DNA from: a virus
DNA: 64,000 bases
Direction: 5' to 3' (one strand)
IMG/VR virus record: IMGVR_UViG_3300024988_000067
Positions 1 through 64,000 of the stretch are shown here, piece after piece. Numbering within the stretch: the stretch's first letter is position 1; each line of letters begins with the position of its first letter. Both the position numbers and the translations under genes were made by a program. The notes beneath the pieces were generated by a model, which saw only the letters and a program-made list of their open reading frames with translations, had not been told where the DNA came from and made no database searches.

Positions 1-400
1 CTGCCGTTCGCAGCGAGCGAACAGCTAATATCACATCTTCCTTGAAGGAACGGGCGAGGGTCGCACGATATTCCCGATTGACTGGAAGCCCCATCATTTC
101 ACGAAGGAATTTCGCGTGTGACTTGGCCTGCTCCATTGGATCGCGCCTGCACCATATCGCCTTCGTACTGATTCCATTGGGAAGTGTGTATGTCTGCGGA
201 TCAAGCAGTTTGAGTGCATGGCCGCTGATTCCGTGCAGACGTTCAGCATCAATGAATTCTGGTTTCACGATATCGGATGCCTCGAATGCTGGATATTCGC
301 CTGTTACGGGCATGCCGCCTGCTTCCAGCATTTGCATGACAAGCGATGATCCACAGCGCCCGAAACCACATACGAGGGTGATGGATTCGTGTGTGTTCAT
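1..400 (-). CDS. Sulfotransferase-family protein (5' part; truncated by window start, complete at 38562-39149)
   Basis: GFGRCGSS resembles the 5'-PSB loop; RRDP motif follows. Confidence 0.7.
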   Translation of the reverse strand, partial: MNTHESITLVCGFGRCGSSLVMQMLEAGGMPVTGEYPAFEASDIVKPEFIDAERLHGISGHALKLLDPQTYTLPNGISTKAIWCRRDPMEQAKSHAKFLREMMGLPVNREYRATLARSFKEDVILAVRSLRTA

Positions 401-456
401 GCTGCCATTCCCCCAAGGTCAAGCTCTTCATTGAACAGGATCGGGCGCTCTTTCAT
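397..456 (-). pseudogene. Truncated remnant MKERPILFNEELDLGGMAA* of a common phage early gene
   Basis: MKERPILF is a recurrent N-terminus of phage proteins that normally continue ...MVRAIL..GRKTQTRR; here it stops after 19 aa. Confidence 0.4.
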
Positions 457-710
457 CCCGCTCTCCGCTTGAGAATCACCGGATGCGCCCACATCGCCGA
501 GACAATTCCCGCTGGGCCGCCGGCCAGGGTGGCGAGTATTTCGCTCCATCCCGCCCCTGGAAGGGTGCGCCATAGATAGATCTGGCACGCGCCGATGACA
601 AGGCTGGTGAGCGCGGCTGCCTTGAAGTGGCGGTGAATCACGTTCTGCTGCTGGAATCCGAGCGCAAATACAGTGAGGTATGCGCTGGTGAACAGGGCAA
701 GTTCGGTCAT
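453..710 (-). CDS. Small phage membrane protein (85 aa)
   Basis: 2-3 hydrophobic segments; overlaps neighbours in the early-left operon. Confidence 0.7.
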   Translation of the reverse strand: MTELALFTSAYLTVFALGFQQQNVIHRHFKAAALTSLVIGACQIYLWRTLPGAGWSEILATLAGGPAGIVSAMWAHPVILKRRAG

Positions 711-752
711 GACGCACCCCGCTTCATCAATTCTCGGTCGACGTGGTCGTGC

Positions 753-986
753 TCAATCGCTGGCATTGCACACCTCTGCGAGTTTGCGGATACGGCCGTC
801 GCGCAGCAGCGCCACGATCTCTTCGCGGTATTTGATGAGGTCGTCGAGCCAGTCCGGCAGTAGGGGAAGCGGCCACGAACGGCGATGCGTGGCGATGATG
901 CTGTCAAGCCGCTCGATGGCGTCGCGCTGCTGGGCAAGCGAATAGCATCGGCGGTCTTCGTCCGGGGAATGCAGGCGGGCAGTCAT
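753..986 (-). CDS. Hypothetical phage protein (MTARLHSP..., 77 aa)
   Basis: ATG overlaps the stop of the upstream ORF (ATGA). Confidence 0.55.
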   Translation of the reverse strand: MTARLHSPDEDRRCYSLAQQRDAIERLDSIIATHRRSWPLPLLPDWLDDLIKYREEIVALLRDGRIRKLAEVCNASD

Positions 987-1144
987 GCAACCACCTTTTC
1001 GGCGAGCTGCCACAGGACGATCAGCGCGAGGCCGATACAACAGGCCCAGCCGATGACGCTGTCGATGCGGCGATGGCAGGGGATGCCGCGCGAGGCGGCG
1101 CGGTTGGCGTCGCGGATCTGTTGGCGGGTGGAAAGTCCGTTCAT
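983..1144 (-). CDS. Small membrane protein (MNGLSTRQQIRD...LALIVLWQLAEKVVA, 53 aa)
   Basis: Translated by hand; ATGA overlaps at both ends; C-terminal hydrophobic helix. Confidence 0.55.
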   Translation of the reverse strand: MNGLSTRQQIRDANRAASRGIPCHRRIDSVIGWACCIGLALIVLWQLAEKVVA

Positions 1145-1374
1145 GCGGCCTCCAGATCAAGCGCGAGGTTGAATGCGACGGCCGGGTCGGCGTCGTTGGC
1201 GCGCTCGCAAGCCACCAGGGCGAGCAGCAGGATGTCGTCGCGGATGCGGTGGTCCGGCTCGTCCCGTGCGTCGCGCAGCAGGTCGCTGGCCAGTTCGTCC
1301 CAGATGGCTGGGTCGGCCTGGTCGATGGCGTCCTGCCAGCGGCAGGCGGTGCCGGTGGGGAGAATGATCGTCAT
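1141..1374 (-). CDS. Hypothetical phage protein (77 aa)
   Basis: ORF track; RBS-like AGGAG upstream; operon context. Confidence 0.6.
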   Translation of the reverse strand: MTIILPTGTACRWQDAIDQADPAIWDELASDLLRDARDEPDHRIRDDILLLALVACERANDADPAVAFNLALDLEAA

Positions 1375-1407
1375 GTCTCGCTCCTGATAGGTTGGCTTCT
1401 GCGTTCG

Positions 1408-2247
1408 TTACGGCTTTCCGACACTCAGTTCTCCGACATAAACCCCTGCCAATGCGTCTCCAAGCTCGTCGCGCAGTGTTTGCTCGACCCACGCGCTGGT
1501 TTCCTCCTGCAGGCGTTCACGGCCGACGATGCGCAGTGCGATACCGGGTTTTCCATCGTTCTCGCGCACGCCGAGACGGATGACGATTTCGAGCAAGTTG
1601 GTGCCAACGTAAAGCGGGCTGTGAAGGATGAAATAGGCAGGCAGCGTTTCGGAATCGCCTCGCGCTTCGATACTTTCGAGTGCGGTGCGGTTGCGGGCGA
1701 GGTCTCCTTCCTCGTTGACTACGCTGGCCTTGGCTTCGATCTTGACGCGCCGCAAGGCGGTGATGGCTTTGCGTTGCTCGATCCCGGCGCCGTCCTGGGC
1801 ATGCGCGGTGATGTGTTCGGGCCAGTCTTCGAGCCAGTCGATCACCTGCAGCTGGGTGCGCAGGTTTTTGGTCATGACGTCGGCGGCGGCCCATGCTGGT
1901 GCGGCGCGCAGATTGAGCACGGCGCGGTGATGGCCCCACTGCGGCGATTCGTCGTGGCCGTGGTCGAATACCGCCATTGCGGCACTGCCGTCGGGGCGAA
2001 CGTAGGCGGTGGGGGCGAAATCTTCTCCTAGGTCGGCCGCTGACTGCTTGGCATAGGCGATGAAGTCGCCGATGCGCTCGGTGGTGTAGCGATGGCGCTG
2101 GAAGCGCGGCGCAGAAGCGAACTGCTCGGCATGCTGCAGCGTTGCGCCGGGCGGAATGTAGAGCGCATGCCCGACGGTTTCGGTGTTGATCAGCTCGGCG
2201 ATCTTGTCGTTGATCGCGCTGATACGGTCGATGGCTGCGGCTTCCAT
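1408..2247 (-). CDS. DUF2303 / YfdQ-family phage protein
   Basis: IDWLEDW motif, RRVKIEA segment; adjacent to a YfdP-like gene as in lambdoid prophages. Confidence 0.8.
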   Translation of the reverse strand: MEAAAIDRISAINDKIAELINTETVGHALYIPPGATLQHAEQFASAPRFQRHRYTTERIGDFIAYAKQSAADLGEDFAPTAYVRPDGSAAMAVFDHGHDESPQWGHHRAVLNLRAAPAWAAADVMTKNLRTQLQVIDWLEDWPEHITAHAQDGAGIEQRKAITALRRVKIEAKASVVNEEGDLARNRTALESIEARGDSETLPAYFILHSPLYVGTNLLEIVIRLGVRENDGKPGIALRIVGRERLQEETSAWVEQTLRDELGDALAGVYVGELSVGKP

Positions 2248-2604
2248 TTATACCACCTCCCGCTGCTGTTTCTGGATGAGTTCGAGCTGCGTGTCGGGCG
2301 TTATGGTGAGCTTTCCGCCTCGGCCAACGTATAGCAGGGTCTGCGTGGTGTCGGTCTCCTGAATCTTGCCGCGCAGGGTGGGGCGGGCGTAGCTCAGCTT
2401 GTGGGTCATTTGTACTTGGGCGCCTTCGCCGATGCGGGTGATGTCGAGCTCGATGGTGATCTTGCCGGACTGTTTCTTGCTGTCTGCGTTGACCACCGCG
2501 CGGGCGGTTTCGGCCAGCGCGTGCGCTACCTTGCGTTCGAAGATCCCGGCGTCGAGCTCCTCGAGCACGGGAATGAAGCCGGGCACGTTCGTTGCGTCTG
2601 TCAT
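2248..2604 (-). CDS. YfdP-like phage protein
   Basis: ELDAGIFERK...GKITIELDI...HKLSYARPTLRGKIQETDTTQTLLYVGRGGKLT resembles E. coli prophage YfdP. Confidence 0.75.
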   Translation of the reverse strand: MTDATNVPGFIPVLEELDAGIFERKVAHALAETARAVVNADSKKQSGKITIELDITRIGEGAQVQMTHKLSYARPTLRGKIQETDTTQTLLYVGRGGKLTITPDTQLELIQKQQREVV

Positions 2605-2755
2605 GTTCTGCTCCTGGTTGATGGACTGTTTCCCCAACATCACCCTGCGTCTTCGTGAGGCTCCTAGCCGGTTGCCCGACCGTGGGATGGGTCTGTGCCC
2701 ATCACGTCTGCCGCCTGGGGTGCGCCAACTTGGGCGCGCGGCTACGAGGTGACCT

Positions 2756-2802
2756 AATTATTCATACATGTATTAGATATGTCAATACATGCATGAATAA
2801 TT
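2756..2802 (-). promoter_or_regulatory. pL-like sigma70 promoter overlapped by a 19-bp inverted-repeat operator
   Basis: Minus strand TTGACA (2785-2780), 17-bp spacer, AATAAT (2762-2757); arms aattattcatacatgtatt / aatacatgcatgaataatt have 1 mismatch and a 9-bp spacer. Confidence 0.8.
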
Positions 2803-2937
2803 CATGGCACAATGAAGCCACGCCCGAGGTTGGCGGGTTCAAAAGGGGGTCAGAAATGGAGATGCGTGACGGTGAAATTACGGTGGGCGATTGCCCGGAA
2901 TTCACTGTGGGGTTCAGCTACTGCGGTATCGCTGTGA

Positions 2938-3132
2938 CTATGAGCGTGAAAATCGAAGAGCGAGCTTTGCTAATGCCGCTTGACTACCCACGAGATAGTA
3001 CCGAACGGTTGACTGCTGTTTGTGCTCAGGCAATCGGGAGCACAGCTCGTCAAATCGCTGCGCAAGCGCTGCAAGCTCACACTGAATTTGAGCAAACGCT
3101 ACGTCAGGCGGATATTGATGATCATCGGTCAT
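2938..3132 (-). CDS. Hypothetical protein (64 aa)
   Basis: Starts 3 nt after the stop of the upstream minus-strand gene; an overlapping + ORF is an alternative. Confidence 0.45.
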   Translation of the reverse strand: MTDDHQYPPDVAFAQIQCELAALAQRFDELCSRLPEHKQQSTVRYYLVGSQAALAKLALRFSRS

Positions 3133-3135
3133 GGG

Positions 3136-3561
3136 TCAGTCCTGCCATGATCTGACCGATTCGACCGTGACGTCGAAGCGTTTGATGGCGGGGTCGTGTT
3201 CGAGCCAATGGTCCAGCGAAAACACATAGCGGCCGGGTGGAATGTTCTTGACGCTCGCCGGCCAGGCGGCGTGCGATGCGATCGGGGCGCCCGATTTGTC
3301 GTATCCGGTCATCCTTAGCTGAATGCCGACTGCCGCGCGGCAATTGTTGATCAGTTCGCCTGCGCCTTGCAGGTAGGCACAGGACATGGTGCGGCAGTTG
3401 TCTACCCAGCGGGCGCGGACGGATTTGATCACGATGTCGCCAGGGCGGCATTCCGTTTGGGATGCAACGGCAATCGATCCGGTGTGCCTGGGCGTATCGA
3501 TCAGCGGGTAGAGGATTGCGGTGCCGATGGCTGATGCGATTAGGATTTTTCGCGTATTCAT
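3136..3561 (-). CDS. Exported/membrane-anchored protein, moron-like (141 aa)
   Basis: N-terminal MNTRKILIASAIGTAILY signal/TM, beta-rich remainder; ATGA-coupled to the HIRAN gene. Confidence 0.65.
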   Translation of the reverse strand: MNTRKILIASAIGTAILYPLIDTPRHTGSIAVASQTECRPGDIVIKSVRARWVDNCRTMSCAYLQGAGELINNCRAAVGIQLRMTGYDKSGAPIASHAAWPASVKNIPPGRYVFSLDHWLEHDPAIKRFDVTVESVRSWQD

Positions 3562-4040
3562 ATTTCGGCTATTCCGAGCCAGATCCCGTAATTCATGCCA
3601 TCTCCACCGCCAACAATCATGGCAGGGCATGTTGCGACAGGCGGCAGGCTTTTATTTTTTGCGAGTGTGCGATAGGCGCGCGCGGTAGCGCGCGAGAGAT
3701 AGCCTACAGTTTGCCCGCCGATTTTTATGGCGACGGCTTTGTCGTCATGCGGGTTGTTGTCTTCAAGCTCGATGGTGGCCTGGACGATGTTGTGTCCGGC
3801 TGGCAGGGATTTCGCGACGACACGGATGGCTGGTTGATAACTGGCTTCACCGACGATTTCCTGATCGAACTCGCCATCTCCGCATAGCGTGTGATTATCG
3901 CTGATCGCTTCATCGCGGTCCTTGTAGTATTTGATGGTGACGCGATTTGATGGTTTTCCCGCGTCGCTTGTCTTGAACGAGTTAATCAGATACAGCGTAA
4001 TTCCGCCAAGAACAAGTATCAATATGACGAAGGTTTCCAC
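3558..4040 (-). CDS. HIRAN-domain protein with N-terminal TM helix
   Basis: EIVGEASYQ...ELEDNNPHDDKAVAIKIGGQTVGYLSR is a typical HIRAN signature. Confidence 0.8.
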   Translation of the reverse strand: METFVILILVLGGITLYLINSFKTSDAGKPSNRVTIKYYKDRDEAISDNHTLCGDGEFDQEIVGEASYQPAIRVVAKSLPAGHNIVQATIELEDNNPHDDKAVAIKIGGQTVGYLSRATARAYRTLAKNKSLPPVATCPAMIVGGGDGMNYGIWLGIAEI

Positions 4041-4113
4041 ATTTTGCTCCTCCCTTTATTCGAATTGAAGCTCCAACTGTACCGCGAACTGCAGAATTTT
4101 GGCCGTGTTGGTG

Positions 4114-4482
4114 TTACCCGTGTTTTTGTTCTTCTGATTCAGCAAGTGTAAGTGCTGTGCTGACAAGCACGGCTTTCTTGTAGCTCGGTAGAACCTGCAT
4201 TACATGCTGCAAGGTCTGCATCTGCTTATCGTCCTCAAGCGGAGTTTCGCCAAGTAGCTGTGAGGTTGTCACCCCGAAATAGGCCCCCAGCACCTTCAGC
4301 GTCGGTAGCGTCGGAGTGTAGTTCTGGACATTGAGGATGCGCCAAATCGTCGGCTGGAAATCCTTTTTTTGGTCGGGATTCGACGGATCAATCTCCGCAA
4401 GCTTGGCGGCCAATTGATGCGCATTGACTCCGTCCCGCTCCATCAATGATGCGAGCACCCCTTTAATCGTTGGTTCGGACAT
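4114..4482 (-). CDS. cI: CI-like XRE-family repressor (no S24 peptidase domain)
   Basis: HTH QPTIWRILNVQNYTPTLPTLKVLGAYFGVTTSQLLG; divergent from a cro-like gene; start chosen at MSEPT. Confidence 0.75.
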   Translation of the reverse strand: MSEPTIKGVLASLMERDGVNAHQLAAKLAEIDPSNPDQKKDFQPTIWRILNVQNYTPTLPTLKVLGAYFGVTTSQLLGETPLEDDKQMQTLQHVMQVLPSYKKAVLVSTALTLAESEEQKHG

Positions 4483-4509
4483 GCCGCCTATTGTCCAGTG
4501 CAGTTGTAT

Positions 4510-4562
4510 CGCAGGGAAATACATTGGTGTATATTGCATATTATTCATCGATGTATTAATCT
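4510..4562 (+). promoter_or_regulatory. pR/oR region between cI and cro
   Basis: attattcatcgatgtatt (4540-4557) is 16/18 identical to the pL operator arm; TTGCAT-17-TAATCT candidate promoter. Confidence 0.65.
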
Positions 4563-4568
4563 GGCGTT

Positions 4569-4859
4569 ATGTTCAAGCGATTGATCGAAGACCTCATTGA
4601 AACCGGGATGACTGAAACAGCCATCGCGTTGCGTGTCGGCGCTTCCCAGGCGAGCATCAACAGGATCAAACGCACGAACCAGAACCCTAAGTACGAGCTC
4701 GGCGTAGCACTCGTCGCGCTTCATGGGCAGATCACACAAAAGCAGACGGTAACGGAACAGGCACCTGAATCGACCTTCGGCGATCTTGGCGAGCCGCGCG
4801 ACAGCGAGCGCCGGGTGGAAGATCGCCGGACGACCTGTGCCGACGAGAAGGCCGCTTGA
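4569..4859 (+). CDS. cro: Cro-like HTH regulator
   Basis: GMTETAIALRVGASQASINRIKR HTH, divergent from cI. Confidence 0.75.
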   Translation: MFKRLIEDLIETGMTETAIALRVGASQASINRIKRTNQNPKYELGVALVALHGQITQKQTVTEQAPESTFGDLGEPRDSERRVEDRRTTCADEKAA

Positions 4860-4880
4860 TGGATTCGATGATGCTATTTA

Positions 4881-5117
4881 TCAATGCGCGGCTTGCGTGC
4901 TGGGATGGTTGGCAGCGATCGCATCGCGCCAGCGCTGGATGTTTGTGCGCGCGCCTCGGGTCGGAATGTTTGATGTTTTTAAAACGTGTTCGAGTGTTGC
5001 TATGTACTCGGCGGTGATGTCTGGATGGTGCTTGAGCAATGCGTTGATGAGCGCGGATAGCGCGATTTCTTGCGCCATGACCGAATCGGCAAGAAATTGC
5101 ATCTGTTTGTTGTCCAT
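4881..5117 (-). CDS. Hypothetical protein (78 aa), antisense in the early-right region
   Basis: ORF with RBS-like GAAAGGA upstream. Confidence 0.5.
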   Translation of the reverse strand: MDNKQMQFLADSVMAQEIALSALINALLKHHPDITAEYIATLEHVLKTSNIPTRGARTNIQRWRDAIAANHPSTQAAH

Positions 5118-5243
5118 GTCCGTTCCTTTCGGTGTGTGGTTGGGTGAGACTTTCCATTCTACCGATCCCGGGACGGGCGCCCGATACTCCCTGGCAGGCG
5201 GGGTGCAGTGTGTGTCTGCCCATGCAGTTCTCCTCCGATCTTT

Positions 5244-5274
5244 CCCCGGCGCTGTCCTGGCCGGGGCTTTTTTT
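5244..5274 (+). terminator. tR1-like intrinsic terminator
   Basis: ccccggc...gccgggg stem followed by a T-run. Confidence 0.6.
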
Positions 5275-5395
5275 GGGCGGAATCAATATGCGCGGGAGGG
5301 CGTAATGGGTCGTCATGGCGTTGTGTCGAAAATGGGCATGCCTCGCAGCCTAATTTTTTTGCCGTCTCGGCTACAGGAAAGTACTGGAAAGAATC

Positions 5396-5779
5396 ATGAC
5401 GGTACGTTCCGGTAGCCAGTTGACGCTCGATTTCGAACCCGGTCTGGCGGAGCGCCATGAGACGCTGCTGGATTGCGTCCGGCAATGCGCCTATACGCAT
5501 CGCAACCCGCTGAAGACGATCGCGGCGGATATGGATATGAGCCAGTCCGAATTGTCGCGGAAGCTGTCCGGAAACCCGGACGATCCGCGCCGGTTCTCGG
5601 TGGACGATCTGGAGCGTTTCGTAACAGAAACGGGCGATGTGAAGCCGATTCTGTATCTGGTCGAAAAATTCCTGACCGATGAGGATGCGAAGCAGCGCGC
5701 CGCGCATCAGCGACTGGCGCAGATGCTGCCGGATGTGCTGGCGCTGATTAAGACGGTTTCACAAGGGGTGCAAGAGTGA
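5396..5779 (+). CDS. CII-like phage regulatory protein
   Basis: LKTIAADMDMSQSELSRKL HTH; lies between cro and the replication gene. Confidence 0.65.
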   Translation: MTVRSGSQLTLDFEPGLAERHETLLDCVRQCAYTHRNPLKTIAADMDMSQSELSRKLSGNPDDPRRFSVDDLERFVTETGDVKPILYLVEKFLTDEDAKQRAAHQRLAQMLPDVLALIKTVSQGVQE

Positions 5780-5964
5780 GCCTTCTCCATGACATTGAAC
5801 GCTGCGCCGGTAATGGCGACCCGCAATGCATCGATTGCCAGCGTCGTGAGCCCGGCAGCCCAAATTCATCGAATGGCCTGCCGGTTCCAAGCGGAACCGA
5901 ATGCAGCAAGCGGATCGTGACGCTTGAGGTGGCGATTCTTGAGACGCAGGGAAGGGGGGATTGA
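5776..5964 (+). CDS. Small Cys-containing hypothetical protein
   Basis: Overlaps both neighbours by 4 nt. Confidence 0.5.
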   Translation: MSLLHDIERCAGNGDPQCIDCQRREPGSPNSSNGLPVPSGTECSKRIVTLEVAILETQGRGD

Positions 5965-6935
5965 TGGCACGCGCACGCAATCTGAAACCCGGATTTTTCC
6001 ACAATGCAGATCTGGTCGAGCTGCCTGTCGAGACACGGTTGCTGTTCGCTGGGCTGTGGACGTTGGCTGATCGGGAGGGTCGGATCGTCGATCGGCCCAA
6101 GCAGATCAAGATGGAAATCTATCCGGCTGATTCATTCGATGTGGATAGTTTGTTGCAGCAGCTGCACGACTCGGGGTTCATCATCCGATACGAAGTCAAT
6201 AAGATCAAATACATACAGGTGCTCAACTTCCTGAAGCACCAGAATCCTCATTATCAGGAAAAGGTCAGTGTGATTCCTCCACCGGATGATGGGGGGATCA
6301 ATCCAGGGCAAGCCTCGGATAAAACTAGGAGTCCTCTCAGGCCAATCGGGCTGAATCCTGAATCCCTATTACTGAATCCTGAATCTCATAGCAGGCAGCA
6401 GCAAGGTGCTAGCTGTGTAGGGGCTCGGGATGCCTCGGGCTTGTCCGGGGCGAGTCTGGGGCTTTCACCGGATGAAACGCCTCCGGATGACGACGAAACC
6501 CCGCCTCCAAGGGAAAACCCGCAGGCTGCGGAGCCGATTGCCGACGCGGTGACGACGCGGGCGGTGGAAATCGCGGTGTTGCTGCGCAAGCGCGGTGCGG
6601 GGGTGGCCGCGGGTGATCCGCGATTGCGAACCTGGGCTGAACGCGGGGTGACGGACGCGGCGTTGTTGACGGCGCTGGAAACGGCGGAGAAGCGCCGCGA
6701 GGCGGCGGGGAATCTGAACCCGGTGAATGCGGGGCTGCTGGATGCGATTCTGGCGGATGCGCGTTCTCCGCCCAAGGGTGGCAGCGGGGCTGGGGTGCCG
6801 TGGTGGTCGACGGACCAGACGGTGCTGGCGAAGGGGCGTGAGCTTGGGCTGGAGGCGAGGCCGGGTGAGTCGATGGGGCAGTTCAAGGGCCGGGTAGCCG
6901 AGAAGATCGGGCAGGCAGAGGGGGCAGTGGCATGA
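5961..6935 (+). CDS. Phage replication initiator (O-like replisome organiser)
   Basis: ARARNLKPGFF...RLLFAGLWTLADREGR...RPKQIKMEIYP N-terminus; internal ctgaatcctgaatc repeats (LNPES x2) may mark the origin. Confidence 0.8.
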   Translation: MMARARNLKPGFFHNADLVELPVETRLLFAGLWTLADREGRIVDRPKQIKMEIYPADSFDVDSLLQQLHDSGFIIRYEVNKIKYIQVLNFLKHQNPHYQEKVSVIPPPDDGGINPGQASDKTRSPLRPIGLNPESLLLNPESHSRQQQGASCVGARDASGLSGASLGLSPDETPPDDDETPPPRENPQAAEPIADAVTTRAVEIAVLLRKRGAGVAAGDPRLRTWAERGVTDAALLTALETAEKRREAAGNLNPVNAGLLDAILADARSPPKGGSGAGVPWWSTDQTVLAKGRELGLEARPGESMGQFKGRVAEKIGQAEGAVA

Positions 6936-7270
6936 GCGAGGACAGGGTGGTTTGCATGAGGGGGAGGTCTGGCAACGATGCGCTGTGGGATTGGTTCGGC
7001 TCGAGCCGGGCTTGTTGGCTAACGCTGCCCCGGGTGCTGATGCATTCGATGCCAGACGACTGGCAGGAACGCATGGCGGGGCTGCTGTGCGAGTTCGACC
7101 AGGAATTTCCAAACCAGCCTGAGCTGTGCACGCGAGTGAGCATCACCGATCACGGGGGGCGCCGTATGGGTTATCCATCGTGGCTGGTGGACTACCGTCA
7201 TCCGGACCGTAGCGCGGTCAATCGCATGCGCGGGCCTTCGATGGTGGAGGTGTCGAATGGCAAAAAATGA
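6932..7270 (+). CDS. Conserved phage hypothetical protein
   Basis: WLTLPRVLMHSMPDDWQERMAGLL motif; ATGA coupling. Confidence 0.65.
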   Translation: MSEDRVVCMRGRSGNDALWDWFGSSRACWLTLPRVLMHSMPDDWQERMAGLLCEFDQEFPNQPELCTRVSITDHGGRRMGYPSWLVDYRHPDRSAVNRMRGPSMVEVSNGKK

Positions 7271-7715
7271 CCGTCTGGTGAAGGCGTGGAAGATGCGGCG
7301 CGATGTTCATGCCTGGATCGAGGCCAACCCGGATTGTTCGATGCCCGAGATCAAGCGGAATTTCAGCAAGATTAACCCGGAGACGGTGCGCTGGGTGGTG
7401 AAGCGTCTCGTGCTGGCCAAGCTGGTGCAGGCGGAATCCCATTGCTATCGGGCGCTGCGTGAGTTCGACCAGCCCATGGAAGCGGCGCGCGACAGGTTGC
7501 GTGAGGGTGGGCGTGCGTCGGGCAGGGTGCAAGGCTTGACGAATGCATCCCGCACCAGGAATCCGGACGGCACTTTCGCAGCAGTTCATGCCGGGACAAA
7601 TCGTGTGAAATATATAAACCGCCCGGCAGTCAAGCGAGCGATCCCGAATCAGGGCGGGCAGGGTGCAGGCGGCGCGTGGCGCGGCGGACGGTCGTCGCTG
7701 ATGATGGTTGGATAA
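7257..7715 (+). CDS. Putative winged-HTH DNA-binding protein
   Basis: VHAWIEANPDCSMPEIKRNF...PETVRWVVKRLV. Confidence 0.55.
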   Translation: MAKNDRLVKAWKMRRDVHAWIEANPDCSMPEIKRNFSKINPETVRWVVKRLVLAKLVQAESHCYRALREFDQPMEAARDRLREGGRASGRVQGLTNASRTRNPDGTFAAVHAGTNRVKYINRPAVKRAIPNQGGQGAGGAWRGGRSSLMMVG

Positions 7716-7725
7716 GGGTGAATAA

Positions 7726-8118
7726 ATGATTTCGCATATCAACGACAAGCTGAATATCTGGGCCAGATGGGTGGTTGGCGGCCGCAAAGTTGGGGGCCTG
7801 GGCTATCCGAGTCAGTGCGCCTTCACCCGGGTTGGCATGCCAAGCGCACCGCGCGACCCGACCATGAACGAGCAGGCTTGGGAAATCGAACAGGCCGTGC
7901 ATCGATTGGATGCAAGTCTGCGTGATGTGATCGAGCAATTCTATCTGCGTGCAGGGACGGCGGAGTCGCATGCCAGGGATCTGCATATCTGCCGCGACAC
8001 GCTATACGTCCGCCTGCATATGGCACATACGCGCATCATGGAGTGGATGCAGGTGGGTGATGATGAAATAGAGTGCTTGACACGCTCCGACACATTTGGT
8101 ACAAAGCAGCTAAGCTGA
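7726..8118 (+). CDS. Q-like late antiterminator
   Basis: LNIWARW...GLGYPS...EIEQAVHRL...ICRDTLYVRLHMAH; followed by a pR'-tR' arrangement. Confidence 0.75.
   Translation: MISHINDKLNIWARWVVGGRKVGGLGYPSQCAFTRVGMPSAPRDPTMNEQAWEIEQAVHRLDASLRDVIEQFYLRAGTAESHARDLHICRDTLYVRLHMAHTRIMEWMQVGDDEIECLTRSDTFGTKQLS
8077..8105 (+). promoter_or_regulatory. Late promoter pR'-like
   Basis: TTGACA (8077-8082), 17-bp spacer, TACAAA (8100-8105). Confidence 0.65.
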
Positions 8119-8136
8119 GATTAGCTGTCACTACAC

Positions 8137-8158
8137 AACCCGCGAAAGCGGGTTTTTT
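8137..8158 (+). terminator. tR'-like terminator
   Basis: aacccgc-gaaa-gcgggtt-tttt, about 30 nt downstream of pR'. Confidence 0.8.
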
Positions 8159-8159
8159 C

Positions 8160-8480
8160 ATGCCCGCAAACAACGCCAGGCCAAGCTCTACGCAGCGTGG
8201 ATACGGCTACAAGTGGCAGAAGGCGAGTGCCGGTTATCTCAGATCGCATCCGCTGTGTGCAGAGCACATGAAGCGCGGCCAGGTTGTTGCCGCAACCGTT
8301 GTCGATCACATCATTCCGCACCGTGGAGACCAGGCATTGTTCTGGGACAAATCGAACTGGCAGTCGCTATGCAAGCGTTGCCACGATAGCCATAAGCAGC
8401 GGATTGAGAAGTCTGGACGCGAGGCTGGATGCGATGTATCCGGAATTCCGATAGACAAGACACATCATTGGAACAGGTAG
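8160..8480 (+). CDS. Terminase-associated HNH endonuclease (HK97 gp74-like)
   Basis: RGYGYKWQK...HPLCAEH...VVDHIIPHRGD...LFWDKSNWQSLCKRCHD. Confidence 0.9.
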   Translation: MPANNARPSSTQRGYGYKWQKASAGYLRSHPLCAEHMKRGQVVAATVVDHIIPHRGDQALFWDKSNWQSLCKRCHDSHKQRIEKSGREAGCDVSGIPIDKTHHWNR

Positions 8481-8588
8481 GGGAGGGCGGGTAAAAACTC
8501 CGCCCCCCACCCGTTCTAGACCGTGCCCCTACCTTTTCTTGCAGGCCCGCAGGTTGCATGGGGGTAGGGGTTGATCAGGAGTAGCACA
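8481..8588. other. Probable cos region
   Basis: G/C-tract intergenic region between HNH and terS, where cos usually lies in HK97-like phages; exact cut site not identifiable. Confidence 0.4.
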
Positions 8589-9086
8589 ATGTCAGGACCA
8601 GCACCGAAACCGACCGCGCTGAAACTGGTAGAAGGGAACAAAGGAAAGCGCAAGATCAATGCTCAGGAGCCGGATCCGGCATACCTGAATGACCTCACGC
8701 CGCCGGCCTGGCTTCCTCAAGCGGCCGCCGAAGTATGGAACGAAACGGCACCGAAGCTGCGTGCCGCCAAGGTGTTGACCGAGCTTGACGTACACGCTCT
8801 GGCAATGGGCTGCGTAGCCATCGCGCAGTACCGCGCCAGCGTCCGCCGCATCGGCGACGATCTGGTGAAGTCGAAGCATGCCACCAACGACGAAGGCAAG
8901 CCGATCGAGGTTGGCGAGCACGTCAATCCGTGGCTCATCGTGCAGAGCATGACCTACAAGCAGGCCATGGGCATCTTCGCGCAGTTTGGCCTCACGCCGG
9001 CCGCGCGCTCGCGCATCGCCATCAACCCGCAGGACGATTTGTTTGGCCATGGCCAAGCGCCGGCTAGTAAAAACTACTTCTCGTGA
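8589..9086 (+). CDS. terS: Terminase small subunit, P27 family
   Basis: MSGPAPKPTALKLVEGNKGKR...FGLTPAARSR. Confidence 0.9.
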   Translation: MSGPAPKPTALKLVEGNKGKRKINAQEPDPAYLNDLTPPAWLPQAAAEVWNETAPKLRAAKVLTELDVHALAMGCVAIAQYRASVRRIGDDLVKSKHATNDEGKPIEVGEHVNPWLIVQSMTYKQAMGIFAQFGLTPAARSRIAINPQDDLFGHGQAPASKNYFS

Positions 9087-10785
9087 TCCAGTCACCCGCT
9101 ACGCGCGGGCTGTAGTCAACGGCAAAATCACCGCCGGACCGCATGTGCGGGATGCCTGCAAGAGGCACCTGGCGGATCTGGAGCAAGCCCCATCGCGGGG
9201 CTTTTTTTTCGACCTCGAAAAGGTCGAGCGCGCCATCGGCTTCTACCGCGATGTCCTGCGGCTGAATGGCGGCGAGTACGAAGGCGTCGCCTACGAGCTC
9301 CTGCTGTGGCAGTGCTTCGTCGTCGGCAGTGTGTTCGGCTGGGTCGATGCCGACGGCTACCGGCGCTTCCGCCTGGCCTACGTCGAGACCGCCAAGGGAT
9401 CAGGCAAGTCTCCGTTGGCCGCCGGCGTCGGGCTGTACGGCCTGGTGGCAGACGGCGAGTCCCGCGCCGAGATCTACGCCGCCGCTACGAAAAAAGACCA
9501 GGCCATGATCCTGTTCCGCGATGCCGTCGCCATGCGCGATCAGTCGCCCGAGCTGGCCAAGCGCCTGACCAAAAGCGGTGTCGGCGAAAACGCATGGAAC
9601 CTGGCCTACCACCAGACCGGCAGTTTTTTCCGGCCGATCAGCGCCGACGATGGACAATCCGGCCCGCGCCCGCATATCAGCCTGCTCGACGAAATCCACG
9701 AGCACAAAACCGGTTATGTCGTCGAAATGCTCAAGGCCGGCCAGAAATCGCGGCGCCAGCCGCTGCTATTCGGCATCACCAACAGCGGAACCGACAAGCG
9801 CACCGTCTGCTGGGACTACCACGATTATGGCGCCAAGGTAGCGGCCGGCCAGATAGATCCTGGTGATGACAGCTTCTTCGCCTACATCTGCGCACTCGAC
9901 GAAGGCGACGACCCGTTCAAGGACGAATCCTGCTGGGAAAAGGCCAACCCCAGCCTCAAGCACGGCCTGCCGGGTATCAAGTACCTGCGCGAACAGGTCA
10001 CCCAGGCGCGCGGCATGCCCGGCAAGGAATCCATCGTCCGCCGGCTCAACTTCTGCCAGTGGGTCGAGGCCGAAGCGCCGTGGATAGGCGGGGACATCTG
10101 GTTCGATGCTGCGCCTGAGCTGGAATTCGACGAAGCCAGCCTGTATGGCAGGCGCTGCTGGGGCGGCCTCGACCTCTCCAGCACCCAGGATTTGACCGCC
10201 CTGGTGCTGCTGTTCGAGCCCACCGCAGCCGATCCGCACTGGCGTCTCAAGCCGTGGTTCTGGCTTCCTGGAGACGGCCTGCACGACAAGGCAGACAAAG
10301 ACCGCGTGCCCTATATCGCCTGGCGAGACGCTGGCCACCTGGCCGCGCTGCCGGGCCGGGCCATCGACAAGCTGGCCGTCCTGCATAAGCTCGCGCAGAT
10401 CGCCAGCCTGTACGACGTCCATGAGATCGCCTACGACGAATGGCGCATCGCCGACCTGCTCATGCTCATCCAGCAGGAAGGGCTATCCATGCCGCCGCTG
10501 GCGCCGTTCCGCCAGGGATTCAAAAGCATGGCCCCAGCGGTCGACGAATTCGAGCGCCTGCTGCTCGGTCGCCACATGAAACACGACGGCAACCCGGTCA
10601 TGACCTGGAACGCCGCAAACGCCGTCGTCGTCAGTGACCCGGCGGGTAATCGCAAGATCGCAAAAGAGCGCGCCACCGGCCGCGTCGATGGAATCGTCGC
10701 CGCCGTCATGGCCGCAGGCCGGGCCATGACCAAGGAAGAGCGGCCCGACATCAACCAATTTCTGGAAGACCCCATCAGCGCATGA
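9049..10785 (+). CDS. terL: Terminase large subunit
   Basis: Walker A TAKGSGKS, Walker B LLDEIHE, nuclease GLDLSSTQDLTA and RVDGIVA. Confidence 0.95.
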   Translation: MAKRRLVKTTSRDPVTRYARAVVNGKITAGPHVRDACKRHLADLEQAPSRGFFFDLEKVERAIGFYRDVLRLNGGEYEGVAYELLLWQCFVVGSVFGWVDADGYRRFRLAYVETAKGSGKSPLAAGVGLYGLVADGESRAEIYAAATKKDQAMILFRDAVAMRDQSPELAKRLTKSGVGENAWNLAYHQTGSFFRPISADDGQSGPRPHISLLDEIHEHKTGYVVEMLKAGQKSRRQPLLFGITNSGTDKRTVCWDYHDYGAKVAAGQIDPGDDSFFAYICALDEGDDPFKDESCWEKANPSLKHGLPGIKYLREQVTQARGMPGKESIVRRLNFCQWVEAEAPWIGGDIWFDAAPELEFDEASLYGRRCWGGLDLSSTQDLTALVLLFEPTAADPHWRLKPWFWLPGDGLHDKADKDRVPYIAWRDAGHLAALPGRAIDKLAVLHKLAQIASLYDVHEIAYDEWRIADLLMLIQQEGLSMPPLAPFRQGFKSMAPAVDEFERLLLGRHMKHDGNPVMTWNAANAVVVSDPAGNRKIAKERATGRVDGIVAAVMAAGRAMTKEERPDINQFLEDPISA

Positions 10786-12032
10786 TCAACCCTATCGCCT
10801 GGATCGCCGGCTGGTTCCGCTTCGGCGGTTTCGCCCTTGGAGACCGCAGCGGCACCCAGGTTGGCGCTCCGGCCAGCGCGCTCGTCGACGGCACGCGAAC
10901 CGTCGGCGCCGACAGTGCCCTGCAGATCAGCACCGTATGGGGATGCGTGCAGACGCTTTCCGGCATCATCGCCAGCCTGCCGCTATTCGTCTACCAGGAG
11001 CGCGGAAAAGGCCTGCGCGACCTCGCCCGCGACAACGGCCTGTGGAACCTGCTGCACGACTCGCCGAACGCCCGCATGACCCCGGTCGAATTCTGGACCG
11101 CCATGCTGCTCAACCTCCTGCTGCGCGGCAATGCCTATGCCCGCATCGAGCGATCGGCAAACGGCGAAGCCTACGCCCTCTGGCCCATGAGCGCAGACCA
11201 GGTCGAACAGCAGGTGCTGCCGGACGGCAGCGTGATCTACCTCTACCGCATCGGCAGCGACATTGCCGTACTGGCATCAGACAACGTGCTTCACCTAAAG
11301 GGCATGGGAAACGGCACCATCGGCCTGTCCCGCCTCGACTACATGCGCGCCAGCGTCGACGAAGCCGCCAACGCCCAGACCGCCGCCAACCGCGTCTTCG
11401 CTAACGGCGGCAAGCCCACCGGCGTCCTCATGATCGATCAGGTGCTCACCCCCGAACAGCGCACCCGCATCAAGGCCAACTTCGAGGAAATGGCCACATC
11501 CAGCACCAGCCGCCTGTTCGTCCTCGAAGCCAACATGAAATACCAGCAGGTCAGCCTGTCGCCCAACGACATGCAGCTGCTCACCACGCGTCAGTTCGGC
11601 GTCGAGGAGATCTGCCGCTGGTTCGGCGTCCCGCCCGTCATGGTCGGCCATGCCAACGTCACCGCCTGGGGCACCGGCATCGAGCAGATCATCGACGGCT
11701 TCTTCAAGGTCACCGTCCGTCCCGCCCTCGTCAACATCGAGCAGGCCCTGAAAAAGCGCGTCCTCACCACCGCGCAGCGCGCGCGCTACACCGTCGAATG
11801 GAACTTCGACGGCCTCCTGCGCAGCAACATCAAGGACCGCTTCGAGGTATACGCCAAGGCCGTGCAGAACGGCCTCAAAACCCGCAACGAATGCCGCCAG
11901 CTCGAAAACGACCCGCCCATCACCGGCGGCGACGAACTGACGGCGCAAAGCAACCTGCTGCCGCTCGACAAGCTCGGCACAACCCAACCAGGAGCCTCCA
12001 ATGCTGGCACACAAAACACTGTCGCTCAGTGA
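10782..12032 (+). CDS. Portal protein, HK97 family
   Basis: LLRGNAYA, VLHLK, GLSRL, EEICRWFGVPP, KTRNECRQLEN motifs. Confidence 0.95.
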   Translation: MINPIAWIAGWFRFGGFALGDRSGTQVGAPASALVDGTRTVGADSALQISTVWGCVQTLSGIIASLPLFVYQERGKGLRDLARDNGLWNLLHDSPNARMTPVEFWTAMLLNLLLRGNAYARIERSANGEAYALWPMSADQVEQQVLPDGSVIYLYRIGSDIAVLASDNVLHLKGMGNGTIGLSRLDYMRASVDEAANAQTAANRVFANGGKPTGVLMIDQVLTPEQRTRIKANFEEMATSSTSRLFVLEANMKYQQVSLSPNDMQLLTTRQFGVEEICRWFGVPPVMVGHANVTAWGTGIEQIIDGFFKVTVRPALVNIEQALKKRVLTTAQRARYTVEWNFDGLLRSNIKDRFEVYAKAVQNGLKTRNECRQLENDPPITGGDELTAQSNLLPLDKLGTTQPGASNAGTQNTVAQ

Positions 12033-12684
12033 TTGCGACATCAAGATGGACGGCGGAGAAGGCCGCTTTTCGGGATATGCGTCCGTCTTCGGCGGCGTCG
12101 ACTCATACGGCGACACTATCGTCAAAGGCGCCTACGAATACACCCTCAAGAAAAACGGCAAGCCCAAGATGTTCCTCCAGCACGAAAGCTGGAGCCTTCC
12201 AATCGGAAAATATCTCGTCGCCAAGGAAGACGACCACGGCCTGTTCGTCGAAGGCGAGCTGACCCCCGGTCTCAGCAAGGCCCAGGATACCTACGCCGCG
12301 CTCAAGCACGGCACCCTCGACGGCCTCTCCATCGGCTACATGCTCAAGGCTGGAGACTACGAAGAACTCGCCGACGGCACCCGCCTCATCAAGCGCGTCA
12401 GCAACCTGGTCGAGGTATCGCCCGTCGTCTTCCCGGCAGACAGCGCCGCCCGGGTCGATCTGGCCAGCGTCAAGACCGCTGTCGACACAATCGAAACCAT
12501 CCGAGATTTTGAGCGCTTCCTGCGGGATGCAGGCGGCCTCAGCAAAGGGCTGACCGAAGCGCTCGTCAGCCGCGCCAAGATCGTCTTCGGTCAGGGGGAT
12601 CCTGATCTGCAGCCAGTCGAAGCGAAAGCCATGGCCGAGCTGATGGAACGCATCAACAGAGCCGCAGCGCGCATCCCGCAGTAG
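12001..12684 (+). CDS. Prohead protease, HK97 family
   Basis: FSGYASVFGGVDSYGDTIVKGA, PIG, DGLSIGY, LVEVSPV. Confidence 0.95.
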   Translation: MLAHKTLSLSDCDIKMDGGEGRFSGYASVFGGVDSYGDTIVKGAYEYTLKKNGKPKMFLQHESWSLPIGKYLVAKEDDHGLFVEGELTPGLSKAQDTYAALKHGTLDGLSIGYMLKAGDYEELADGTRLIKRVSNLVEVSPVVFPADSAARVDLASVKTAVDTIETIRDFERFLRDAGGLSKGLTEALVSRAKIVFGQGDPDLQPVEAKAMAELMERINRAAARIPQ

Positions 12685-12689
12685 AAAAT

Positions 12690-12730
12690 CCGTTCGGGCT
12701 GATCGTGAGCTAGTCGAACGATCGAAGCCC
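12690..12730. repeat. REP-like hairpin element, copy 1
   Basis: ccgttcgggct...gagctagtcgaa...agccc; shares stem and loop with 19958-19990. Confidence 0.55.
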
Positions 12731-12749
12731 TGTTCGCATCACCCAATCC

Positions 12750-12775
12750 AAACCCGCTTCGGCGGGTTTTTATTT
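12750..12775 (+). terminator. Hairpin plus T-run between protease and capsid genes
   Basis: aaacccgc-ttcg-gcgggttt-tt. Confidence 0.65.
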
Positions 12776-12789
12776 TCAGGAGAAACACC

Positions 12790-13950
12790 ATGTCCGACCT
12801 GTCCCAAATCATGAAGGCCGTCGAAGGCCTCGAAACCAAACTGGCTGCCTATGCCGAAAAAGCCGAACAGGAAGCCAAGGCCGCCGGCAGCGTATCCAAA
12901 GACACCCAGGCCGCCATCGAAGGCCTCGGCCTCAAGCAGCGCGAGCTCGCCGACGAAATCCTGCAGCTCAAGCAGCGCGGCGTCCACATGCCCGGCGACG
13001 ATCCCAAGATCAGCTCCTGGGGCAAGCAGTTCATCGAATGCGACGGCTACAAGGCATTTGCCGCCGGAAACGCCAACAAAGTGCGTCTGGAGATCAAGAA
13101 CACCCTCACCGGATCTGACACCACCGTCGCACCCGATCGCAAGCCAGGCGTCGTCCCTGGCGCGTTCCAGCCGCTCACGATGGAATCCCTGTTCCCCTCG
13201 CTGCCAACCAGCTCCAATGCCATCGAGTTCACCAAGGAAAACGTCTTCACCAACAGCGCCGCCGAAGCGTCAGAAGGCGCGCAGAAAGCGGAATCCGCGC
13301 TCACCTGGACGTTGGTCAACATGCCGATCTCCACCGTAGCCCACTGGATCAAGATCAGCCGCCAACTCGCCGCCGACAACCAGGCACTTGCCGCCTACGT
13401 CGACACCCGCATGCGCTACGGCGTCAACCGCAAGGTCGAGACCCAACTCGTCTCCGGCGATGGCGTCGCGCCCAACATCAGCGGCATTCTGGGCGCCGGC
13501 AACTACACCGCCCACGGCTATGCAGACGCCAACCTCGGTGCCACGCTGAAAAAGCTGGTGCTGATCCGCAAGATCATCGGCGATCTCGAGGCCGCCGGCT
13601 ACAACCCGGATGGCATCGTCCTCAACCCCGCCGACTGGGCGCAGGTCGAAATCGACATTTTCACCGCCAACACCAACCTCGTCGCGTTCCGCTACGACGC
13701 CGAAGGCAACCCGGTGCTGTTCGGCCGGCGCGTCGTCACCAGCGTCGGCATGACCGCCGACAACGTCGCCGTCGGCGCATTCCAGCAGGCCGGCACCATC
13801 CACAACCGCGAAGGCGTTACCGTCGACATGAGCGAGTCCGACAGCGACAACTTCACCAAGAACCTCATCACCATCCGCGCCGAGCGCCGCCTCGCGCTGG
13901 CCACCGAAGTCCCGGCAGCCATCCGTGCCGGCGACCTCACCCCGGCCTGA
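12790..13950 (+). CDS. Major capsid protein, HK97 fold
   Basis: N-terminal coiled-coil delta domain; EGAQKAES, TVAHWIKISRQL, FTKNLITIRAERRLAL. Confidence 0.95.
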   Translation: MSDLSQIMKAVEGLETKLAAYAEKAEQEAKAAGSVSKDTQAAIEGLGLKQRELADEILQLKQRGVHMPGDDPKISSWGKQFIECDGYKAFAAGNANKVRLEIKNTLTGSDTTVAPDRKPGVVPGAFQPLTMESLFPSLPTSSNAIEFTKENVFTNSAAEASEGAQKAESALTWTLVNMPISTVAHWIKISRQLAADNQALAAYVDTRMRYGVNRKVETQLVSGDGVAPNISGILGAGNYTAHGYADANLGATLKKLVLIRKIIGDLEAAGYNPDGIVLNPADWAQVEIDIFTANTNLVAFRYDAEGNPVLFGRRVVTSVGMTADNVAVGAFQQAGTIHNREGVTVDMSESDSDNFTKNLITIRAERRLALATEVPAAIRAGDLTPA

Positions 13951-14015
13951 TGATCGAGGCGTAATGGCCCTGGCCATTCCTTTTGGAGTGGCCTTTCCCA
14001 TTGCGTGACAAACCC

Positions 14016-14216
14016 ATGAACCTCGTCGAACTCCGCATCAAACGAACCCTGGATACCAGCCGCTACGGCGCCCTGTCGGATGGTGACATCCTGCGCACCG
14101 ACGCCGCCTATGCGCGCCATCTGGTCGATGATCTCGCTGCGGCCGTGTACATCCAGAAACCTGCGGCGCAGCCCGCCCGCACCCGCAAACCGAAGACCCG
14201 CAAGGAAAAGCCATGA
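14016..14216 (+). CDS. Small head-associated protein
   Basis: Directly after the capsid gene; basic C-terminal tail. Confidence 0.55.
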   Translation: MNLVELRIKRTLDTSRYGALSDGDILRTDAAYARHLVDDLAAAVYIQKPAAQPARTRKPKTRKEKP

Positions 14217-15934
14217 CCATCAGATTTGTAAAATATTGGAACGGATATTCTCCCGATGCGATCGTTTATAACCTGGGCAGTACGGAAGAAGCGCGTCTGG
14301 TATCGCTCGGATATGCCACGACTGACCTGGATGGACCTGATGGTAGTGGCGAACTCAGCCGCTGGAACCAGACCCGCAGCGGGCTGGTTGATCCAGTGAC
14401 GGGCCTGTCAATAACGCCCGGATATACCAAAAAAGTCCACTCGGTCAAAGGAAAGCAAATCCTCGACTTTGCTGATCCGACCTTCCTCGCATCCGGCGCC
14501 TCGTTCTCCGGCGCAGGCTCCTACCTGAGCGCCGGACGCGTTGCCGTCCAGTCAACTGGAACTCTGGTAAATAATCCGACCGGCTGGCATGACGGTACAC
14601 CATGCCTTGAATTTACGCCGAATGCGGATACTGCCGAATTCCGCTTCTATTTCGATGGAGCGCTAGGCGCAGGGCTGCCGAACTCTCCGATGAACTTCAA
14701 CGATGTGAACGGCATCGCAATGGACTTCGACATCACTGGTGTCGATACCACCAAGTCGAACTTCAGCATCGGGATGGAGTTCTCGACCGACGCGACCAGC
14801 CTTTTCCCATCAAATAAGGCAGGATTCAGCTGGTTCATCAACAACTCAGCCTCAACTGCAACCTATAAGGAATTCAAGGGTCGCAAGTATTACCGCTTTC
14901 GATTCGACAGCACGACTACTGACGCAAAATGCAGTCAATTCCCAGGATACGGTCTTAGTGCGGTTTTGTCTGGTACTGGCGCCGACTATACCGCCCCGAT
15001 CAAGTTCATTCGGATGACGCTCACCAAGTTCTCAGGCAAGACCATCAAGTTCAAGCGTCTGCTGCGTGGCGGGTACTCCACGCCTTGCATCATCATGGGT
15101 ACGGATAACGCAGGGCCGTTGTCTCTGGATACGCTGGTCGCTCCGCTGGTTGCAAAGAATGCAGTCGGGTTTTATGCCAATCAGTATTGGGCTGAACTCG
15201 ACGCAAGTAGCGGCGCAGCGCTTGAACGCTTCAACCGCCTTTACGACGCTGGATGGGAGCTGAACGGAAACGATGTGATTGATCGCCCGCTTGGTGCAAC
15301 TGTGCTGGACCAGCCGACGATGGCTTCTGCCATTCAGACCACCCGCACCCGGCAGATTGCGGAAGGCTGGCAGGAGGGATGCCGAGTCTGGGTAGCGAAC
15401 AACAACAGCACCAGCTACCTGATGATTCAGGAATTGCAGGCAGCCGGATATGTGGCAAACCGCAATGGAACTGAAGAGGGGCGTTATGTTTTCCCCGAAG
15501 GCGGTGTGCCTGACGCATTCCGCATGCCTTCGCCTTCATGTGACGGGAAGTTTCTGGCAGACATCCAGCCGATGATTGATCGCTGCGTCGAGTATGGCGC
15601 GACGATGTGGCTGTATTTCCATAACACCTGGTCCAAGGCGCAGATCGACTCCGACCGCACCAACAACGTCACTGGAACAGTGGGTGCCCCCATTGCCGTG
15701 AATGCCGGAGAAACCCCCGCCGCCTATCGTGCACGGGCAGTTGCGCTCGGCACGGCGGTAGGCACCGCCACAGTGACGTACCTTGACAGCAAGATTGGCA
15801 GCTCCGGGGCGGCATTGGCGATTTTCTACGAAGACCTGCAACCGATCATCGAGTACATCGGCACACAGGAACGCGCTGGTGTGCTGGTATCACGTCGGCC
15901 TTCGGATTGGTGCCGGGATGTCGGGTTGCTGTAA
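14213..15934 (+). CDS. Putative virion (head fibre/decoration) protein with C-terminal polysaccharide-deacetylase-like domain
   Basis: C-terminal IIMGTDNAG...GFYAN...LYDAGWEL...WLYFH pattern resembles CE4/NodB; visibly lower GC3 than flanks. Confidence 0.55.
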   Translation: MTIRFVKYWNGYSPDAIVYNLGSTEEARLVSLGYATTDLDGPDGSGELSRWNQTRSGLVDPVTGLSITPGYTKKVHSVKGKQILDFADPTFLASGASFSGAGSYLSAGRVAVQSTGTLVNNPTGWHDGTPCLEFTPNADTAEFRFYFDGALGAGLPNSPMNFNDVNGIAMDFDITGVDTTKSNFSIGMEFSTDATSLFPSNKAGFSWFINNSASTATYKEFKGRKYYRFRFDSTTTDAKCSQFPGYGLSAVLSGTGADYTAPIKFIRMTLTKFSGKTIKFKRLLRGGYSTPCIIMGTDNAGPLSLDTLVAPLVAKNAVGFYANQYWAELDASSGAALERFNRLYDAGWELNGNDVIDRPLGATVLDQPTMASAIQTTRTRQIAEGWQEGCRVWVANNNSTSYLMIQELQAAGYVANRNGTEEGRYVFPEGGVPDAFRMPSPSCDGKFLADIQPMIDRCVEYGATMWLYFHNTWSKAQIDSDRTNNVTGTVGAPIAVNAGETPAAYRARAVALGTAVGTATVTYLDSKIGSSGAALAIFYEDLQPIIEYIGTQERAGVLVSRRPSDWCRDVGLL

Positions 15935-15957
15935 TACCACCTAATACCAACTACCCA

Positions 15958-15979
15958 GCCGCCTTCGGGCGGCGTTTTT
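15958..15979 (+). terminator. Intrinsic terminator
   Basis: gccgcc-ttcg-ggcggc-gttttt. Confidence 0.75.
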
Positions 15980-16005
15980 CATTCCACCAGCATCAAGGCC
16001 AATCA

Positions 16006-16308
16006 ATGAACGAAAGCATTGACGGAATCAAGCAGGCCGCGTCCTGCGCAGGGGGATGGCATCACTGGATCCCATTTGCGGCGCTCATGGCAAAGGATGC
16101 CGTCCCGCAAAACAGACCGATGGCGACGAGGCTGGTTGAGCAGGCCTTCGTCGCGATCATCGCCGGCGGCGGCTCGGCCTACACGGTAAACGATGCCGTC
16201 CAGGCCCGCCATGACGAGCAGATCAAGGCGCTCAAGGAACAGGTGCGCGACAGCGAAGTGCGGCTCACTGCCCAGATCATGGAACTGCGCGCGCGGCAAC
16301 TCAAATGA
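16006..16308 (+). CDS. Membrane/coiled-coil protein (lysis-module candidate)
   Basis: Hydrophobic AFVAIIAGGGSAY segment followed by a coiled coil. Confidence 0.55.
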   Translation: MNESIDGIKQAASCAGGWHHWIPFAALMAKDAVPQNRPMATRLVEQAFVAIIAGGGSAYTVNDAVQARHDEQIKALKEQVRDSEVRLTAQIMELRARQLK

Positions 16309-16499
16309 CCGCGCCGCGCAAGGTGACTGTCCAGGTATCCGTCTGGTTCGAGGATATGGCCATGGAAGACACCGACGCGGCGATGGACATCATCAAAAGC
16401 ATTCTGGCCACGACCAGCCATGAATGCCAGGACGAAATAAAACGGGCGCTGGCCGCTGCCGGTGCCCGTGACATCAGCATCAGCATGCTGGCCTACTGA
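16305..16499 (+). CDS. Hypothetical protein (64 aa)
   Basis: ATGA-coupled ORF. Confidence 0.55.
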   Translation: MTAPRKVTVQVSVWFEDMAMEDTDAAMDIIKSILATTSHECQDEIKRALAAAGARDISISMLAY

Positions 16500-16510
16500 A
16501 AGGATCTCCC

Positions 16511-16753
16511 ATGAAAACCCTCATCTCCGCCGCGCTCGCCGTGGCGCTGTCCGGTTGCGCCCAATATGGCGTGGTCAAGACCGCCGTTGCTGTCGAAGGC
16601 GCCAAGGCAGCAGACGAAGTGCGCGCCACCGCAGAATGGACACTGTGCGACGCCATCAGCGTCGGCGCCTGGCGTCGCGCCTATGCCGGCGATCCGGTGA
16701 AGGCCGATGGCTGGAAATCGCTGTGCACGGCGCCTGCTGGAGCCCCGCAGTGA
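16511..16753 (+). CDS. Lipoprotein
   Basis: Signal peptide II lipobox LSGC; RBS AAGGA. Confidence 0.75.
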   Translation: MKTLISAALAVALSGCAQYGVVKTAVAVEGAKAADEVRATAEWTLCDAISVGAWRRAYAGDPVKADGWKSLCTAPAGAPQ

Positions 16754-17184
16754 GCGAACTCATCCGCCTCGACCGCATGGGCTCCACGCCCTGGGGCACG
16801 CTCGGCACCCTGCGCCTGCCGGATGGGACTGCATTCCCCACGCTGGAACCGCAGTGGCGCGGCAACATGAGCAGCATCAGCTGCATCCCGGCCGGCGAAT
16901 ACGCACTGGCCATGCGCAGCTCGCCCATCGTTGCCAAGACCAGCGGCTTCGAGTTCGGCCGCGGCTGGGAGATCGACGGCGTGCCAGGGCGCGATCTGAT
17001 CATGATCCACCCGGGAAACTGGGAAAAGAACACCGAAGGCTGCATCCTGGTGGGCCGTGCCCACGCCGTCATCCAGGGTACGCCCGGCGTCACCGCCAGC
17101 CGCGCCGCATTCAAAGACCTGATGGCGCGTCTCGCCAAGCGCGCTGACTGGCGCATCGCCATCGCCTGGCTGGTGCCGCAATGA
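16750..17184 (+). CDS. DUF5675-family protein (candidate endolysin, L,D-transpeptidase-like)
   Basis: GTLGTL...TLEP...ISCIPAGEY...VPGRDLIMIHPGN...TEGCILVG; GTG start overlaps the lipoprotein stop. Confidence 0.75.
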   Translation: MSELIRLDRMGSTPWGTLGTLRLPDGTAFPTLEPQWRGNMSSISCIPAGEYALAMRSSPIVAKTSGFEFGRGWEIDGVPGRDLIMIHPGNWEKNTEGCILVGRAHAVIQGTPGVTASRAAFKDLMARLAKRADWRIAIAWLVPQ

Positions 17185-17909
17185 TCATCGCGCCCGACGA
17201 TCCCTGCCTCGTCGAAGCCCTGCTCGATCCACGCTTCATCCGGCGCTACCTTGCCGAGGGCGACTCCTGGTTCTCGCTCGGCGGATGGACCGGAAACCAA
17301 CTCATGGCGCTCGACGACGACAACACCCTGATCGTCAATTGCGCATATCCAGGCGACACCCTGAAAGACATGGGGCGCAGCCAGTTCGCCGCCGCGCTGT
17401 CGGCGACGGATGGGATCAAGCCATGGACAGCCGTGCTGCTCTCCGGCGGCGGCAACGATCTGCTGAAACGCTGCACGCAATACATCGTGCCAGATCCATC
17501 CGGCCCGATTGATTTCGATTCGCTCTCCGCCATCCTGGCTGAGATCGAACGTCATCTCGTACGCATCCTGGATCTATGCCGCACCGCTCAGCCGGGCGTG
17601 CCTGTGTACATGCACACATACGACCATCCGCCGGTCAGCCGGCGCTGGTGGTGGTGGCAGCTTGGGCCATGGGTATCGCCGGCGCTCAGAGCCGCAAGCA
17701 TCGATCGCTCAAGATGGGACGGCCTCGCCGCCATGCTGATCGATAACTTCGCCGAACTGCTACACAAACTGTCCGCATCCTGGCCCAGCCTCACCGTCGT
17801 CGAAACGCGCGGCAATTTGCTGGCCAGCGACTGGCAGAACGAAATCCACCCGAAAACCATCGGGTACCACGAGCTCGCCCGCCCCTGGCGACGAGCGCTC
17901 AACCACTGA
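17181..17909 (+). CDS. SGNH/GDSL hydrolase
   Basis: Block I AEGDSWF, block III GGGNDL, block V NEIHP. Confidence 0.8.
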   Translation: MIIAPDDPCLVEALLDPRFIRRYLAEGDSWFSLGGWTGNQLMALDDDNTLIVNCAYPGDTLKDMGRSQFAAALSATDGIKPWTAVLLSGGGNDLLKRCTQYIVPDPSGPIDFDSLSAILAEIERHLVRILDLCRTAQPGVPVYMHTYDHPPVSRRWWWWQLGPWVSPALRAASIDRSRWDGLAAMLIDNFAELLHKLSASWPSLTVVETRGNLLASDWQNEIHPKTIGYHELARPWRRALNH

Positions 17910-17922
17910 AAGGAGCAGCACC

Positions 17923-18159
17923 ATGCAATATCAAAGCAAAGCCGCCATCCAAAGCCTGGGCGTTACCGGCCCGCTCATCTCCATCATTGTCATCGCCCTC
18001 GGCATGTTCGGCATCGATGTGTCGAAAGACCTGGCCGGATTCGCCGACACCATCGCTGCCATGATCGACAACGGCATCGTCATCGTCGGCATCGTCGTCG
18101 GCATCTACGGCCGCATCCGCGCCTCCGCCCAGATCACCGGCCTGTTCCGCGCCAAGTAA
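17923..18159 (+). CDS. Holin-like membrane protein
   Basis: Two TM segments, basic C-terminus. Confidence 0.6.
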   Translation: MQYQSKAAIQSLGVTGPLISIIVIALGMFGIDVSKDLAGFADTIAAMIDNGIVIVGIVVGIYGRIRASAQITGLFRAK

Positions 18160-18163
18160 ACCG

Positions 18164-18742
18164 ATGCGCATCAAGCTCATCAGCGGCCCGGCAGCCGAGC
18201 CGATCACCGCAGCCGACATCGTCGGCCGCATCGGCGTCAACGTCGGCGACATCGCCAGCGCCGACCTTACCGCCATGATCGCCAGCGCCCGCCGCTGGGT
18301 GGAGGACTACACCAGCCGCGCGCTGATCGACCAGACGCTCGAGCTCGCGCTCGATGCGTTCGACAGCGCGCCCATCGAGCTGCCGCGCTCGCCGGTGTCG
18401 GCCATTACCTCGGTCAAATACACCGACACCGCCGGCGCCGAGCAGACCGTCAACGCGGCAGGCTATGTGCTAGACGACTACGACAGCGTGCACCGCCTGC
18501 TGCTCGCCTACGGCTATGCATGGCCCAGCCCGCGCGTCCAGCCCAACGCCGTGCGCATCCGCTACGTCGCCGGCTACGGCGCCGACGGCACCGCCGTGCC
18601 GGAACCCATCGTCCAGGCCATCGTCCTCATCGTCGGCCAGGCCTACCGCGCCCAGCCCGGCCGCGAATCCGGCCTTTACCCGGCGATGATCCCCAACGCC
18701 GCCAAGGAACTGCTGGCGCCGTTCCGCCTGCTGGCCTTCTGA
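18164..18742 (+). CDS. Head-tail connector (gp6-like, phiE125 gp8 family)
   Basis: AEPIT...SARRWVEDYTSRALIDQT...LPRSPVSAITSVKY...VRIRYVAGYG. Confidence 0.85.
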   Translation: MRIKLISGPAAEPITAADIVGRIGVNVGDIASADLTAMIASARRWVEDYTSRALIDQTLELALDAFDSAPIELPRSPVSAITSVKYTDTAGAEQTVNAAGYVLDDYDSVHRLLLAYGYAWPSPRVQPNAVRIRYVAGYGADGTAVPEPIVQAIVLIVGQAYRAQPGRESGLYPAMIPNAAKELLAPFRLLAF

Positions 18743-18743
18743 C

Positions 18744-19208
18744 ATGCATGCCCGCCAGCAGATCCTCGCCGCCGTCGCCGGCCTGCTCGACGCTGCCGTA
18801 TCGCCGTCATGGAAGGGCGTCTACGTCTCATCGGTCGCGCCCGGGATCAACTCGCTGCCGTGCGCGCTGGTCAGCCAGGTCAGCGAGCCCGCCGGGCCGG
18901 TGCCGAATTCCGGTTTCATCGACGGCAGCCGCCAGTGGCGCACCCTTACCCTGTCAGTGCTCTACGTCGAGCGCGCGCGCGCCAAGCCGGAGGACACCAC
19001 CGCCGCGCTCAATGCTGCCGCTGCCGAAATCGAAACCGCCGTCACCCTGACTGCGCTGCAAGGCGTGCTAGCCAACGTCAAGGCAGGCGCGCTGCAGGGA
19101 ACCGAAATCGACGAAGAGCCGGACGAATCCGGCTTCGTCGGCATCTCGGTCAGCTTCAGCTTCGAATACATGACCGAAGAAGGCGCCCCCGAAACCCTGA
19201 TTGCCTGA
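18744..19208 (+). CDS. Tail completion/terminator-like protein
   Basis: MHARQQILAAV N-terminus, size, and position before the tail tube gene. Confidence 0.55.
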   Translation: MHARQQILAAVAGLLDAAVSPSWKGVYVSSVAPGINSLPCALVSQVSEPAGPVPNSGFIDGSRQWRTLTLSVLYVERARAKPEDTTAALNAAAAEIETAVTLTALQGVLANVKAGALQGTEIDEEPDESGFVGISVSFSFEYMTEEGAPETLIA

Positions 19209-19213
19209 TCAAT

Positions 19214-19234
19214 CTGTCAAGGAATCCTTGACAG
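19214..19234. other. 21-bp palindrome ctgtcaagga-a-tccttgacag
   Basis: Perfect 10-bp arms; contains TTGACA. Confidence 0.6.
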
Positions 19235-19251
19235 CTCGTTCCACCAACCAG

Positions 19252-19276
19252 CCCGCCACCAGGCGGGTTTTTTTTT
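19252..19276 (+). terminator. Intrinsic terminator before the tail tube gene
   Basis: cccgcc-acca-ggcggg followed by a T-run. Confidence 0.7.
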
Positions 19277-19286
19277 GGAGAAAACC

Positions 19287-19952
19287 ATGTCCGTCTACCT
19301 GCCCAACGGCTCCAAGTTCTACATCGGCTCCACCTATGGCGCCGACAAAACCTACACCACCGCCAGCAACGCCAGCGAATGCGTGTTGTCGTTTGCAGCC
19401 GATCCCGCGCTCGCCACCGGCGACTACTTCCAGATCAACTGCGGCTGGGAAGAGATCGACGGCAACGTCTACCGCGTCAAGACCGCGTCAGGAACCGGGC
19501 CTTACCTGGTGACCATCGAAGGCCTCGATACCTCCAGCACCACCACGTTCCCCGCTGGCGGAGGTGACGCAGGCACCGTGCGCGAGGTCAGTACCTGGAC
19601 CGAAATCACCCAGGTCGAAACCCCAAACACCAGCGGCGGAGAACAACAGTTCATCAATTACCAGCTGCTGTCATCGACCCGCGAGCGCCGCCTACCCAGC
19701 TATCGCAACGCCCAGGGCATCCAGCTTACGTTCTTCGACGACCCCACGCTGGCCTGGTATGCCTCCGTCCTGGCCGCCAGCAACGACAGCGCCAACGACT
19801 ATGCCATCAAGGTTGATCTCAAGTCCGGCGCCAAGATCGTCTCCGCCGGCTACTGGTCGCTGCAGAAAATGCCGCAGATGGCAGCCAACACGCCGATGAA
19901 AGCCAACATCGACGTTGCCATCGTCAACGACACCGTCCGCTACGCATCGTAA
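19287..19952 (+). CDS. Major tail (tube) protein
   Basis: MSVYLPNGS..., WTEITQV...SGGEQQF...; precedes the tail assembly chaperone. Confidence 0.85.
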   Translation: MSVYLPNGSKFYIGSTYGADKTYTTASNASECVLSFAADPALATGDYFQINCGWEEIDGNVYRVKTASGTGPYLVTIEGLDTSSTTTFPAGGGDAGTVREVSTWTEITQVETPNTSGGEQQFINYQLLSSTRERRLPSYRNAQGIQLTFFDDPTLAWYASVLAASNDSANDYAIKVDLKSGAKIVSAGYWSLQKMPQMAANTPMKANIDVAIVNDTVRYAS

Positions 19953-19957
19953 AAATA

Positions 19958-19990
19958 CCGTTCGGGCTGAGCTTGTCGAAGCCTGAACGG
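19958..19990. repeat. REP-like hairpin element, copy 2
   Basis: ccgttcgggct-gagcttgtcga-agcctgaacgg, 11-bp stem with one G-U pair. Confidence 0.6.
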
Positions 19991-20018
19991 CTTAAATGGA
20001 AAACAACAAGGAATCCGC

Positions 20019-20354
20019 ATGCCCACAACGTTTCAGGTCAACCCGCAGCCAACTTTTCTCGCCACAGTCGACATCCCGGTCGCTGGCAGGGATCCGCAGC
20101 CGCTTGAGCTCCAATTCGTCCACCGCACCGTCGACGAGCTGAAATCCTTGTTCGAAACCTTCGAAGGCCGCAAGGACATCGACTGTGTCATGGATTTCGT
20201 GTCCGGCTGGAACAACGTCAGCAATGAACAAGGCGAGAAGACCGAATTCAGCCGAGAAGCCATGGATGCGCTGCTGCAGGACTACGGCCGCGCCAGCCTC
20301 GCCATCCGCAACGCCTACGTCTTCGAACTCACTGGCGCCCGCCTGGGAAACTGA
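20019..20354 (+). CDS. Tail assembly chaperone (gpG-like)
   Basis: PTFLATVDIPVAG...LELQFVHRT...VSGW; ends LGN* on a slippery GGGAAAC. Confidence 0.85.
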   Translation: MPTTFQVNPQPTFLATVDIPVAGRDPQPLELQFVHRTVDELKSLFETFEGRKDIDCVMDFVSGWNNVSNEQGEKTEFSREAMDALLQDYGRASLAIRNAYVFELTGARLGN

Positions 20355-20677
20355 AAGCGGCGGCTGCCGCCTGGTACGCCCAGCCGCCGCGATTCGATGA
20401 GGAAGAGGCCGCCCGATTCGGCCTCACCGCTGCCGACTACGCCGAAGACGAAACCCTCTTCGAGCTGTGGCCTGACAACGCCGAATCGTTCTCCGTATTC
20501 ATCGCCCTGCAAACCCAGTGGCGAATTGGCGGCATGGGTGCGAGCGGGCTGGATTACTGCGCAATCGAACCGGTGCTGCGCCTGAAGGCTATCGCCTGCG
20601 AGCGCTGGCCGGCGCTGTTCGAAGACCTGCGCGTCATGGAGCGCGCCGCGCTCAACGTAATCAACAAAAAGGACTGA
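20345..20677 (+). CDS. DUF1799-like gpT extension, reached by -1 frameshift at GGGAAAC (20345-20351)
   Basis: The -1 frame is open to TGA at 20675 and reads ELWPDNAESFSVFIALQTQWRIGGMGASGLDY; no suitable upstream ATG. Confidence 0.8.
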   Translation, partial: GKLKAAAAAWYAQPPRFDEEEAARFGLTAADYAEDETLFELWPDNAESFSVFIALQTQWRIGGMGASGLDYCAIEPVLRLKAIACERWPALFEDLRVMERAALNVINKKD

Positions 20678-20678
20678 C

Positions 20679-21209
20679 ATGCCTCTGGTGGGGATCGACG
20701 ACTTCAACAAGGCGCTGGCCGAGTTGAAGGCCGACCTGCGCAAGCGCGTCGTGCGCTCGGCGCTGCGGGCCGGCCTCAAGCCCATGCTCGAACAGGCCAG
20801 GCGCAATGCACCCGAGCTGCAAAAACCGCATCCCTACCGTATCAAGGGGCTGGTCAAATCACGCATCGTCATCACCGCCAGCCGCATCGCCACCCGCCGT
20901 GGCGAAATCGGCGTCTACCTCAAGCCGCGCGCCGCGCCTGGCGTCACCAAGGGCGCGAAGTCTCCGCTCGATCCGTTTTATTACCGATTCGTCGCTGGTG
21001 GCTTCCATGCTGTAGGCGGTCGACGCATCAAGGGTGGCCGGGTTACCCGCAAAGCCAACCTCGCCGCGCGCGTCAAGGCTGGCAAGGCACGATTTGTGCC
21101 TGGCGTCGACTTCATCGGCAATGCCTTCCGCGCCACCGCAAGCCAGGCGCTGGAGATTTTTCAGCAAAAGCTCAAGGCGCGCATCGACGCGGCCAACCGG
21201 AGAAAATAA
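20679..21209 (+). CDS. HK97 gp10-family neck/tail protein
   Basis: GIDDFNKALAEL...RSALRAG...ARRNAP...DFIGNAF. Confidence 0.75.
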   Translation: MPLVGIDDFNKALAELKADLRKRVVRSALRAGLKPMLEQARRNAPELQKPHPYRIKGLVKSRIVITASRIATRRGEIGVYLKPRAAPGVTKGAKSPLDPFYYRFVAGGFHAVGGRRIKGGRVTRKANLAARVKAGKARFVPGVDFIGNAFRATASQALEIFQQKLKARIDAANRRK

Positions 21210-23312
21210 ATGGCATTTTCAACGCTTGCCGTCGACTTCACCGCCCGCATGGCGGGGTTCGAAGAGGGCATCAACAAGGCATCGCGCGGGGTCGACCAGC
21301 TGAACAACAGGGTCAGCGCTGCGGCCGCCGGGATCAAATCGACATTTGGAACCCTTGGTATAGGCCTCGGCGTAGGTGCCTTCGCTGCCTTGGCCAAATC
21401 CGGCATCGACGCCGCCGATTCCATGAACGACCTCAGCGCGCGCACCGGCGTTGCCGTGCAGACGCTGGCCGGCTACAAGCTCGCCGCCGACCAGAGCGGC
21501 ACCAGCCTAGATGCGCTGGGACTTGGCATCCAGAAGCTGACCCTGTCCATCGGTCAGGCTGAATCCGGCAGCAAGGAGCAGGCGGCCGCGCTGAAAAACC
21601 TCGGCATCACCGCGCGCGATCCGCAGCAGGCCTTCGAGCAGCTCGCCGACGCCGTCGCCCACAGCAACGACCCGATCAAGACCAACGCCAACCTGCAGAA
21701 GCTTCTTGGCAAGAATTATGCCGAACTGCTGCCACTGTTGCAGGGGGGGGCGCAGGGTCTGCGCGATTCGGCCGCTGCGTCGAAGACCTTCGCCGAGCAG
21801 ATGGCCAAGCTTGCGCCGGATGCGGACAAGTTCAACGACAACCTGGCCAAGATGAAGACCAACGCGGCCGGCGTGGCGGCGACCATGATCAATGCCCTGG
21901 TGCCTGCGCTGAATAATGTGTTTGATCGATTCGATCGGTTATCGAAACTCGACAGCGCGACCTTCTTCGAAAAACTCACCGGCCAGATCAGCGCCGACCT
22001 GCCGTCCAGCATCGCCAACGTCAACGGAAAGATCAAGGATCTGGAAGCCGACATCGAGCGCCTCACCCGCAACTCGACTGGACAGGATTCGTCCATCCTG
22101 CCGCTGAAACAGGAACTGGCACGCCTCAAGCAACTGAAGGCAGAACTGCGCAGCGTATCGCTGGGCGAAGCGATGAAGCTCGCCGATGCGCAGTACAAGA
22201 AACCGCCGGCCGGCTATGGGGTACCTGGCACGATTCAGGCGGCCCCGGACAAGGCCGGAAAAACCCGGTCGGTATCCGACCCGCTCGCACCGTATCTGAG
22301 CCAGACCGACACCGCGCGCGCGGCTGAATACGAAAAACTGCTCGGCCTGCTCGAGGCGCGCTTCAGTTCAGGAAAGATCAAGGCTGGTCAGTACCAGGAA
22401 ACCATGGCTGCGCTGAACAAGCAGTTCGGGCGTGAAATGCTCGATCCGCTCGGCTCTGGCTCATTCAAGACGACCAACAAGGATGTTGCCGCATTCATCA
22501 AGGATCAGCAGAACTCGATCAATGAATTAAATGGCGACATCTCCAAAGAGCAGCGCGACGCGGCACAGGGCGAACTCGACCGGCTAAACGCCATGATCGC
22601 CAATTCTGACTTTGGAAAGCTTAAGAAAGATCAGGAAGACATGATCTTTCTCACCCGTGCCTTTACTGACGGGATCAAGGATGCCGACGGAAATCTGCGC
22701 AAGCTTTCCGAATCGGAATACATCCAGATCACAACAAGTCGACTCGGTCTGGCCAAAGACAAAGTAGGCGAGCTCGATGTCTTCGCCAAAAAGGCTGCCG
22801 AGAATATCCAGCAATCGTTTTCCGATTTCCTGTTCGATCCCTTCGATAAGGGGATGAGCGGCATGCTCAAGAGCTTTGGCCAGACGATCCAGCGCATGAT
22901 CGCCGACGCCGTGGCGGCCGACCTCACCAAGCGGCTATTTGGCGACCTGGTCCAGGGCGGAAGCGGATCCGGGGTGGCGGGCGGTTTGCTGAAGTCGGCT
23001 GGGGGCCTGTTCGACAACGGCGTCGGAAACGGACAAAACCTGTTCGGAGACATCGCCAGCCTGTTTGGCTTCGCCACGGGCGGCGCCTTCACGGTCGGCG
23101 GCGGCGGCGGAACCGATTCCCAGCTGGTGGCGTTTCGCGCCACGCCTGGCGAGCGGGTCGACATCCGCACGCCAGGCCAGATGAAGGATTCCGGCGGCCA
23201 CACCATCATCGTCAACGTCAATGGCGGCAACGCACCCGACGTGCGCCGCGCAGCTGCCCAGGGCGCGCGCGAGGCGCTTGGTTTCATGAGCGGAGCGCAG
23301 CGCTATGCCTGA
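21210..23312 (+). CDS. Tail tape measure protein (700 aa)
   Basis: Ala/Gly-rich helical protein; C-terminal FATGGAFTVGGGGGTDSQLVAFRATPGERV. Confidence 0.9.
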   Translation: MAFSTLAVDFTARMAGFEEGINKASRGVDQLNNRVSAAAAGIKSTFGTLGIGLGVGAFAALAKSGIDAADSMNDLSARTGVAVQTLAGYKLAADQSGTSLDALGLGIQKLTLSIGQAESGSKEQAAALKNLGITARDPQQAFEQLADAVAHSNDPIKTNANLQKLLGKNYAELLPLLQGGAQGLRDSAAASKTFAEQMAKLAPDADKFNDNLAKMKTNAAGVAATMINALVPALNNVFDRFDRLSKLDSATFFEKLTGQISADLPSSIANVNGKIKDLEADIERLTRNSTGQDSSILPLKQELARLKQLKAELRSVSLGEAMKLADAQYKKPPAGYGVPGTIQAAPDKAGKTRSVSDPLAPYLSQTDTARAAEYEKLLGLLEARFSSGKIKAGQYQETMAALNKQFGREMLDPLGSGSFKTTNKDVAAFIKDQQNSINELNGDISKEQRDAAQGELDRLNAMIANSDFGKLKKDQEDMIFLTRAFTDGIKDADGNLRKLSESEYIQITTSRLGLAKDKVGELDVFAKKAAENIQQSFSDFLFDPFDKGMSGMLKSFGQTIQRMIADAVAADLTKRLFGDLVQGGSGSGVAGGLLKSAGGLFDNGVGNGQNLFGDIASLFGFATGGAFTVGGGGGTDSQLVAFRATPGERVDIRTPGQMKDSGGHTIIVNVNGGNAPDVRRAAAQGAREALGFMSGAQRYA

Positions 23313-24177
23313 GTTTCTCGAAGAGCGCCTGCCCGTCGGCGTGCGCATGGGCGCGAGCTACGCCGACCAGTACAACGTCGAGATCACGCAAACCGCAGCC
23401 GGCAGCGAATATCGCCGGCTGGTGCATCCGTACCCGGTGCGTGTGTTCAACGTCGCCTACACGCAGCTCACGGCCGACATGTGGAACCAGGTGTTGGCGC
23501 TGTATCACCGCGCCTACGGCATGTTCTCCGGCTTTCGCGTCAAGGCGATTGACGACTACACCACCAACGCGCGCACCGCGGCGCCCACGGCCACCGACCA
23601 AACGCTGGAAGTGATCACCGCCGGCACGGTATACCAGCTGCAGACCAAGTACGGCACCGGCGGCACGCCGCTATCGATCGGTGAACCGGTGCGCACCATC
23701 TTCAAGCCCGTGGCAGGCACCACGCGCGTGGCGATCGGCACGCTGGAGCAGGGCGCGCTGATGTGGAGCGTGTCGACCACCACCGGCCGCGTCACCTTCG
23801 CCGCCAACAAGACGCGCGCGATCACCGGCATCAGCAAGGCCGCAAGCGCCGTCGTCACCGTGGGCGCGCATACCTTCGTCGTCGGCGAATCGGTGCACTT
23901 TTCCGGCGTATCCGGCATGACGCAGATCAATGGCCTGCGCGGCACCATCACGGCTATAGGCGCGACGGACATCACCGTGGCGATTGATTCCAGCGCGTTT
24001 TCCACCTGGACCAGCGGCGGCAACGTCAACACCAATCCGCAAACTGGCGAGACCGTCTACGGCGGCTGCGAATTCGATATTCCCTGCCGCTTCAACAGCC
24101 GCATCGACGTCACCGCGCTGGCGCCCGGCGTGCGCGAGACCACGCAGATCGAGATCATGGAGCTGCTTAATCCATGA
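23305..24177 (+). CDS. DUF2460-family distal tail protein with inserted FCCH-like beta domain
   Basis: MPEFLEERLP...SGFRVKA...EFDIPCRF. Confidence 0.8.
   Translation: MPEFLEERLPVGVRMGASYADQYNVEITQTAAGSEYRRLVHPYPVRVFNVAYTQLTADMWNQVLALYHRAYGMFSGFRVKAIDDYTTNARTAAPTATDQTLEVITAGTVYQLQTKYGTGGTPLSIGEPVRTIFKPVAGTTRVAIGTLEQGALMWSVSTTTGRVTFAANKTRAITGISKAASAVVTVGAHTFVVGESVHFSGVSGMTQINGLRGTITAIGATDITVAIDSSAFSTWTSGGNVNTNPQTGETVYGGCEFDIPCRFNSRIDVTALAPGVRETTQIEIMELLNP
23821..24021 (+). repeat. FCCH-like domain coding repeat, copy 1 (201 bp)
   Basis: ITGISKAASAVVTVG..HTFVVG....F.GVSGM..INGL.GT.TAIGAT...FSTWTSGG. Confidence 0.85.
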
Positions 24178-25259
24178 AATCCGCCGTCGCCGACCGCCAA
24201 TACAAGATCCATTGCCTGCGCATCGTGCCCAATTGGGGCAGCACGATCTACCTCACCGACCACCCGCGCGACCTGGTCATGGGCGCACATACCTATCGCA
24301 CCGACAGCGGCTACCAGTTCTCCGGCTACGCGAGCGAGGCCGGTATGGCGCCCGGGGTCATGGACCTCGACGGCATCGCCGGGCTGGCCGGCATCGGGCG
24401 CGACCAGATCGTCTCCGGCGTATTCGACGGCGCGCGCGTGTACTGTTTCGCCACCACATGGGTGACGCCGACCGAGGACGAGGAACCGCTGAGCGTGGCG
24501 ATCATGGGCAAGACCACGATCAAGGACGACCGCTATACCACCGAACTGATGATGCTGATCGACTCCCTCAACCAGAGCGTCGGCAAGGTCTACACCCCGG
24601 CCTGCCCCAAGACGTTCGGCGGCCAGGAATACGCCGGCTGCGGGGTAGACCTCGGCCCGCTCACGGTCACCGGCACGATCACCGCGGTCACCAGCAACAG
24701 CGTCTTCCGTGACGACACCCGCAGCGAGGATCCTGACTGGTTCGGCGAGGGCACGATCGCGTTCACGACGGGCGCCAATGCGGGCCTGAAGCCGCTGGAA
24801 ATCAAGGAATACATCGGCGTCAACAGCAAGAGCATCACCGGCATCAGCAAGGCCGCCAGTGCGGTCGTCACCGTTGGCACGCATACTTTCGTCGTCGGCG
24901 ACGTGGTCGAGTTCGCGGGCGTCTCCGGCATGGTCGAGATCAATGGCCTGACCGGCACCGTCACCGCCATCGGCGCAACCACGATCACGGTCAACATCAA
25001 CAGCACCGGGTTTTCCACCTGGACCAGCGGCGGCACTGCGGCGCTGCTGGCCGGCGGCATCACCACGCATGAGGCGTTCCATTACCCGGTGGTAGTGGGC
25101 GACGCCTACACACTGATTCCTGGCTGCCGCAAGCGCCAGGAAGACTGCCGCGACAAGTGGGAGCCTATCTTGCTGACCGGAAAAGGCAACATCGACAACT
25201 TCGGCGGGTTCTCCTGGGTGCCCACGCAGAGCACCTACAGCAAGGTGGGCGGCACATGA
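24174..25259 (+). CDS. DUF2163/BR0599-type tail hub protein with inserted FCCH-like domain
   Basis: YLTDHPRDL...FDGARV...YTPACPKTFG...GCGVDL...PGCRKRQEDCRDKW...NFGGF. Confidence 0.8.
   Translation: MKSAVADRQYKIHCLRIVPNWGSTIYLTDHPRDLVMGAHTYRTDSGYQFSGYASEAGMAPGVMDLDGIAGLAGIGRDQIVSGVFDGARVYCFATTWVTPTEDEEPLSVAIMGKTTIKDDRYTTELMMLIDSLNQSVGKVYTPACPKTFGGQEYAGCGVDLGPLTVTGTITAVTSNSVFRDDTRSEDPDWFGEGTIAFTTGANAGLKPLEIKEYIGVNSKSITGISKAASAVVTVGTHTFVVGDVVEFAGVSGMVEINGLTGTVTAIGATTITVNINSTGFSTWTSGGTAALLAGGITTHEAFHYPVVVGDAYTLIPGCRKRQEDCRDKWEPILLTGKGNIDNFGGFSWVPTQSTYSKVGGT
24834..25034 (+). repeat. FCCH-like domain coding repeat, copy 2 (201 bp)
   Basis: Same length as 23821-24021 and highly similar to it. Confidence 0.85.
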
Positions 25260-25672
25260 TCACCGCGTCCGCGATCATCGCCGCGGCGCGCGAGTGCATC
25301 GGCACGCCGTTCATGCACCAGGGCCGCATTCTCGGCCGCGCGCTCGATTGCGCCGGCGTCGCCGTGCACGCCGCGCGCAGTTGCGGGCAGGACGTGAATG
25401 AGCCCGCCGCCTACGGCCGCCTGCCCAATAACGCCATGCTCGAATGGTGGCTCGACCAGCAGCCATTCCTTGAACGCGCGGCCCAGCCCGCAGCCGGCGA
25501 CCTGCTGTTGATGCGCTTTACCGGCGAGCCGCAGCACCTGGCTGTCTACACCGGGGGGAACATCATCCACGCTTACCAGGCCGTCGGCCGCGTGGTCGAG
25601 CATATCCTCGACGACAAGTGGCGCCGCCGCATCGTGCGTGCCTACCGTTTCAAAGGAATCACAAGTGAGTAG
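25256..25672 (+). CDS. NlpC/P60 tail-associated peptidase
   Basis: GTPFMHQGR...LDCAG...GDLLLM...QHLA...IIHAY. Confidence 0.9.
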   Translation: MITASAIIAAARECIGTPFMHQGRILGRALDCAGVAVHAARSCGQDVNEPAAYGRLPNNAMLEWWLDQQPFLERAAQPAAGDLLLMRFTGEPQHLAVYTGGNIIHAYQAVGRVVEHILDDKWRRRIVRAYRFKGITSE

Positions 25673-28600
25673 CGTAGGGCAGGGCGTCGGCGGCCTCGTT
25701 GGGGGTGTAATCGGGTTCTTCATCGGCGGGCCAACCGGCGCCTATTACGGCGCACAGGCAGGCATGATGATCGGCGGCGCGATCGATCCGCCCAAGGGGC
25801 CGACGATCAATGGCCCTCGGCTCAACGATCTCAGTGTCCAGACCAGCACCTACGGCGCGCCCATCCCGCGCAACTACGGCACCATCGCGCAGACCGGCAA
25901 CGTCTTCTGGCTGCAGGGCGACAAGCTGACCGAAGTCCAGACCGTCACCGAAAGCGGCGGCAAGGGCGGCCCGGTCACCACGACCAAGACCTGGAGCTAC
26001 TACGCCACCTTTGCGGTCGGCCTGTGCCAGGGTCCGATCGATGGCGTGCGGCGCATCTGGATCGGCGGGCAGTTGTGGTACGACGCCGGCAGCGACGACA
26101 TCGCCACCATCATCGCCAGCAACCAGAAATCCGACCTGTTCACGCTCTACCTTGGCACCGACACCCAGACCGCCGATCCCCTGATCCAGGCCGACAAGGG
26201 CGTGGCCAATGTACCAGCCTATCGCGGGCTCGCCTACATTGTGTTCGACGCGCTGCCGCTGGAAAAATACAGCAACAGCCTGATGGGAGCGCAGGTCAAG
26301 GCGGAAATCATCAAGATTGGATCCCGTTCCTATGTGTCGACATCCAAGATAATCAATAATGCGGCATGGCCGCTCAATCAATGGGCCGCAGCGGCAACGC
26401 TCGACACTACCGTGGTGGCCGTTTCCCTGTCATCGAATCTGTGCGCCTATTCGCTGGACGGAAACAACTGGACAACGACATATCTTCCCAGTACGGGAGA
26501 CTGGGCATGTGTCGCATCCAAGCCCGGGCTTTTTGTCGCCGTCCAGCGAAACACAAACCAGACGGCAACCTCGCCCGATGGTATCAGATGGACGGCGGGT
26601 ACTACGCTTCCTGGATTGCCGCTTGATGCGCGCAAACTGATCTGGACCGGATCGTTTTTTTGTTTGATTTCGTTTTCAACGACACGCGTATTTATCTCTG
26701 CCGATGGCTTTAACTGGGTTGAGGGCGCGCTTCCGACGACGACATATTCATATTGGATCGATGTTGCCTGGAATGGCAGTACGCTCTGCGCGATCCAGAA
26801 AAATTCCGACGTTGCGGCCGTCAGTACGAATGGATTGACCTGGACCCAGACAACGCTGCCTGTTTCTGATTACTGGACCGCCATTGCAAGCGATGGGGAA
26901 ACCTTTGTCGCGGTCACGGGAACCAAGCTGGATGCAAAGTCCGTGGATGGCGTTACATGGACAGGCGGTTCAACCATGGTGATCACCAATGGAACGGTGT
27001 CTGGCGTTGGAACGGAGTGGAAACTGGCCTTCAATGGAAGCGCTTTTATTGTAGCGACAGGATCAAGCACAAAATATCTTATTTCCGAAGACGCCGGTGC
27101 AACGTGGACGATATTCACGGCGCAGCATACCATGTCGAGTTTCCCGGCGATCACCTCGTACAACGGAATATTCTTGTCCGTCATCGTCAACGGCGACGCA
27201 GAATTTATCTACAAGGACATGACATCGCAATCTGCGGTCCTTGGGGATATTGTCCAGACGGAATGCCTGACCAGCAATATTCTTACCGCCGGCGACCTCG
27301 ACGTCACCGAACTCACGGACACCGTACGCGGTTATCGCATCAGCCAGCTTGGCGCGATCCGCGGGGCGCTCGACCCGCTACGTGCTGCGTTCCCGTTCGA
27401 TGTGGTGCAGCATGGCTACCAGATAAAGTTTGTGCGCCGTGGCGGTGCCAGCGTGGCAAGCATTCCAACATCGTCTCTCGATGCCCGCGCGGCTGGCGCG
27501 GAGCCTGGCGTTCAGGTCACCGATGCGCGCGAAATGGATTTGATGCTGCCGCGCAAGGTGTCGGTGAACTATGTCGACGTCACGCGCGAATACGAAACCA
27601 ACCAGCAGTCCTATGAGCGCATCAACACCGATGCCATAGGCGAGCGCGCAGTCGAGATGCCCATCGTGTTCAGCGCCGCAGAGGCCGCGCAGATAGCCGA
27701 GATGCTCACCTATCTCTACTGGATGGAACGCCACGACGTCGCCTTCGTGCTGCCGCCGGAATATGACAACCTTGAGCCGGCTGACGTGATCACCCTCACC
27801 GGTACCGATGCCACCTGGGAACTGCGCCTGCTCTCCACCAACACGCTGCCAGACGGCCGCATCGAGTCTCGGGCCAAATACAACAAGGCCGCAATCTACA
27901 CCCCAGTCGCGCGAGGCGAGGAAGGCCAGTCCACGGGTGGACTTTTAACGCTGGCCGGACCGTGCGTCTATAGTCTGCTCGACATTCCGCTGATGCGCGA
28001 CGACGACGACACCGCCGGCTTTCCGGTCGCCATGGCCGGCTACCTCAGCGGCTGGCCAGGCGGCATCCTCTATCGCAGCGACGACAGCGGTCAGACCTGG
28101 ACCGACCTGCGCGCATTCGCGCCCGGCGCGGTGATCGGCTACGCCACCACCAGCCTCGCGGCTCACGGCGGAACCGTCTATGACTTCGCGTCCACGCTCG
28201 CGGTAATACTGCATTCCGGAACGCTGTCGAGCGTGACCGAAGCGCAGCTGTTCGCCGGGCAGAACTGGTTCGCCTACGGCGCCGACGGGCGCTGGGAGAT
28301 CATCGCCGCGCGCACTGCCACGCTGCAGGGAGACGGCAGCTACGTACTGCAGGATTTTCTTCGCGGCCAGCACGGAACCGAGTGGGCTACCGGCCTGCAT
28401 GCAGTCAATGACACGCTGGTCCTGCTGTCCGCCACCGCGCTGTCGTTAATCAGTGTCAACGCCAGCAGCATTGGCAGCGCCAGGACCTACCGCGCCATCA
28501 CCACCGGCAAGTCGCTCGACAGCGACACCGACCTGTCGTTCACCTATACCGGCGTCAACCTCGAATGCCTGAGCCCAGTGGCGCTCACCGGAAACCGCCA

Positions 28601-28901
28601 TCCGAGCACCAATGATTGGACGCTGACCTGGACCCGCCGCAGCCGCTATGCCGATTGGCGCGACTATATCGACGCGCCGCTGGGCGAGACCAGCGAATCC
28701 TACGAAATCGACATTTTCAGCAGCGGTACCTACACCACGCTCAAGCGCACGCTCACTGCCAGCAGCCCCACCGCGGCTTACACCAGCGCGCAGCAGGTCA
28801 CCGATTTCGGCAGCAACCAGGCCACGCTCTACGTCAAGGTCTACCAGCTTTCCGCCACCGTCGGCCGCGGCTACGCGCTGACCCAATCGATCACGAGGTA
28901 A
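25665..28901 (+). CDS. Tail tip/host-specificity protein (central fibre) with inserted propeller-like domain
   Basis: YGAPIPRNYGT, PAYRGLAYIVF, LPRKVSVNYVD..REY, LRGQHGTE; GTG start. Confidence 0.85.
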   Translation: MSSVGQGVGGLVGGVIGFFIGGPTGAYYGAQAGMMIGGAIDPPKGPTINGPRLNDLSVQTSTYGAPIPRNYGTIAQTGNVFWLQGDKLTEVQTVTESGGKGGPVTTTKTWSYYATFAVGLCQGPIDGVRRIWIGGQLWYDAGSDDIATIIASNQKSDLFTLYLGTDTQTADPLIQADKGVANVPAYRGLAYIVFDALPLEKYSNSLMGAQVKAEIIKIGSRSYVSTSKIINNAAWPLNQWAAAATLDTTVVAVSLSSNLCAYSLDGNNWTTTYLPSTGDWACVASKPGLFVAVQRNTNQTATSPDGIRWTAGTTLPGLPLDARKLIWTGSFFCLISFSTTRVFISADGFNWVEGALPTTTYSYWIDVAWNGSTLCAIQKNSDVAAVSTNGLTWTQTTLPVSDYWTAIASDGETFVAVTGTKLDAKSVDGVTWTGGSTMVITNGTVSGVGTEWKLAFNGSAFIVATGSSTKYLISEDAGATWTIFTAQHTMSSFPAITSYNGIFLSVIVNGDAEFIYKDMTSQSAVLGDIVQTECLTSNILTAGDLDVTELTDTVRGYRISQLGAIRGALDPLRAAFPFDVVQHGYQIKFVRRGGASVASIPTSSLDARAAGAEPGVQVTDAREMDLMLPRKVSVNYVDVTREYETNQQSYERINTDAIGERAVEMPIVFSAAEAAQIAEMLTYLYWMERHDVAFVLPPEYDNLEPADVITLTGTDATWELRLLSTNTLPDGRIESRAKYNKAAIYTPVARGEEGQSTGGLLTLAGPCVYSLLDIPLMRDDDDTAGFPVAMAGYLSGWPGGILYRSDDSGQTWTDLRAFAPGAVIGYATTSLAAHGGTVYDFASTLAVILHSGTLSSVTEAQLFAGQNWFAYGADGRWEIIAARTATLQGDGSYVLQDFLRGQHGTEWATGLHAVNDTLVLLSATALSLISVNASSIGSARTYRAITTGKSLDSDTDLSFTYTGVNLECLSPVALTGNRHPSTNDWTLTWTRRSRYADWRDYIDAPLGETSESYEIDIFSSGTYTTLKRTLTASSPTAAYTSAQQVTDFGSNQATLYVKVYQLSATVGRGYALTQSITR

Positions 28902-28904
28902 ACC

Positions 28905-29561
28905 ATGGCCGACTCCACCGCCAAACTCACCCAGCTCACCACCGCCCAGGCCGGTAAGGAAACCACCGTCAACGAACTCATGGCCGCGCTGTCGATCGGC
29001 AGCCCGCTCGCGCGCCGGCAGTCGTCATCCGGATTGAGCTGGGATTACTACGGCGTCGACCGCTGGTATATCAACGCCACCGCCACCACCAAGGCCAACA
29101 CCACGCTCACGCTCACCGCCAGCAGCACGCGCTATGTCGCCGCCGACCGCGCGCTCGCCGTCACCGACAACGCCACTGCGTTCCCGGCCAACAAGCTCGC
29201 GCTGTACAAGGTTGTCACCGGCACCGCTACCGTCACCAGCTACGAAGACCACCGCGACCTCCACCACATCAACCGCTTTCTCTACGGCCGCTTCACCCTG
29301 GCCATGGCCGACGCCAACAAGACGCTGACCTACGAGCAGGCCATGGCCGAATCGATGGAACTCACCGGCGCACTCACCGCACTGCGCGACGTCGTCGTCC
29401 CGCTTGTCCCACGCGCCTGGACTATCTACGCCAACACCAGCGGCGGATTCGGCGTCCGCGTCATTGGCGCCAGCGGCACCGGCATTACCATAGCCGACGG
29501 CAAGCGCGCCATCGTCGAGAGCGACGGCGCCAACGTTGTGCGCGTGACGGCGGACATCTAA
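28905..29561 (+). CDS. Tail fibre/baseplate accessory protein (DUF2793-like N-terminus)
   Basis: QLTTAQAGKETTVNELMAAL; last tail gene. Confidence 0.65.
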   Translation: MADSTAKLTQLTTAQAGKETTVNELMAALSIGSPLARRQSSSGLSWDYYGVDRWYINATATTKANTTLTLTASSTRYVAADRALAVTDNATAFPANKLALYKVVTGTATVTSYEDHRDLHHINRFLYGRFTLAMADANKTLTYEQAMAESMELTGALTALRDVVVPLVPRAWTIYANTSGGFGVRVIGASGTGITIADGKRAIVESDGANVVRVTADI

Positions 29562-29589
29562 TAAGGAGACCCCCGAGAGCGAGGCTGCA

Positions 29590-29790
29590 CCAAAATCACT
29601 TGCAAAACGATTGCGTAAGTATTTGATTTTATTAAGTCGCAAATAGCTGTTTTTGGCTGTAAAATTGATCCTTAAAAATAGCGTAAGGCATTGAATTAAA
29701 TGGATAAAATAAGAGTTCTAATGATCTGCATGGGCAATATCTGAAGCCAGCGTGGTTATTGGCCTTGCAAATCCATTGCAAAGAATTCTC
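29590..29790. other. attP-like site (AT-rich, IHF consensus, core probably within 29727-29743)
   Basis: Downstream of int; rc(29616-29628) = AATCAAatacTTA matches WATCAANNNNTTR; repeated TTGCAAA; contains a host-gene fragment. Confidence 0.7.
29700..29744 (+). pseudogene. 5' fragment of a low-molecular-weight protein tyrosine phosphatase gene (MDKIRVLMICMGNI*)
   Basis: Matches the LMW-PTP/ArsC N-terminus ..VLF(V/I)CMGNICRS; TGA where TGC is expected. Confidence 0.75.
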
Positions 29791-29801
29791 AAAACGAACC
29801 G

Positions 29802-30272
29802 CTATTTCTTAAGCGGAATGCCCGGCTTCGGCGGGGCGAAAATCTCCTTGCCTCTGACCCCTTTGTGGTACCTGTAGTAGAGTGTCCGGTATGGGATGCC
29901 GGTGGCATCGGCCCAGCCTTTTATCGTTCTGCGCACGCCGTCGATCTCGAGGAAGCAGTTGTTCCGCTTGTTTTCGCACTGGGTTTGCATGGACACCCAG
30001 CGGCAGTTGTCCGGTCCATAGCCCGCATTGTTGTTGGCCCGGTCCAGGGTGAGGCCGGGCCTGTATCCGTTCTCCAGCGCCCATATCTCGAAGGACAGGA
30101 AGGAGCTTTGCCATTCCTGGCAAACGCTTATCCCGCGCTCGCCGTAGTTGTGGAAGACCTCGGCCGTCTCGTTCATGCACCGGTACATCATCGAGCGCCA
30201 AACCCTGTAGAGGCTGCTCTCGGCGAGGTCTTGCCCGGTTGCACCGTGGCGCTCGTATCGGCGCTTCGTCAT
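29802..30272 (-). CDS. HNH homing-endonuclease-like protein
   Basis: LYRVWRSMMYRC...NYGERGISVCQEW...LTLDRANNNAGYGPDNCRW; ATGA-coupled to the int stop. Confidence 0.85.
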   Translation of the reverse strand: MTKRRYERHGATGQDLAESSLYRVWRSMMYRCMNETAEVFHNYGERGISVCQEWQSSFLSFEIWALENGYRPGLTLDRANNNAGYGPDNCRWVSMQTQCENKRNNCFLEIDGVRRTIKGWADATGIPYRTLYYRYHKGVRGKEIFAPPKPGIPLKK

Positions 30273-31447
30273 CCCACCTGCACCCTGACCCACTCCGCCC
30301 CGCGGGCGTCCTTGTAGATTGCGGTTGAACGGGGGTCTTTGTGGCCCAGCAGCAGCTGGGTATTGACGTTCCCTTGGTCGTTGTAGAGCCGTTCCGCCAG
30401 GGAGCGCAGTTCGTGGAAGCTGGGCGGGGTTTTGCCGGTTTCCCATAGGGGCGATTCGCTGCGGCTGGCGGCGAGGTCGCGGGCGTCGGCGAAGCGGCGG
30501 GTGATGGTATCTATCCACACCTGGTCGCCTGGATTGCAATTGCCGTAGGGACGTGTGTGGTGGACAGCGTAGCGGCTGACGACGGTGTCACGGCAGCGAG
30601 CGATGACTTCGCCGAGTTCAAGGCCGACGACGTCTAGACGCAGACTTAATGGGATGGCGACGCGGTTTCCGGTTTTTTGCTGGATGACGTAGATGGCGCC
30701 GGACTCGACCCAGGCCGAGGCGCCGGCGCGGGGACGGAATTCGATGCAGGCGATGTCTTCGCGGCGCTGGCCGGTGACGATAGCGAGCTCGATGCTGCGG
30801 GCGATCCACGGCGAGTCGAGTTCGAGGCTGGCAGCGTGGATCTGGCGGAAGCTGTCGAGCACCAGGCGGGCGCGCTGCACTTCGACTGACGGCGCGCGAG
30901 TCTTGGCGAATGGGTTGTCGGTGGCGAGGCCTTCGGCGATGGCGGTCTTGAAGATCTCGATTCCTTCGCTGCGCACGGCCAGCGCCATACGTTCGCGCGG
31001 TGGATCTGATTCGAGGTAGGCGGCGAGGATCTCTACGGCGTCGCGTACGCTGAAAGCGTCGATCGGCAGTTTGCCCTTGGCGCGGGTGATGGCGTTGCCG
31101 ATGCTGCGCTTGGTCTTGAGCGTGTTGGCGGCGAGCTTGCCCTTGGCCTGCAACTTCTCGCAGTGCTCGATGTGCTTGAGGATGACGGCGCCGAGGGTAG
31201 GACCGCTGGGCCTGGCTGTGGCGATGGCATCGACGCGCGCGCCGGCGAGCTGGGCGAGGATGGCGGCGTTGAGCGCTTTGGCGTCGGCGATGGCGGAGAC
31301 CTTGTCGCTGCCCATGCCGTGGAAGGTGCCGGTGCGGATGTCCTTGTAGCGGTAATAGGTGCGTCCGCTGGCGCGGTCTACAGTGGCATAGAGGTTGTCA
31401 GGCAGGTCGAGACTGCCCGGGCGGCGGCGGGGTGGCATGGCGGGCAT
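30269..31447 (-). CDS. int: Phage integrase, lambda-type tyrosine recombinase with arm-binding N-domain
   Basis: LPDNLY...YYRYKDIRTG N-domain; TGQRREDI, SFHELRSL, LLGHK, Y catalytic residues. Confidence 0.95.
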   Translation of the reverse strand: MPAMPPRRRPGSLDLPDNLYATVDRASGRTYYRYKDIRTGTFHGMGSDKVSAIADAKALNAAILAQLAGARVDAIATARPSGPTLGAVILKHIEHCEKLQAKGKLAANTLKTKRSIGNAITRAKGKLPIDAFSVRDAVEILAAYLESDPPRERMALAVRSEGIEIFKTAIAEGLATDNPFAKTRAPSVEVQRARLVLDSFRQIHAASLELDSPWIARSIELAIVTGQRREDIACIEFRPRAGASAWVESGAIYVIQQKTGNRVAIPLSLRLDVVGLELGEVIARCRDTVVSRYAVHHTRPYGNCNPGDQVWIDTITRRFADARDLAASRSESPLWETGKTPPSFHELRSLAERLYNDQGNVNTQLLLGHKDPRSTAIYKDARGAEWVRVQVG

Positions 31448-31455
31448 AGTAAACC

Positions 31456-32478
31456 TTATGCGGCGATCCGGTCGAGCGGGCTGATCGCACCGGCGGCGCC
31501 GCGTTTGACGACGTGGGTATAGATCATGGTGGTAGAAACGTCAGAGTGACCGAGCAGTTCCTGTACGGTGCGGATGTCGCTACCTGTTTCGAGCAGATGC
31601 GTGGCGAAGCTGTGGCGGAGGGTATGGCAGCTTGCAGGCTTATGGATGCCGGCCGCGATTACGGCGGCGCGCATGGCGCGCTGGATGCCTTTTTCATGGA
31701 TGTGGTGGCGGCGCACGACGCCGGTGCGTGGATCGGTGCTGTAGTCGGCCGCGGCGAATACGTATTGCCATGCCCATTCCTTCGGCGCGTTCGGATATTT
31801 CTTCCACAGCGCATGCGGTAGTTCGACGTCGACCATGCCGCGCGCGAGGTCGATGTCGTGCATCTTGCGGCGGACGGCGAGCTGATCGCGCAGCGGCTGC
31901 ACCAGGCTGGCAGGTAGCGGGACGACGCGGTCCTTGTCGCCCTTGCCGCCGCGCACCAGGATGATGTTCGAGTCGAAGTCGATGTCCTTGACGCGCAGCC
32001 GCATGGCTTCCATGAGGCGCATGCCGGTTCCGTAGAGCAGCCTGATGATCAGCCCGCTCGTGCCCTTGGTATGGGCAAGCACTGCAGCCACCTCGGACTG
32101 GCTCAATACGACAGGAAGCCGGGCCGGTTTCTTGGCGCGCGTGATGTTGTCGAGCCATGGCAGGTCGATTCCGAGCACATGCTTGTATAGGAAAAGCAGC
32201 GCTGCGAGCGCCTGATTTTGCGTGCTGGCAGAAACGTCACGCTCATTTGCGAGCATCGACAGGAAGGCTTCTATCTCGGGCGCTCCCATGTCGGCAGGGT
32301 GGCGAAGGCCGCTCCAGTGGATGAAGTGCTTGACCCAGCTGATATAGGTGCGCTCAGTGCGCAAGCTGTAGTGCTTGACACGGATCGCCGCGCGCATCTG
32401 GTCTAGCAGCTTGGGCTTGGCGGACACGGATGCCTTGTCCTGCTGCTGTGTCTCGATATGATCGATAGTTTCAGTCAT
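31456..32478 (-). CDS. intI: Integron integrase (not class 1)
   Basis: KHYSLRTERTY, STQNQALAALLFLY, LYGTGMRLME, GKGDKDR, integron-specific insertion LPHALWKKYPNAPKEWAWQYVF...DPRTGVVRRHH, HTLRHSFATHLL, IRTVQELLGHSDVSTTMIYTH all intact. Confidence 0.97.
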   Translation of the reverse strand: MTETIDHIETQQQDKASVSAKPKLLDQMRAAIRVKHYSLRTERTYISWVKHFIHWSGLRHPADMGAPEIEAFLSMLANERDVSASTQNQALAALLFLYKHVLGIDLPWLDNITRAKKPARLPVVLSQSEVAAVLAHTKGTSGLIIRLLYGTGMRLMEAMRLRVKDIDFDSNIILVRGGKGDKDRVVPLPASLVQPLRDQLAVRRKMHDIDLARGMVDVELPHALWKKYPNAPKEWAWQYVFAAADYSTDPRTGVVRRHHIHEKGIQRAMRAAVIAAGIHKPASCHTLRHSFATHLLETGSDIRTVQELLGHSDVSTTMIYTHVVKRGAAGAISPLDRIAA

Positions 32479-32520
32479 GGCGCTGGCTCCATGGTTGTCA
32501 TTATCAGGTTATAAGACAGG

Positions 32521-32569
32521 TTGATAGATTCGCGGACATCAGGGTGTCGTAGAATTTAAGTTAGCGGTC
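32521..32569 (+). other. attI site; crossover G/TT at 32560/32561
   Basis: gtcgtagaatttaaGTTAGCG just upstream of, and divergent from, intI; the core is mirrored by R'' of attC1. Confidence 0.8.
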
Positions 32570-33305
32570 ACAGGCTGCACGTCCTGCATTTGTTGGCTGA
32601 AAACCCAAACAGGTCGCCAGTCAACTCAGTGCCGCGTGGTATCTCGCCGCGCTCAAAAACATCCCGCAGTTCCGCCAGCGAGGCGGGCCAAGTGTCGCGG
32701 CTCGGGCTTCTGAATGTGTGCCCTATCGCCTGCTCCTGTTCCACCGCGTCCTGGTAAATCTCCGGGTGCTCTTTCCACAACATCCACCATTCCGGTAGCG
32801 TCTGGAAAAAACACCTAGCACAGTCCGTTCTTTCTGGTATCTGCACATCCCGATCCATCAAATACCCAAGCACATCACCCAAACCCCAACCCCAATCCCT
32901 GAAAGGGAAGCGAACTTCGCAGTTCTCATAAATCCCGCCCTCGCGGCCTTCCTCATCTGCCCGCAGCCCGATATACAAAACCACCTTGTTTCCCTGCTCG
33001 GCCTGGCGGTTTATCCACTCCTGGCAAGTTTCAATTTTCAAAACCCTAGTGCAAAACCGCTTCTGCCAATTCGGCAGGCATTTTTCCCGTTCGCACAAAC
33101 CCTTAAAATCTACCTCTGCGGTCAGCCGCGTCAGCCGCTTCCCGATCAGGCATTCCAGCCTATCCCAGTGCTCCAGCATCACCGGCAATTCATCGCCGGT
33201 GGGTGTGCACAAAAACACATAGTCCTGCGGCTCAATTTCGGCCAAGCGTAGCGCCAGCGCCGTGGAGTCTTTGCCGCCTGATAAACCAACTACGTGTAGT
33301 TCCAT
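32568..33305 (-). CDS. Cassette 1: PAPS-reductase-family (PP-loop) protein with Cys motifs
   Basis: VVGLSGGKDS, RFCTRVLKI, YIGLRADEEGR, RTDCARCFFQ; RBS GAGGA before MELHVV. Confidence 0.85.
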   Translation of the reverse strand: MELHVVGLSGGKDSTALALRLAEIEPQDYVFLCTPTGDELPVMLEHWDRLECLIGKRLTRLTAEVDFKGLCEREKCLPNWQKRFCTRVLKIETCQEWINRQAEQGNKVVLYIGLRADEEGREGGIYENCEVRFPFRDWGWGLGDVLGYLMDRDVQIPERTDCARCFFQTLPEWWMLWKEHPEIYQDAVEQEQAIGHTFRSPSRDTWPASLAELRDVFERGEIPRGTELTGDLFGFSANKCRTCSL

Positions 33306-33320
33306 GTCATCCTCAAAGAC

Positions 33321-33381
33321 CGCTAACACGGCGGTCAACAGCGACCGCGCGAAGCGCGGCGCGTTACCTTAGTCGTTGGCC
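33321..33381 (+). other. attC1 (61 bp)
   Basis: R'' (gac)CGCTAAC, L'' GGT(C)AAC pairs with L' GTTACC, R' GTTGGCC. Confidence 0.9.
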
Positions 33382-33412
33382 GCCACCTTTGCGCGGTGGC
33401 GGGTTCCTACTC

Positions 33413-33595
33413 TTATGCCGTTTCGAGTGCGCTCTCGTTCCACCAGCTTTCCACGGCGCGGCCGTCGGCGGCTTTGTAGCGCAGCAGGTAGCTGTTCCCA
33501 CCTACCGCGTATTCCGCTCTGGCGATAATGCTGCCCGTTTCACCGCTGGCCGAAATCTTCACGGTCTGGTTCATGCTGAAGGTAAATCCGTTCAT
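33413..33595 (-). CDS. Cassette 2: small phage-type protein (60 aa)
   Basis: ORF track; fills the cassette. Confidence 0.7.
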   Translation of the reverse strand: MNGFTFSMNQTVKISASGETGSIIARAEYAVGGNSYLLRYKAADGRAVESWWNESALETA

Positions 33596-33639
33596 TTGCT
33601 GCCCCTGTTCAAAATGCCGTGCCTTCGTTTGGGCGGCAC

Positions 33640-33703
33640 GGCCAACCCGTTAATCAAGCGGGACCGGCGCTAAAGCGCCGGCCCCTTATTGCTGTCGTTG
33701 GGC
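33640..33703 (+). other. attC2 (64 bp)
   Basis: GGCCAAC, AAT(C)AAG/CTTATT, loop gcgctaaagcgc, GTTGGGC. Confidence 0.9.
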
Positions 33704-33912
33704 ACCTCATCATTCAGCTTTGCCAGCAGCTCCGGGTGAACAAACAGCGTGTTGCCGCTTCGGTACATTGCTGGCCTGTCGATCCGGTGCTTAACCACCA
33801 GCCAGTTGCGGCGGCGCTTCTTTATCGGGTTCCGCTCGATGCGCCACACAGTCCGCACTTCGCGGGCCATCGGTGCGCTCACAACGGTCAATCCGTAAAT
33901 CGTTCGGTTCAT
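33670..33912 (-). CDS. Cassette 3: hypothetical protein (MNRTIYG...), stop lies in attC2
   Basis: RBS GGAGAGG; ends VPNDSNKGPAL*. Confidence 0.7.
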   Translation of the reverse strand: MNRTIYGLTVVSAPMAREVRTVWRIERNPIKKRRRNWLVVKHRIDRPAMYRSGNTLFVHPELLAKLNDEVPNDSNKGPAL

Positions 33913-33932
33913 GGTTTCCTCTCCGGGCCAGT

Positions 33933-34019
33933 GCCCAACAATCCGGTCGAGCCGAGGCCCGCCAGCGTCTTTAATCCTTGCCGTGTTCCGTAAGGCCCGG
34001 CTCACCGCAAGCGTTCGGC
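33933..34019 (+). other. attC3 (87 bp)
   Basis: GCCCAAC, GGT(C)GAGC/GCTCACC, GTTCGGC. Confidence 0.9.
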
Positions 34020-34273
34020 GTCAGCTTCACGAATCCTCGGGCGACCATGTACGGGTCGCGCTCTGGGTGATACCGCCGCGCTTCAATGTTCTTCGCCGGC
34101 TTCAGGCTCAACATCCGCCGCCAGTATTTTCCGCAGGCCAGCGCCCGCTCGTGGTTCGCGGCCGCCACGTAAACCGAGCTGCCGCACTGCTTGCCCTTGC
34201 GGTCTATCGGGTACACCTCCCACTGCAATCGTTCGGGGTTCGCGCCCCACTTTCTCGGGTCGTCGTAGCTCAC
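33971..34273 (-). CDS. Cassette 4, ORF b (GTG start, 100 aa), stop lies in attC3
   Basis: GTGA overlap with ORF a; ends TPNACGEPGLTEHGKD*. Confidence 0.65.
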   Translation of the reverse strand: MSYDDPRKWGANPERLQWEVYPIDRKGKQCGSSVYVAAANHERALACGKYWRRMLSLKPAKNIEARRYHPERDPYMVARGFVKLTPNACGEPGLTEHGKD

Positions 34274-34488
34274 AGGTCTTTCTCCATCACTCGGCACGGC
34301 CAGTGATGGCCGCAGTTTGCACAGGCGGCTGTGTCCAGCCGGGTTGTTTTCAGCGCGGCCGGCGATCCGTTGGCCATCAGCCAGTGGTAGGCGTGGCGTC
34401 CGCAGCGCGGGCACCGGCGCTCAATCTTGGCCGGCAGCCGCCGAACCCGTCGCTCCAGAGGGACGCCCTCCATGCCGCTTCGCGTCAT
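34270..34488 (-). CDS. Cassette 4, ORF a: CxxC...CxxC zinc-ribbon protein, start inside attC4
   Basis: CPRC...CANC; RBS GGGGAGA and ATG lie within attC4. Confidence 0.6.
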   Translation of the reverse strand: MTRSGMEGVPLERRVRRLPAKIERRCPRCGRHAYHWLMANGSPAALKTTRLDTAACANCGHHWPCRVMEKDL

Positions 34489-34518
34489 TCCGGTCTCCCC
34501 TGATCTAGTGCGTTAGGC
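34440..34518 (+). other. attC4 (79 bp)
   Basis: GCCGAAC ... GTTAGGC; L boxes imperfect. Confidence 0.75.
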
Positions 34519-34803
34519 ATCGTCATGCTCTTGTTCACGCATCGCCATATCAATCGCGTCCCGCAGGCTGTGCAGGTTCGCGGTCACGCAATGGGTCGGA
34601 AGTTGCACGTTGCCCACAGGGTTGTCCGGGTCGCTCAACCAGTCCAGCCGTGCCGCATCGGCACGCAGTCTTTTGTTCTCGCGCTCCAGTTCGCGCAGCT
34701 TGTTCGCCGCCTGCCTCATCGCCTCTGCCTTTACTGGCGTGGTCGCCCTATTGGCTTCGCGGTCCAGGTAGCCCGCATATCGTTGTGCCATGCTCATCTT
34801 CAT
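34513..34803 (-). CDS. Cassette 5: phage-type coiled-coil protein (DAARLDWL motif)
   Basis: Stop TAA is formed by the cassette core TTA. Confidence 0.75.
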   Translation of the reverse strand: MKMSMAQRYAGYLDREANRATTPVKAEAMRQAANKLRELERENKRLRADAARLDWLSDPDNPVGNVQLPTHCVTANLHSLRDAIDMAMREQEHDDA

Positions 34804-34810
34804 CCTCTGC

Positions 34811-34871
34811 GCCTAACCCGGCGCTCAAGCGGGACCGCGCTAAAGCGCGGCCCCTTAGCTATGCGTTGGGC
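34811..34871 (+). other. attC5 (61 bp)
   Basis: GCCTAAC, GCT(C)AAG/CTTAGC, loop gcgctaaagcgc, GTTGGGC. Confidence 0.92.
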
Positions 34872-35116
34872 CACTCTGCAACCGTGGTCACGTCTTTCGA
34901 TGCGCCGCACCTCTTGCAAAGGTAGCCGGTGGTTGTCCACTTCAGTCCGTCGCCGTCCGGGTCAAGGTCGAGCGATCCGCTTGTGATTGACCATCGGTGC
35001 AGCCCTAGCGCACAAAGCAGTGGTGTGTATCCAATTTTTGCGGCCAGCGTTTGCAGCCCAACCCGGCAGTCGAGCGGAGGCTCGGCAGCGGCTTTGTGGT
35101 CTTTGCTATCGTTCAT
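34859..35116 (-). CDS. Cassette 6: Cys/His small protein (85 aa), start in attC6 and stop in attC5
   Basis: MNDSKDHKAAAEPPLDCRVG...LCALGLHRW...CKRCG...WPNA*. Confidence 0.7.
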   Translation of the reverse strand: MNDSKDHKAAAEPPLDCRVGLQTLAAKIGYTPLLCALGLHRWSITSGSLDLDPDGDGLKWTTTGYLCKRCGASKDVTTVAEWPNA

Positions 35117-35145
35117 TCTCGCCCTCGCTAACTTTTGCGTTGGGC
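35056..35145 (+). other. attC6 (90 bp)
   Basis: GCCCAAC, AGT(C)GAGC/GCTAACT, GTTGGGC; near-identical to attC7. Confidence 0.88.
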
Positions 35146-35357
35146 ACCTTGCATTTAGGAATCTCGGTTGCCATTGCGCGGCCCTCGTATGTGTCGCGCC
35201 GCCACCACCAGTATTCCGCGCCATCAAATCCGCAATGCACGCAGCATCCGTCATCGTCCCATTCGTGGCCGTTGTTCAGGGATCGCTTAGTCCGTTGCCC
35301 AACCCGGCAGTCGAGCGGAGGCTCGGCAGCGGCTTTGTGGTCTTTGCTATTTTCCAT
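35106..35357 (-). CDS. Cassette 7: zinc-ribbon small protein, start in attC7 and stop in attC6
   Basis: GHEW....CCVHCG; ends VPNAKVSEGENER*. Confidence 0.7.
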   Translation of the reverse strand: MENSKDHKAAAEPPLDCRVGQRTKRSLNNGHEWDDDGCCVHCGFDGAEYWWWRRDTYEGRAMATEIPKCKVPNAKVSEGENER

Positions 35358-35386
35358 TCTCGCCCTCGCTCACTTTTGCGTTGGGC
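35297..35386 (+). other. attC7 (90 bp)
   Basis: GCCCAAC, AGT(C)GAGC/GCTCACT, GTTGGGC. Confidence 0.9.
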
Positions 35387-35580
35387 ACCGGGTCATATTG
35401 ATACTCAAACCCATCGCACTTGACCCCTTCGTCGCCTCGCATCATTTCCATAGTCAGGCCACACGCGCCCGTAATGATCTCGTGCGGGTAATCCGGTATG
35501 AAGTGCGTGCAGTTCTGGCATATGCGGTCGCAGTTACACAAACCGGGGAAACACTTTTCGCAAAACGCAAACGTAACCAT
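35347..35580 (-). CDS. Cassette 8: Cys-rich small protein, stop lies in attC7
   Basis: CEKC...CNC..ICQNCTH...GAC...KC; ends VPNAKVSEGENGK*; start uncertain. Confidence 0.65.
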   Translation of the reverse strand: MVTFAFCEKCFPGLCNCDRICQNCTHFIPDYPHEIITGACGLTMEMMRGDEGVKCDGFEYQYDPVPNAKVSEGENGK

Positions 35581-35586
35581 TTCAGT

Positions 35587-35648
35587 GCCCAACAAGTTAA
35601 TCGAGCGGGACCGTCGCAAGCGCCGGCCCCTCATTGCTGGCGTTCTGC
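35587..35648 (+). other. attC8 (62 bp)
   Basis: GCCCAAC, AAT(C)GAG/CTCATT, GTTCTGC. Confidence 0.9.
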
Positions 35649-35932
35649 GGAATTTCCGCGCTGTCATGCGGTAGCTTCCCAACTTGTCGCAAATAGCCGA
35701 TATAGTTTTCGTCCGCCACTAATGAGACGCACATCAGTTCATATGGTCCTTTGTACGCCGTGCGCGGCACCTCGCCGGGCGCGGACTCCGGTTTTTCAAG
35801 GCACTTGAATCCGATGCTGAAAACAAACCCTGGAATCATCGGCAGCGCGTCGGCGCGAATCTTCAGTTCGCCAATCACCTTGTCATTTAGGAAACTCTCC
35901 AGAACCGGCACCGTTATAAATTCATCTTTCAT
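35597..35932 (-). CDS. Cassette 9: hypothetical protein (111 aa), stop lies in attC8
   Basis: RBS AAGGA; ends PQNASNEGPALATVPLD*. Confidence 0.75.
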   Translation of the reverse strand: MKDEFITVPVLESFLNDKVIGELKIRADALPMIPGFVFSIGFKCLEKPESAPGEVPRTAYKGPYELMCVSLVADENYIGYLRQVGKLPHDSAEIPQNASNEGPALATVPLD

Positions 35933-35965
35933 TTTTTTGTCCTTTCTTCGTAGTTACCAAATTCC

Positions 35966-36028
35966 GCAGAACACAACGCTCGTGTGGGACCGCCGCTAAA
36001 GCGGCGTCCCCACAGCTAAGCGTTGGGC
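35966..36028 (+). other. attC9 (63 bp)
   Basis: GCAGAAC, GCT(C)GTG/CACAGC, loop gctaaagc, GTTGGGC. Confidence 0.9.
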
Positions 36029-36231
36029 ACCAGGCCATGCTGCGCAAACAGTGCAACGTCCTCGGCGTCCGCAAACTTTGTTCCGCCGCCTTGCGAGTAC
36101 AGGCTGCGGACGGCTGGTGTCGCATGCCCTTCCTCGCGCAGCAATACGGCCACGGCGCAGTAGTAGCCGCGCGACCACTCGCGGCTTGCGATGTCGTCGA
36201 TCACCTTGTTAATCCGGTCGGCAAATGCCAT
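36016..36231 (-). CDS. Cassette 10: hypothetical protein (MAFADR...), stop lies in attC9
   Basis: RBS AGGAG; ends VPNA*. Confidence 0.7.
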   Translation of the reverse strand: MAFADRINKVIDDIASREWSRGYYCAVAVLLREEGHATPAVRSLYSQGGGTKFADAEDVALFAQHGLVPNA

Positions 36232-36248
36232 GTTCTGCTCCTGTTCGT

Positions 36249-36308
36249 GCCCAACCATTTATTCAACTCGGACGCGCTAAAGCGCGCCGGTTATGTCAAG
36301 CGTTAGGC
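36249..36308 (+). other. attC10 (60 bp)
   Basis: GCCCAAC ... loop gcgctaaagcgc ... GTTAGGC; L boxes imperfect. Confidence 0.82.
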
Positions 36309-36596
36309 ACACAAACGCAGTGCATCAATGGCATTGATTGCGGCGGCCTTATCTGAGTCGGGTGCCGGTGTGGAGCGAATAGCGATCTCCATTGCGTCCA
36401 GCTCCTCTTTTGTGCTGGCTCCGATCAGTCCGGCCAGTGCATTACGCAGCCGCTCAATCTTTTGCTCTGCCTCGCGCATAGGATGTTTCTCGCAATTCTT
36501 TATGTGTTCAGTCAACAGTTCATGCTTTGCGGCTGGTGTTCCGTCTGGGTATTGGTGCCCGCAATAAACACAGGTTACAACATTGTTTTCACTCAT
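36303..36596 (-). CDS. Cassette 11: zinc-finger-like (CVYC...HIKNC..H) phage-type protein
   Basis: Stop TAA is formed by the core TTA. Confidence 0.75.
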   Translation of the reverse strand: MSENNVVTCVYCGHQYPDGTPAAKHELLTEHIKNCEKHPMREAEQKIERLRNALAGLIGASTKEELDAMEIAIRSTPAPDSDKAAAINAIDALRLCA

Positions 36597-36616
36597 AATT
36601 CAATTCTCCCAAAAGT

Positions 36617-36692
36617 GCCTAACAAGGCAAATTAACTGCGACCGTTCCGGTCGCTGCGCTCCCTACACGTCGCGTTATTTGCAACGTTAGCC
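36617..36692 (+). other. attC11 (76 bp)
   Basis: GCCTAAC, AAAT(T)AAC/GTTATTT, GTTAGCC. Confidence 0.88.
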
Positions 36693-36878
36693 GCCACGTG
36701 TGCCGCCCAATTCGCGCAGCTTGTCGCATACCCATTGTGGGTCTGTCACGCTACCGCCAGGCATCACTTCGATTGCCCGGTTTAGTGCGGCCTTCCACGC
36801 AGCGCGCGCAACCCATTCCTGTGCTTCTGGGTCGTATTTCATCCCTTCGCGTTCAAACCATTGTTCAAATTCGTCCAC
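36687..36878 (-). CDS. Cassette 12: small phage-type protein (GTG start)
   Basis: FEQWF...VARAAWKAA; RBS GGAGAG lies inside attC12. Confidence 0.7.
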   Translation of the reverse strand: MDEFEQWFEREGMKYDPEAQEWVARAAWKAALNRAIEVMPGGSVTDPQWVCDKLRELGGTRGG

Positions 36879-36965
36879 GTCTAACTCTCCATTCCAGGCG
36901 AGGCCGTGGAGCAGCCTTCACCCATAGTTGTGTTCTTTCGGCCCGCCTAAATTTCAGCGTTGGCC
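36879..36965 (+). other. attC12 (87 bp), last attC of the array
   Basis: GTCTAAC, ATT(C)CAGG/CCTAAAT, GTTGGCC. Confidence 0.78.
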
Positions 36966-36969
36966 GTCA

Positions 36970-37611
36970 CTACGCCGCCACCGGGAACGTGCGTTGCACT
37001 TGGATGTGCCGATCCTTCACGCGCTCATCCGTCATCACGGCTCGCGGGCCGCGCCGGTAGAACTGAAGCGCCAAGCTCAGCGCCGCGCCCCACTGCGCGC
37101 CCGAGAGACCGATGGCGCGGATGCGTGCGTTGGCAAAGCCCGCTGTCTCAATCTCTTCGCGGTCTCGCTCCCACGCTTCGCGGTCGTCCCACGTTTCCGG
37201 TTCGTACTTCCGCTCCAACAGGTGCCGCAGAATCTAGGCCGCCGTGATGTGAATGCACTGCTCGTAGCCGGGGCCAAAGCCTCCCATTTCAATGCTCCAG
37301 CAGGTTCCGCCGTCGTCCCACCGCTTCAGCCAGTCCGCAGCGTCAGCGCCGTAGGTGTCGATCTCGTGCTTTTCCTTGTCCTCGGCTTCGGTGCGATAGA
37401 ACACCTTCTGGCCGTCGAGAAACAGGCCGCGCACCGTGAAGCCGATTCCCTTGCCGTAGAAGCGCGCCGTCATGCCCTCTGTCGGTACCACGGGAGAGGG
37501 CGCAGGAACGTAAAAGCTCCAGCCGTCAGCCCGCTCGATGCTCCAGCCTTTGCCCTCGTCGCGCACTTTGGCGACTGTGGTTTCTTCAAACTGCTCGTCA
37601 TTCGGGTACAT
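36970..37611 (-). pseudogene. Hypothetical gene interrupted by one in-frame TAG (37234-37236)
   Basis: ...CIHITAA*ILRHLLERKYE... continues in the same frame to 36970. Confidence 0.7.
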
Positions 37612-37636
37612 GGTTTTCCTTTCGTTGTAAGTTGCC

Positions 37637-37852
37637 GTGCCGGCCAACCATCCAAACAGGGGGCCGAAATGCCCCTCTGCAAATCCAGCGCCAGCAGAAA
37701 TCCGGGAGGCCCGCGAAGCTGCTGGGATGTCGCAAACGGCGGCTGCATCCCTCATCCACTGCACCCTTCGCGGGTGGCAGGAGTGGGAGGCAGGCAACCG
37801 CAAAATGCACCCGGCGTTCTGGGAACTGTTCCGCATCAAATCAGCCCTCTAA
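37637..37852 (+). CDS. Small XRE-family HTH protein
   Basis: ANHPNR...EIREAREAAGMSQTAAASLI...WQEWEAGNRKMHPAFWELF. Confidence 0.75.
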   Translation: MPANHPNRGPKCPSANPAPAEIREAREAAGMSQTAAASLIHCTLRGWQEWEAGNRKMHPAFWELFRIKSAL

Positions 37853-37854
37853 CA

Positions 37855-38091
37855 TCACGCTGCCGCCCTGAATATCACGGCTGCCCGATCGGACAGATTC
37901 ACGATTGCCCTGTCCGCTGGTGCAGCCTGCGCATGGGTATAGATGGCGTCGCGCTCGACATACCAGGTGCGGCCGGCTTTGATTGGGGCGGGCTGGATGT
38001 GGCCTGAGCGGGCCCAGGCGCGCAGGGTTGGCAGGGTCGGCTGGGGGTCGAAATGCAGGGCTGCCCAGGCTTCTAGGGTGATGCGTTTCAT
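37855..38091 (-). CDS. xis: Excisionase (lambda-like Xis)
   Basis: MKRITLEAWAALHF..QPTLPTLRAWARSGHIQPAPIKAGRTWYVERDA. Confidence 0.85.
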   Translation of the reverse strand: MKRITLEAWAALHFDPQPTLPTLRAWARSGHIQPAPIKAGRTWYVERDAIYTHAQAAPADRAIVNLSDRAAVIFRAAA

Positions 38092-38549
38092 GTCGGCTTC
38101 CGGTTGAGGGCGTCGCCGCGGTCGACTCGGCGGCGCACTTCGAGCATGGCGGCGCGCGCGCCGTCGCGGGTGATGTTGGCCAGCTGCGCTTCGTGGATCT
38201 CGACTGCGTGCGCGAGGGCGGTGTAGCCGGGCCCGTGGAATGCCCATTTGCCGAGGCGGCGATGGCGTTCGAGGATTTCGATCAAAGCGTCCTGGGCGGT
38301 CTGGATGTCAGTAAGGTATTCGGCGCCGACACCGCGTTCGCACAGTACGAGGCTGACGTTGACCGCAGCAGCGAGGGCGTGCCAGTCAAGTTCGATGCCG
38401 TTGCCGGTGCGCATGCGCTCGATGCTGGTATGGATGGCCATGCCAAGATCGGTGAGCTGATCGTCTGTGAGCTGATGCTGCATGGCGATGGCATGCGACC
38501 AGGCGCTGCGGTCGGCGCGGTAGGGGCGGTATTTGGAGCGTTTTCTCAT
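38088..38549 (-). CDS. Conserved phage hypothetical protein (153 aa)
   Basis: ATGA-coupled to xis. Confidence 0.7.
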   Translation of the reverse strand: MRKRSKYRPYRADRSAWSHAIAMQHQLTDDQLTDLGMAIHTSIERMRTGNGIELDWHALAAAVNVSLVLCERGVGAEYLTDIQTAQDALIEILERHRRLGKWAFHGPGYTALAHAVEIHEAQLANITRDGARAAMLEVRRRVDRGDALNRKPT

Positions 38550-38561
38550 GCTTCGATCCTC

Positions 38562-39149
38562 CTAAATTCGACCACCCACAAGCTGCAATTCCAGCGCCAT
38601 ATCCGGAGCGCAATCAGGATTGCGCGGCCGGACAACGGCTGCCATCTTGTCGACGTTGAGGTCGCCCAAGAAACTCGCGATCTGTTCGGCGGTGACGCGC
38701 GGCCTTGCGATCATGTCCTCGAAGCGAAGGTCGAGGATGTGCTTGACGCCTGCCGTTCGCAGCGAGCGAACAGCTAATATCACATCTTCCTTGAAGGAAC
38801 GGGCGAGGGTCGCACGATATTCCCGATTGACTGGAAGCCCCATCATTTCACGAAGGAATTTCGCGTGTGACTTGGCCTGCTCCATTGGATCGCGCCTGCA
38901 CCATATCGCCTTCGTACTGATTCCATTGGGAAGTGTGTATGTCTGCGGATCAAGCAGTTTGAGTGCATGGCCGCTGATTCCGTGCAGACGTTCAGCATCA
39001 ATGAATTCTGGTTTCACGATATCGGATGCCTCGAATGCTGGATATTCGCCTGTTACGGGCATGCCGCCTGCTTCCAGCATTTGCATGACAAGCGATGATC
39101 CACAGCGCCCGAAACCACATACGAGGGTGATGGATTCGTGTGTGTTCAT
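38562..39149 (-). CDS. Sulfotransferase-family (P-loop) protein
   Basis: VCGFGRCGSSLVMQML (5'-PSB-like), WCRRDP (3'-PB-like), LRFEDM. Confidence 0.7.
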   Translation of the reverse strand: MNTHESITLVCGFGRCGSSLVMQMLEAGGMPVTGEYPAFEASDIVKPEFIDAERLHGISGHALKLLDPQTYTLPNGISTKAIWCRRDPMEQAKSHAKFLREMMGLPVNREYRATLARSFKEDVILAVRSLRTAGVKHILDLRFEDMIARPRVTAEQIASFLGDLNVDKMAAVVRPRNPDCAPDMALELQLVGGRI

Positions 39150-39201
39150 GCTGCCATTCCCCCAAGGTCAAGCTCTTCATTGAACAGGATCGGGCGCTCT
39201 T

Positions 39202-39459
39202 TCATCCCGCTCTCCGCTTGAGAATCACCGGATGCGCCCACATCGCCGAGACAATTCCCGCTGGGCCGCCGGCCAGGGTGGCGAGTATTTCGCTCCATCC
39301 CGCCCCTGGAAGGGTGCGCCATAGATAGATCTGGCACGCGCCGATGACAAGGCTGGTGAGCGCGGCTGCCTTGAAGTGGCGGTGAATCACGTTCTGCTGC
39401 TGGAATCCGAGCGCAAATACAGTGAGGTATGCGCTGGTGAACAGGGCAAGTTCGGTCAT
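39202..39459 (-). CDS. Small membrane protein (copy B)
   Basis: Repeat of 453-710. Confidence 0.7.
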   Translation of the reverse strand: MTELALFTSAYLTVFALGFQQQNVIHRHFKAAALTSLVIGACQIYLWRTLPGAGWSEILATLAGGPAGIVSAMWAHPVILKRRAG

Positions 39460-39501
39460 GACGCACCCCGCTTCATCAATTCTCGGTCGACGTGGTCGTG
39501 C

Positions 39502-39735
39502 TCAATCGCTGGCATTGCACACCTCTGCGAGTTTGCGGATACGGCCGTCGCGCAGCAGCGCCACGATCTCTTCGCGGTATTTGATGAGGTCGTCGAGCCA
39601 GTCCGGCAGTAGGGGAAGCGGCCACGAACGGCGATGCGTGGCGATGATGCTGTCAAGCCGCTCGATGGCGTCGCGCTGCTGGGCAAGCGAATAGCATCGG
39701 CGGTCTTCGTCCGGGGAATGCAGGCGGGCAGTCAT
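39502..39735 (-). CDS. Hypothetical protein (copy B)
   Basis: Repeat of 753-986. Confidence 0.55.
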   Translation of the reverse strand: MTARLHSPDEDRRCYSLAQQRDAIERLDSIIATHRRSWPLPLLPDWLDDLIKYREEIVALLRDGRIRKLAEVCNASD

Positions 39736-39893
39736 GCAACCACCTTTTCGGCGAGCTGCCACAGGACGATCAGCGCGAGGCCGATACAACAGGCCCAGCC
39801 GATGACGCTGTCGATGCGGCGATGGCAGGGGATGCCGCGCGAGGCGGCGCGGTTGGCGTCGCGGATCTGTTGGCGGGTGGAAAGTCCGTTCAT
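39732..39893 (-). CDS. Small membrane protein (copy B)
   Basis: Repeat of 983-1144. Confidence 0.55.
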   Translation of the reverse strand: MNGLSTRQQIRDANRAASRGIPCHRRIDSVIGWACCIGLALIVLWQLAEKVVA

Positions 39894-40123
39894 GCGGCCT
39901 CCAGATCAAGCGCGAGGTTGAATGCGACGGCCGGGTCGGCGTCGTTGGCGCGCTCGCAAGCCACCAGGGCGAGCAGCAGGATGTCGTCGCGGATGCGGTG
40001 GTCCGGCTCGTCCCGTGCGTCGCGCAGCAGGTCGCTGGCCAGTTCGTCCCAGATGGCTGGGTCGGCCTGGTCGATGGCGTCCTGCCAGCGGCAGGCGGTG
40101 CCGGTGGGGAGAATGATCGTCAT
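39890..40123 (-). CDS. Hypothetical protein (copy B)
   Basis: Repeat of 1141-1374. Confidence 0.6.
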   Translation of the reverse strand: MTIILPTGTACRWQDAIDQADPAIWDELASDLLRDARDEPDHRIRDDILLLALVACERANDADPAVAFNLALDLEAA

Positions 40124-40156
40124 GTCTCGCTCCTGATAGGTTGGCTTCTGCGTTCG

Positions 40157-40996
40157 TTACGGCTTTCCGACACTCAGTTCTCCGACATAAACCCCTGCCA
40201 ATGCGTCTCCAAGCTCGTCGCGCAGTGTTTGCTCGACCCACGCGCTGGTTTCCTCCTGCAGGCGTTCACGGCCGACGATGCGCAGTGCGATACCGGGTTT
40301 TCCATCGTTCTCGCGCACGCCGAGACGGATGACGATTTCGAGCAAGTTGGTGCCAACGTAAAGCGGGCTGTGAAGGATGAAATAGGCAGGCAGCGTTTCG
40401 GAATCGCCTCGCGCTTCGATACTTTCGAGTGCGGTGCGGTTGCGGGCGAGGTCTCCTTCCTCGTTGACTACGCTGGCCTTGGCTTCGATCTTGACGCGCC
40501 GCAAGGCGGTGATGGCTTTGCGTTGCTCGATCCCGGCGCCGTCCTGGGCATGCGCGGTGATGTGTTCGGGCCAGTCTTCGAGCCAGTCGATCACCTGCAG
40601 CTGGGTGCGCAGGTTTTTGGTCATGACGTCGGCGGCGGCCCATGCTGGTGCGGCGCGCAGATTGAGCACGGCGCGGTGATGGCCCCACTGCGGCGATTCG
40701 TCGTGGCCGTGGTCGAATACCGCCATTGCGGCACTGCCGTCGGGGCGAACGTAGGCGGTGGGGGCGAAATCTTCTCCTAGGTCGGCCGCTGACTGCTTGG
40801 CATAGGCGATGAAGTCGCCGATGCGCTCGGTGGTGTAGCGATGGCGCTGGAAGCGCGGCGCAGAAGCGAACTGCTCGGCATGCTGCAGCGTTGCGCCGGG
40901 CGGAATGTAGAGCGCATGCCCGACGGTTTCGGTGTTGATCAGCTCGGCGATCTTGTCGTTGATCGCGCTGATACGGTCGATGGCTGCGGCTTCCAT
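40157..40996 (-). CDS. DUF2303/YfdQ-family protein (copy B)
   Basis: Repeat of 1408-2247. Confidence 0.8.
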   Translation of the reverse strand: MEAAAIDRISAINDKIAELINTETVGHALYIPPGATLQHAEQFASAPRFQRHRYTTERIGDFIAYAKQSAADLGEDFAPTAYVRPDGSAAMAVFDHGHDESPQWGHHRAVLNLRAAPAWAAADVMTKNLRTQLQVIDWLEDWPEHITAHAQDGAGIEQRKAITALRRVKIEAKASVVNEEGDLARNRTALESIEARGDSETLPAYFILHSPLYVGTNLLEIVIRLGVRENDGKPGIALRIVGRERLQEETSAWVEQTLRDELGDALAGVYVGELSVGKP

Positions 40997-41353
40997 TTAT
41001 ACCACCTCCCGCTGCTGTTTCTGGATGAGTTCGAGCTGCGTGTCGGGCGTTATGGTGAGCTTTCCGCCTCGGCCAACGTATAGCAGGGTCTGCGTGGTGT
41101 CGGTCTCCTGAATCTTGCCGCGCAGGGTGGGGCGGGCGTAGCTCAGCTTGTGGGTCATTTGTACTTGGGCGCCTTCGCCGATGCGGGTGATGTCGAGCTC
41201 GATGGTGATCTTGCCGGACTGTTTCTTGCTGTCTGCGTTGACCACCGCGCGGGCGGTTTCGGCCAGCGCGTGCGCTACCTTGCGTTCGAAGATCCCGGCG
41301 TCGAGCTCCTCGAGCACGGGAATGAAGCCGGGCACGTTCGTTGCGTCTGTCAT
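40997..41353 (-). CDS. YfdP-like protein (copy B)
   Basis: Repeat of 2248-2604. Confidence 0.75.
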   Translation of the reverse strand: MTDATNVPGFIPVLEELDAGIFERKVAHALAETARAVVNADSKKQSGKITIELDITRIGEGAQVQMTHKLSYARPTLRGKIQETDTTQTLLYVGRGGKLTITPDTQLELIQKQQREVV

Positions 41354-41504
41354 GTTCTGCTCCTGGTTGATGGACTGTTTCCCCAACATCACCCTGCGTC
41401 TTCGTGAGGCTCCTAGCCGGTTGCCCGACCGTGGGATGGGTCTGTGCCCATCACGTCTGCCGCCTGGGGTGCGCCAACTTGGGCGCGCGGCTACGAGGTG
41501 ACCT

Positions 41505-41551
41505 AATTATTCATACATGTATTAGATATGTCAATACATGCATGAATAATT
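41505..41551 (-). promoter_or_regulatory. pL-like promoter/operator (copy B); the copy directly upstream of the cassette array
   Basis: Repeat of 2756-2802. Confidence 0.8.
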
Positions 41552-41686
41552 CATGGCACAATGAAGCCACGCCCGAGGTTGGCGGGTTCAAAAGGGGGTC
41601 AGAAATGGAGATGCGTGACGGTGAAATTACGGTGGGCGATTGCCCGGAATTCACTGTGGGGTTCAGCTACTGCGGTATCGCTGTGA

Positions 41687-41881
41687 CTATGAGCGTGAAA
41701 ATCGAAGAGCGAGCTTTGCTAATGCCGCTTGACTACCCACGAGATAGTACCGAACGGTTGACTGCTGTTTGTGCTCAGGCAATCGGGAGCACAGCTCGTC
41801 AAATCGCTGCGCAAGCGCTGCAAGCTCACACTGAATTTGAGCAAACGCTACGTCAGGCGGATATTGATGATCATCGGTCAT
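41687..41881 (-). CDS. Hypothetical protein (copy B)
   Basis: Repeat of 2938-3132. Confidence 0.45.
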   Translation of the reverse strand: MTDDHQYPPDVAFAQIQCELAALAQRFDELCSRLPEHKQQSTVRYYLVGSQAALAKLALRFSRS

Positions 41882-41884
41882 GGG

Positions 41885-42310
41885 TCAGTCCTGCCATGAT
41901 CTGACCGATTCGACCGTGACGTCGAAGCGTTTGATGGCGGGGTCGTGTTCGAGCCAATGGTCCAGCGAAAACACATAGCGGCCGGGTGGAATGTTCTTGA
42001 CGCTCGCCGGCCAGGCGGCGTGCGATGCGATCGGGGCGCCCGATTTGTCGTATCCGGTCATCCTTAGCTGAATGCCGACTGCCGCGCGGCAATTGTTGAT
42101 CAGTTCGCCTGCGCCTTGCAGGTAGGCACAGGACATGGTGCGGCAGTTGTCTACCCAGCGGGCGCGGACGGATTTGATCACGATGTCGCCAGGGCGGCAT
42201 TCCGTTTGGGATGCAACGGCAATCGATCCGGTGTGCCTGGGCGTATCGATCAGCGGGTAGAGGATTGCGGTGCCGATGGCTGATGCGATTAGGATTTTTC
42301 GCGTATTCAT
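41885..42310 (-). CDS. Exported protein (copy B)
   Basis: Repeat of 3136-3561. Confidence 0.65.
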   Translation of the reverse strand: MNTRKILIASAIGTAILYPLIDTPRHTGSIAVASQTECRPGDIVIKSVRARWVDNCRTMSCAYLQGAGELINNCRAAVGIQLRMTGYDKSGAPIASHAAWPASVKNIPPGRYVFSLDHWLEHDPAIKRFDVTVESVRSWQD

Positions 42311-42789
42311 ATTTCGGCTATTCCGAGCCAGATCCCGTAATTCATGCCATCTCCACCGCCAACAATCATGGCAGGGCATGTTGCGACAGGCGGCAGGCTT
42401 TTATTTTTTGCGAGTGTGCGATAGGCGCGCGCGGTAGCGCGCGAGAGATAGCCTACAGTTTGCCCGCCGATTTTTATGGCGACGGCTTTGTCGTCATGCG
42501 GGTTGTTGTCTTCAAGCTCGATGGTGGCCTGGACGATGTTGTGTCCGGCTGGCAGGGATTTCGCGACGACACGGATGGCTGGTTGATAACTGGCTTCACC
42601 GACGATTTCCTGATCGAACTCGCCATCTCCGCATAGCGTGTGATTATCGCTGATCGCTTCATCGCGGTCCTTGTAGTATTTGATGGTGACGCGATTTGAT
42701 GGTTTTCCCGCGTCGCTTGTCTTGAACGAGTTAATCAGATACAGCGTAATTCCGCCAAGAACAAGTATCAATATGACGAAGGTTTCCAC
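42307..42789 (-). CDS. HIRAN-domain membrane protein (copy B)
   Basis: Repeat of 3558-4040. Confidence 0.8.
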   Translation of the reverse strand: METFVILILVLGGITLYLINSFKTSDAGKPSNRVTIKYYKDRDEAISDNHTLCGDGEFDQEIVGEASYQPAIRVVAKSLPAGHNIVQATIELEDNNPHDDKAVAIKIGGQTVGYLSRATARAYRTLAKNKSLPPVATCPAMIVGGGDGMNYGIWLGIAEI

Positions 42790-42862
42790 ATTTTGCTCCT
42801 CCCTTTATTCGAATTGAAGCTCCAACTGTACCGCGAACTGCAGAATTTTGGCCGTGTTGGTG

Positions 42863-43231
42863 TTACCCGTGTTTTTGTTCTTCTGATTCAGCAAGTGTAA
42901 GTGCTGTGCTGACAAGCACGGCTTTCTTGTAGCTCGGTAGAACCTGCATTACATGCTGCAAGGTCTGCATCTGCTTATCGTCCTCAAGCGGAGTTTCGCC
43001 AAGTAGCTGTGAGGTTGTCACCCCGAAATAGGCCCCCAGCACCTTCAGCGTCGGTAGCGTCGGAGTGTAGTTCTGGACATTGAGGATGCGCCAAATCGTC
43101 GGCTGGAAATCCTTTTTTTGGTCGGGATTCGACGGATCAATCTCCGCAAGCTTGGCGGCCAATTGATGCGCATTGACTCCGTCCCGCTCCATCAATGATG
43201 CGAGCACCCCTTTAATCGTTGGTTCGGACAT
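42863..43231 (-). CDS. cI: CI-like repressor (copy B)
   Basis: Repeat of 4114-4482. Confidence 0.75.
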   Translation of the reverse strand: MSEPTIKGVLASLMERDGVNAHQLAAKLAEIDPSNPDQKKDFQPTIWRILNVQNYTPTLPTLKVLGAYFGVTTSQLLGETPLEDDKQMQTLQHVMQVLPSYKKAVLVSTALTLAESEEQKHG

Positions 43232-43317
43232 GCCGCCTATTGTCCAGTGCAGTTGTATCGCAGGGAAATACATTGGTGTATATTGCATATTATTCATCGA
43301 TGTATTAATCTGGCGTT

Positions 43318-43608
43318 ATGTTCAAGCGATTGATCGAAGACCTCATTGAAACCGGGATGACTGAAACAGCCATCGCGTTGCGTGTCGGCGCTTCCCAGGC
43401 GAGCATCAACAGGATCAAACGCACGAACCAGAACCCTAAGTACGAGCTCGGCGTAGCACTCGTCGCGCTTCATGGGCAGATCACACAAAAGCAGACGGTA
43501 ACGGAACAGGCACCTGAATCGACCTTCGGCGATCTTGGCGAGCCGCGCGACAGCGAGCGCCGGGTGGAAGATCGCCGGACGACCTGTGCCGACGAGAAGG
43601 CCGCTTGA
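43318..43608 (+). CDS. cro: Cro-like regulator (copy B)
   Basis: Repeat of 4569-4859. Confidence 0.75.
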   Translation: MFKRLIEDLIETGMTETAIALRVGASQASINRIKRTNQNPKYELGVALVALHGQITQKQTVTEQAPESTFGDLGEPRDSERRVEDRRTTCADEKAA

Positions 43609-43629
43609 TGGATTCGATGATGCTATTTA

Positions 43630-43866
43630 TCAATGCGCGGCTTGCGTGCTGGGATGGTTGGCAGCGATCGCATCGCGCCAGCGCTGGATGTTTGTGCGCG
43701 CGCCTCGGGTCGGAATGTTTGATGTTTTTAAAACGTGTTCGAGTGTTGCTATGTACTCGGCGGTGATGTCTGGATGGTGCTTGAGCAATGCGTTGATGAG
43801 CGCGGATAGCGCGATTTCTTGCGCCATGACCGAATCGGCAAGAAATTGCATCTGTTTGTTGTCCAT
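43630..43866 (-). CDS. Hypothetical protein (copy B)
   Basis: Repeat of 4881-5117. Confidence 0.5.
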   Translation of the reverse strand: MDNKQMQFLADSVMAQEIALSALINALLKHHPDITAEYIATLEHVLKTSNIPTRGARTNIQRWRDAIAANHPSTQAAH

Positions 43867-44144
43867 GTCCGTTCCTTTCGGTGTGTGGTTGGGTGAGACT
43901 TTCCATTCTACCGATCCCGGGACGGGCGCCCGATACTCCCTGGCAGGCGGGGTGCAGTGTGTGTCTGCCCATGCAGTTCTCCTCCGATCTTTCCCCGGCG
44001 CTGTCCTGGCCGGGGCTTTTTTTGGGCGGAATCAATATGCGCGGGAGGGCGTAATGGGTCGTCATGGCGTTGTGTCGAAAATGGGCATGCCTCGCAGCCT
44101 AATTTTTTTGCCGTCTCGGCTACAGGAAAGTACTGGAAAGAATC

Positions 44145-44528
44145 ATGACGGTACGTTCCGGTAGCCAGTTGACGCTCGATTTCGAACCCGGTCTGGCGGA
44201 GCGCCATGAGACGCTGCTGGATTGCGTCCGGCAATGCGCCTATACGCATCGCAACCCGCTGAAGACGATCGCGGCGGATATGGATATGAGCCAGTCCGAA
44301 TTGTCGCGGAAGCTGTCCGGAAACCCGGACGATCCGCGCCGGTTCTCGGTGGACGATCTGGAGCGTTTCGTAACAGAAACGGGCGATGTGAAGCCGATTC
44401 TGTATCTGGTCGAAAAATTCCTGACCGATGAGGATGCGAAGCAGCGCGCCGCGCATCAGCGACTGGCGCAGATGCTGCCGGATGTGCTGGCGCTGATTAA
44501 GACGGTTTCACAAGGGGTGCAAGAGTGA
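44145..44528 (+). CDS. CII-like regulator (copy B)
   Basis: Repeat of 5396-5779. Confidence 0.65.
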   Translation: MTVRSGSQLTLDFEPGLAERHETLLDCVRQCAYTHRNPLKTIAADMDMSQSELSRKLSGNPDDPRRFSVDDLERFVTETGDVKPILYLVEKFLTDEDAKQRAAHQRLAQMLPDVLALIKTVSQGVQE

Positions 44529-44713
44529 GCCTTCTCCATGACATTGAACGCTGCGCCGGTAATGGCGACCCGCAATGCATCGATTGCCAGCGTCGTGAGC
44601 CCGGCAGCCCAAATTCATCGAATGGCCTGCCGGTTCCAAGCGGAACCGAATGCAGCAAGCGGATCGTGACGCTTGAGGTGGCGATTCTTGAGACGCAGGG
44701 AAGGGGGGATTGA
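44525..44713 (+). CDS. Hypothetical protein (copy B)
   Basis: Repeat of 5776-5964. Confidence 0.5.
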   Translation: MSLLHDIERCAGNGDPQCIDCQRREPGSPNSSNGLPVPSGTECSKRIVTLEVAILETQGRGD

Positions 44714-45684
44714 TGGCACGCGCACGCAATCTGAAACCCGGATTTTTCCACAATGCAGATCTGGTCGAGCTGCCTGTCGAGACACGGTTGCTGTTCGCTG
44801 GGCTGTGGACGTTGGCTGATCGGGAGGGTCGGATCGTCGATCGGCCCAAGCAGATCAAGATGGAAATCTATCCGGCTGATTCATTCGATGTGGATAGTTT
44901 GTTGCAGCAGCTGCACGACTCGGGGTTCATCATCCGATACGAAGTCAATAAGATCAAATACATACAGGTGCTCAACTTCCTGAAGCACCAGAATCCTCAT
45001 TATCAGGAAAAGGTCAGTGTGATTCCTCCACCGGATGATGGGGGGATCAATCCAGGGCAAGCCTCGGATAAAACTAGGAGTCCTCTCAGGCCAATCGGGC
45101 TGAATCCTGAATCCCTATTACTGAATCCTGAATCTCATAGCAGGCAGCAGCAAGGTGCTAGCTGTGTAGGGGCTCGGGATGCCTCGGGCTTGTCCGGGGC
45201 GAGTCTGGGGCTTTCACCGGATGAAACGCCTCCGGATGACGACGAAACCCCGCCTCCAAGGGAAAACCCGCAGGCTGCGGAGCCGATTGCCGACGCGGTG
45301 ACGACGCGGGCGGTGGAAATCGCGGTGTTGCTGCGCAAGCGCGGTGCGGGGGTGGCCGCGGGTGATCCGCGATTGCGAACCTGGGCTGAACGCGGGGTGA
45401 CGGACGCGGCGTTGTTGACGGCGCTGGAAACGGCGGAGAAGCGCCGCGAGGCGGCGGGGAATCTGAACCCGGTGAATGCGGGGCTGCTGGATGCGATTCT
45501 GGCGGATGCGCGTTCTCCGCCCAAGGGTGGCAGCGGGGCTGGGGTGCCGTGGTGGTCGACGGACCAGACGGTGCTGGCGAAGGGGCGTGAGCTTGGGCTG
45601 GAGGCGAGGCCGGGTGAGTCGATGGGGCAGTTCAAGGGCCGGGTAGCCGAGAAGATCGGGCAGGCAGAGGGGGCAGTGGCATGA
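44710..45684 (+). CDS. Replication initiator (copy B)
   Basis: Repeat of 5961-6935. Confidence 0.8.
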   Translation: MMARARNLKPGFFHNADLVELPVETRLLFAGLWTLADREGRIVDRPKQIKMEIYPADSFDVDSLLQQLHDSGFIIRYEVNKIKYIQVLNFLKHQNPHYQEKVSVIPPPDDGGINPGQASDKTRSPLRPIGLNPESLLLNPESHSRQQQGASCVGARDASGLSGASLGLSPDETPPDDDETPPPRENPQAAEPIADAVTTRAVEIAVLLRKRGAGVAAGDPRLRTWAERGVTDAALLTALETAEKRREAAGNLNPVNAGLLDAILADARSPPKGGSGAGVPWWSTDQTVLAKGRELGLEARPGESMGQFKGRVAEKIGQAEGAVA

Positions 45685-46019
45685 GCGAGGACAGGGTGGT
45701 TTGCATGAGGGGGAGGTCTGGCAACGATGCGCTGTGGGATTGGTTCGGCTCGAGCCGGGCTTGTTGGCTAACGCTGCCCCGGGTGCTGATGCATTCGATG
45801 CCAGACGACTGGCAGGAACGCATGGCGGGGCTGCTGTGCGAGTTCGACCAGGAATTTCCAAACCAGCCTGAGCTGTGCACGCGAGTGAGCATCACCGATC
45901 ACGGGGGGCGCCGTATGGGTTATCCATCGTGGCTGGTGGACTACCGTCATCCGGACCGTAGCGCGGTCAATCGCATGCGCGGGCCTTCGATGGTGGAGGT
46001 GTCGAATGGCAAAAAATGA
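45681..46019 (+). CDS. Conserved phage hypothetical protein (copy B)
   Basis: Repeat of 6932-7270. Confidence 0.65.
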   Translation: MSEDRVVCMRGRSGNDALWDWFGSSRACWLTLPRVLMHSMPDDWQERMAGLLCEFDQEFPNQPELCTRVSITDHGGRRMGYPSWLVDYRHPDRSAVNRMRGPSMVEVSNGKK

Positions 46020-46464
46020 CCGTCTGGTGAAGGCGTGGAAGATGCGGCGCGATGTTCATGCCTGGATCGAGGCCAACCCGGATTGTTCGATGCCCGAGAT
46101 CAAGCGGAATTTCAGCAAGATTAACCCGGAGACGGTGCGCTGGGTGGTGAAGCGTCTCGTGCTGGCCAAGCTGGTGCAGGCGGAATCCCATTGCTATCGG
46201 GCGCTGCGTGAGTTCGACCAGCCCATGGAAGCGGCGCGCGACAGGTTGCGTGAGGGTGGGCGTGCGTCGGGCAGGGTGCAAGGCTTGACGAATGCATCCC
46301 GCACCAGGAATCCGGACGGCACTTTCGCAGCAGTTCATGCCGGGACAAATCGTGTGAAATATATAAACCGCCCGGCAGTCAAGCGAGCGATCCCGAATCA
46401 GGGCGGGCAGGGTGCAGGCGGCGCGTGGCGCGGCGGACGGTCGTCGCTGATGATGGTTGGATAA
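46006..46464 (+). CDS. Putative HTH protein (copy B)
   Basis: Repeat of 7257-7715. Confidence 0.55.
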   Translation: MAKNDRLVKAWKMRRDVHAWIEANPDCSMPEIKRNFSKINPETVRWVVKRLVLAKLVQAESHCYRALREFDQPMEAARDRLREGGRASGRVQGLTNASRTRNPDGTFAAVHAGTNRVKYINRPAVKRAIPNQGGQGAGGAWRGGRSSLMMVG

Positions 46465-46474
46465 GGGTGAATAA

Positions 46475-46867
46475 ATGATTTCGCATATCAACGACAAGCT
46501 GAATATCTGGGCCAGATGGGTGGTTGGCGGCCGCAAAGTTGGGGGCCTGGGCTATCCGAGTCAGTGCGCCTTCACCCGGGTTGGCATGCCAAGCGCACCG
46601 CGCGACCCGACCATGAACGAGCAGGCTTGGGAAATCGAACAGGCCGTGCATCGATTGGATGCAAGTCTGCGTGATGTGATCGAGCAATTCTATCTGCGTG
46701 CAGGGACGGCGGAGTCGCATGCCAGGGATCTGCATATCTGCCGCGACACGCTATACGTCCGCCTGCATATGGCACATACGCGCATCATGGAGTGGATGCA
46801 GGTGGGTGATGATGAAATAGAGTGCTTGACACGCTCCGACACATTTGGTACAAAGCAGCTAAGCTGA
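46475..46867 (+). CDS. Q-like antiterminator (copy B)
   Basis: Repeat of 7726-8118. Confidence 0.75.
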   Translation: MISHINDKLNIWARWVVGGRKVGGLGYPSQCAFTRVGMPSAPRDPTMNEQAWEIEQAVHRLDASLRDVIEQFYLRAGTAESHARDLHICRDTLYVRLHMAHTRIMEWMQVGDDEIECLTRSDTFGTKQLS

Positions 46868-46908
46868 GATTAGCTGTCACTACACAACCCGCGAAAGCGG
46901 GTTTTTTC

Positions 46909-47229
46909 ATGCCCGCAAACAACGCCAGGCCAAGCTCTACGCAGCGTGGATACGGCTACAAGTGGCAGAAGGCGAGTGCCGGTTATCTCAGATCGCATCC
47001 GCTGTGTGCAGAGCACATGAAGCGCGGCCAGGTTGTTGCCGCAACCGTTGTCGATCACATCATTCCGCACCGTGGAGACCAGGCATTGTTCTGGGACAAA
47101 TCGAACTGGCAGTCGCTATGCAAGCGTTGCCACGATAGCCATAAGCAGCGGATTGAGAAGTCTGGACGCGAGGCTGGATGCGATGTATCCGGAATTCCGA
47201 TAGACAAGACACATCATTGGAACAGGTAG
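46909..47229 (+). CDS. HNH endonuclease (copy B)
   Basis: Repeat of 8160-8480. Confidence 0.9.
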   Translation: MPANNARPSSTQRGYGYKWQKASAGYLRSHPLCAEHMKRGQVVAATVVDHIIPHRGDQALFWDKSNWQSLCKRCHDSHKQRIEKSGREAGCDVSGIPIDKTHHWNR

Positions 47230-47337
47230 GGGAGGGCGGGTAAAAACTCCGCCCCCCACCCGTTCTAGACCGTGCCCCTACCTTTTCTTGCAGGCCCGCA
47301 GGTTGCATGGGGGTAGGGGTTGATCAGGAGTAGCACA

Positions 47338-47835
47338 ATGTCAGGACCAGCACCGAAACCGACCGCGCTGAAACTGGTAGAAGGGAACAAAGGAAAGCGC
47401 AAGATCAATGCTCAGGAGCCGGATCCGGCATACCTGAATGACCTCACGCCGCCGGCCTGGCTTCCTCAAGCGGCCGCCGAAGTATGGAACGAAACGGCAC
47501 CGAAGCTGCGTGCCGCCAAGGTGTTGACCGAGCTTGACGTACACGCTCTGGCAATGGGCTGCGTAGCCATCGCGCAGTACCGCGCCAGCGTCCGCCGCAT
47601 CGGCGACGATCTGGTGAAGTCGAAGCATGCCACCAACGACGAAGGCAAGCCGATCGAGGTTGGCGAGCACGTCAATCCGTGGCTCATCGTGCAGAGCATG
47701 ACCTACAAGCAGGCCATGGGCATCTTCGCGCAGTTTGGCCTCACGCCGGCCGCGCGCTCGCGCATCGCCATCAACCCGCAGGACGATTTGTTTGGCCATG
47801 GCCAAGCGCCGGCTAGTAAAAACTACTTCTCGTGA
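47338..47835 (+). CDS. terS: Terminase small subunit (copy B)
   Basis: Repeat of 8589-9086. Confidence 0.9.
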   Translation: MSGPAPKPTALKLVEGNKGKRKINAQEPDPAYLNDLTPPAWLPQAAAEVWNETAPKLRAAKVLTELDVHALAMGCVAIAQYRASVRRIGDDLVKSKHATNDEGKPIEVGEHVNPWLIVQSMTYKQAMGIFAQFGLTPAARSRIAINPQDDLFGHGQAPASKNYFS

Positions 47836-49534
47836 TCCAGTCACCCGCTACGCGCGGGCTGTAGTCAACGGCAAAATCACCGCCGGACCGCATGTGCGGG
47901 ATGCCTGCAAGAGGCACCTGGCGGATCTGGAGCAAGCCCCATCGCGGGGCTTTTTTTTCGACCTCGAAAAGGTCGAGCGCGCCATCGGCTTCTACCGCGA
48001 TGTCCTGCGGCTGAATGGCGGCGAGTACGAAGGCGTCGCCTACGAGCTCCTGCTGTGGCAGTGCTTCGTCGTCGGCAGTGTGTTCGGCTGGGTCGATGCC
48101 GACGGCTACCGGCGCTTCCGCCTGGCCTACGTCGAGACCGCCAAGGGATCAGGCAAGTCTCCGTTGGCCGCCGGCGTCGGGCTGTACGGCCTGGTGGCAG
48201 ACGGCGAGTCCCGCGCCGAGATCTACGCCGCCGCTACGAAAAAAGACCAGGCCATGATCCTGTTCCGCGATGCCGTCGCCATGCGCGATCAGTCGCCCGA
48301 GCTGGCCAAGCGCCTGACCAAAAGCGGTGTCGGCGAAAACGCATGGAACCTGGCCTACCACCAGACCGGCAGTTTTTTCCGGCCGATCAGCGCCGACGAT
48401 GGACAATCCGGCCCGCGCCCGCATATCAGCCTGCTCGACGAAATCCACGAGCACAAAACCGGTTATGTCGTCGAAATGCTCAAGGCCGGCCAGAAATCGC
48501 GGCGCCAGCCGCTGCTATTCGGCATCACCAACAGCGGAACCGACAAGCGCACCGTCTGCTGGGACTACCACGATTATGGCGCCAAGGTAGCGGCCGGCCA
48601 GATAGATCCTGGTGATGACAGCTTCTTCGCCTACATCTGCGCACTCGACGAAGGCGACGACCCGTTCAAGGACGAATCCTGCTGGGAAAAGGCCAACCCC
48701 AGCCTCAAGCACGGCCTGCCGGGTATCAAGTACCTGCGCGAACAGGTCACCCAGGCGCGCGGCATGCCCGGCAAGGAATCCATCGTCCGCCGGCTCAACT
48801 TCTGCCAGTGGGTCGAGGCCGAAGCGCCGTGGATAGGCGGGGACATCTGGTTCGATGCTGCGCCTGAGCTGGAATTCGACGAAGCCAGCCTGTATGGCAG
48901 GCGCTGCTGGGGCGGCCTCGACCTCTCCAGCACCCAGGATTTGACCGCCCTGGTGCTGCTGTTCGAGCCCACCGCAGCCGATCCGCACTGGCGTCTCAAG
49001 CCGTGGTTCTGGCTTCCTGGAGACGGCCTGCACGACAAGGCAGACAAAGACCGCGTGCCCTATATCGCCTGGCGAGACGCTGGCCACCTGGCCGCGCTGC
49101 CGGGCCGGGCCATCGACAAGCTGGCCGTCCTGCATAAGCTCGCGCAGATCGCCAGCCTGTACGACGTCCATGAGATCGCCTACGACGAATGGCGCATCGC
49201 CGACCTGCTCATGCTCATCCAGCAGGAAGGGCTATCCATGCCGCCGCTGGCGCCGTTCCGCCAGGGATTCAAAAGCATGGCCCCAGCGGTCGACGAATTC
49301 GAGCGCCTGCTGCTCGGTCGCCACATGAAACACGACGGCAACCCGGTCATGACCTGGAACGCCGCAAACGCCGTCGTCGTCAGTGACCCGGCGGGTAATC
49401 GCAAGATCGCAAAAGAGCGCGCCACCGGCCGCGTCGATGGAATCGTCGCCGCCGTCATGGCCGCAGGCCGGGCCATGACCAAGGAAGAGCGGCCCGACAT
49501 CAACCAATTTCTGGAAGACCCCATCAGCGCATGA
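47798..49534 (+). CDS. terL: Terminase large subunit (copy B)
   Basis: Repeat of 9049-10785. Confidence 0.95.
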   Translation: MAKRRLVKTTSRDPVTRYARAVVNGKITAGPHVRDACKRHLADLEQAPSRGFFFDLEKVERAIGFYRDVLRLNGGEYEGVAYELLLWQCFVVGSVFGWVDADGYRRFRLAYVETAKGSGKSPLAAGVGLYGLVADGESRAEIYAAATKKDQAMILFRDAVAMRDQSPELAKRLTKSGVGENAWNLAYHQTGSFFRPISADDGQSGPRPHISLLDEIHEHKTGYVVEMLKAGQKSRRQPLLFGITNSGTDKRTVCWDYHDYGAKVAAGQIDPGDDSFFAYICALDEGDDPFKDESCWEKANPSLKHGLPGIKYLREQVTQARGMPGKESIVRRLNFCQWVEAEAPWIGGDIWFDAAPELEFDEASLYGRRCWGGLDLSSTQDLTALVLLFEPTAADPHWRLKPWFWLPGDGLHDKADKDRVPYIAWRDAGHLAALPGRAIDKLAVLHKLAQIASLYDVHEIAYDEWRIADLLMLIQQEGLSMPPLAPFRQGFKSMAPAVDEFERLLLGRHMKHDGNPVMTWNAANAVVVSDPAGNRKIAKERATGRVDGIVAAVMAAGRAMTKEERPDINQFLEDPISA

Positions 49535-50781
49535 TCAACCCTATCGCCTGGATCGCCGGCTGGTTCCGCTTCGGCGGTTTCGCCCTTGGAGACCGCAGCG
49601 GCACCCAGGTTGGCGCTCCGGCCAGCGCGCTCGTCGACGGCACGCGAACCGTCGGCGCCGACAGTGCCCTGCAGATCAGCACCGTATGGGGATGCGTGCA
49701 GACGCTTTCCGGCATCATCGCCAGCCTGCCGCTATTCGTCTACCAGGAGCGCGGAAAAGGCCTGCGCGACCTCGCCCGCGACAACGGCCTGTGGAACCTG
49801 CTGCACGACTCGCCGAACGCCCGCATGACCCCGGTCGAATTCTGGACCGCCATGCTGCTCAACCTCCTGCTGCGCGGCAATGCCTATGCCCGCATCGAGC
49901 GATCGGCAAACGGCGAAGCCTACGCCCTCTGGCCCATGAGCGCAGACCAGGTCGAACAGCAGGTGCTGCCGGACGGCAGCGTGATCTACCTCTACCGCAT
50001 CGGCAGCGACATTGCCGTACTGGCATCAGACAACGTGCTTCACCTAAAGGGCATGGGAAACGGCACCATCGGCCTGTCCCGCCTCGACTACATGCGCGCC
50101 AGCGTCGACGAAGCCGCCAACGCCCAGACCGCCGCCAACCGCGTCTTCGCTAACGGCGGCAAGCCCACCGGCGTCCTCATGATCGATCAGGTGCTCACCC
50201 CCGAACAGCGCACCCGCATCAAGGCCAACTTCGAGGAAATGGCCACATCCAGCACCAGCCGCCTGTTCGTCCTCGAAGCCAACATGAAATACCAGCAGGT
50301 CAGCCTGTCGCCCAACGACATGCAGCTGCTCACCACGCGTCAGTTCGGCGTCGAGGAGATCTGCCGCTGGTTCGGCGTCCCGCCCGTCATGGTCGGCCAT
50401 GCCAACGTCACCGCCTGGGGCACCGGCATCGAGCAGATCATCGACGGCTTCTTCAAGGTCACCGTCCGTCCCGCCCTCGTCAACATCGAGCAGGCCCTGA
50501 AAAAGCGCGTCCTCACCACCGCGCAGCGCGCGCGCTACACCGTCGAATGGAACTTCGACGGCCTCCTGCGCAGCAACATCAAGGACCGCTTCGAGGTATA
50601 CGCCAAGGCCGTGCAGAACGGCCTCAAAACCCGCAACGAATGCCGCCAGCTCGAAAACGACCCGCCCATCACCGGCGGCGACGAACTGACGGCGCAAAGC
50701 AACCTGCTGCCGCTCGACAAGCTCGGCACAACCCAACCAGGAGCCTCCAATGCTGGCACACAAAACACTGTCGCTCAGTGA
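49531..50781 (+). CDS. Portal protein (copy B)
   Basis: Repeat of 10782-12032. Confidence 0.95.
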   Translation: MINPIAWIAGWFRFGGFALGDRSGTQVGAPASALVDGTRTVGADSALQISTVWGCVQTLSGIIASLPLFVYQERGKGLRDLARDNGLWNLLHDSPNARMTPVEFWTAMLLNLLLRGNAYARIERSANGEAYALWPMSADQVEQQVLPDGSVIYLYRIGSDIAVLASDNVLHLKGMGNGTIGLSRLDYMRASVDEAANAQTAANRVFANGGKPTGVLMIDQVLTPEQRTRIKANFEEMATSSTSRLFVLEANMKYQQVSLSPNDMQLLTTRQFGVEEICRWFGVPPVMVGHANVTAWGTGIEQIIDGFFKVTVRPALVNIEQALKKRVLTTAQRARYTVEWNFDGLLRSNIKDRFEVYAKAVQNGLKTRNECRQLENDPPITGGDELTAQSNLLPLDKLGTTQPGASNAGTQNTVAQ

Positions 50782-51433
50782 TTGCGACATCAAGATGGAC
50801 GGCGGAGAAGGCCGCTTTTCGGGATATGCGTCCGTCTTCGGCGGCGTCGACTCATACGGCGACACTATCGTCAAAGGCGCCTACGAATACACCCTCAAGA
50901 AAAACGGCAAGCCCAAGATGTTCCTCCAGCACGAAAGCTGGAGCCTTCCAATCGGAAAATATCTCGTCGCCAAGGAAGACGACCACGGCCTGTTCGTCGA
51001 AGGCGAGCTGACCCCCGGTCTCAGCAAGGCCCAGGATACCTACGCCGCGCTCAAGCACGGCACCCTCGACGGCCTCTCCATCGGCTACATGCTCAAGGCT
51101 GGAGACTACGAAGAACTCGCCGACGGCACCCGCCTCATCAAGCGCGTCAGCAACCTGGTCGAGGTATCGCCCGTCGTCTTCCCGGCAGACAGCGCCGCCC
51201 GGGTCGATCTGGCCAGCGTCAAGACCGCTGTCGACACAATCGAAACCATCCGAGATTTTGAGCGCTTCCTGCGGGATGCAGGCGGCCTCAGCAAAGGGCT
51301 GACCGAAGCGCTCGTCAGCCGCGCCAAGATCGTCTTCGGTCAGGGGGATCCTGATCTGCAGCCAGTCGAAGCGAAAGCCATGGCCGAGCTGATGGAACGC
51401 ATCAACAGAGCCGCAGCGCGCATCCCGCAGTAG
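50750..51433 (+). CDS. Prohead protease (copy B)
   Basis: Repeat of 12001-12684. Confidence 0.95.
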   Translation: MLAHKTLSLSDCDIKMDGGEGRFSGYASVFGGVDSYGDTIVKGAYEYTLKKNGKPKMFLQHESWSLPIGKYLVAKEDDHGLFVEGELTPGLSKAQDTYAALKHGTLDGLSIGYMLKAGDYEELADGTRLIKRVSNLVEVSPVVFPADSAARVDLASVKTAVDTIETIRDFERFLRDAGGLSKGLTEALVSRAKIVFGQGDPDLQPVEAKAMAELMERINRAAARIPQ

Positions 51434-51538
51434 AAAATCCGTTCGGGCTGATCGTGAGCTAGTCGAACGATCGAAGCCCTGTTCGCATCACCCAATCCAA
51501 ACCCGCTTCGGCGGGTTTTTATTTTCAGGAGAAACACC

Positions 51539-52699
51539 ATGTCCGACCTGTCCCAAATCATGAAGGCCGTCGAAGGCCTCGAAACCAAACTGGCTGCCTA
51601 TGCCGAAAAAGCCGAACAGGAAGCCAAGGCCGCCGGCAGCGTATCCAAAGACACCCAGGCCGCCATCGAAGGCCTCGGCCTCAAGCAGCGCGAGCTCGCC
51701 GACGAAATCCTGCAGCTCAAGCAGCGCGGCGTCCACATGCCCGGCGACGATCCCAAGATCAGCTCCTGGGGCAAGCAGTTCATCGAATGCGACGGCTACA
51801 AGGCATTTGCCGCCGGAAACGCCAACAAAGTGCGTCTGGAGATCAAGAACACCCTCACCGGATCTGACACCACCGTCGCACCCGATCGCAAGCCAGGCGT
51901 CGTCCCTGGCGCGTTCCAGCCGCTCACGATGGAATCCCTGTTCCCCTCGCTGCCAACCAGCTCCAATGCCATCGAGTTCACCAAGGAAAACGTCTTCACC
52001 AACAGCGCCGCCGAAGCGTCAGAAGGCGCGCAGAAAGCGGAATCCGCGCTCACCTGGACGTTGGTCAACATGCCGATCTCCACCGTAGCCCACTGGATCA
52101 AGATCAGCCGCCAACTCGCCGCCGACAACCAGGCACTTGCCGCCTACGTCGACACCCGCATGCGCTACGGCGTCAACCGCAAGGTCGAGACCCAACTCGT
52201 CTCCGGCGATGGCGTCGCGCCCAACATCAGCGGCATTCTGGGCGCCGGCAACTACACCGCCCACGGCTATGCAGACGCCAACCTCGGTGCCACGCTGAAA
52301 AAGCTGGTGCTGATCCGCAAGATCATCGGCGATCTCGAGGCCGCCGGCTACAACCCGGATGGCATCGTCCTCAACCCCGCCGACTGGGCGCAGGTCGAAA
52401 TCGACATTTTCACCGCCAACACCAACCTCGTCGCGTTCCGCTACGACGCCGAAGGCAACCCGGTGCTGTTCGGCCGGCGCGTCGTCACCAGCGTCGGCAT
52501 GACCGCCGACAACGTCGCCGTCGGCGCATTCCAGCAGGCCGGCACCATCCACAACCGCGAAGGCGTTACCGTCGACATGAGCGAGTCCGACAGCGACAAC
52601 TTCACCAAGAACCTCATCACCATCCGCGCCGAGCGCCGCCTCGCGCTGGCCACCGAAGTCCCGGCAGCCATCCGTGCCGGCGACCTCACCCCGGCCTGA
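51539..52699 (+). CDS. Major capsid protein (copy B)
   Basis: Repeat of 12790-13950. Confidence 0.95.
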   Translation: MSDLSQIMKAVEGLETKLAAYAEKAEQEAKAAGSVSKDTQAAIEGLGLKQRELADEILQLKQRGVHMPGDDPKISSWGKQFIECDGYKAFAAGNANKVRLEIKNTLTGSDTTVAPDRKPGVVPGAFQPLTMESLFPSLPTSSNAIEFTKENVFTNSAAEASEGAQKAESALTWTLVNMPISTVAHWIKISRQLAADNQALAAYVDTRMRYGVNRKVETQLVSGDGVAPNISGILGAGNYTAHGYADANLGATLKKLVLIRKIIGDLEAAGYNPDGIVLNPADWAQVEIDIFTANTNLVAFRYDAEGNPVLFGRRVVTSVGMTADNVAVGAFQQAGTIHNREGVTVDMSESDSDNFTKNLITIRAERRLALATEVPAAIRAGDLTPA

Positions 52700-52764
52700 T
52701 GATCGAGGCGTAATGGCCCTGGCCATTCCTTTTGGAGTGGCCTTTCCCATTGCGTGACAAACCC

Positions 52765-52965
52765 ATGAACCTCGTCGAACTCCGCATCAAACGAACCCTG
52801 GATACCAGCCGCTACGGCGCCCTGTCGGATGGTGACATCCTGCGCACCGACGCCGCCTATGCGCGCCATCTGGTCGATGATCTCGCTGCGGCCGTGTACA
52901 TCCAGAAACCTGCGGCGCAGCCCGCCCGCACCCGCAAACCGAAGACCCGCAAGGAAAAGCCATGA
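52765..52965 (+). CDS. Small head-associated protein (copy B)
   Basis: Repeat of 14016-14216. Confidence 0.55.
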   Translation: MNLVELRIKRTLDTSRYGALSDGDILRTDAAYARHLVDDLAAAVYIQKPAAQPARTRKPKTRKEKP

Positions 52966-54683
52966 CCATCAGATTTGTAAAATATTGGAACGGATATTCT
53001 CCCGATGCGATCGTTTATAACCTGGGCAGTACGGAAGAAGCGCGTCTGGTATCGCTCGGATATGCCACGACTGACCTGGATGGACCTGATGGTAGTGGCG
53101 AACTCAGCCGCTGGAACCAGACCCGCAGCGGGCTGGTTGATCCAGTGACGGGCCTGTCAATAACGCCCGGATATACCAAAAAAGTCCACTCGGTCAAAGG
53201 AAAGCAAATCCTCGACTTTGCTGATCCGACCTTCCTCGCATCCGGCGCCTCGTTCTCCGGCGCAGGCTCCTACCTGAGCGCCGGACGCGTTGCCGTCCAG
53301 TCAACTGGAACTCTGGTAAATAATCCGACCGGCTGGCATGACGGTACACCATGCCTTGAATTTACGCCGAATGCGGATACTGCCGAATTCCGCTTCTATT
53401 TCGATGGAGCGCTAGGCGCAGGGCTGCCGAACTCTCCGATGAACTTCAACGATGTGAACGGCATCGCAATGGACTTCGACATCACTGGTGTCGATACCAC
53501 CAAGTCGAACTTCAGCATCGGGATGGAGTTCTCGACCGACGCGACCAGCCTTTTCCCATCAAATAAGGCAGGATTCAGCTGGTTCATCAACAACTCAGCC
53601 TCAACTGCAACCTATAAGGAATTCAAGGGTCGCAAGTATTACCGCTTTCGATTCGACAGCACGACTACTGACGCAAAATGCAGTCAATTCCCAGGATACG
53701 GTCTTAGTGCGGTTTTGTCTGGTACTGGCGCCGACTATACCGCCCCGATCAAGTTCATTCGGATGACGCTCACCAAGTTCTCAGGCAAGACCATCAAGTT
53801 CAAGCGTCTGCTGCGTGGCGGGTACTCCACGCCTTGCATCATCATGGGTACGGATAACGCAGGGCCGTTGTCTCTGGATACGCTGGTCGCTCCGCTGGTT
53901 GCAAAGAATGCAGTCGGGTTTTATGCCAATCAGTATTGGGCTGAACTCGACGCAAGTAGCGGCGCAGCGCTTGAACGCTTCAACCGCCTTTACGACGCTG
54001 GATGGGAGCTGAACGGAAACGATGTGATTGATCGCCCGCTTGGTGCAACTGTGCTGGACCAGCCGACGATGGCTTCTGCCATTCAGACCACCCGCACCCG
54101 GCAGATTGCGGAAGGCTGGCAGGAGGGATGCCGAGTCTGGGTAGCGAACAACAACAGCACCAGCTACCTGATGATTCAGGAATTGCAGGCAGCCGGATAT
54201 GTGGCAAACCGCAATGGAACTGAAGAGGGGCGTTATGTTTTCCCCGAAGGCGGTGTGCCTGACGCATTCCGCATGCCTTCGCCTTCATGTGACGGGAAGT
54301 TTCTGGCAGACATCCAGCCGATGATTGATCGCTGCGTCGAGTATGGCGCGACGATGTGGCTGTATTTCCATAACACCTGGTCCAAGGCGCAGATCGACTC
54401 CGACCGCACCAACAACGTCACTGGAACAGTGGGTGCCCCCATTGCCGTGAATGCCGGAGAAACCCCCGCCGCCTATCGTGCACGGGCAGTTGCGCTCGGC
54501 ACGGCGGTAGGCACCGCCACAGTGACGTACCTTGACAGCAAGATTGGCAGCTCCGGGGCGGCATTGGCGATTTTCTACGAAGACCTGCAACCGATCATCG
54601 AGTACATCGGCACACAGGAACGCGCTGGTGTGCTGGTATCACGTCGGCCTTCGGATTGGTGCCGGGATGTCGGGTTGCTGTAA
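52962..54683 (+). CDS. Virion protein with deacetylase-like domain (copy B)
   Basis: Repeat of 14213-15934. Confidence 0.55.
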   Translation: MTIRFVKYWNGYSPDAIVYNLGSTEEARLVSLGYATTDLDGPDGSGELSRWNQTRSGLVDPVTGLSITPGYTKKVHSVKGKQILDFADPTFLASGASFSGAGSYLSAGRVAVQSTGTLVNNPTGWHDGTPCLEFTPNADTAEFRFYFDGALGAGLPNSPMNFNDVNGIAMDFDITGVDTTKSNFSIGMEFSTDATSLFPSNKAGFSWFINNSASTATYKEFKGRKYYRFRFDSTTTDAKCSQFPGYGLSAVLSGTGADYTAPIKFIRMTLTKFSGKTIKFKRLLRGGYSTPCIIMGTDNAGPLSLDTLVAPLVAKNAVGFYANQYWAELDASSGAALERFNRLYDAGWELNGNDVIDRPLGATVLDQPTMASAIQTTRTRQIAEGWQEGCRVWVANNNSTSYLMIQELQAAGYVANRNGTEEGRYVFPEGGVPDAFRMPSPSCDGKFLADIQPMIDRCVEYGATMWLYFHNTWSKAQIDSDRTNNVTGTVGAPIAVNAGETPAAYRARAVALGTAVGTATVTYLDSKIGSSGAALAIFYEDLQPIIEYIGTQERAGVLVSRRPSDWCRDVGLL

Positions 54684-54754
54684 TACCACCTAATACCAAC
54701 TACCCAGCCGCCTTCGGGCGGCGTTTTTCATTCCACCAGCATCAAGGCCAATCA

Positions 54755-55057
54755 ATGAACGAAAGCATTGACGGAATCAAGCAGGCCGCGTCCTGCGCAG
54801 GGGGATGGCATCACTGGATCCCATTTGCGGCGCTCATGGCAAAGGATGCCGTCCCGCAAAACAGACCGATGGCGACGAGGCTGGTTGAGCAGGCCTTCGT
54901 CGCGATCATCGCCGGCGGCGGCTCGGCCTACACGGTAAACGATGCCGTCCAGGCCCGCCATGACGAGCAGATCAAGGCGCTCAAGGAACAGGTGCGCGAC
55001 AGCGAAGTGCGGCTCACTGCCCAGATCATGGAACTGCGCGCGCGGCAACTCAAATGA
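54755..55057 (+). CDS. Membrane/coiled-coil protein (copy B)
   Basis: Repeat of 16006-16308. Confidence 0.55.
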   Translation: MNESIDGIKQAASCAGGWHHWIPFAALMAKDAVPQNRPMATRLVEQAFVAIIAGGGSAYTVNDAVQARHDEQIKALKEQVRDSEVRLTAQIMELRARQLK

Positions 55058-55248
55058 CCGCGCCGCGCAAGGTGACTGTCCAGGTATCCGTCTGGTTCGA
55101 GGATATGGCCATGGAAGACACCGACGCGGCGATGGACATCATCAAAAGCATTCTGGCCACGACCAGCCATGAATGCCAGGACGAAATAAAACGGGCGCTG
55201 GCCGCTGCCGGTGCCCGTGACATCAGCATCAGCATGCTGGCCTACTGA
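55054..55248 (+). CDS. Hypothetical protein (copy B)
   Basis: Repeat of 16305-16499. Confidence 0.55.
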   Translation: MTAPRKVTVQVSVWFEDMAMEDTDAAMDIIKSILATTSHECQDEIKRALAAAGARDISISMLAY

Positions 55249-55259
55249 AAGGATCTCCC

Positions 55260-55502
55260 ATGAAAACCCTCATCTCCGCCGCGCTCGCCGTGGCGCTGTC
55301 CGGTTGCGCCCAATATGGCGTGGTCAAGACCGCCGTTGCTGTCGAAGGCGCCAAGGCAGCAGACGAAGTGCGCGCCACCGCAGAATGGACACTGTGCGAC
55401 GCCATCAGCGTCGGCGCCTGGCGTCGCGCCTATGCCGGCGATCCGGTGAAGGCCGATGGCTGGAAATCGCTGTGCACGGCGCCTGCTGGAGCCCCGCAGT
55501 GA
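55260..55502 (+). CDS. Lipoprotein (copy B)
   Basis: Repeat of 16511-16753. Confidence 0.75.
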   Translation: MKTLISAALAVALSGCAQYGVVKTAVAVEGAKAADEVRATAEWTLCDAISVGAWRRAYAGDPVKADGWKSLCTAPAGAPQ

Positions 55503-55933
55503 GCGAACTCATCCGCCTCGACCGCATGGGCTCCACGCCCTGGGGCACGCTCGGCACCCTGCGCCTGCCGGATGGGACTGCATTCCCCACGCTGGAACCG
55601 CAGTGGCGCGGCAACATGAGCAGCATCAGCTGCATCCCGGCCGGCGAATACGCACTGGCCATGCGCAGCTCGCCCATCGTTGCCAAGACCAGCGGCTTCG
55701 AGTTCGGCCGCGGCTGGGAGATCGACGGCGTGCCAGGGCGCGATCTGATCATGATCCACCCGGGAAACTGGGAAAAGAACACCGAAGGCTGCATCCTGGT
55801 GGGCCGTGCCCACGCCGTCATCCAGGGTACGCCCGGCGTCACCGCCAGCCGCGCCGCATTCAAAGACCTGATGGCGCGTCTCGCCAAGCGCGCTGACTGG
55901 CGCATCGCCATCGCCTGGCTGGTGCCGCAATGA
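55499..55933 (+). CDS. DUF5675-family protein (copy B)
   Basis: Repeat of 16750-17184. Confidence 0.75.
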   Translation: MSELIRLDRMGSTPWGTLGTLRLPDGTAFPTLEPQWRGNMSSISCIPAGEYALAMRSSPIVAKTSGFEFGRGWEIDGVPGRDLIMIHPGNWEKNTEGCILVGRAHAVIQGTPGVTASRAAFKDLMARLAKRADWRIAIAWLVPQ

Positions 55934-56658
55934 TCATCGCGCCCGACGATCCCTGCCTCGTCGAAGCCCTGCTCGATCCACGCTTCATCCGGCGCTACCT
56001 TGCCGAGGGCGACTCCTGGTTCTCGCTCGGCGGATGGACCGGAAACCAACTCATGGCGCTCGACGACGACAACACCCTGATCGTCAATTGCGCATATCCA
56101 GGCGACACCCTGAAAGACATGGGGCGCAGCCAGTTCGCCGCCGCGCTGTCGGCGACGGATGGGATCAAGCCATGGACAGCCGTGCTGCTCTCCGGCGGCG
56201 GCAACGATCTGCTGAAACGCTGCACGCAATACATCGTGCCAGATCCATCCGGCCCGATTGATTTCGATTCGCTCTCCGCCATCCTGGCTGAGATCGAACG
56301 TCATCTCGTACGCATCCTGGATCTATGCCGCACCGCTCAGCCGGGCGTGCCTGTGTACATGCACACATACGACCATCCGCCGGTCAGCCGGCGCTGGTGG
56401 TGGTGGCAGCTTGGGCCATGGGTATCGCCGGCGCTCAGAGCCGCAAGCATCGATCGCTCAAGATGGGACGGCCTCGCCGCCATGCTGATCGATAACTTCG
56501 CCGAACTGCTACACAAACTGTCCGCATCCTGGCCCAGCCTCACCGTCGTCGAAACGCGCGGCAATTTGCTGGCCAGCGACTGGCAGAACGAAATCCACCC
56601 GAAAACCATCGGGTACCACGAGCTCGCCCGCCCCTGGCGACGAGCGCTCAACCACTGA
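55930..56658 (+). CDS. SGNH/GDSL hydrolase (copy B)
   Basis: Repeat of 17181-17909. Confidence 0.8.
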   Translation: MIIAPDDPCLVEALLDPRFIRRYLAEGDSWFSLGGWTGNQLMALDDDNTLIVNCAYPGDTLKDMGRSQFAAALSATDGIKPWTAVLLSGGGNDLLKRCTQYIVPDPSGPIDFDSLSAILAEIERHLVRILDLCRTAQPGVPVYMHTYDHPPVSRRWWWWQLGPWVSPALRAASIDRSRWDGLAAMLIDNFAELLHKLSASWPSLTVVETRGNLLASDWQNEIHPKTIGYHELARPWRRALNH

Positions 56659-56671
56659 AAGGAGCAGCACC

Positions 56672-56908
56672 ATGCAATATCAAAGCAAAGCCGCCATCCA
56701 AAGCCTGGGCGTTACCGGCCCGCTCATCTCCATCATTGTCATCGCCCTCGGCATGTTCGGCATCGATGTGTCGAAAGACCTGGCCGGATTCGCCGACACC
56801 ATCGCTGCCATGATCGACAACGGCATCGTCATCGTCGGCATCGTCGTCGGCATCTACGGCCGCATCCGCGCCTCCGCCCAGATCACCGGCCTGTTCCGCG
56901 CCAAGTAA
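56672..56908 (+). CDS. Holin-like protein (copy B)
   Basis: Repeat of 17923-18159. Confidence 0.6.
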   Translation: MQYQSKAAIQSLGVTGPLISIIVIALGMFGIDVSKDLAGFADTIAAMIDNGIVIVGIVVGIYGRIRASAQITGLFRAK

Positions 56909-56912
56909 ACCG

Positions 56913-57491
56913 ATGCGCATCAAGCTCATCAGCGGCCCGGCAGCCGAGCCGATCACCGCAGCCGACATCGTCGGCCGCATCGGCGTCAACGTCGGCGACA
57001 TCGCCAGCGCCGACCTTACCGCCATGATCGCCAGCGCCCGCCGCTGGGTGGAGGACTACACCAGCCGCGCGCTGATCGACCAGACGCTCGAGCTCGCGCT
57101 CGATGCGTTCGACAGCGCGCCCATCGAGCTGCCGCGCTCGCCGGTGTCGGCCATTACCTCGGTCAAATACACCGACACCGCCGGCGCCGAGCAGACCGTC
57201 AACGCGGCAGGCTATGTGCTAGACGACTACGACAGCGTGCACCGCCTGCTGCTCGCCTACGGCTATGCATGGCCCAGCCCGCGCGTCCAGCCCAACGCCG
57301 TGCGCATCCGCTACGTCGCCGGCTACGGCGCCGACGGCACCGCCGTGCCGGAACCCATCGTCCAGGCCATCGTCCTCATCGTCGGCCAGGCCTACCGCGC
57401 CCAGCCCGGCCGCGAATCCGGCCTTTACCCGGCGATGATCCCCAACGCCGCCAAGGAACTGCTGGCGCCGTTCCGCCTGCTGGCCTTCTGA
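56913..57491 (+). CDS. Head-tail connector (copy B)
   Basis: Repeat of 18164-18742. Confidence 0.85.
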   Translation: MRIKLISGPAAEPITAADIVGRIGVNVGDIASADLTAMIASARRWVEDYTSRALIDQTLELALDAFDSAPIELPRSPVSAITSVKYTDTAGAEQTVNAAGYVLDDYDSVHRLLLAYGYAWPSPRVQPNAVRIRYVAGYGADGTAVPEPIVQAIVLIVGQAYRAQPGRESGLYPAMIPNAAKELLAPFRLLAF

Positions 57492-57492
57492 C

Positions 57493-57957
57493 ATGCATGC
57501 CCGCCAGCAGATCCTCGCCGCCGTCGCCGGCCTGCTCGACGCTGCCGTATCGCCGTCATGGAAGGGCGTCTACGTCTCATCGGTCGCGCCCGGGATCAAC
57601 TCGCTGCCGTGCGCGCTGGTCAGCCAGGTCAGCGAGCCCGCCGGGCCGGTGCCGAATTCCGGTTTCATCGACGGCAGCCGCCAGTGGCGCACCCTTACCC
57701 TGTCAGTGCTCTACGTCGAGCGCGCGCGCGCCAAGCCGGAGGACACCACCGCCGCGCTCAATGCTGCCGCTGCCGAAATCGAAACCGCCGTCACCCTGAC
57801 TGCGCTGCAAGGCGTGCTAGCCAACGTCAAGGCAGGCGCGCTGCAGGGAACCGAAATCGACGAAGAGCCGGACGAATCCGGCTTCGTCGGCATCTCGGTC
57901 AGCTTCAGCTTCGAATACATGACCGAAGAAGGCGCCCCCGAAACCCTGATTGCCTGA
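57493..57957 (+). CDS. Tail completion-like protein (copy B)
   Basis: Repeat of 18744-19208. Confidence 0.55.
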   Translation: MHARQQILAAVAGLLDAAVSPSWKGVYVSSVAPGINSLPCALVSQVSEPAGPVPNSGFIDGSRQWRTLTLSVLYVERARAKPEDTTAALNAAAAEIETAVTLTALQGVLANVKAGALQGTEIDEEPDESGFVGISVSFSFEYMTEEGAPETLIA

Positions 57958-58035
57958 TCAATCTGTCAAGGAATCCTTGACAGCTCGTTCCACCAACCAG
58001 CCCGCCACCAGGCGGGTTTTTTTTTGGAGAAAACC

Positions 58036-58701
58036 ATGTCCGTCTACCTGCCCAACGGCTCCAAGTTCTACATCGGCTCCACCTATGGCGCCGACAAAAC
58101 CTACACCACCGCCAGCAACGCCAGCGAATGCGTGTTGTCGTTTGCAGCCGATCCCGCGCTCGCCACCGGCGACTACTTCCAGATCAACTGCGGCTGGGAA
58201 GAGATCGACGGCAACGTCTACCGCGTCAAGACCGCGTCAGGAACCGGGCCTTACCTGGTGACCATCGAAGGCCTCGATACCTCCAGCACCACCACGTTCC
58301 CCGCTGGCGGAGGTGACGCAGGCACCGTGCGCGAGGTCAGTACCTGGACCGAAATCACCCAGGTCGAAACCCCAAACACCAGCGGCGGAGAACAACAGTT
58401 CATCAATTACCAGCTGCTGTCATCGACCCGCGAGCGCCGCCTACCCAGCTATCGCAACGCCCAGGGCATCCAGCTTACGTTCTTCGACGACCCCACGCTG
58501 GCCTGGTATGCCTCCGTCCTGGCCGCCAGCAACGACAGCGCCAACGACTATGCCATCAAGGTTGATCTCAAGTCCGGCGCCAAGATCGTCTCCGCCGGCT
58601 ACTGGTCGCTGCAGAAAATGCCGCAGATGGCAGCCAACACGCCGATGAAAGCCAACATCGACGTTGCCATCGTCAACGACACCGTCCGCTACGCATCGTA
58701 A
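58036..58701 (+). CDS. Major tail protein (copy B)
   Basis: Repeat of 19287-19952. Confidence 0.85.
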   Translation: MSVYLPNGSKFYIGSTYGADKTYTTASNASECVLSFAADPALATGDYFQINCGWEEIDGNVYRVKTASGTGPYLVTIEGLDTSSTTTFPAGGGDAGTVREVSTWTEITQVETPNTSGGEQQFINYQLLSSTRERRLPSYRNAQGIQLTFFDDPTLAWYASVLAASNDSANDYAIKVDLKSGAKIVSAGYWSLQKMPQMAANTPMKANIDVAIVNDTVRYAS

Positions 58702-58767
58702 AAATACCGTTCGGGCTGAGCTTGTCGAAGCCTGAACGGCTTAAATGGAAAACAACAAGGAATCCGC

Positions 58768-59103
58768 ATGCCCACAACGTTTCAGGTCAACCCGCAGCCA
58801 ACTTTTCTCGCCACAGTCGACATCCCGGTCGCTGGCAGGGATCCGCAGCCGCTTGAGCTCCAATTCGTCCACCGCACCGTCGACGAGCTGAAATCCTTGT
58901 TCGAAACCTTCGAAGGCCGCAAGGACATCGACTGTGTCATGGATTTCGTGTCCGGCTGGAACAACGTCAGCAATGAACAAGGCGAGAAGACCGAATTCAG
59001 CCGAGAAGCCATGGATGCGCTGCTGCAGGACTACGGCCGCGCCAGCCTCGCCATCCGCAACGCCTACGTCTTCGAACTCACTGGCGCCCGCCTGGGAAAC
59101 TGA
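58768..59103 (+). CDS. Tail assembly chaperone (copy B)
   Basis: Repeat of 20019-20354. Confidence 0.85.
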   Translation: MPTTFQVNPQPTFLATVDIPVAGRDPQPLELQFVHRTVDELKSLFETFEGRKDIDCVMDFVSGWNNVSNEQGEKTEFSREAMDALLQDYGRASLAIRNAYVFELTGARLGN

Positions 59104-59426
59104 AAGCGGCGGCTGCCGCCTGGTACGCCCAGCCGCCGCGATTCGATGAGGAAGAGGCCGCCCGATTCGGCCTCACCGCTGCCGACTACGCCGAAGACGA
59201 AACCCTCTTCGAGCTGTGGCCTGACAACGCCGAATCGTTCTCCGTATTCATCGCCCTGCAAACCCAGTGGCGAATTGGCGGCATGGGTGCGAGCGGGCTG
59301 GATTACTGCGCAATCGAACCGGTGCTGCGCCTGAAGGCTATCGCCTGCGAGCGCTGGCCGGCGCTGTTCGAAGACCTGCGCGTCATGGAGCGCGCCGCGC
59401 TCAACGTAATCAACAAAAAGGACTGA
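59094..59426 (+). CDS. Frameshift extension, DUF1799-like (copy B)
   Basis: Repeat of 20345-20677. Confidence 0.8.
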   Translation, partial: GKLKAAAAAWYAQPPRFDEEEAARFGLTAADYAEDETLFELWPDNAESFSVFIALQTQWRIGGMGASGLDYCAIEPVLRLKAIACERWPALFEDLRVMERAALNVINKKD

Positions 59427-59427
59427 C

Positions 59428-59958
59428 ATGCCTCTGGTGGGGATCGACGACTTCAACAAGGCGCTGGCCGAGTTGAAGGCCGACCTGCGCAAGCGCGTCG
59501 TGCGCTCGGCGCTGCGGGCCGGCCTCAAGCCCATGCTCGAACAGGCCAGGCGCAATGCACCCGAGCTGCAAAAACCGCATCCCTACCGTATCAAGGGGCT
59601 GGTCAAATCACGCATCGTCATCACCGCCAGCCGCATCGCCACCCGCCGTGGCGAAATCGGCGTCTACCTCAAGCCGCGCGCCGCGCCTGGCGTCACCAAG
59701 GGCGCGAAGTCTCCGCTCGATCCGTTTTATTACCGATTCGTCGCTGGTGGCTTCCATGCTGTAGGCGGTCGACGCATCAAGGGTGGCCGGGTTACCCGCA
59801 AAGCCAACCTCGCCGCGCGCGTCAAGGCTGGCAAGGCACGATTTGTGCCTGGCGTCGACTTCATCGGCAATGCCTTCCGCGCCACCGCAAGCCAGGCGCT
59901 GGAGATTTTTCAGCAAAAGCTCAAGGCGCGCATCGACGCGGCCAACCGGAGAAAATAA
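59428..59958 (+). CDS. HK97 gp10-family protein (copy B)
   Basis: Repeat of 20679-21209. Confidence 0.75.
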   Translation: MPLVGIDDFNKALAELKADLRKRVVRSALRAGLKPMLEQARRNAPELQKPHPYRIKGLVKSRIVITASRIATRRGEIGVYLKPRAAPGVTKGAKSPLDPFYYRFVAGGFHAVGGRRIKGGRVTRKANLAARVKAGKARFVPGVDFIGNAFRATASQALEIFQQKLKARIDAANRRK

Positions 59959-62061
59959 ATGGCATTTTCAACGCTTGCCGTCGACTTCACCGCCCGCATG
60001 GCGGGGTTCGAAGAGGGCATCAACAAGGCATCGCGCGGGGTCGACCAGCTGAACAACAGGGTCAGCGCTGCGGCCGCCGGGATCAAATCGACATTTGGAA
60101 CCCTTGGTATAGGCCTCGGCGTAGGTGCCTTCGCTGCCTTGGCCAAATCCGGCATCGACGCCGCCGATTCCATGAACGACCTCAGCGCGCGCACCGGCGT
60201 TGCCGTGCAGACGCTGGCCGGCTACAAGCTCGCCGCCGACCAGAGCGGCACCAGCCTAGATGCGCTGGGACTTGGCATCCAGAAGCTGACCCTGTCCATC
60301 GGTCAGGCTGAATCCGGCAGCAAGGAGCAGGCGGCCGCGCTGAAAAACCTCGGCATCACCGCGCGCGATCCGCAGCAGGCCTTCGAGCAGCTCGCCGACG
60401 CCGTCGCCCACAGCAACGACCCGATCAAGACCAACGCCAACCTGCAGAAGCTTCTTGGCAAGAATTATGCCGAACTGCTGCCACTGTTGCAGGGGGGGGC
60501 GCAGGGTCTGCGCGATTCGGCCGCTGCGTCGAAGACCTTCGCCGAGCAGATGGCCAAGCTTGCGCCGGATGCGGACAAGTTCAACGACAACCTGGCCAAG
60601 ATGAAGACCAACGCGGCCGGCGTGGCGGCGACCATGATCAATGCCCTGGTGCCTGCGCTGAATAATGTGTTTGATCGATTCGATCGGTTATCGAAACTCG
60701 ACAGCGCGACCTTCTTCGAAAAACTCACCGGCCAGATCAGCGCCGACCTGCCGTCCAGCATCGCCAACGTCAACGGAAAGATCAAGGATCTGGAAGCCGA
60801 CATCGAGCGCCTCACCCGCAACTCGACTGGACAGGATTCGTCCATCCTGCCGCTGAAACAGGAACTGGCACGCCTCAAGCAACTGAAGGCAGAACTGCGC
60901 AGCGTATCGCTGGGCGAAGCGATGAAGCTCGCCGATGCGCAGTACAAGAAACCGCCGGCCGGCTATGGGGTACCTGGCACGATTCAGGCGGCCCCGGACA
61001 AGGCCGGAAAAACCCGGTCGGTATCCGACCCGCTCGCACCGTATCTGAGCCAGACCGACACCGCGCGCGCGGCTGAATACGAAAAACTGCTCGGCCTGCT
61101 CGAGGCGCGCTTCAGTTCAGGAAAGATCAAGGCTGGTCAGTACCAGGAAACCATGGCTGCGCTGAACAAGCAGTTCGGGCGTGAAATGCTCGATCCGCTC
61201 GGCTCTGGCTCATTCAAGACGACCAACAAGGATGTTGCCGCATTCATCAAGGATCAGCAGAACTCGATCAATGAATTAAATGGCGACATCTCCAAAGAGC
61301 AGCGCGACGCGGCACAGGGCGAACTCGACCGGCTAAACGCCATGATCGCCAATTCTGACTTTGGAAAGCTTAAGAAAGATCAGGAAGACATGATCTTTCT
61401 CACCCGTGCCTTTACTGACGGGATCAAGGATGCCGACGGAAATCTGCGCAAGCTTTCCGAATCGGAATACATCCAGATCACAACAAGTCGACTCGGTCTG
61501 GCCAAAGACAAAGTAGGCGAGCTCGATGTCTTCGCCAAAAAGGCTGCCGAGAATATCCAGCAATCGTTTTCCGATTTCCTGTTCGATCCCTTCGATAAGG
61601 GGATGAGCGGCATGCTCAAGAGCTTTGGCCAGACGATCCAGCGCATGATCGCCGACGCCGTGGCGGCCGACCTCACCAAGCGGCTATTTGGCGACCTGGT
61701 CCAGGGCGGAAGCGGATCCGGGGTGGCGGGCGGTTTGCTGAAGTCGGCTGGGGGCCTGTTCGACAACGGCGTCGGAAACGGACAAAACCTGTTCGGAGAC
61801 ATCGCCAGCCTGTTTGGCTTCGCCACGGGCGGCGCCTTCACGGTCGGCGGCGGCGGCGGAACCGATTCCCAGCTGGTGGCGTTTCGCGCCACGCCTGGCG
61901 AGCGGGTCGACATCCGCACGCCAGGCCAGATGAAGGATTCCGGCGGCCACACCATCATCGTCAACGTCAATGGCGGCAACGCACCCGACGTGCGCCGCGC
62001 AGCTGCCCAGGGCGCGCGCGAGGCGCTTGGTTTCATGAGCGGAGCGCAGCGCTATGCCTGA
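59959..62061 (+). CDS. Tape measure protein (copy B)
   Basis: Repeat of 21210-23312. Confidence 0.9.
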   Translation: MAFSTLAVDFTARMAGFEEGINKASRGVDQLNNRVSAAAAGIKSTFGTLGIGLGVGAFAALAKSGIDAADSMNDLSARTGVAVQTLAGYKLAADQSGTSLDALGLGIQKLTLSIGQAESGSKEQAAALKNLGITARDPQQAFEQLADAVAHSNDPIKTNANLQKLLGKNYAELLPLLQGGAQGLRDSAAASKTFAEQMAKLAPDADKFNDNLAKMKTNAAGVAATMINALVPALNNVFDRFDRLSKLDSATFFEKLTGQISADLPSSIANVNGKIKDLEADIERLTRNSTGQDSSILPLKQELARLKQLKAELRSVSLGEAMKLADAQYKKPPAGYGVPGTIQAAPDKAGKTRSVSDPLAPYLSQTDTARAAEYEKLLGLLEARFSSGKIKAGQYQETMAALNKQFGREMLDPLGSGSFKTTNKDVAAFIKDQQNSINELNGDISKEQRDAAQGELDRLNAMIANSDFGKLKKDQEDMIFLTRAFTDGIKDADGNLRKLSESEYIQITTSRLGLAKDKVGELDVFAKKAAENIQQSFSDFLFDPFDKGMSGMLKSFGQTIQRMIADAVAADLTKRLFGDLVQGGSGSGVAGGLLKSAGGLFDNGVGNGQNLFGDIASLFGFATGGAFTVGGGGGTDSQLVAFRATPGERVDIRTPGQMKDSGGHTIIVNVNGGNAPDVRRAAAQGAREALGFMSGAQRYA

Positions 62062-62926
62062 GTTTCTCGAAGAGCGCCTGCCCGTCGGCGTGCGCATGGG
62101 CGCGAGCTACGCCGACCAGTACAACGTCGAGATCACGCAAACCGCAGCCGGCAGCGAATATCGCCGGCTGGTGCATCCGTACCCGGTGCGTGTGTTCAAC
62201 GTCGCCTACACGCAGCTCACGGCCGACATGTGGAACCAGGTGTTGGCGCTGTATCACCGCGCCTACGGCATGTTCTCCGGCTTTCGCGTCAAGGCGATTG
62301 ACGACTACACCACCAACGCGCGCACCGCGGCGCCCACGGCCACCGACCAAACGCTGGAAGTGATCACCGCCGGCACGGTATACCAGCTGCAGACCAAGTA
62401 CGGCACCGGCGGCACGCCGCTATCGATCGGTGAACCGGTGCGCACCATCTTCAAGCCCGTGGCAGGCACCACGCGCGTGGCGATCGGCACGCTGGAGCAG
62501 GGCGCGCTGATGTGGAGCGTGTCGACCACCACCGGCCGCGTCACCTTCGCCGCCAACAAGACGCGCGCGATCACCGGCATCAGCAAGGCCGCAAGCGCCG
62601 TCGTCACCGTGGGCGCGCATACCTTCGTCGTCGGCGAATCGGTGCACTTTTCCGGCGTATCCGGCATGACGCAGATCAATGGCCTGCGCGGCACCATCAC
62701 GGCTATAGGCGCGACGGACATCACCGTGGCGATTGATTCCAGCGCGTTTTCCACCTGGACCAGCGGCGGCAACGTCAACACCAATCCGCAAACTGGCGAG
62801 ACCGTCTACGGCGGCTGCGAATTCGATATTCCCTGCCGCTTCAACAGCCGCATCGACGTCACCGCGCTGGCGCCCGGCGTGCGCGAGACCACGCAGATCG
62901 AGATCATGGAGCTGCTTAATCCATGA
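62054..62926 (+). CDS. DUF2460 distal tail protein (copy B)
   Basis: Repeat of 23305-24177. Confidence 0.8.
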   Translation: MPEFLEERLPVGVRMGASYADQYNVEITQTAAGSEYRRLVHPYPVRVFNVAYTQLTADMWNQVLALYHRAYGMFSGFRVKAIDDYTTNARTAAPTATDQTLEVITAGTVYQLQTKYGTGGTPLSIGEPVRTIFKPVAGTTRVAIGTLEQGALMWSVSTTTGRVTFAANKTRAITGISKAASAVVTVGAHTFVVGESVHFSGVSGMTQINGLRGTITAIGATDITVAIDSSAFSTWTSGGNVNTNPQTGETVYGGCEFDIPCRFNSRIDVTALAPGVRETTQIEIMELLNP

Positions 62927-64000
62927 AATCCGCCGTCGCCGACCGCCAATACAAGATCCATTGCCTGCGCATCGTGCCCAATTGGGGCAGCACGATCTAC
63001 CTCACCGACCACCCGCGCGACCTGGTCATGGGCGCACATACCTATCGCACCGACAGCGGCTACCAGTTCTCCGGCTACGCGAGCGAGGCCGGTATGGCGC
63101 CCGGGGTCATGGACCTCGACGGCATCGCCGGGCTGGCCGGCATCGGGCGCGACCAGATCGTCTCCGGCGTATTCGACGGCGCGCGCGTGTACTGTTTCGC
63201 CACCACATGGGTGACGCCGACCGAGGACGAGGAACCGCTGAGCGTGGCGATCATGGGCAAGACCACGATCAAGGACGACCGCTATACCACCGAACTGATG
63301 ATGCTGATCGACTCCCTCAACCAGAGCGTCGGCAAGGTCTACACCCCGGCCTGCCCCAAGACGTTCGGCGGCCAGGAATACGCCGGCTGCGGGGTAGACC
63401 TCGGCCCGCTCACGGTCACCGGCACGATCACCGCGGTCACCAGCAACAGCGTCTTCCGTGACGACACCCGCAGCGAGGATCCTGACTGGTTCGGCGAGGG
63501 CACGATCGCGTTCACGACGGGCGCCAATGCGGGCCTGAAGCCGCTGGAAATCAAGGAATACATCGGCGTCAACAGCAAGAGCATCACCGGCATCAGCAAG
63601 GCCGCCAGTGCGGTCGTCACCGTTGGCACGCATACTTTCGTCGTCGGCGACGTGGTCGAGTTCGCGGGCGTCTCCGGCATGGTCGAGATCAATGGCCTGA
63701 CCGGCACCGTCACCGCCATCGGCGCAACCACGATCACGGTCAACATCAACAGCACCGGGTTTTCCACCTGGACCAGCGGCGGCACTGCGGCGCTGCTGGC
63801 CGGCGGCATCACCACGCATGAGGCGTTCCATTACCCGGTGGTAGTGGGCGACGCCTACACACTGATTCCTGGCTGCCGCAAGCGCCAGGAAGACTGCCGC
63901 GACAAGTGGGAGCCTATCTTGCTGACCGGAAAAGGCAACATCGACAACTTCGGCGGGTTCTCCTGGGTGCCCACGCAGAGCACCTACAGCAAGGTGGGCG
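62923..64000 (+). CDS. DUF2163 tail hub protein (copy B, truncated by window end)
   Basis: Repeat of 24174-25251. Confidence 0.8.
   Translation, partial: MKSAVADRQYKIHCLRIVPNWGSTIYLTDHPRDLVMGAHTYRTDSGYQFSGYASEAGMAPGVMDLDGIAGLAGIGRDQIVSGVFDGARVYCFATTWVTPTEDEEPLSVAIMGKTTIKDDRYTTELMMLIDSLNQSVGKVYTPACPKTFGGQEYAGCGVDLGPLTVTGTITAVTSNSVFRDDTRSEDPDWFGEGTIAFTTGANAGLKPLEIKEYIGVNSKSITGISKAASAVVTVGTHTFVVGDVVEFAGVSGMVEINGLTGTVTAIGATTITVNINSTGFSTWTSGGTAALLAGGITTHEAFHYPVVVGDAYTLIPGCRKRQEDCRDKWEPILLTGKGNIDNFGGFSWVPTQSTYSKVG

Follow-up and report, generated by a model that had tools for sequence, protein, structure and literature searches.

Background

Integrons are gene-capture devices that normally belong to bacteria. 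In the usual integron, promoterless cassette ORFs lie on the top strand of their attC sites and are driven by a promoter (Pc) at the intI/attI end of the array; cassettes carrying defence genes have recently been described in bacterial integrons. Among phages, integrons have been recorded in the Shewanella prophage M16-3, in prophages of Vibrio anguillarum and in P1 with class 1 integrons (Qi et al. 2023, PMC9892861). These are single cases, representing a cryptic prophage, pieces of the host's array or a class 1 integron carried by a transposon, and the V. anguillarum prophages were proposed to carry pieces of the host integron by way of imprecise excision (PMC9892861). A further type, the "inverted integrase" integrons of the Treponema type, comes from the IntegronFinder papers, cited in PMC13323075.

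Results

The window (the whole 64,000-nt stretch of DNA analysed) is a wrapped phage genome with a repeat period of 38,749 bp. PHROG matches include TerS, TerL, portal, protease, HK97-type major head protein, tape measure and a tail protein, and genes for a Cro-like protein, a CII-like protein and a replication initiator are also present. The genome combines a head-tail module, int/xis and an immunity/replication module, as expected of a temperate lambdoid-type siphophage. The carrier is a complete temperate HK97-fold siphophage of 38,749 bp, agreeing with the otherwise complete 38.7-kb HK97-like genome recognised in the initial annotation; a betaproteobacterium resembling Thiobacillus or Sulfuricella, from bioreactor or wastewater communities, is its probable host. 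The integron (intI, attI and 12 attC sites) is located between xis and a lambda-type int, with 8 nt from the intI stop to the int start. The original description of a complete integron with 12 cassettes, inserted in a temperate phage so as to split xis and int by ~6.4 kb, thus holds for every element, the xis-int gap measuring 6.4 kb. The main features outside the cassette array are as follows.

30269..31447, minus strand: int, lambda-type phage integrase (PF09003 Arm-DNA-bind_1 at 1.7e-16, and PF00589)
31456..32478, minus strand: intI, integron integrase of 340 aa (TIGR02249 at 476 bits; cut-off 265 bits)
32479..32566, plus strand: attI, ending in ATGTCGTAGAATTTAAG|TTAGCG, crossover at 32560|32561
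36970-37218 and 37234-37611, minus strand: two backbone ORFs in the gap between array and xis (family search)
37637..37852, plus strand: small HTH gene on the strand opposite to xis (phrog_2104, phrog_4836)
37855..38091, minus strand: xis, excisionase (PF07825 at 1.2e-14; start mapped)
41506..41534, minus strand: candidate early-left promoter TTGACA-17-AATAAT (11/12 consensus match, pattern match only)

Family searches with the two backbone ORFs gave no match. A homologue of the small HTH gene is found inside a cassette of a related locus (66% identical to L002 6963-7400). The candidate promoter is located upstream of the minus-strand operon, which takes in xis, the cassette array, intI and int; shuffled sequence yields promoter-pattern matches at least as often. 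No RNA runs containing the sequence were found. Runs X1 and X3 yielded Logan contigs that match the window over positions 29500-39500 with zero differences. As these independent contigs span all junctions without one difference, a chimeric join is excluded, including one with host DNA of the kind considered in the initial annotation.

IntI carries all catalytic residues (R154, K179, H285, R288, H311 and Y320; RKHRHY) together with the integron-specific insertion (additional domain), which aligns with IntI1, the overall identity to IntI1 being 59%. TIGR02249 and the IntI1 alignment therefore confirm the intact integrase, with its insertion and catalytic motifs, of the earlier reading. In a phylogenetic tree, a check which that reading had proposed, the protein falls among the integron integrases and belongs to a clade of 13 phage/prophage IntIs, which is monophyletic with a support of 98/92. 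The nearest IntIs outside this clade belong to chromosomal integrons of Thiobacillus and Hydrogenophilales (loci L021, L027, L037, L039, L023 and L073). A class 1, 2 or 3 mobile integron was rejected on the identity to IntI1 and the separate clade in the tree. All 13 phage-clade loci retain an intact IntI with every catalytic residue despite up to 35% divergence, and the same module occupies the same site (early genes / integrase) in L014, L017, L003, L002 and L015. The phage-borne integron is an established lineage and not a recent acquisition, and most likely derives from a chromosomal integron in the group to which the host belongs. The initial notion that the phage had acquired an integron stands in so far as the integron is real, but not as a recent event, given the 13 monophyletic IntIs.

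The attI site, from which intI diverges, is a non-hairpin site adjoining the 5' end of intI. It contains two direct repeats of CAGRTTnGCGGACA (32505-32518 and 32525-32538) and a core, G|TTAGCG, at 32560-32566. In an alignment of 7 related elements (A4) the attI region, both repeats included, is identical up to GTT at 32560-32562 and then diverges completely, and 7 different first cassettes follow the conserved attI in these 7 elements. Likewise, homology of L001 and L002 to the window ends at 32565 and 32563, respectively. The attI-type core assigned to 32560 at the outset is confirmed by this break at GTT.

Exactly 12 attC sites are present, all co-oriented on the plus strand, and no additional attC was found in 29500-40500 with filters off. 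A covariance model (CM) built from the window's own 12 sites scored 12/12 of them at 44-71 bits on the plus strand and at ≤16 bits on the minus strand. Applied to a class 1 plasmid, the same CM recovered the aadA5 and dfrA17 attCs, which share a strand with those two genes, opposite to that of intI1. In bacterial loci it recovered about 155 attCs beside intI (128, then 29 more); apart from a single site, these share the window's arrangement and are opposite in strand to intI. Extrahelical bases are located in the 5' arm of the plus strand, as in the real sequence of the aadA5 attC, and the array begins with a simple site at the intI end and closes with a complete attC (a12) at the distal end. 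We conclude that the polarity of recombination is canonical, with all attC top strands facing away from intI. The covariance modelling, again a proposed check, upholds the 12 attC hairpins of the initial annotation, and their spacing of 241-815 bp agrees with the cassette lengths.

The sites are heterogeneous (60-90 nt in length; mean column identity 54%) and of modest hairpin stability, with z-scores of -0.3 to -4.6 (mean -1.8; a9, -4.6). Two of them, a6 and a7, are twins (96% identical), and a3 is 94% identical to one attC of L002. In 11/12 cassettes the R'' box of the attC matches the reverse complement of the preceding R' box exactly; the corresponding match to its own adjacent R' box occurs in just 2/12. 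A sedentary chromosomal integron was rejected on the location in a 38.7-kb phage and the heterogeneous attCs, and an inverted-integrase integron on the placement of intI on the minus and attCs on the plus strand. The cassettes, all listed on the plus strand with their ORFs on the minus strand and their own attCs on the plus strand, are:

32561..33375: cassette 1, 815 bp; ORF 32568-33305, PAPS-reductase family (phrog_424, 3e-30); attC a1, 33321-33381
33376..33697: cassette 2, 322 bp; ORF 33413-33595, 60 aa (phrog_8618, 2.6e-28); attC a2, 33640-33703 (CM 67.6 bits)
33698..34013: cassette 3, 316 bp; ORF 33670-33912, 80 aa, RBS GGAGAGG; attC a3, 33933-34019
34014..34512: cassette 4, 499 bp; overlapping ORFs 34270-34488 (72 aa, zinc-ribbon-like) and 33971-34273 (100 aa); attC a4, 34440-34518
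34513..34865: cassette 5, 353 bp; ORF 34513-34803, 96 aa (phrog_37882, 6e-6); attC a5, 34811-34871 (CM 71 bits)
34866..35139: cassette 6, 274 bp; ORF 34859-35116, start within own attC a6, 35056-35145
35140..35380: cassette 7, 241 bp; ORF 35106-35357, start within attC a7, 35297-35386
35381..35642: cassette 8, 262 bp; ORF 35347-35580, 77 aa; attC a8, 35587-35648
35643..36022: cassette 9, 380 bp; ORF 35597-35932, 111 aa; attC a9, 35966-36028
36023..36302: cassette 10, 280 bp; ORF 36016-36231, 71 aa, RBS AGGAG; attC a10, 36249-36308
36303..36686: cassette 11, 384 bp; ORF 36303-36596, 97 aa (phrog_38675, 2e-4); attC a11, 36617-36692
36687..36959: cassette 12, 273 bp; ORF 36687-36842/36878; attC a12, 36879-36965, last and complete

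The cargo consists of phage accessory genes, namely a PAPS-reductase family gene and members of small PHROG families. The Atlas cluster nearest to the cassette 11 ORF represents a hypothetical protein of viruses (score 0.94), and in relatives genes for a DNA methyltransferase and for a DHH phosphoesterase occur as cargo.

All cassette ORFs of the window lie on the attC bottom strand, in the direction of intI, int, xis and the early-left operon. The attC belonging to each cassette is located 5' of its ORF, which ends at or just past the TTRRRY end (in cassette 5 the stop is a TAA within the R' complement). Coding on the minus strand is backed by RBS and start codons, and minus-strand ORFs in 4 cassettes have PHROG matches. 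The two minus-strand proteins of cassette 4 share 90% and 76% identity with their L016 counterparts, compared with 62% and 59% for the opposite-strand frames. Among the relatives, 7/10 intI-strand ORFs (down to 4e-107) and 1/10 opposite-strand ORFs have a PHROG match. A longest-ORF test, noisy in GC-rich DNA, selected the intI strand in 30/42 phage-clade cassettes versus 13/103 bacterial ones (Fisher p = 9e-12), the bacterial control cassettes being 87% top-strand; codon usage did not separate the phage-clade and bacterial groups well. Of the 13 ORFs, 7 cross the cassette boundary and continue for 2-15 codons in the attC of the neighbour; relocation of the cassette would thus alter their C-termini. 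Bottom-strand ORFs, and not the top-strand placement usual for integrons, characterise both the window and the phage clade. Opposite-strand coding, which was not part of the initial finding, is a feature of the whole phage lineage.

Two cassettes of the window, 1 and 4, recur in other metagenomic contigs. Cassette 1 corresponds to L094 943-124, part of an unrelated phage contig from sediment. Over 820 nt the two are 95.4% identical, and the homology ends exactly at G|TTAGCG and at GTT of a1, with a1 included, while the site 3' of the ORF differs, being attI in the window and another attC in L094. Cassette 4 shares 82% nt identity with the second cassette of the L016 array, a different position from that in the window. 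The cassettes are units of TTRRRY, body and attC, exchanged at G|TT. The sole structural variant seen lacks a 241-bp block (35056-35296) in runs X3 and X4. Since this deletion keeps the interior of a7, it is not a canonical R' crossover product, and homologous recombination between the twin attCs a6 and a7 explains it. No circular cassette was found; a back-joint in run X6 was rejected as a cassette circle, as it represents an L094-like tandem arrangement of attCs.

Discussion

We are confident that the locus is a genuine integron platform residing in the leftward early/int operon, with canonical site chemistry, cassette genes on the bottom strand and predicted early-left expression. The cassettes would be transcribed from the phage early-left promoter instead of an integron Pc. 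Cargo and IntI would then be silent in the lysogen and co-expressed on induction or infection, and the IntI made at that stage would move cassettes by excision and reinsertion and exchange them between co-resident phages and arrays. The capture and shuffling device proposed in the initial annotation gains support from the exact boundaries of cassette 1, the attI break and the 7 first cassettes, and it is from such comparison that we infer recombination and, with it, that the integron has been working.

A fossil integron, captured once, with inert sites and kept for its useful genes while relatives came to differ by homologous or illegitimate recombination, is unlikely. Its integrase would hardly remain intact with its catalytic residues in 13/13 loci despite the divergence, nor would attI be kept to the base with a break at GTT in 7 elements; further to that, both ends of the cassette 1 shared by the window and L094 coincide precisely with the crossover points, and the R-box footprint is present in 11/12 cassettes. 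What speaks for a fossil is that the sole read-level variant fits recombination between twin attCs and not an IntI crossover at R', and that no cassette circle was found, the X6 back-joint representing tandem attCs. This same X3/X4 deletion is also the expected product of a crossover at the R'' side of a6/a7 under reversed polarity, whereby the unit would be an ORF plus the attC downstream on the minus strand, the other strand would be recombined, the cassettes would count as "normal" and the integrase would stand at the array end. ORF ends do often enter the attC following on the minus strand, and the symmetric R''/R' footprint fits both models alike. Nevertheless, we consider reversed polarity highly improbable: the unit shared by cassette 1 and L094 takes in the attC 5' of the ORF and leaves out the site on its 3' side, a3 is unrelated to the site following the cassette-4 homologue in L016, a conserved non-hairpin attI with direct repeats adjoins the intI 5' end, and the attC asymmetry relative to intI matches that of the bacterial attCs.

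Scarcely any credence can be given to an assembly chimera, or to a piece of a host chromosomal integron taken by imprecise prophage excision, even though published phage "integrons" are mostly of such an accidental kind (PMC9892861). Independent contigs from several runs show both flanks without differences, the module recurs at the same place in the five related loci named above, the phage IntIs form their own clade, and the cargo is of phage type and on the strand of the phage operon.

Returning to the genuine platform, we lean slightly towards a further reading, in which the phage lineage has domesticated the integron and runs it "backwards", with a phage-specific pool of bottom-strand cassettes and with cargo and IntI expressed from the early promoter instead of a Pc, solely on induction or infection. 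New cassettes may arise where attC sites land among resident phage genes. If domestication is the case, the array would store and shuffle the accessory genes of the phage, which possibly have counter-defence functions (methyltransferases, PAPS-reductase-like enzymes, phosphoesterases), and such a store would mirror the defence-gene cassettes of bacterial integrons.

Comparison with known systems

The class 1 integron (IntI1/attI1/attC, Tn402-type) is similar in its catalytic residues, extra domain, divergence of intI and attI, and G|TTRRRY crossover, and its attCs, those of aadA5 and dfrA17 being found by the phage CM, have the same R''-L''-loop-L'-R' architecture with extrahelical bases. Here, however, the carrier is a phage and not a transposon or plasmid, the cargo consists of phage genes and not resistance genes, and attI is shorter with different direct repeats. 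Transcription from a Pc-type promoter would yield antisense RNA here, given the bottom-strand position of the cassette ORFs. The chromosomal integrons of Hydrogenophilales/Thiobacillus have similar attC types (same CM) and the same polarity relative to intI, but their cassette ORFs are on the attC top strand (10/11, 7/7, 4/5 and 3/4 cassettes) and their setting is a bacterial contig instead of a phage early operon.

The phage integrons on record likewise combine an integron integrase and attC cassettes within a temperate phage genome (PMC9892861), whereas the present integron defines a whole phage lineage, lies within the int operon and has reverse-coded cassettes; in M16-3 the cassette ORFs are on the same strand as the attCs. 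In the inverted-integrase type, intI and the cassette genes also run in one direction. That type has a flipped integrase gene, which places intI on the strand of the attCs. Here intI and the attCs occupy opposite strands, as in regular integrons, and the flipped genes are those within the cassettes. Finally, the early-left accessory region of lambdoid phages (xis/int to the recombination genes) has the same position and direction, with small genes mostly without assigned function; here, in contrast, each gene is an integron cassette with an attC, beside a dedicated recombinase.

Genome of the integron-carrying phage

In a k-mer comparison, 25,224 25-mers of the 64-kb window repeat at an offset of exactly 38,749 bp, so that the window contains 1.65 copies of a 38,749-bp sequence and the genome is therefore circular or terminally redundant. 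Using 8.5 kb and 25 kb of the window as megablast queries, no close relatives were found among 50,697 deposited phage genomes. An ORF downstream of int (29802-30539, minus strand) had no Pfam match and could not be confirmed as an HNH gene.

Features of the phage genome around the integron (PHROG search, except for the integrase and the excisionase)
4569-4859, Cro-like regulator
5396-5779, CII-like regulator
5961-6935, replication initiator
8571-9086, small terminase
8986-10785, large terminase
10782-12032, portal
12001-12684, prohead protease
12790-13950, major head protein
21210-23312, tape measure
25638-28901, tail protein, 1087 aa
30269-31447, minus strand, lambda-type integrase (int) with arm-binding domain
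37855-38091, minus strand, excisionase (xis), PF07825

Anatomy and polarity of the integron

The ORF at 31456-32478 (minus strand) scores 476 bits on the TIGR02249 integron-integrase model (cut-off 265 bits) and its product is 59% identical to IntI1, with an aligned integron-specific insertion and with R154, K179, H285, R288, H311 and Y320 present. To the right of this intI gene lie twelve imperfect palindromes of 60-90 nt with the ends RYYYAAC...GTTRRRY, referred to hereafter as attC sites a1-a12, numbered from intI outward. A covariance model built from 11 of them gives all twelve 44-71 bits on the plus strand and ≤16 bits on the minus strand, and with filters off it detects no further attC in 29500-40500. 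This test is not circular, because the same model recovers independently known sites: it picks up the aadA5 (32.8 bits) and dfrA17 attCs of a class 1 plasmid, on the strand of those genes and opposite intI1, as well as 128 attCs in 20 bacterial integron loci, every one on the opposite strand to intI, and another 29 in 64 additional loci, 28 of them with that polarity. The window has the same polarity, with intI on minus and attCs on plus, and the bulged bases of its attCs occupy the 5' arm of the plus strand, as they do in the actual aadA5 attC sequence.

The array begins with a simple site at the intI end and finishes with a complete attC at the far end. The cassette lengths (815, 322, 316, 499, 353, 274, 241, 262, 380, 280, 384 and 273 bp for cassettes 1-12) bear out the 241-815 bp range of the initial annotation. 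Free-hairpin stability of the attCs is only moderately higher than that of shuffled sequences (mean z -1.8), and Rfam at gathering thresholds returned no match in the window, attC sites included. Hairpin energy being a weak discriminator, the case for the attCs rests on architecture and not on folding energy.

Alignment of the window with six relatives (L001, L002 and L014-L017; IntI 83-88% identical) revealed a common attI region consisting of the intI start, two direct repeats CAGRTTnGCGGACA and ATGTCGTCGAATTTAAGTT. Identity ends straight after GTT; the four bases that follow, and all sequence past them, are different in 7/7 elements, the signature of an insertion point having received seven different cassettes. 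Inside the 5' end of intI, a weak sigma-70-like match (9/12) at 32435-32462 on the plus strand faces the array, in the position of the cassette promoter Pc of class 1 integrons; if active, it would yield RNA antisense to the cassette genes.

Cassettes as mobile units

Comparison of contigs demonstrates that the predicted phage cassettes are mobile units. In 11 of the 12 cassettes of the window, the R'' box of the attC reproduces the reverse complement of the preceding R' box without a mismatch; the twelfth has one mismatch, and only two R'' boxes match their own adjacent R'. Cassette 4, which carries a pair of overlapping ORFs, is found again (82% nucleotide identity) in L016, a short related contig binned with a Sulfuricella genome, where it is the second cassette, compared to the fourth in the window; homology begins at the R' core of the neighbouring attC, the interior of which is unrelated. 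Cassette 1 recurs in L094, an unrelated phage contig from a sediment metagenome (window 32560-33377 against L094 943-124, 95.4% over 820 nt; protein 96% identical). The match spans G|TTAGCG to the GTT of the R' box of a1, and on its other side the L094 copy adjoins a different attC, as opposed to attI in the window. We regard these boundaries as decisive: the mobile unit is therefore TTRRRY, body and attC, with canonical crossover points.

L094 (1-1600, an ENA sediment contig) belongs to another phage type, with DUF1353, a Peptidase_M15_3 endolysin and a DUF4376 tail gene. It carries cassette 1 between two a1-like attCs, without intI in the available part, in a CALIN-like array in which the ORFs are antisense as well. 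Homologues of cassette 1 in the phages L095 and L097 are ordinary genes without attC, which fits an origin of these cassettes from the phage gene pool.

Coding strand of the cassette genes

Several lines of sequence evidence establish that the predicted ORF of a phage cassette lies on the attC bottom strand, with its own attC 5' of the ORF. The coding strand was judged from ORF length, ribosome-binding sites, PHROG matches and conservation, in place of codon usage; a log-odds model of the latter, trained on the phage's own genes, classified foreign cassettes unreliably and was dropped. Minus-strand ribosome-binding sites and start codons are good in every cassette of the window, and the minus-strand ORFs of cassettes 1, 2, 5 and 11 match PHROG families (3e-30, 2.6e-28, 6e-6 and 2e-4, respectively). 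Pfam gave no significant match for 10 small cassette ORFs, and Atlas look-ups produced 'viral hypothetical protein' leads only. Conservation of the cassette 4 frames is higher on the minus strand (90% and 76%) than on the opposite strand (62% and 59%). Among the cassette ORFs of the relatives L002, L003 and L004, 7/10 on the intI strand match PHROG families (with cargo such as DNA methyltransferase, 1e-49; PAPS reductase, 1e-24; phrog_12600, 3e-68; and DHH phosphoesterase, 4e-107), while only 1/10 opposite-strand ORFs matches anything. The longest ORF is on the intI strand in 30 of 42 phage-clade cassettes, compared to 13 of 103 cassettes from 14 bacterial integrons (Fisher p = 9e-12, in a crude test in which cassettes of one locus are not independent).

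We conclude that the predicted coding polarity of the phage cassettes is opposite to that of every bacterial control examined here. A reversed-polarity model, with cassettes recombining through the other strand, was considered and rejected.

Independent contigs and structural variants

Logan contigs of bioreactor and wastewater metagenomes cover 81-97% of the integron segment. Those of runs X1 and X3 span 29500-39500 without differences, including int|intI|attI|cassettes 1-3 and cassettes 8-12|backbone|xis. This independent agreement across the junctions rules out a chimeric join with host DNA, a possibility raised in the initial annotation, and an assembly-chimera model was accordingly rejected. 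None of the RNA runs searched contains the window sequence.

The twin sites a6 and a7 (35056-35386) are 96% identical over 93 nt, and each holds the start codon and first 20 or so codons of the ORF of its own cassette. Runs X3 and X4 contain a form without 35056-35296, the 241-bp block between them, in which the surviving site has the a7 interior; a canonical excision would therefore not give this product, and the deletion is explained by homologous recombination within a 54-nt stretch in which a6 and a7 are identical.

In X6 (an aquatic metagenome, 2025), compared with 29500-39500, the backbone segments 36982-37317, 38047-38421 and 38687-38956 are identical or nearly so at a depth of about 3, and cassette 1 is present at a depth of about 24 in an L094-like context, i.e. 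is commoner than the window phage. The same backbone may exist elsewhere with a different array. A 'back-joint' 33371->32560 was rejected as a cassette circle, as it represents an L094-like array with an a1-like attC preceding cassette 1; the other X6 joints are short pieces of unrelated attCs.

A lineage of phage integrons

A maximum-likelihood tree of 86 IntIs places the window protein among integron integrases, as the initial annotation had proposed, in a 13-member clade (support 98/92) made up of the window, eight IMG/VR contigs and four MAG contigs binned as Thiobacillus, Sulfuricella, Nevskia and Pseudomonadota. This phage clade is nested beside Hydrogenophilales and Thiobacillus chromosomal integrons, whose cassettes have normal orientation. 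Relatives have phage genes in common with the window: the early genes 38088-38549 and 39202-39459 are present in L014 and L017, directly upstream of shorter arrays, and tail genes are shared by L003. In L002 and L015, another tyrosine recombinase directly follows intI. In this phage lineage the integron is a conserved module that is itself evolving, rather than an accident.

In L004-L008 (about 10972-11616), intI is followed directly by a homologue of window 39202-39459, a gene found upstream of the array in the window; the position of the module within the early operon therefore differs in L004-type phages. Between array and xis, the window has a small HTH gene (37637-37852, plus strand) coded against the operon direction. 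Its 66% identical homologue in L002 (6963-7400, minus strand) is flanked by two attCs and lies on the attC top strand, so this backbone gene of the window is a normally oriented cassette in L002. Virus Rctr41k (L098, KX853513) encodes a 48% identical IntI-like protein at 4680-5678, annotated xerD and co-directional with all neighbours. The window-derived model finds no significant attC there, and insignificant attC-like matches lie downstream on the same strand; the locus may represent an orphan intI or a phage integron of another kind.

Proposed mode of operation

Building on the established anatomy, polarity, mobile units, coding strand and lineage of the phage integron, we suggest how it could operate. 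A strong promoter-like site at 41534-41506 (minus strand; a pattern match only) may lie near the start of a minus-strand operon that would read early genes, xis, array, intI and int. IntI would in that case be produced along with the cargo upon prophage induction or phage infection, and its substrates would be the folded bottom strands that replication exposes. With the opposite coding polarity, expression of the cargo is decoupled from Pc and would be tied to the lytic programme of the phage. More speculatively, the array could be a store of counter-defence or host-takeover genes, and new cassettes could arise by attC insertion at secondary sites among phage genes. The early operon also carries a sulfotransferase-family gene (38562-39149, minus strand; PF13469, 1e-9) and, in cassette 1, a PAPS-reductase-family gene (32568-33305, minus strand), and the two may function together on a sulfur-containing cofactor or modification.

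Comparison with known integrons

The integron described here is natural material for asking how cassettes are created, whether the orientation of a gene within its cassette can vary freely, and whether phages build up stocks of counter-defence genes as bacteria do of defence genes. Its cassettes recur in metagenomic contigs of other phages or prophages (cassette 1 in L094, cassette 4 in L016). It also offers cassettes a possible route from one integron to another that does not depend on transduction.

Integrons are seen as devices of bacteria, located on chromosomes, transposons and plasmids. Among 10,705 genomes, Qi et al. (2023; PMC9892861) reported three complete integrons, all single and apparently accidental cases. 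Our literature search, which had most subscription journals outside its reach, found no other treatment of integrons in phages and nothing on reverse-coded cassettes or on an integron clade specific to phages, an absence that is not proof. The integron of Shewanella prophage M16-3 has, unlike the window, the canonical cassette orientation, so reverse coding is not a general property of integrons in phages. Nor is the window integron of the 'inverted integrase' type, in which intI and attCs share one strand. Whereas the earlier phage cases look accidental, the integron described here is a lineage-wide module.

Follow-up and report, generated by a model that had tools for sequence, protein, structure and literature searches.

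A temperate phage integron with its cassette genes on the bottom strand of attC

In canonical integrons, the cassette genes lie on the top strand of attC, each attC site comes after its gene, and the promoter Pc drives the array. Cassettes enter in a single orientation, and this rule is what permits their expression from Pc. There are also inverted-integrase integrons (the Treponema denticola type), in which intI is reportedly flipped toward attI, with the array downstream and the genes in the sense orientation. Promoter-facing cassettes have been described as absent from sequenced integrons (Nivina et al., 2016, PMC5027507). Phages can carry integron components, and some temperate phages have a complete integron (Qi et al., 2023, PMC9892861). 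That study describes pieces of the host's chromosomal integrons, class 1 integrons of P1-like phage-plasmids, a defective Shewanella prophage, and clusters of attC sites that lack an integrase. Neither arrays of reversed cassettes nor an IntI clade of phages came up in our full-text literature search.

The integron platform and its polarity

The window that we analyzed is a 64,000-nucleotide stretch of DNA, and it contains a complete, circular, siphovirus-like temperate phage genome of 38,749 bp, wrapped around, with its structural genes. We found no relative among GenBank phage records (the sole match was 266 bp to intI1). No RNA run contains the phage; in the three RNA-like runs, 5-6% of its words are present. 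Between the phage's xis and int genes lies an integron with intI, attI, and 12 attC-bounded cassettes (32561-36959) that hold 13 ORFs. The platform and the genes that follow it on the minus strand are:

29802..30272, minus strand: HNH endonuclease gene (phrog_3377, E = 4.6e-51), which closes the minus-strand block and whose start overlaps the int stop
30269..31447, minus strand: int, lambda-type phage integrase (PF09003 arm-binding domain and PF00589)
31456..32478, minus strand: intI, integron integrase (TIGR02249, 476 bits versus a cutoff of 265, profile positions 1-315 of 315)
32479..32566, plus strand: attI (conservation across seven relatives)

The attI site has two direct repeats (32506-32518 and 32523-32537), both conserved, and a core GTTAGCG at 32560-32566, with the crossover between 32560 and 32561. 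The seven relatives are alike from the ATG of intI via the repeats to ...AATTTAAG, and they diverge exactly at G/TT, from the TT onward. No LexA box (CTGT-N8-ACAG, one mismatch allowed) was found in 32479-32560, and no conserved −10 element was found upstream of intI among the relatives compared. Only one Pc-like match is present on the plus strand (32435-32462, 9/12), and it is not kept in the relatives.

All 12 attC sites are imperfect palindromes with R''/L''/L'/R' boxes; the bulges are on the L'' side, and the bottom strand folds more stably. Their top strand is the plus strand and leads away from intI, which is the usual arrangement in integrons. This had been proposed in a sequence-only reading, and it is now backed by three kinds of evidence. 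First, the bulged bases sit on the 5' arm of the plus strand (30 versus 8 nt over the 12 sites), and control attC sites of aadA, read on the coding strand, likewise have them on the 5' arm. (The minus-strand fold is more stable by 1.5 kcal/mol and the top strand is poor in purines; both match the controls.) Second, a covariance model built from the plus strand of our attC sites (R1) gives scores of 54 and 34 bits for aadA attC sites, in both cases on the strand that codes for aadA, and also matches 200 attC sites adjoining other intI genes. Third, the break in conservation falls at the attI crossover. Polarity is normal for 12 of 12 sites here and for 200 of 200 in two surveys of relatives; the single exception is a site downstream of intI in one relative (L004), outside any array. 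An R1 search found a complete attC at the right end of the array and none beyond cassette 1 on the left, and with filters off, no 13th or decayed attC was found to the right of 36965. (An automated bulge count on the long attC sites of relatives was noisy, at 134 versus 156 nt, and was not used; their energy difference and base skew were consistent.)

The same reading had also relied on the matching of R'' to the core. The matching itself is real (perfect in 11 of 12 sites, with one mismatch in the other), but it is symmetrical: both parses predict complementary boxes flanking the gene, so it is unusable by itself as a test of polarity.

Coding strand, gene content, and the IntI clade

All 13 cassette genes are on the minus strand, opposite to the attC top strand and against the usual orientation in integron cassettes. 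The G/TT boundaries are at 32560, 33375, 33697, 34011, 34512, 34865, 35139, 35380, 35641, 36022, 36302, 36686, and 36959. The cassettes and their attC sites (plus strand) and genes (minus strand) are:

32561..33375: cassette 1; attC1 33321-33381 (R1, 68.6 bits on plus); PAPS-reductase-like gene 32568-33305/33338 (phrog_424, E = 7e-31; PF01507)
33376..33697: cassette 2; attC2 33640-33703 (R1, 75 bits); 60-aa gene 33413-33595 (phrog_8618, E = 2.6e-28)
33698..34011: cassette 3; attC3 33933-34017 (by its fold); 80-aa gene 33670-33912 (codon score 15.0 versus 0), with its stop within attC2
34012..34512: cassette 4, common to L015; attC4 34439-34518; two genes coupled by a GTGA overlap, 34270-34488 (72 aa, Cys-rich) and 33971-34273 (100 aa), with third-position differences from L015
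34513..34865: cassette 5; attC5 34811-34871 (R1, 84 bits); 96-aa gene 34513-34803 (phrog_37882, E = 6e-6), with its TAA stop formed by the core site
34866..35139: cassette 6; attC6 35056-35145; 85-aa gene 34859-35116 (codon score +3.5 versus −28 for the plus ORF), with SD and ATG within attC6
35140..35380: cassette 7; attC7 35297-35386 (96% identical to attC6); 83-aa gene 35106-35357 (codon score +8.2)
35381..35641: cassette 8; attC8 35587-35647 (R1, 67 bits); 77-aa, Cys-rich gene 35347-35580 (codon score +9.8 versus −44 for the plus ORF)
35642..36022: cassette 9; attC9 35966-36028 (R1, 73.8 bits); 111-aa gene 35597-35932 (codon score 29.7 versus 0)
36023..36302: cassette 10; attC10 36249-36308; 71-80-aa gene 36016-36231/36258 (codon score 20-24.7 versus 16.5 for the mirrored plus ORF; the least clear)
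36303..36686: cassette 11; attC11 36617-36692; 97-aa gene 36303-36596 (codon score 13.1 versus 0; phrog_38675, E = 1.7e-4)
36687..36959: cassette 12, the final one; attC12 36879-36965 (R1, 18.7 bits); 63-aa gene 36687-36878 (codon score 9.9 versus 0)

That every cassette ORF is on the minus strand, as the first reading had it, is borne out by codon statistics, by PHROG matches, and by a bias toward third-position substitutions in a shared cassette. The positive-scoring ORFs are all on the minus strand, and the plus-strand alternatives scored negative or lower (the minus-strand support from codons is weak for cassettes 6 to 8, and cassette 10 is the closest call). The genes of cassettes 1, 2, 5, and 11 match PHROG families, and most of the small cassette proteins have no match in NCBIfam or Pfam. 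Cassette 4 is found again in L015, at a different position in the array, with 82% nucleotide identity. The differences are at third positions, with synonymous changes exceeding non-synonymous ones only in the minus-strand frames, which shows purifying selection in those frames. The cassette genes also share their strand with xis, the early-left genes, intI, and int, again as first read.

Each cassette gene is on the bottom strand of attC and is preceded by its own attC. Depending on the choice of start, 4-6 of the 13 genes have their start codon within that attC, and for attC6 and attC7 the ribosome-binding site is there as well. Gene starts and stops fall in or at attC sites, and neighboring genes overlap (c4a/c4b, c7/c6, and c8/c7).

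The cassettes may be mobile units exchanged at attC and attI. Array content is unlike between IntIs that are 83-88% identical. The attC upstream of cassette 4 is 80 nt long in the window and 81 nt in L015, and the two align with almost no gaps, but their global identity of 0.68, compared to 0.55-0.67 for unrelated pairs, does not discriminate which attC travels with the cassette. Also, a contig from runs X4/X5 lacks exactly cassette 7 (241 bp), a product that homologous recombination or an assembly artefact at attC6/attC7 would yield as well.

A survey of ORF orientation relative to attC, which the sequence-only reading had called for, shows that the reversal extends beyond this phage. Across 15 arrays of the phage clade, 56 cassettes are antisense and 2 are sense; across 22 arrays with other IntIs, 18 are antisense and 74 are sense (p = 1e-22 between the groups). 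In a tree of 106 IntIs, inside which the IntI of this phage branches, those of the 15 antisense-type arrays form one clade (SH-aLRT 96), with one change on the tree, and the sister clade is from Hydrogenophilales/Thiobacillus. The antisense layout is common to the whole phage-linked IntI branch. SD-like motifs on the bottom strand of attC are present in 62% of phage-clade sites versus 26% of the others. Protein families encoded on the intI strand in the relatives include Dam, C5 methylase, PAPS reductase, and DHH.

Probable transcription of the reversed cassettes

The phage has a lambdoid early-left layout, with divergent putative repressor and cro-like genes, a predicted leftward promoter, shared operator-like sites, and terminal xis and int. 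Its parts upstream of the array are:

36970..41392, minus strand: tightly packed early-left genes upstream of the array, namely an 82-aa ORF, a 201-aa ORF, xis (37855-38091), a phrog_20828 gene, a sulfotransferase-like gene, a phrog_7045-like gene (85 aa), two small ORFs, a DUF2303 gene, and a phrog_204 gene (matches to PF07825 Exc, E = 2.4e-15, PF13469, and PF10065, plus PHROG matches)
41506..41550, minus strand: element with the predicted early-left promoter, TTGACA-17-AATAAT at 41534-41506
42863..43608, divergent: immunity region, with a putative repressor gene and a cro-like gene
42863-43297, minus strand: putative repressor gene, assigned by position only
43289-43306: third operator-like copy, in the gap between repressor and cro
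43318-43608, plus strand: cro-like gene (phrog_6831/6223)

The near-consensus promoter to which the first reading had drawn attention is real as a sequence match (11/12), and it is unique within the 14 kb scanned. It lies inside a 19-nt inverted repeat that a pair of operator-like motifs (ATTATTCATNNATGTATT) makes up; this motif has 3 sites per genome, versus 0 expected by chance. As these repeats are common to the promoter and the repressor-cro region, repressor control of the early-left promoter is plausible. From the promoter to int and the HNH gene there are about 29 tightly packed minus-strand genes. No minus-strand terminator is predicted between the promoter and the array. (The sole terminator-like site on the minus strand within the array is the attC11 stem, 36654-36638, followed by a weak T-rich tail.)

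Because the cassette genes are on the bottom strand of attC, a Pc promoter at attI cannot serve them. This is a genuine integron within the early-left operon, and we consider it fairly probable that its backwards cassettes are transcribed by read-through from the early-left promoter. One long minus-strand unit would start at the operator-flanked promoter, pass xis, traverse the array with cassette 12 first and cassette 1 last, and carry on into intI, int, and the HNH gene. Infection or induction would then yield the cargo, IntI, and Int together; the cassettes would be silent in the lysogen, and the usual position effect would be reversed. Given the uniform strand, the tight packing, and the operator-flanked promoter, read-through is the best-supported mechanism. 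Also, the phage needs Int for lysogeny, and since intI ends 8 nt before int and neither a LexA box nor a conserved −10 element was seen, Int would need transcription through or past the array. Counting against read-through is the distance from the promoter, which is 4.5 kb to the array and 9 kb to cassette 1. A read-through transcript would bear 12 stable attC hairpins, which also counts against it, and rho-dependent termination or a need for an antiterminator may limit it as well.

A second possibility is that each cassette has its own promoter, in the cassette or in attC, and that running in the direction of the operon serves only to prevent head-on transcription. In chromosomal integrons, toxin-antitoxin cassettes and cassettes that bring a promoter behave in this way, and in our array an attC that could carry such signals is directly upstream of every gene. 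Furthermore, the Vibrio superintegrons include reverse-oriented, promoter-carrying cassettes that promoter prediction missed (PMC11014356). A consensus scan found no minus-strand promoter-like site of at least 9/12 between 41506 and 30000, although scans of this kind have overlooked genuine cassette promoters (PMC11014356). The intergenic gaps are at most about 110 nt and, within the array, are almost wholly attC; the overlapping genes, and the gene ends inside a neighbor's attC, suggest coupled translation on one mRNA; and nearly every cassette in the clade is reversed, not just a minority. Promoters within each cassette therefore seem unlikely to us.

Third, the arrangement could be a frozen accident, in which an ancestral phage captured the platform this way around, cassettes have since been exchanged only inside the clade's pool, and many of the ORFs are unexpressed or non-functional. 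The antisense arrays do all belong to a single IntI clade, with the tree showing just one change, and the cassette ORFs are mostly small and without an assigned function. However, the orientation of the platform leaves the inverted relation of gene to attC inside each mobile cassette unexplained. The purifying selection on the shared cassette 4, the phage protein families in the cargo, and the enrichment of bottom-strand SD-like motifs argue against an accident as well, and we view it as quite improbable.

Finally, it is hardly credible that the polarity was misread, either because the minus strand is the true top strand, with attI at the xis end and each attC following its gene in the ordinary way, or because top-strand recombination inserted the cassettes upside down: although the R''/R' matching suits both parses equally, conservation stops exactly at G/TT beside intI, the only array end closed by a complete attC is the right one, the bulges, folding energies, base skew, and R1 all agree with the controls, and top-strand insertion would have flipped the attC sites too.

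Implications and comparison with known systems

A broader proposal, to which we give about even chances, is that a phage-specific IntI branch keeps its own pool of attC-first cassettes, as a means for temperate phages to exchange early accessory genes in plug-in fashion, with the genes read by the early transcript. With IntI and Int on the same message, shuffling would be tied to infection or induction and not to the host's SOS/LexA circuit. The exchanged genes would probably be for anti-defense (for example, methylases, PAPS-reductase-like and DHH enzymes, and small zinc-ribbon-like proteins).

The whole clade keeps the recombination half of the orientation rule and breaks the expression half. 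Gene-to-attC polarity would then be able to evolve, which bears on the unsolved origin of cassettes. If our reading is true, integrons can act as a gene-swapping device under a phage's own regulatory circuit, and phages may swap early cargo, probably for counter-defense, by site-specific recombination and not solely through mosaic recombination. Annotation pipelines built on the assumption of sense cassettes would overlook such arrays or orient them wrongly.

Like the canonical integrons (class 1 mobile integrons and the chromosomal integrons of Beta- and Gammaproteobacteria), the phage integron has a TIGR02249 IntI, an attI that adjoins the 5' end of intI and has direct repeats and G/TT, R''-L''-L'-R' attC sites with bulges and a top strand that leads away from intI, and variable arrays. 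It differs in that the genes are on the bottom strand with attC first, the platform sits within an operon of the phage, and neither a conserved Pc nor a LexA-controlled Pint was found in the platform. As in the inverted-integrase integrons, intI and the cassette genes are co-directional; in the phage, however, intI is normally divergent from attI and attC, the array is upstream of intI, and the genes alone are flipped. The reverse cassettes of superintegrons are a minority in sense arrays and have their own promoters, whereas in the phage clade whole arrays are reversed and no internal promoters are evident. The integron components described previously from phages (PMC9892861) come without reported reversal of gene polarity, a phage-specific IntI clade, or placement in an int-xis operon. 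The closest regulatory parallel is the pL operon of lambda, which also has a leftward early promoter and a long unidirectional operon that ends with xis and int and includes variable accessory genes (repressor control is putative here). In contrast to lambda, where the variable block is a mosaic formed by illegitimate or homologous recombination, the variable block of this phage consists of a site-specific array of cassettes that has a recombinase of its own.

Polarity of the attC sites

The DNA is a circular 38,749-bp element read past its origin (1.65 times). Bases 1-25251 are identical to 38750-64000, so features in 1-25251 are duplicates from the wrap and not repeats of the phage. This element is a siphovirus-like temperate phage, and a complete one. 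Among its products are a replication initiator, large terminase, portal, major head protein, tape measure, and tail proteins, as well as a lambda-type integrase with an arm-binding domain, an Exc-family excisionase, and a cro-like regulator that is divergent from a putative repressor gene. Metagenome runs of bioreactors and wastewater, belonging to at least two or three studies, contain near-identical DNA. Probable hosts of this phage and its relatives are Thiobacillus, Sulfuricella, or Nevskia-like bacteria.

The intI ORF (31456-32478, minus strand) encodes an integron integrase (TIGR02249, 476 bits vs. a cutoff of 265, with a full-length match). To its right lie 12 imperfect palindromes of 60-90 nt, with ends of the form RYYYAAC...GTTRRRY, which divide 32561-36959 into 12 cassettes of 241-815 bp. 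R1, a covariance model of attC trained on the + strand of 6 of the 12 palindromes, recovers all 12, each on the + strand, and a search of 29000-42000 with filters off gave no site beyond these.

Four independent tests agree that the attC top strand is +, which bears out what the sequence-only reading had proposed. First, the bulged bases are mostly on the 5' arm when the sites are read on the + strand (30 vs. 8 nt). The control attCs, each following one of two aadA genes in a class 1 integron, likewise have their bulged bases on the 5' arm when read on the aadA coding strand. Second, the - strand folds more stably, by 1.5 kcal/mol, at 9 of the 12 sites, and the + strand is purine-poor; such properties have been given for the bottom and top strands of attC (Nivina et al., 2016, PMC5027507). 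Third, R1 hits the aadA attCs on the strand that codes for aadA (54 and 34 bits), and its matches beside other intI genes are on the strand pointing away from intI (128 of 128 and 72 of 72). Fourth, when seven loci with IntIs that are 83-88% identical are aligned outward from the intI start, two direct repeats and the stretch to ...AATTTAAG are conserved, and all similarity ends exactly at G/TT, between 32560 and 32561. The earlier reading had also relied on R''/core matching, which is real (11 perfect, and one with one mismatch) but carries no polarity information, since it is symmetrical. The array has no palindrome left of cassette 1 and ends on the right in a complete attC. Together with the polarity tests, this gives a canonical platform: intI, attI, and cassettes whose attC top strand is +. 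(On L004, a viral contig with a related IntI, a lone good attC match (15024-15091, +; 37.6 bits) is found downstream of intI, at a distance of 4 kb and on the opposite strand, which points to another attC or array on the integrase's other side.)

Coding strand of the cassette genes

Each of the 13 cassette genes runs antisense to its own attC, which precedes the gene instead of trailing it. The sequence-only reading had observed this, and the evidence for the - strand confirms it. The - strand holds one ORF per cassette (two coupled ORFs in cassette 4), with the GC1/GC2/GC3 pattern of real genes. A codon model, for which 307 long ORFs were the training set, gives these ORFs positive scores, with weak support for cassettes 6 to 8, while + strand ORFs run across attC boundaries and score negative, apart from a mirrored ORF in cassette 10 that scores somewhat below its - strand counterpart. 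There are PHROG matches for cassettes 1 (PAPS-reductase-like, E = 7e-31), 2 (E = 2.6e-28), 5, and 11. Finally, cassette 4 recurs on a Sulfuricella contig (L015) at 82% nucleotide identity, and the differences are concentrated at third codon positions. The ratios of synonymous to non-synonymous changes are 12:4 and 18:20 in the - frames and about 10:45 in the + frames; in our reading, it is only in the - frames that synonymous changes are as many as, or more than, the non-synonymous ones.

The genes also extend into the attCs. Depending on which starts are picked, from four to six of the genes begin within their own attC; seven have their stop codon in the attC of the neighbor, and three stops are formed from the core-site TAA. 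The genes of cassettes 6 to 8 all start within an attC or beside one. At 35106-35145, 35347-35386, 36016-36028, 34859-34871, and 33670-33703, genes exit the cassette via the R' box in one common frame (...Pro-Asn...) and stop inside the neighbor's attC, so their last residues vary with the neighboring cassette. Cassettes 7 and 8 have the common tail VPNAKVSEGEN, encoded by attC6 and attC7. These twin 93-nt attCs (35056-35148 and 35297-35389, 96% identical) have GAGG and ATG on the bottom strand and supply cassettes 6 and 7 with near-identical 20 N-terminal residues, fused to unrelated Cys-rich bodies.

Could ordinary cassettes have been inserted upside down? This does not account for the layout: top-strand recombination would turn the attC over along with the gene (PMC5027507), and all of the attCs here have normal polarity.

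The backwards arrangement is not an oddity of this phage. From collections of viruses, genomes, and metagenomes we took loci whose IntIs are related to this one, and called the cassette strand with the same codon model throughout. Across 15 arrays with IntIs at least about 65% identical to this one, 56 genes were antisense and 2 sense, with 21 unclear. The 22 arrays whose IntIs are more distant (Luteimonas, Ramlibacter, Nitrotoga, Tepidiphilus, and others) gave 18 antisense and 74 sense genes, with 61 unclear (Fisher P = 1e-22 for antisense vs. sense). Pfam matches in the relatives (Dam, C5 methylase, PAPS reductase, and a DHH/DHHA1 protein) are all on the intI strand, and the ORFs opposite these genes had no Pfam match. 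In a tree of 106 IntI sequences, all 13 arrays classed as antisense fall within one clade of 16 (SH-aLRT 96, one change), whose sister is the Hydrogenophilales/Thiobacillus integrons. Every IMG/VR contig belongs to this clade, as do MAG contigs that have phage genes in common with the window. The clade also stands out by SD-like motifs on the bottom strand of attC, placed where the site exits towards the gene: 62% of its sites have one there vs. 26% of other sites, and the top-strand values are 6% and 19%.

Probable expression of the cassettes

The - strand carries one block of about 29 ORFs, nowhere more than about 110 nt apart:

41392 down to 29802, minus strand: ten early-left genes including xis, the 13 cassette genes, intI, int, and HNH

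The sequence-only reading had placed a phage promoter at the head of this block, and we found it too: TTGACA-17-AATAAT (41534-41506, minus strand), an 11/12 match. It lies within an inverted repeat of 19 nt that consists of two copies of ATTATTCATNNATGTATT. The sole further copy of ATTATTCATNNATGTATT in the genome is between repressor and cro, where chance would give none; this layout is as in a repressor-controlled pL. Between the promoter and the array there is no predicted - strand terminator, and within the array the single - strand candidate is the attC11 stem, whose T tail is poor. The region upstream of intI lacks a LexA box and a conserved -10 element; an SD is all that is conserved there. 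A Pc-like match on the + strand is found once (9/12), inside intI, and is not conserved. Int is required for lysogeny, and int begins 8 nt past intI, which leaves no room for a promoter of its own. So, transcription must reach int via intI, and most simply via the array.

From this layout, we think that the cassettes would probably be expressed by read-through from the early-left promoter. Another possibility is that the cassettes carry their own promoters. This seems unlikely: the early-left promoter is the only strong promoter-like site in 30000-44000. That the arrangement is frozen and largely unexpressed seems very improbable. With read-through, there would be a transcript spanning the array, a reversed position effect, and silence of the cassettes in the lysogen. 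The interpretation in the sequence-only reading, of backwards genes expressed from a phage promoter, is partly supported.

Immediately upstream of the early-left promoter, where the repressor-side genes (including a HIRAN-domain ORF, 42307-42789) end, is a terminator-like hairpin (41552-41571, minus strand) that could shield the early-left operon from the transcript made in the lysogen. A sulfotransferase-family gene among the early-left genes (38562-39149) and the PAPS-reductase-like cassette gene (32568-33338) are on a common putative transcript; a related locus (L003) has PAPS-reductase-like cassettes too.

Signs of cassette turnover and comparison with known integrons

Closely related IntIs adjoin arrays of entirely different content. 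Cassette 4 has a different array position in the Sulfuricella contig, and another related locus (L013) has the upstream phage genes in common with the window, and a single cassette. Just past the last attC, a 201-aa ORF (37234-37839) has a homolog that is a bona fide cassette (L002:6967-7554, 59% over 66 aa). The window has no attC to the right of 36965, and this ORF may be a fossil cassette or a decayed array end. In metagenome runs X4/X5, a 2.7-kb contig joins 35055 to 35297 and omits 241 bp, the exact length of cassette 7. It may be a natural variant without one twin cassette or a collapse between attC6 and attC7; as these are 96% identical, recombination and assembly collapse would equally give this gap. 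In an aquatic metagenome (X6), a contig links the end of attC1 (33371) to the first base of cassette 1 (32560), with three differing letters between; this is the junction to be expected of either a circular cassette or a tandemly repeated relative of cassette 1. X6 also contains fragments of attCs of this family, with summed depths in the thousands.

We reject an inverted-integrase integron because intI and attI are placed relative to each other as usual. The phage integrons on record are solely captured bacterial arrays or integrase-less attC clusters (PMC9892861). Unlike the array described here, those do not have reversed polarity, and our literature search found no description of a phage integron with reversed cassettes. 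This element differs from an integron on the expression side, where it shows no sense genes, Pc, or LexA-controlled Pint, and agrees with one on the recombination side.

Follow-up and report, generated by a model that had tools for sequence, protein, structure and literature searches.

Three kinds of described system are closest to the integron characterized here: class 1 integrons, the sedentary chromosomal integrons of Beta- and Gammaproteobacteria, and the integrons carried by phages. Integrons usually carry sense genes that are read from Pc, and their recombination mechanism is independent of gene direction. By report, Hall, Stokes and colleagues mapped the crossover to the G/TT of the core site in the 1990s. 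A G/TT crossover is also stated in PMC3518468, and three complete integrons have been described among 10,705 phage genomes (Qi et al. 2023; PMC9892861).

The integron of interest lies in a 64,000-nucleotide stretch of viral DNA (hereafter, the window). It resembles class 1 integrons in its layout (intI, attI, cassettes), in attC sites of the form R''-L''...L'-R' with bulges on the '' side, and in units that run from TT to G with an R'' complementary to the cassette's own first bases; in addition, the covariance model built here recognizes the class 1 attCs of aac(6')-Ib and aadA16. It differs from class 1 integrons in that its integrase is 59% identical to IntI1, its carrier is a phage genome, its genes are antisense to attC, and its cargo consists of small phage-type genes, not resistance genes. 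The sedentary chromosomal integrons (Luteimonas, Ramlibacter and Hydrogenophilaceae arrays) display the same geometry, and in them too R'' follows the start of its own cassette rather than the adjacent R'. One of them shares cassettes 4 and 8 with the window; their genes, however, are mostly sense to attC. Like the integrons of Qi et al. (2023; PMC9892861), the one described here is a complete integron inside a temperate-phage genome; compared with these, its array of 12 cassettes is long.

The window contains a twelve-cassette integron

Positions 31456-36965 form a canonical integron array, made up of intI, attI and 12 cassettes:

31456..32478, minus strand: intI, integron integrase, 340 aa (TIGR02249)
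32479..32560, plus strand: attI, ending ...GAATTTAAG, crossover G at 32560 (five-way alignment with L001-L004)
32561..33375, plus strand: cassette 1, start TTAGCGGTC, R'' GACCGCTAAC (33318-33327), attC1 33321-33381; gene 33305-32568, minus strand, PAPS-reductase family (phrog_424, E 3e-30)
33376..33697, plus strand: cassette 2, start TTGGCCG, R'' CGGCCAAC, attC2 33640-33703; gene 33595-33413, minus strand (phrog_8618)
33698..34013, plus strand: cassette 3, start TTGGGCAC, R'' GTGCCCAAC, attC3 33933-34019; gene 33912-33670, minus strand
34014..34512, plus strand: cassette 4, start TTCGGCG, R'' CGCCGAAC, attC4 34440-34518; two overlapping genes, 34488-34270 and 34273-33971, minus strand
34513..34865, plus strand: cassette 5, start TTAGGC, R'' GCCTAAC, attC5 34811-34871; gene 34803-34513, minus strand
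34866..35139, plus strand: cassette 6, start TTGGGC, R'' GCCCAAC, attC6 35056-35145 (90 bp, twin of attC7)
35140..35380, plus strand: cassette 7 (241 bp), start TTGGGCA, R'' TGCCCAAC, attC7 35297-35386
35381..35642, plus strand: cassette 8, start TTGGGCAC, R'' GTGCCCAAC, attC8 35587-35648
35643..36022, plus strand: cassette 9, start TTCTGCGGAATTT, R'' AAATTCCGCAGAAC (14 bp), attC9 35966-36028
36023..36302, plus strand: cassette 10, start TTGGGCAC, R'' GTGCCCAAC, attC10 36249-36308
36303..36686, plus strand: cassette 11, start TTAGGCAC, R'' GTGCCTAAC, attC11 36617-36692
36687..36959, plus strand: cassette 12, start TTAGCC, R'' GTCTAAC (one mismatch), attC12 36879-36965, the final site of the array

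The integrase matches the integron integrase model TIGR02249 over its full length, with 476 bits against a cut-off of 265. The attI site lies beside the 5' end of intI and ends at the GAATTTAAG/TT core of the first cassette. In the five-way alignment with L001-L004 the block TGTCGnnGAATTTAAGTT is conserved, and likeness is lost beyond it, at GTT; BLAST likeness of the attI region to L001 and L002 stops at 32563-32565. No further attC was found beyond attC12 in a search as far as 38700, and the window contains no Rfam match.

The array sits in a 38.7-kb circular genome of a temperate phage. Megablast of the integron against deposited phages returned no nucleotide match, and an exact-protein look-up with ORF1 returned nothing beyond the same context. 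Phage-encoded relatives of the integrase are at most 48% identical (IntI1 itself, on P1, excepted), while the integrases of the IMG/VR contig family that contains the array are 66-88% identical.

Each R'' box pairs with the start of its own cassette

In a free circular cassette, attC would be imperfectly palindromic, with R'' (RYYYAAC) and R' (GTTRRRY) as its outer arms; these would pair with each other when the bottom strand folds. Cleavage of R' by IntI would fall between G and TT; on insertion, the G would be left at the 3' end of the cassette, TT and the following bases would become the cassette's first bases, and the remainder of the visible R' would be supplied by the next cassette. Since the visible R' would be completed in this way, R'' is expected to be complementary to the 5' end of its own cassette, and not to the adjacent R'.

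The preliminary description had proposed precisely this pairing for all 12 cassettes between positions 32560 and 36885, together with a frequently poor match between R'' and the adjacent R'. Re-analysis bears out each of these points. The end coordinates are correct (the attI GTT has its G at 32560, and the twelfth R'' its last C at 36885), and pairing with the cassette's own 5' core is seen in 12 of 12 cases. It is perfect over 7-14 bp in 11 cassettes; in cassette 12, six of seven positions pair, with one mismatch. From cassette 1 to cassette 12, the perfect cognate runs are 10, 8, 9, 8, 7, 7, 8, 9, 14, 9, 9 and 5 bp (mean 8.6 bp), as compared with 3, 5, 3, 3, 3, 7, 8, 3, 3, 3, 5 and 3 bp (mean 4.1 bp) between R'' and the adjacent, integrated R'.

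Cores of the GTTRRRY/RYYYAAC type are of low diversity, and could give cognate matches by chance, without any shared history. Indeed, the core GTTGGGC(AC) is common to five cassettes, and while every one of the 12 R'' boxes has its row maximum at the cognate start, that maximum is unique in 5/12 only, because several cassettes share the GTTGGGCAC core. Chance is nevertheless refuted by a permutation test, and we give it practically no weight: the cognate runs sum to 103, against a mean of 54.4 in the shuffled control (sd 7.4, maximum 99), which places the observed sum more than 6 sd above the mean, and none of 200,000 permutations reached it. Moreover, the distinctive cores pair with their own partner only (the 10-bp and 14-bp pairs, GTTCGGCG and GTTGGCCG), and the rule is replicated elsewhere, in (i) 22 cassettes of four related phage arrays (8.0 versus 4.1 bp; 0/100,000 permutations) and (ii) 55 cassettes of 11 ordinary integrons (8.6 versus 5.2 bp). 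Given that it holds in these further cassettes, the pairing is generic, known biology in an undescribed integron.

We also circularized each cassette in silico and folded the bottom strand of its attC. Cognate circles are more stable by ~4 kcal/mol: the minimum free energy is -22.9 kcal/mol in the circularized form, -18.8 kcal/mol in the integrated form, and -19.0 kcal/mol with non-cognate starts. The circularized form is the more stable at 10 of the 12 sites (Wilcoxon p=0.007), and cassette 9 shows the biggest gain (-23.4 to -32.0 kcal/mol).

Alternatively, the repeats might not be halves of one site at all, but be kept by selection while the cassettes are integrated—for looping out the gene in single-stranded DNA, or for a role in the transcript. 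They do flank every gene, beside the minus-strand start and stop codons, but this explanation has no direct support. We consider it highly improbable: each pair stays with the same cassette although the neighbours change (see below), the splitting of a palindromic attC predicts exactly such a pair, and pairing is equal in ordinary integrons with sense-oriented genes.

Copies of the cassettes in other arrays break at GTT

The preliminary description had taken a G/TT crossover as established, and had used it to set the cassette boundaries. This placement is supported by other arrays that carry the same cassettes: wherever a junction survives in them, likeness breaks off within the invariant GTT. 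They resolve the crossover to that triplet, and no finer. Cassettes 2, 4, 5 and 8 occur elsewhere at 97-100% identity, and these, together with the 3/4 junction in other strains, behave as discrete units bounded at G/TT. Identity of cassette 5 with its copy in L078 extends from 34512 (the G of GTTAGGC) to 34867 (the R' GTT, 34865-34867); the neighbours are unrelated on both sides, and the attC terminal loop is the sole difference. Its boundaries are at GTT in L079 as well. Cassette 2 is 100% identical to L016 over 33375-33666, with its left edge at 33374/33375 and a different attC upstream. In a second integron, L172, a 97% identical copy of cassette 4 is directly followed by cassette 8 (100% identity over 268 bp), with the join ...CTAGTGC-G/TTGGGCACCGGG; the L172 integrase is only 59% identical to the one here. 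Finally, strain variants L166 and L167 are identical to the window up to the GTT at 34013-34015 (attC3), after which another cassette follows.

A canonical integron with a G/TT crossover thus very probably accounts for the footprint. Three observations fit it less readily. Firstly, attC2 of L016 has an attC9-like half, lacking R', in place of its own right half, which counts against the G/TT account. Secondly, two different integrons have an attC3-type site ahead of cassette 4, an adjacency that the G/TT model does not predict. Thirdly, strain variant L170 lacks the 241-bp cassette 7 unit, yet keeps all four attC7-specific bases, unlike the outcome of a canonical attC6 x attC7 exchange; this loss fits homologous recombination between the twin attCs, and not G/TT.

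We infer that IntI is active and that circles are the intermediates. In a contig from run X6, an attC1-like end is joined to G-TTAGCGGTC, cassette 1's own core; this is a circle or a tandem junction, seen in a single assembled contig in which the 3-nt spacer differs, and may be a tandem copy. Runs X6 and X7 also hold many short attC-attC joints (sides <30 nt), which we discounted because they reflect cross-matching between attC families. Exact-pattern scans of JGI metagenome contigs gave no match for the predicted cassette 1 circle junction, nor for the cassette 1 5' end.

The footprint itself is textbook; the integron carrying it is undescribed. The practical value of the footprint is that it provides base-exact cassette boundaries for this 12-cassette phage integron, and with these boundaries the same cassettes could be recognized in phage strain variants as well as in a second integron that is only distantly related.

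The pairing alone does not orient the array

The proposal that the pairing also fixes orientation proved overstated. The pairing is mirror-symmetric: an inverted repeat around a gene body reads alike on both strands, and therefore cannot orient the array. In a mirrored arrangement, each unit would consist of a minus-strand gene followed downstream by its attC, recombination would take place in the left box (AA/C on the plus strand), and the inverted repeats would have been left by cassettes pointing the same way as their genes. Circularization under this mirrored model also gains stability (-17.5 to -20.1 kcal/mol). Furthermore, all genes are on the minus strand, and many stop within the left-hand site; a left-box crossover would produce precisely the structure of the 241-bp deletion variant; and in two integrons cassette 4 has an attC3-like site next to it.

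The mirrored arrangement is nonetheless disfavoured, and in our view very unlikely. In four comparisons (cassettes 2, 5, 4 and 8), the right-hand attC moves with the gene while the left-hand attC does not; the array begins on the left with an attI beside intI, and not with an attC; and on the plus strand both the bulges and the 5/6-nt spacers show canonical polarity. Orientation is set by the left-hand intI/attI, by the bulges of the attC folds, located on the plus-strand 5' arm, and by the attC that travels with each gene. For annotation, the caution is that R''/5'-core pairing alone cannot orient an array.

The polarity of the attC sites was examined with a covariance model. RNAalifold on all 12 attCs recovered the R box only, because the attC centres do not align, and was replaced by a six-site alignment with a hand-written structure. 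The model built from these six sites recovers all 12 attCs on the plus strand, including the six outside the training set; with filters off the search missed long attCs, for which the filtered search was used. Reverse-strand matches, where reported, score lower (83.9 versus 25.4, 76.8 versus 16.5, 73.7 versus 22.2, 56.2 versus 11.1, and 28.9 versus 6.4 bits). The sites have R''/R' cores, an L box and extrahelical bases on the '' arm, with the top strand divergent from intI; some R'' cores depart from strict RYYYAAC (GCCGAAC, GCAGAAC). In the class 1 control, the attCs found with the same model are on the strand pointing away from intI1, in this case the sense strand of the genes, and across 20 genome loci with IntI relatives 90 of 90 covariance matches have the same geometry.

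Cassette genes are antisense to attC

The array does not show sense-oriented promoterless genes read from Pc at the intI/attI end: every called cassette gene is on the minus strand and runs antisense to attC. In a crude longest-ORF comparison, the antisense frame is longer in 8 of the 12 cassettes of the window and the sense frame in 1; the corresponding counts are 13/27 and 5/27 in the phage clade, while in sedentary chromosomal arrays 46 of 58 genes are sense to attC. A codon-usage score trained on the structural genes of the phage failed to tell the two strands of the cassettes apart; cassette codon usage differs from that of the phage core, as even the PAPS-reductase gene scored poorly.

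The shared cassettes are evidence, at the sequence level, of cassette exchange between a phage-borne integron and non-phage integrons. More tentatively, and with somewhat less than even confidence, we suggest an active temperate-phage integron whose cassettes belong to one pool with those of chromosomal integrons in bioreactor and wastewater bacteria. Cassettes with antisense genes would then be a special class, read from the phage early-left operon and not from Pc, and pairing as exact as that seen here (up to 14 bp) would point to circularization that was recent or that happens often.

A likeness of ORF4a to L002 was rejected, as it consists of the attC-encoded tail only, and scanning viral contigs with ORF9 gave no relative. 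Homologues of the cassette 11 gene, 77-80% identical, are present in viral contigs L071-L073, and in one of these three, L071, attC sites antisense to the gene were detected next to it.

The integron is carried by a circular, temperate phage-like genome

The window covers a 38,749-bp circle 1.65 times over: positions 1–25251 and 38750–64000 are identical, with zero mismatches. The circle encodes a terminase and further structural genes related to those of temperate siphoviruses, and the genome as a whole is temperate-phage-like. Phage-borne integrons have already been described, and are rare (PMC9892861). Features of the window include:

8986–10785, terminase gene
25638–28901, long ORF (1,087 aa) inside the structural-gene block
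31456–32478, minus strand, intI, integron integrase gene (TIGR02249, 476 bits against a cut-off of 265)
ending at 32560, plus strand, attI, which comes after intI and before the cassettes; short, AT-richer, with terminal sequence ...GAATTTAAG
within cassette 1, minus strand, ORF1 (phrog_424, PAPS reductase, E 3e-30)
33413–33595, minus strand, ORF2, the cassette 2 gene (phrog_8618, E 3e-28)
within cassette 5, minus strand, ORF5 (phrog_37882)

attI is followed by twelve units, each ended by an imperfect palindrome (attC) with a RYYYAAC-like box on the left (R'') and a GTTRRRY box on the right (R'). A phage-type integrase gene lies immediately downstream of intI. In independent gene calls of public assemblies, all 13 array genes lie on the minus strand; the cassette genes (32561–36959) are each antisense to their attC and run in the same direction as intI and the phage integrase gene.

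Viral relatives in IMG/VR encode IntI proteins 66–88% identical to that of the window, and each relative has an attC array of its own upstream of intI. Among genomes, the closest IntI proteins (83–87%) are found in MAGs labelled Thiobacillus, Sulfuricella, Nevskia and Pseudomonadota, and the public runs containing the window stretch are bioreactor and wastewater metagenomes. Of 54 viral contigs with a member of the cassette 2 gene family, phrog_8618, 52 lack an attC within 2.5 kb of it, indicating an ordinary phage gene that is here packaged as a cassette. Past the last attC, 36970–37839 (minus strand) contains two ORFs split by an in-frame TAG at 37234–37236. The N-terminal part is homologous (59% aa identity) to sequence within a cassette of the related phage array L002, and the ORF pair may be a cassette remnant without its attC.

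Each R'' box is complementary to the start of its own cassette

The preliminary description held that each R'' box mirrors the 5' core of its own cassette in all twelve cassettes, as a footprint of circular cassettes integrating at G/TT. As a measure of pairing we took the length of the uninterrupted complementary run that extends outward from the invariant GTT/AAC. Between cassette start and own R'', the runs for cassettes 1–12 are 10, 8, 9, 8, 7, 7, 8, 9, 14, 9, 9 and 5 bp; the pairing thus holds throughout, with eleven perfect matches of 7–14 bp and, in cassette 12, 6 of 7 positions matched with one mismatch. The match between R'' and the neighbouring R' is as poor as had been described, at 3, 5, 3, 3, 3, 7, 8, 3, 3, 3, 5 and 3 bp for attC1–attC12 (3–8 bp, versus 5–14 bp for the own core).

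The pairing is highly non-random. When the twelve starts were shuffled among the twelve R'' boxes (200,000 permutations), the summed run averaged 54.4 (sd 7.4, maximum 99); the observed sum of 103 was reached in 0 of 200,000, and non-cognate pairs are therefore not equal to cognate ones. The own start is the best match for every R'', but the unique best in only five cassettes, because GTTGGGCAC is common to several of them.

The bottom strand of each attC was then folded (DNA parameters, minimum free energy). Closing the site with its own 5' core, as in a circular cassette, gave a mean of -22.9 kcal/mol, compared with -18.8 when integrated and -19.0 when a non-cognate start was used. The circularized form is the more stable at 10 of 12 sites (Wilcoxon p=0.007), in line with the gain in stem stability expected of circles.

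Cassette boundaries recur in other arrays and strains

Cassettes that recur elsewhere break within GTT. In IMG/VR contig L078, cassette 5 is 100% identical from the G of GTTAGGC (34512) to the R' GTT (34865–34867); the identity spans the gene, R'' and both attC5 arms, the sole difference is in the terminal loop, and the flanking neighbours are unrelated. In a second contig, L079, the similarity (79% identity) stops at these limits too. Cassette 2 is 100% identical in viral contig L016 from 33374/33375 to 33666, with a different attC upstream and the right half of its own attC swapped for an attC9-like half without R'. A strain variant of this phage, seen in two independent assemblies (L166, L167), has the window sequence throughout cassette 3 and attC3; the identity runs to GCAAGC-GTT (34015), where another cassette takes over. 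This replacement, after attC3 (34013–34015), starts TTAGATGACTCATC. In metagenome run X4, another attC end precedes the cassette 4 start. At attI, the window and the related phage arrays L001–L004 have TGTCGnnGAATTTAAGTT in common and diverge directly after it.

Every preserved junction breaks inside the invariant GTT, the finest resolution that sequence comparison affords, and these breaks are consistent with a G/TT crossover. The limits of cassettes 2, 4/8 and 5, of the attC3 variant and of attI thus support the crossover interpretation. One contig from run X6 joins the end of an attC1-like site to G-TTAGCGGTC, cassette 1's own 5' core. This junction is circle-like, having the form predicted for a circle except for a difference in the 3-nt spacer; it could instead be a tandem copy.

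Two further observations concern these contigs. The variant cassette after attC3 is accompanied by a change in the variable region, where the 3 nt at 33983–33985 read TGA instead of GTG. Viral contigs L015 and L016 are CALIN-like: alongside five attC sites they contain an identical cassette 2, with no intI in the record, a 38-bp stretch similar to the intI 5' region, and a distal site that is an attC2/attC9 hybrid without R'.

One rearrangement is of a different kind. Strain variant L170 lacks 241 bp, the exact length of cassette 7. The sites attC6 and attC7 (35056–35386) are 90-bp twins with four base differences. After a canonical exchange between attC6 and attC7 at R', attC6 would be the site retained; the site in L170 has all four attC7-specific bases. 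The structure of the variant fits homologous recombination between the twin sites, within the left part where 54 bp are identical, rather than a crossover made by IntI at R', and not all array rearrangements are thus G/TT events.

The orientation of the array is set by features other than the pairing

The pairing had also been taken to fix both boundaries and orientation. The boundaries stand, as copies in other arrays break within GTT, but the pairing is symmetric: a cassette start and its R'' form an inverted repeat enclosing the gene body, which is the same on the opposite strand. The units could thus be read in mirror image, each consisting of a gene and the site to its left, with crossover in the left box. 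Such a reading is tempting because all cassette genes lie on the minus strand; mirrored circularization likewise gains stability (-17.5 to -20.1 kcal/mol), and the structure of the 241-bp deletion variant also fits. The other comparisons reject it. Three independent features break the symmetry and favour the orientation originally proposed: (i) attI, not an attC, adjoins the 5' end of intI at the left end of the array, (ii) the bulged bases and 5/6-nt spacers of attC lie on the 5' arm of the plus strand, and (iii) the right-hand attC travels with the gene in other arrays.

The polarity of attC was also assessed with a covariance model built from six window sites, which found all twelve attC sites on the plus strand (bits, plus versus reverse strand: 83.9 vs 25.4, 76.8 vs 16.5, 73.7 vs 22.2). 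As a class 1 control, the same model picks up the attCs of aac(6')-Ib and aadA16; these matches lie on the strand divergent from intI1, in this case also the sense strand of the genes. Across 20 genome loci carrying IntI relatives, the attC strand is divergent from intI in 90 of 90 matches.

The pairing rule is general to integrons

The excess of cognate over adjacent pairing is replicated in (i) four related phage arrays (22 cassettes; 8.0 vs 4.1 bp; 0 of 100,000 permutations), (ii) MAG contigs with IntI 83–87% identical (8 cassettes; 8.25 vs 4.5 bp), and (iii) 11 ordinary integrons (55 cassettes; 8.6 vs 5.2 bp, the cognate run being longer in 45), indicating a rule general to integrons. Two failures of the rule in the related phage arrays are long gaps, which probably hide an undetected attC. 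Hall, Stokes and colleagues reportedly used this complementarity originally, in the 1990s, for mapping the crossover. The phenomenon is known, and the window array is an ordinary, clean example of it in an undescribed integron. At the core site, crossover falls between G and TT, and the bases beyond it derive from the downstream cassette (PMC3518468).

What is unusual is the surroundings: the phage carrier, the antisense cassette genes, and the cassettes in common with a distantly related integron. In ordinary integrons genes are mostly sense to attC, whereas those of the window integron are antisense. By a crude comparison of the longest ORF per cassette, the sense ORF is the longer in 46 of 58 cassettes of ordinary integrons; in the phage clade, 13 of 27 are antisense-longer and 5 of 27 sense-longer.

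Two cassettes are shared with a second integron

The second integron (contig L172 and relatives) is apparently chromosomal. Its IntI is 59% identical to that of the window, its attI is different, and downstream of intI it has genes for a dCMP deaminase and a YkuD-domain protein. Its first cassette follows the same start/R'' rule (GTTGGGCAC / GTGCCCAAC). It carries cassette 4 (97%) followed directly by cassette 8 (100% over 268 bp), with the junction ...CTAGTGC-G/TTGGGCACCGGG:

L172:2200–3450, cassette 4 and 8 pair; also in L174, L176, L178 and L180, and with extra cassettes in L179 and L181

The presence of this pair in L172 is evidence, at the level of sequence, for exchange between the phage integron and another integron.

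Sites of the attC3 type (33931–34015) are very abundant in metagenomes, with summed contig depths of about 1,100 in run X1 and 9,000 in X6. They are joined to unrelated gene bodies in L002, L172 and one high-depth X1 contig, and one precedes cassette 4 in two different integrons. Finally, a sediment-metagenome contig (run X7, record 24) has a diverged intI, with pieces that pass only at the 90% threshold. Against window positions 32527–33344, which take in the final 33 nt of attI and cassette 1, it shows 9 differences in 818, a similarity that may point to a recent move of cassette 1 from one related phage integron to another.
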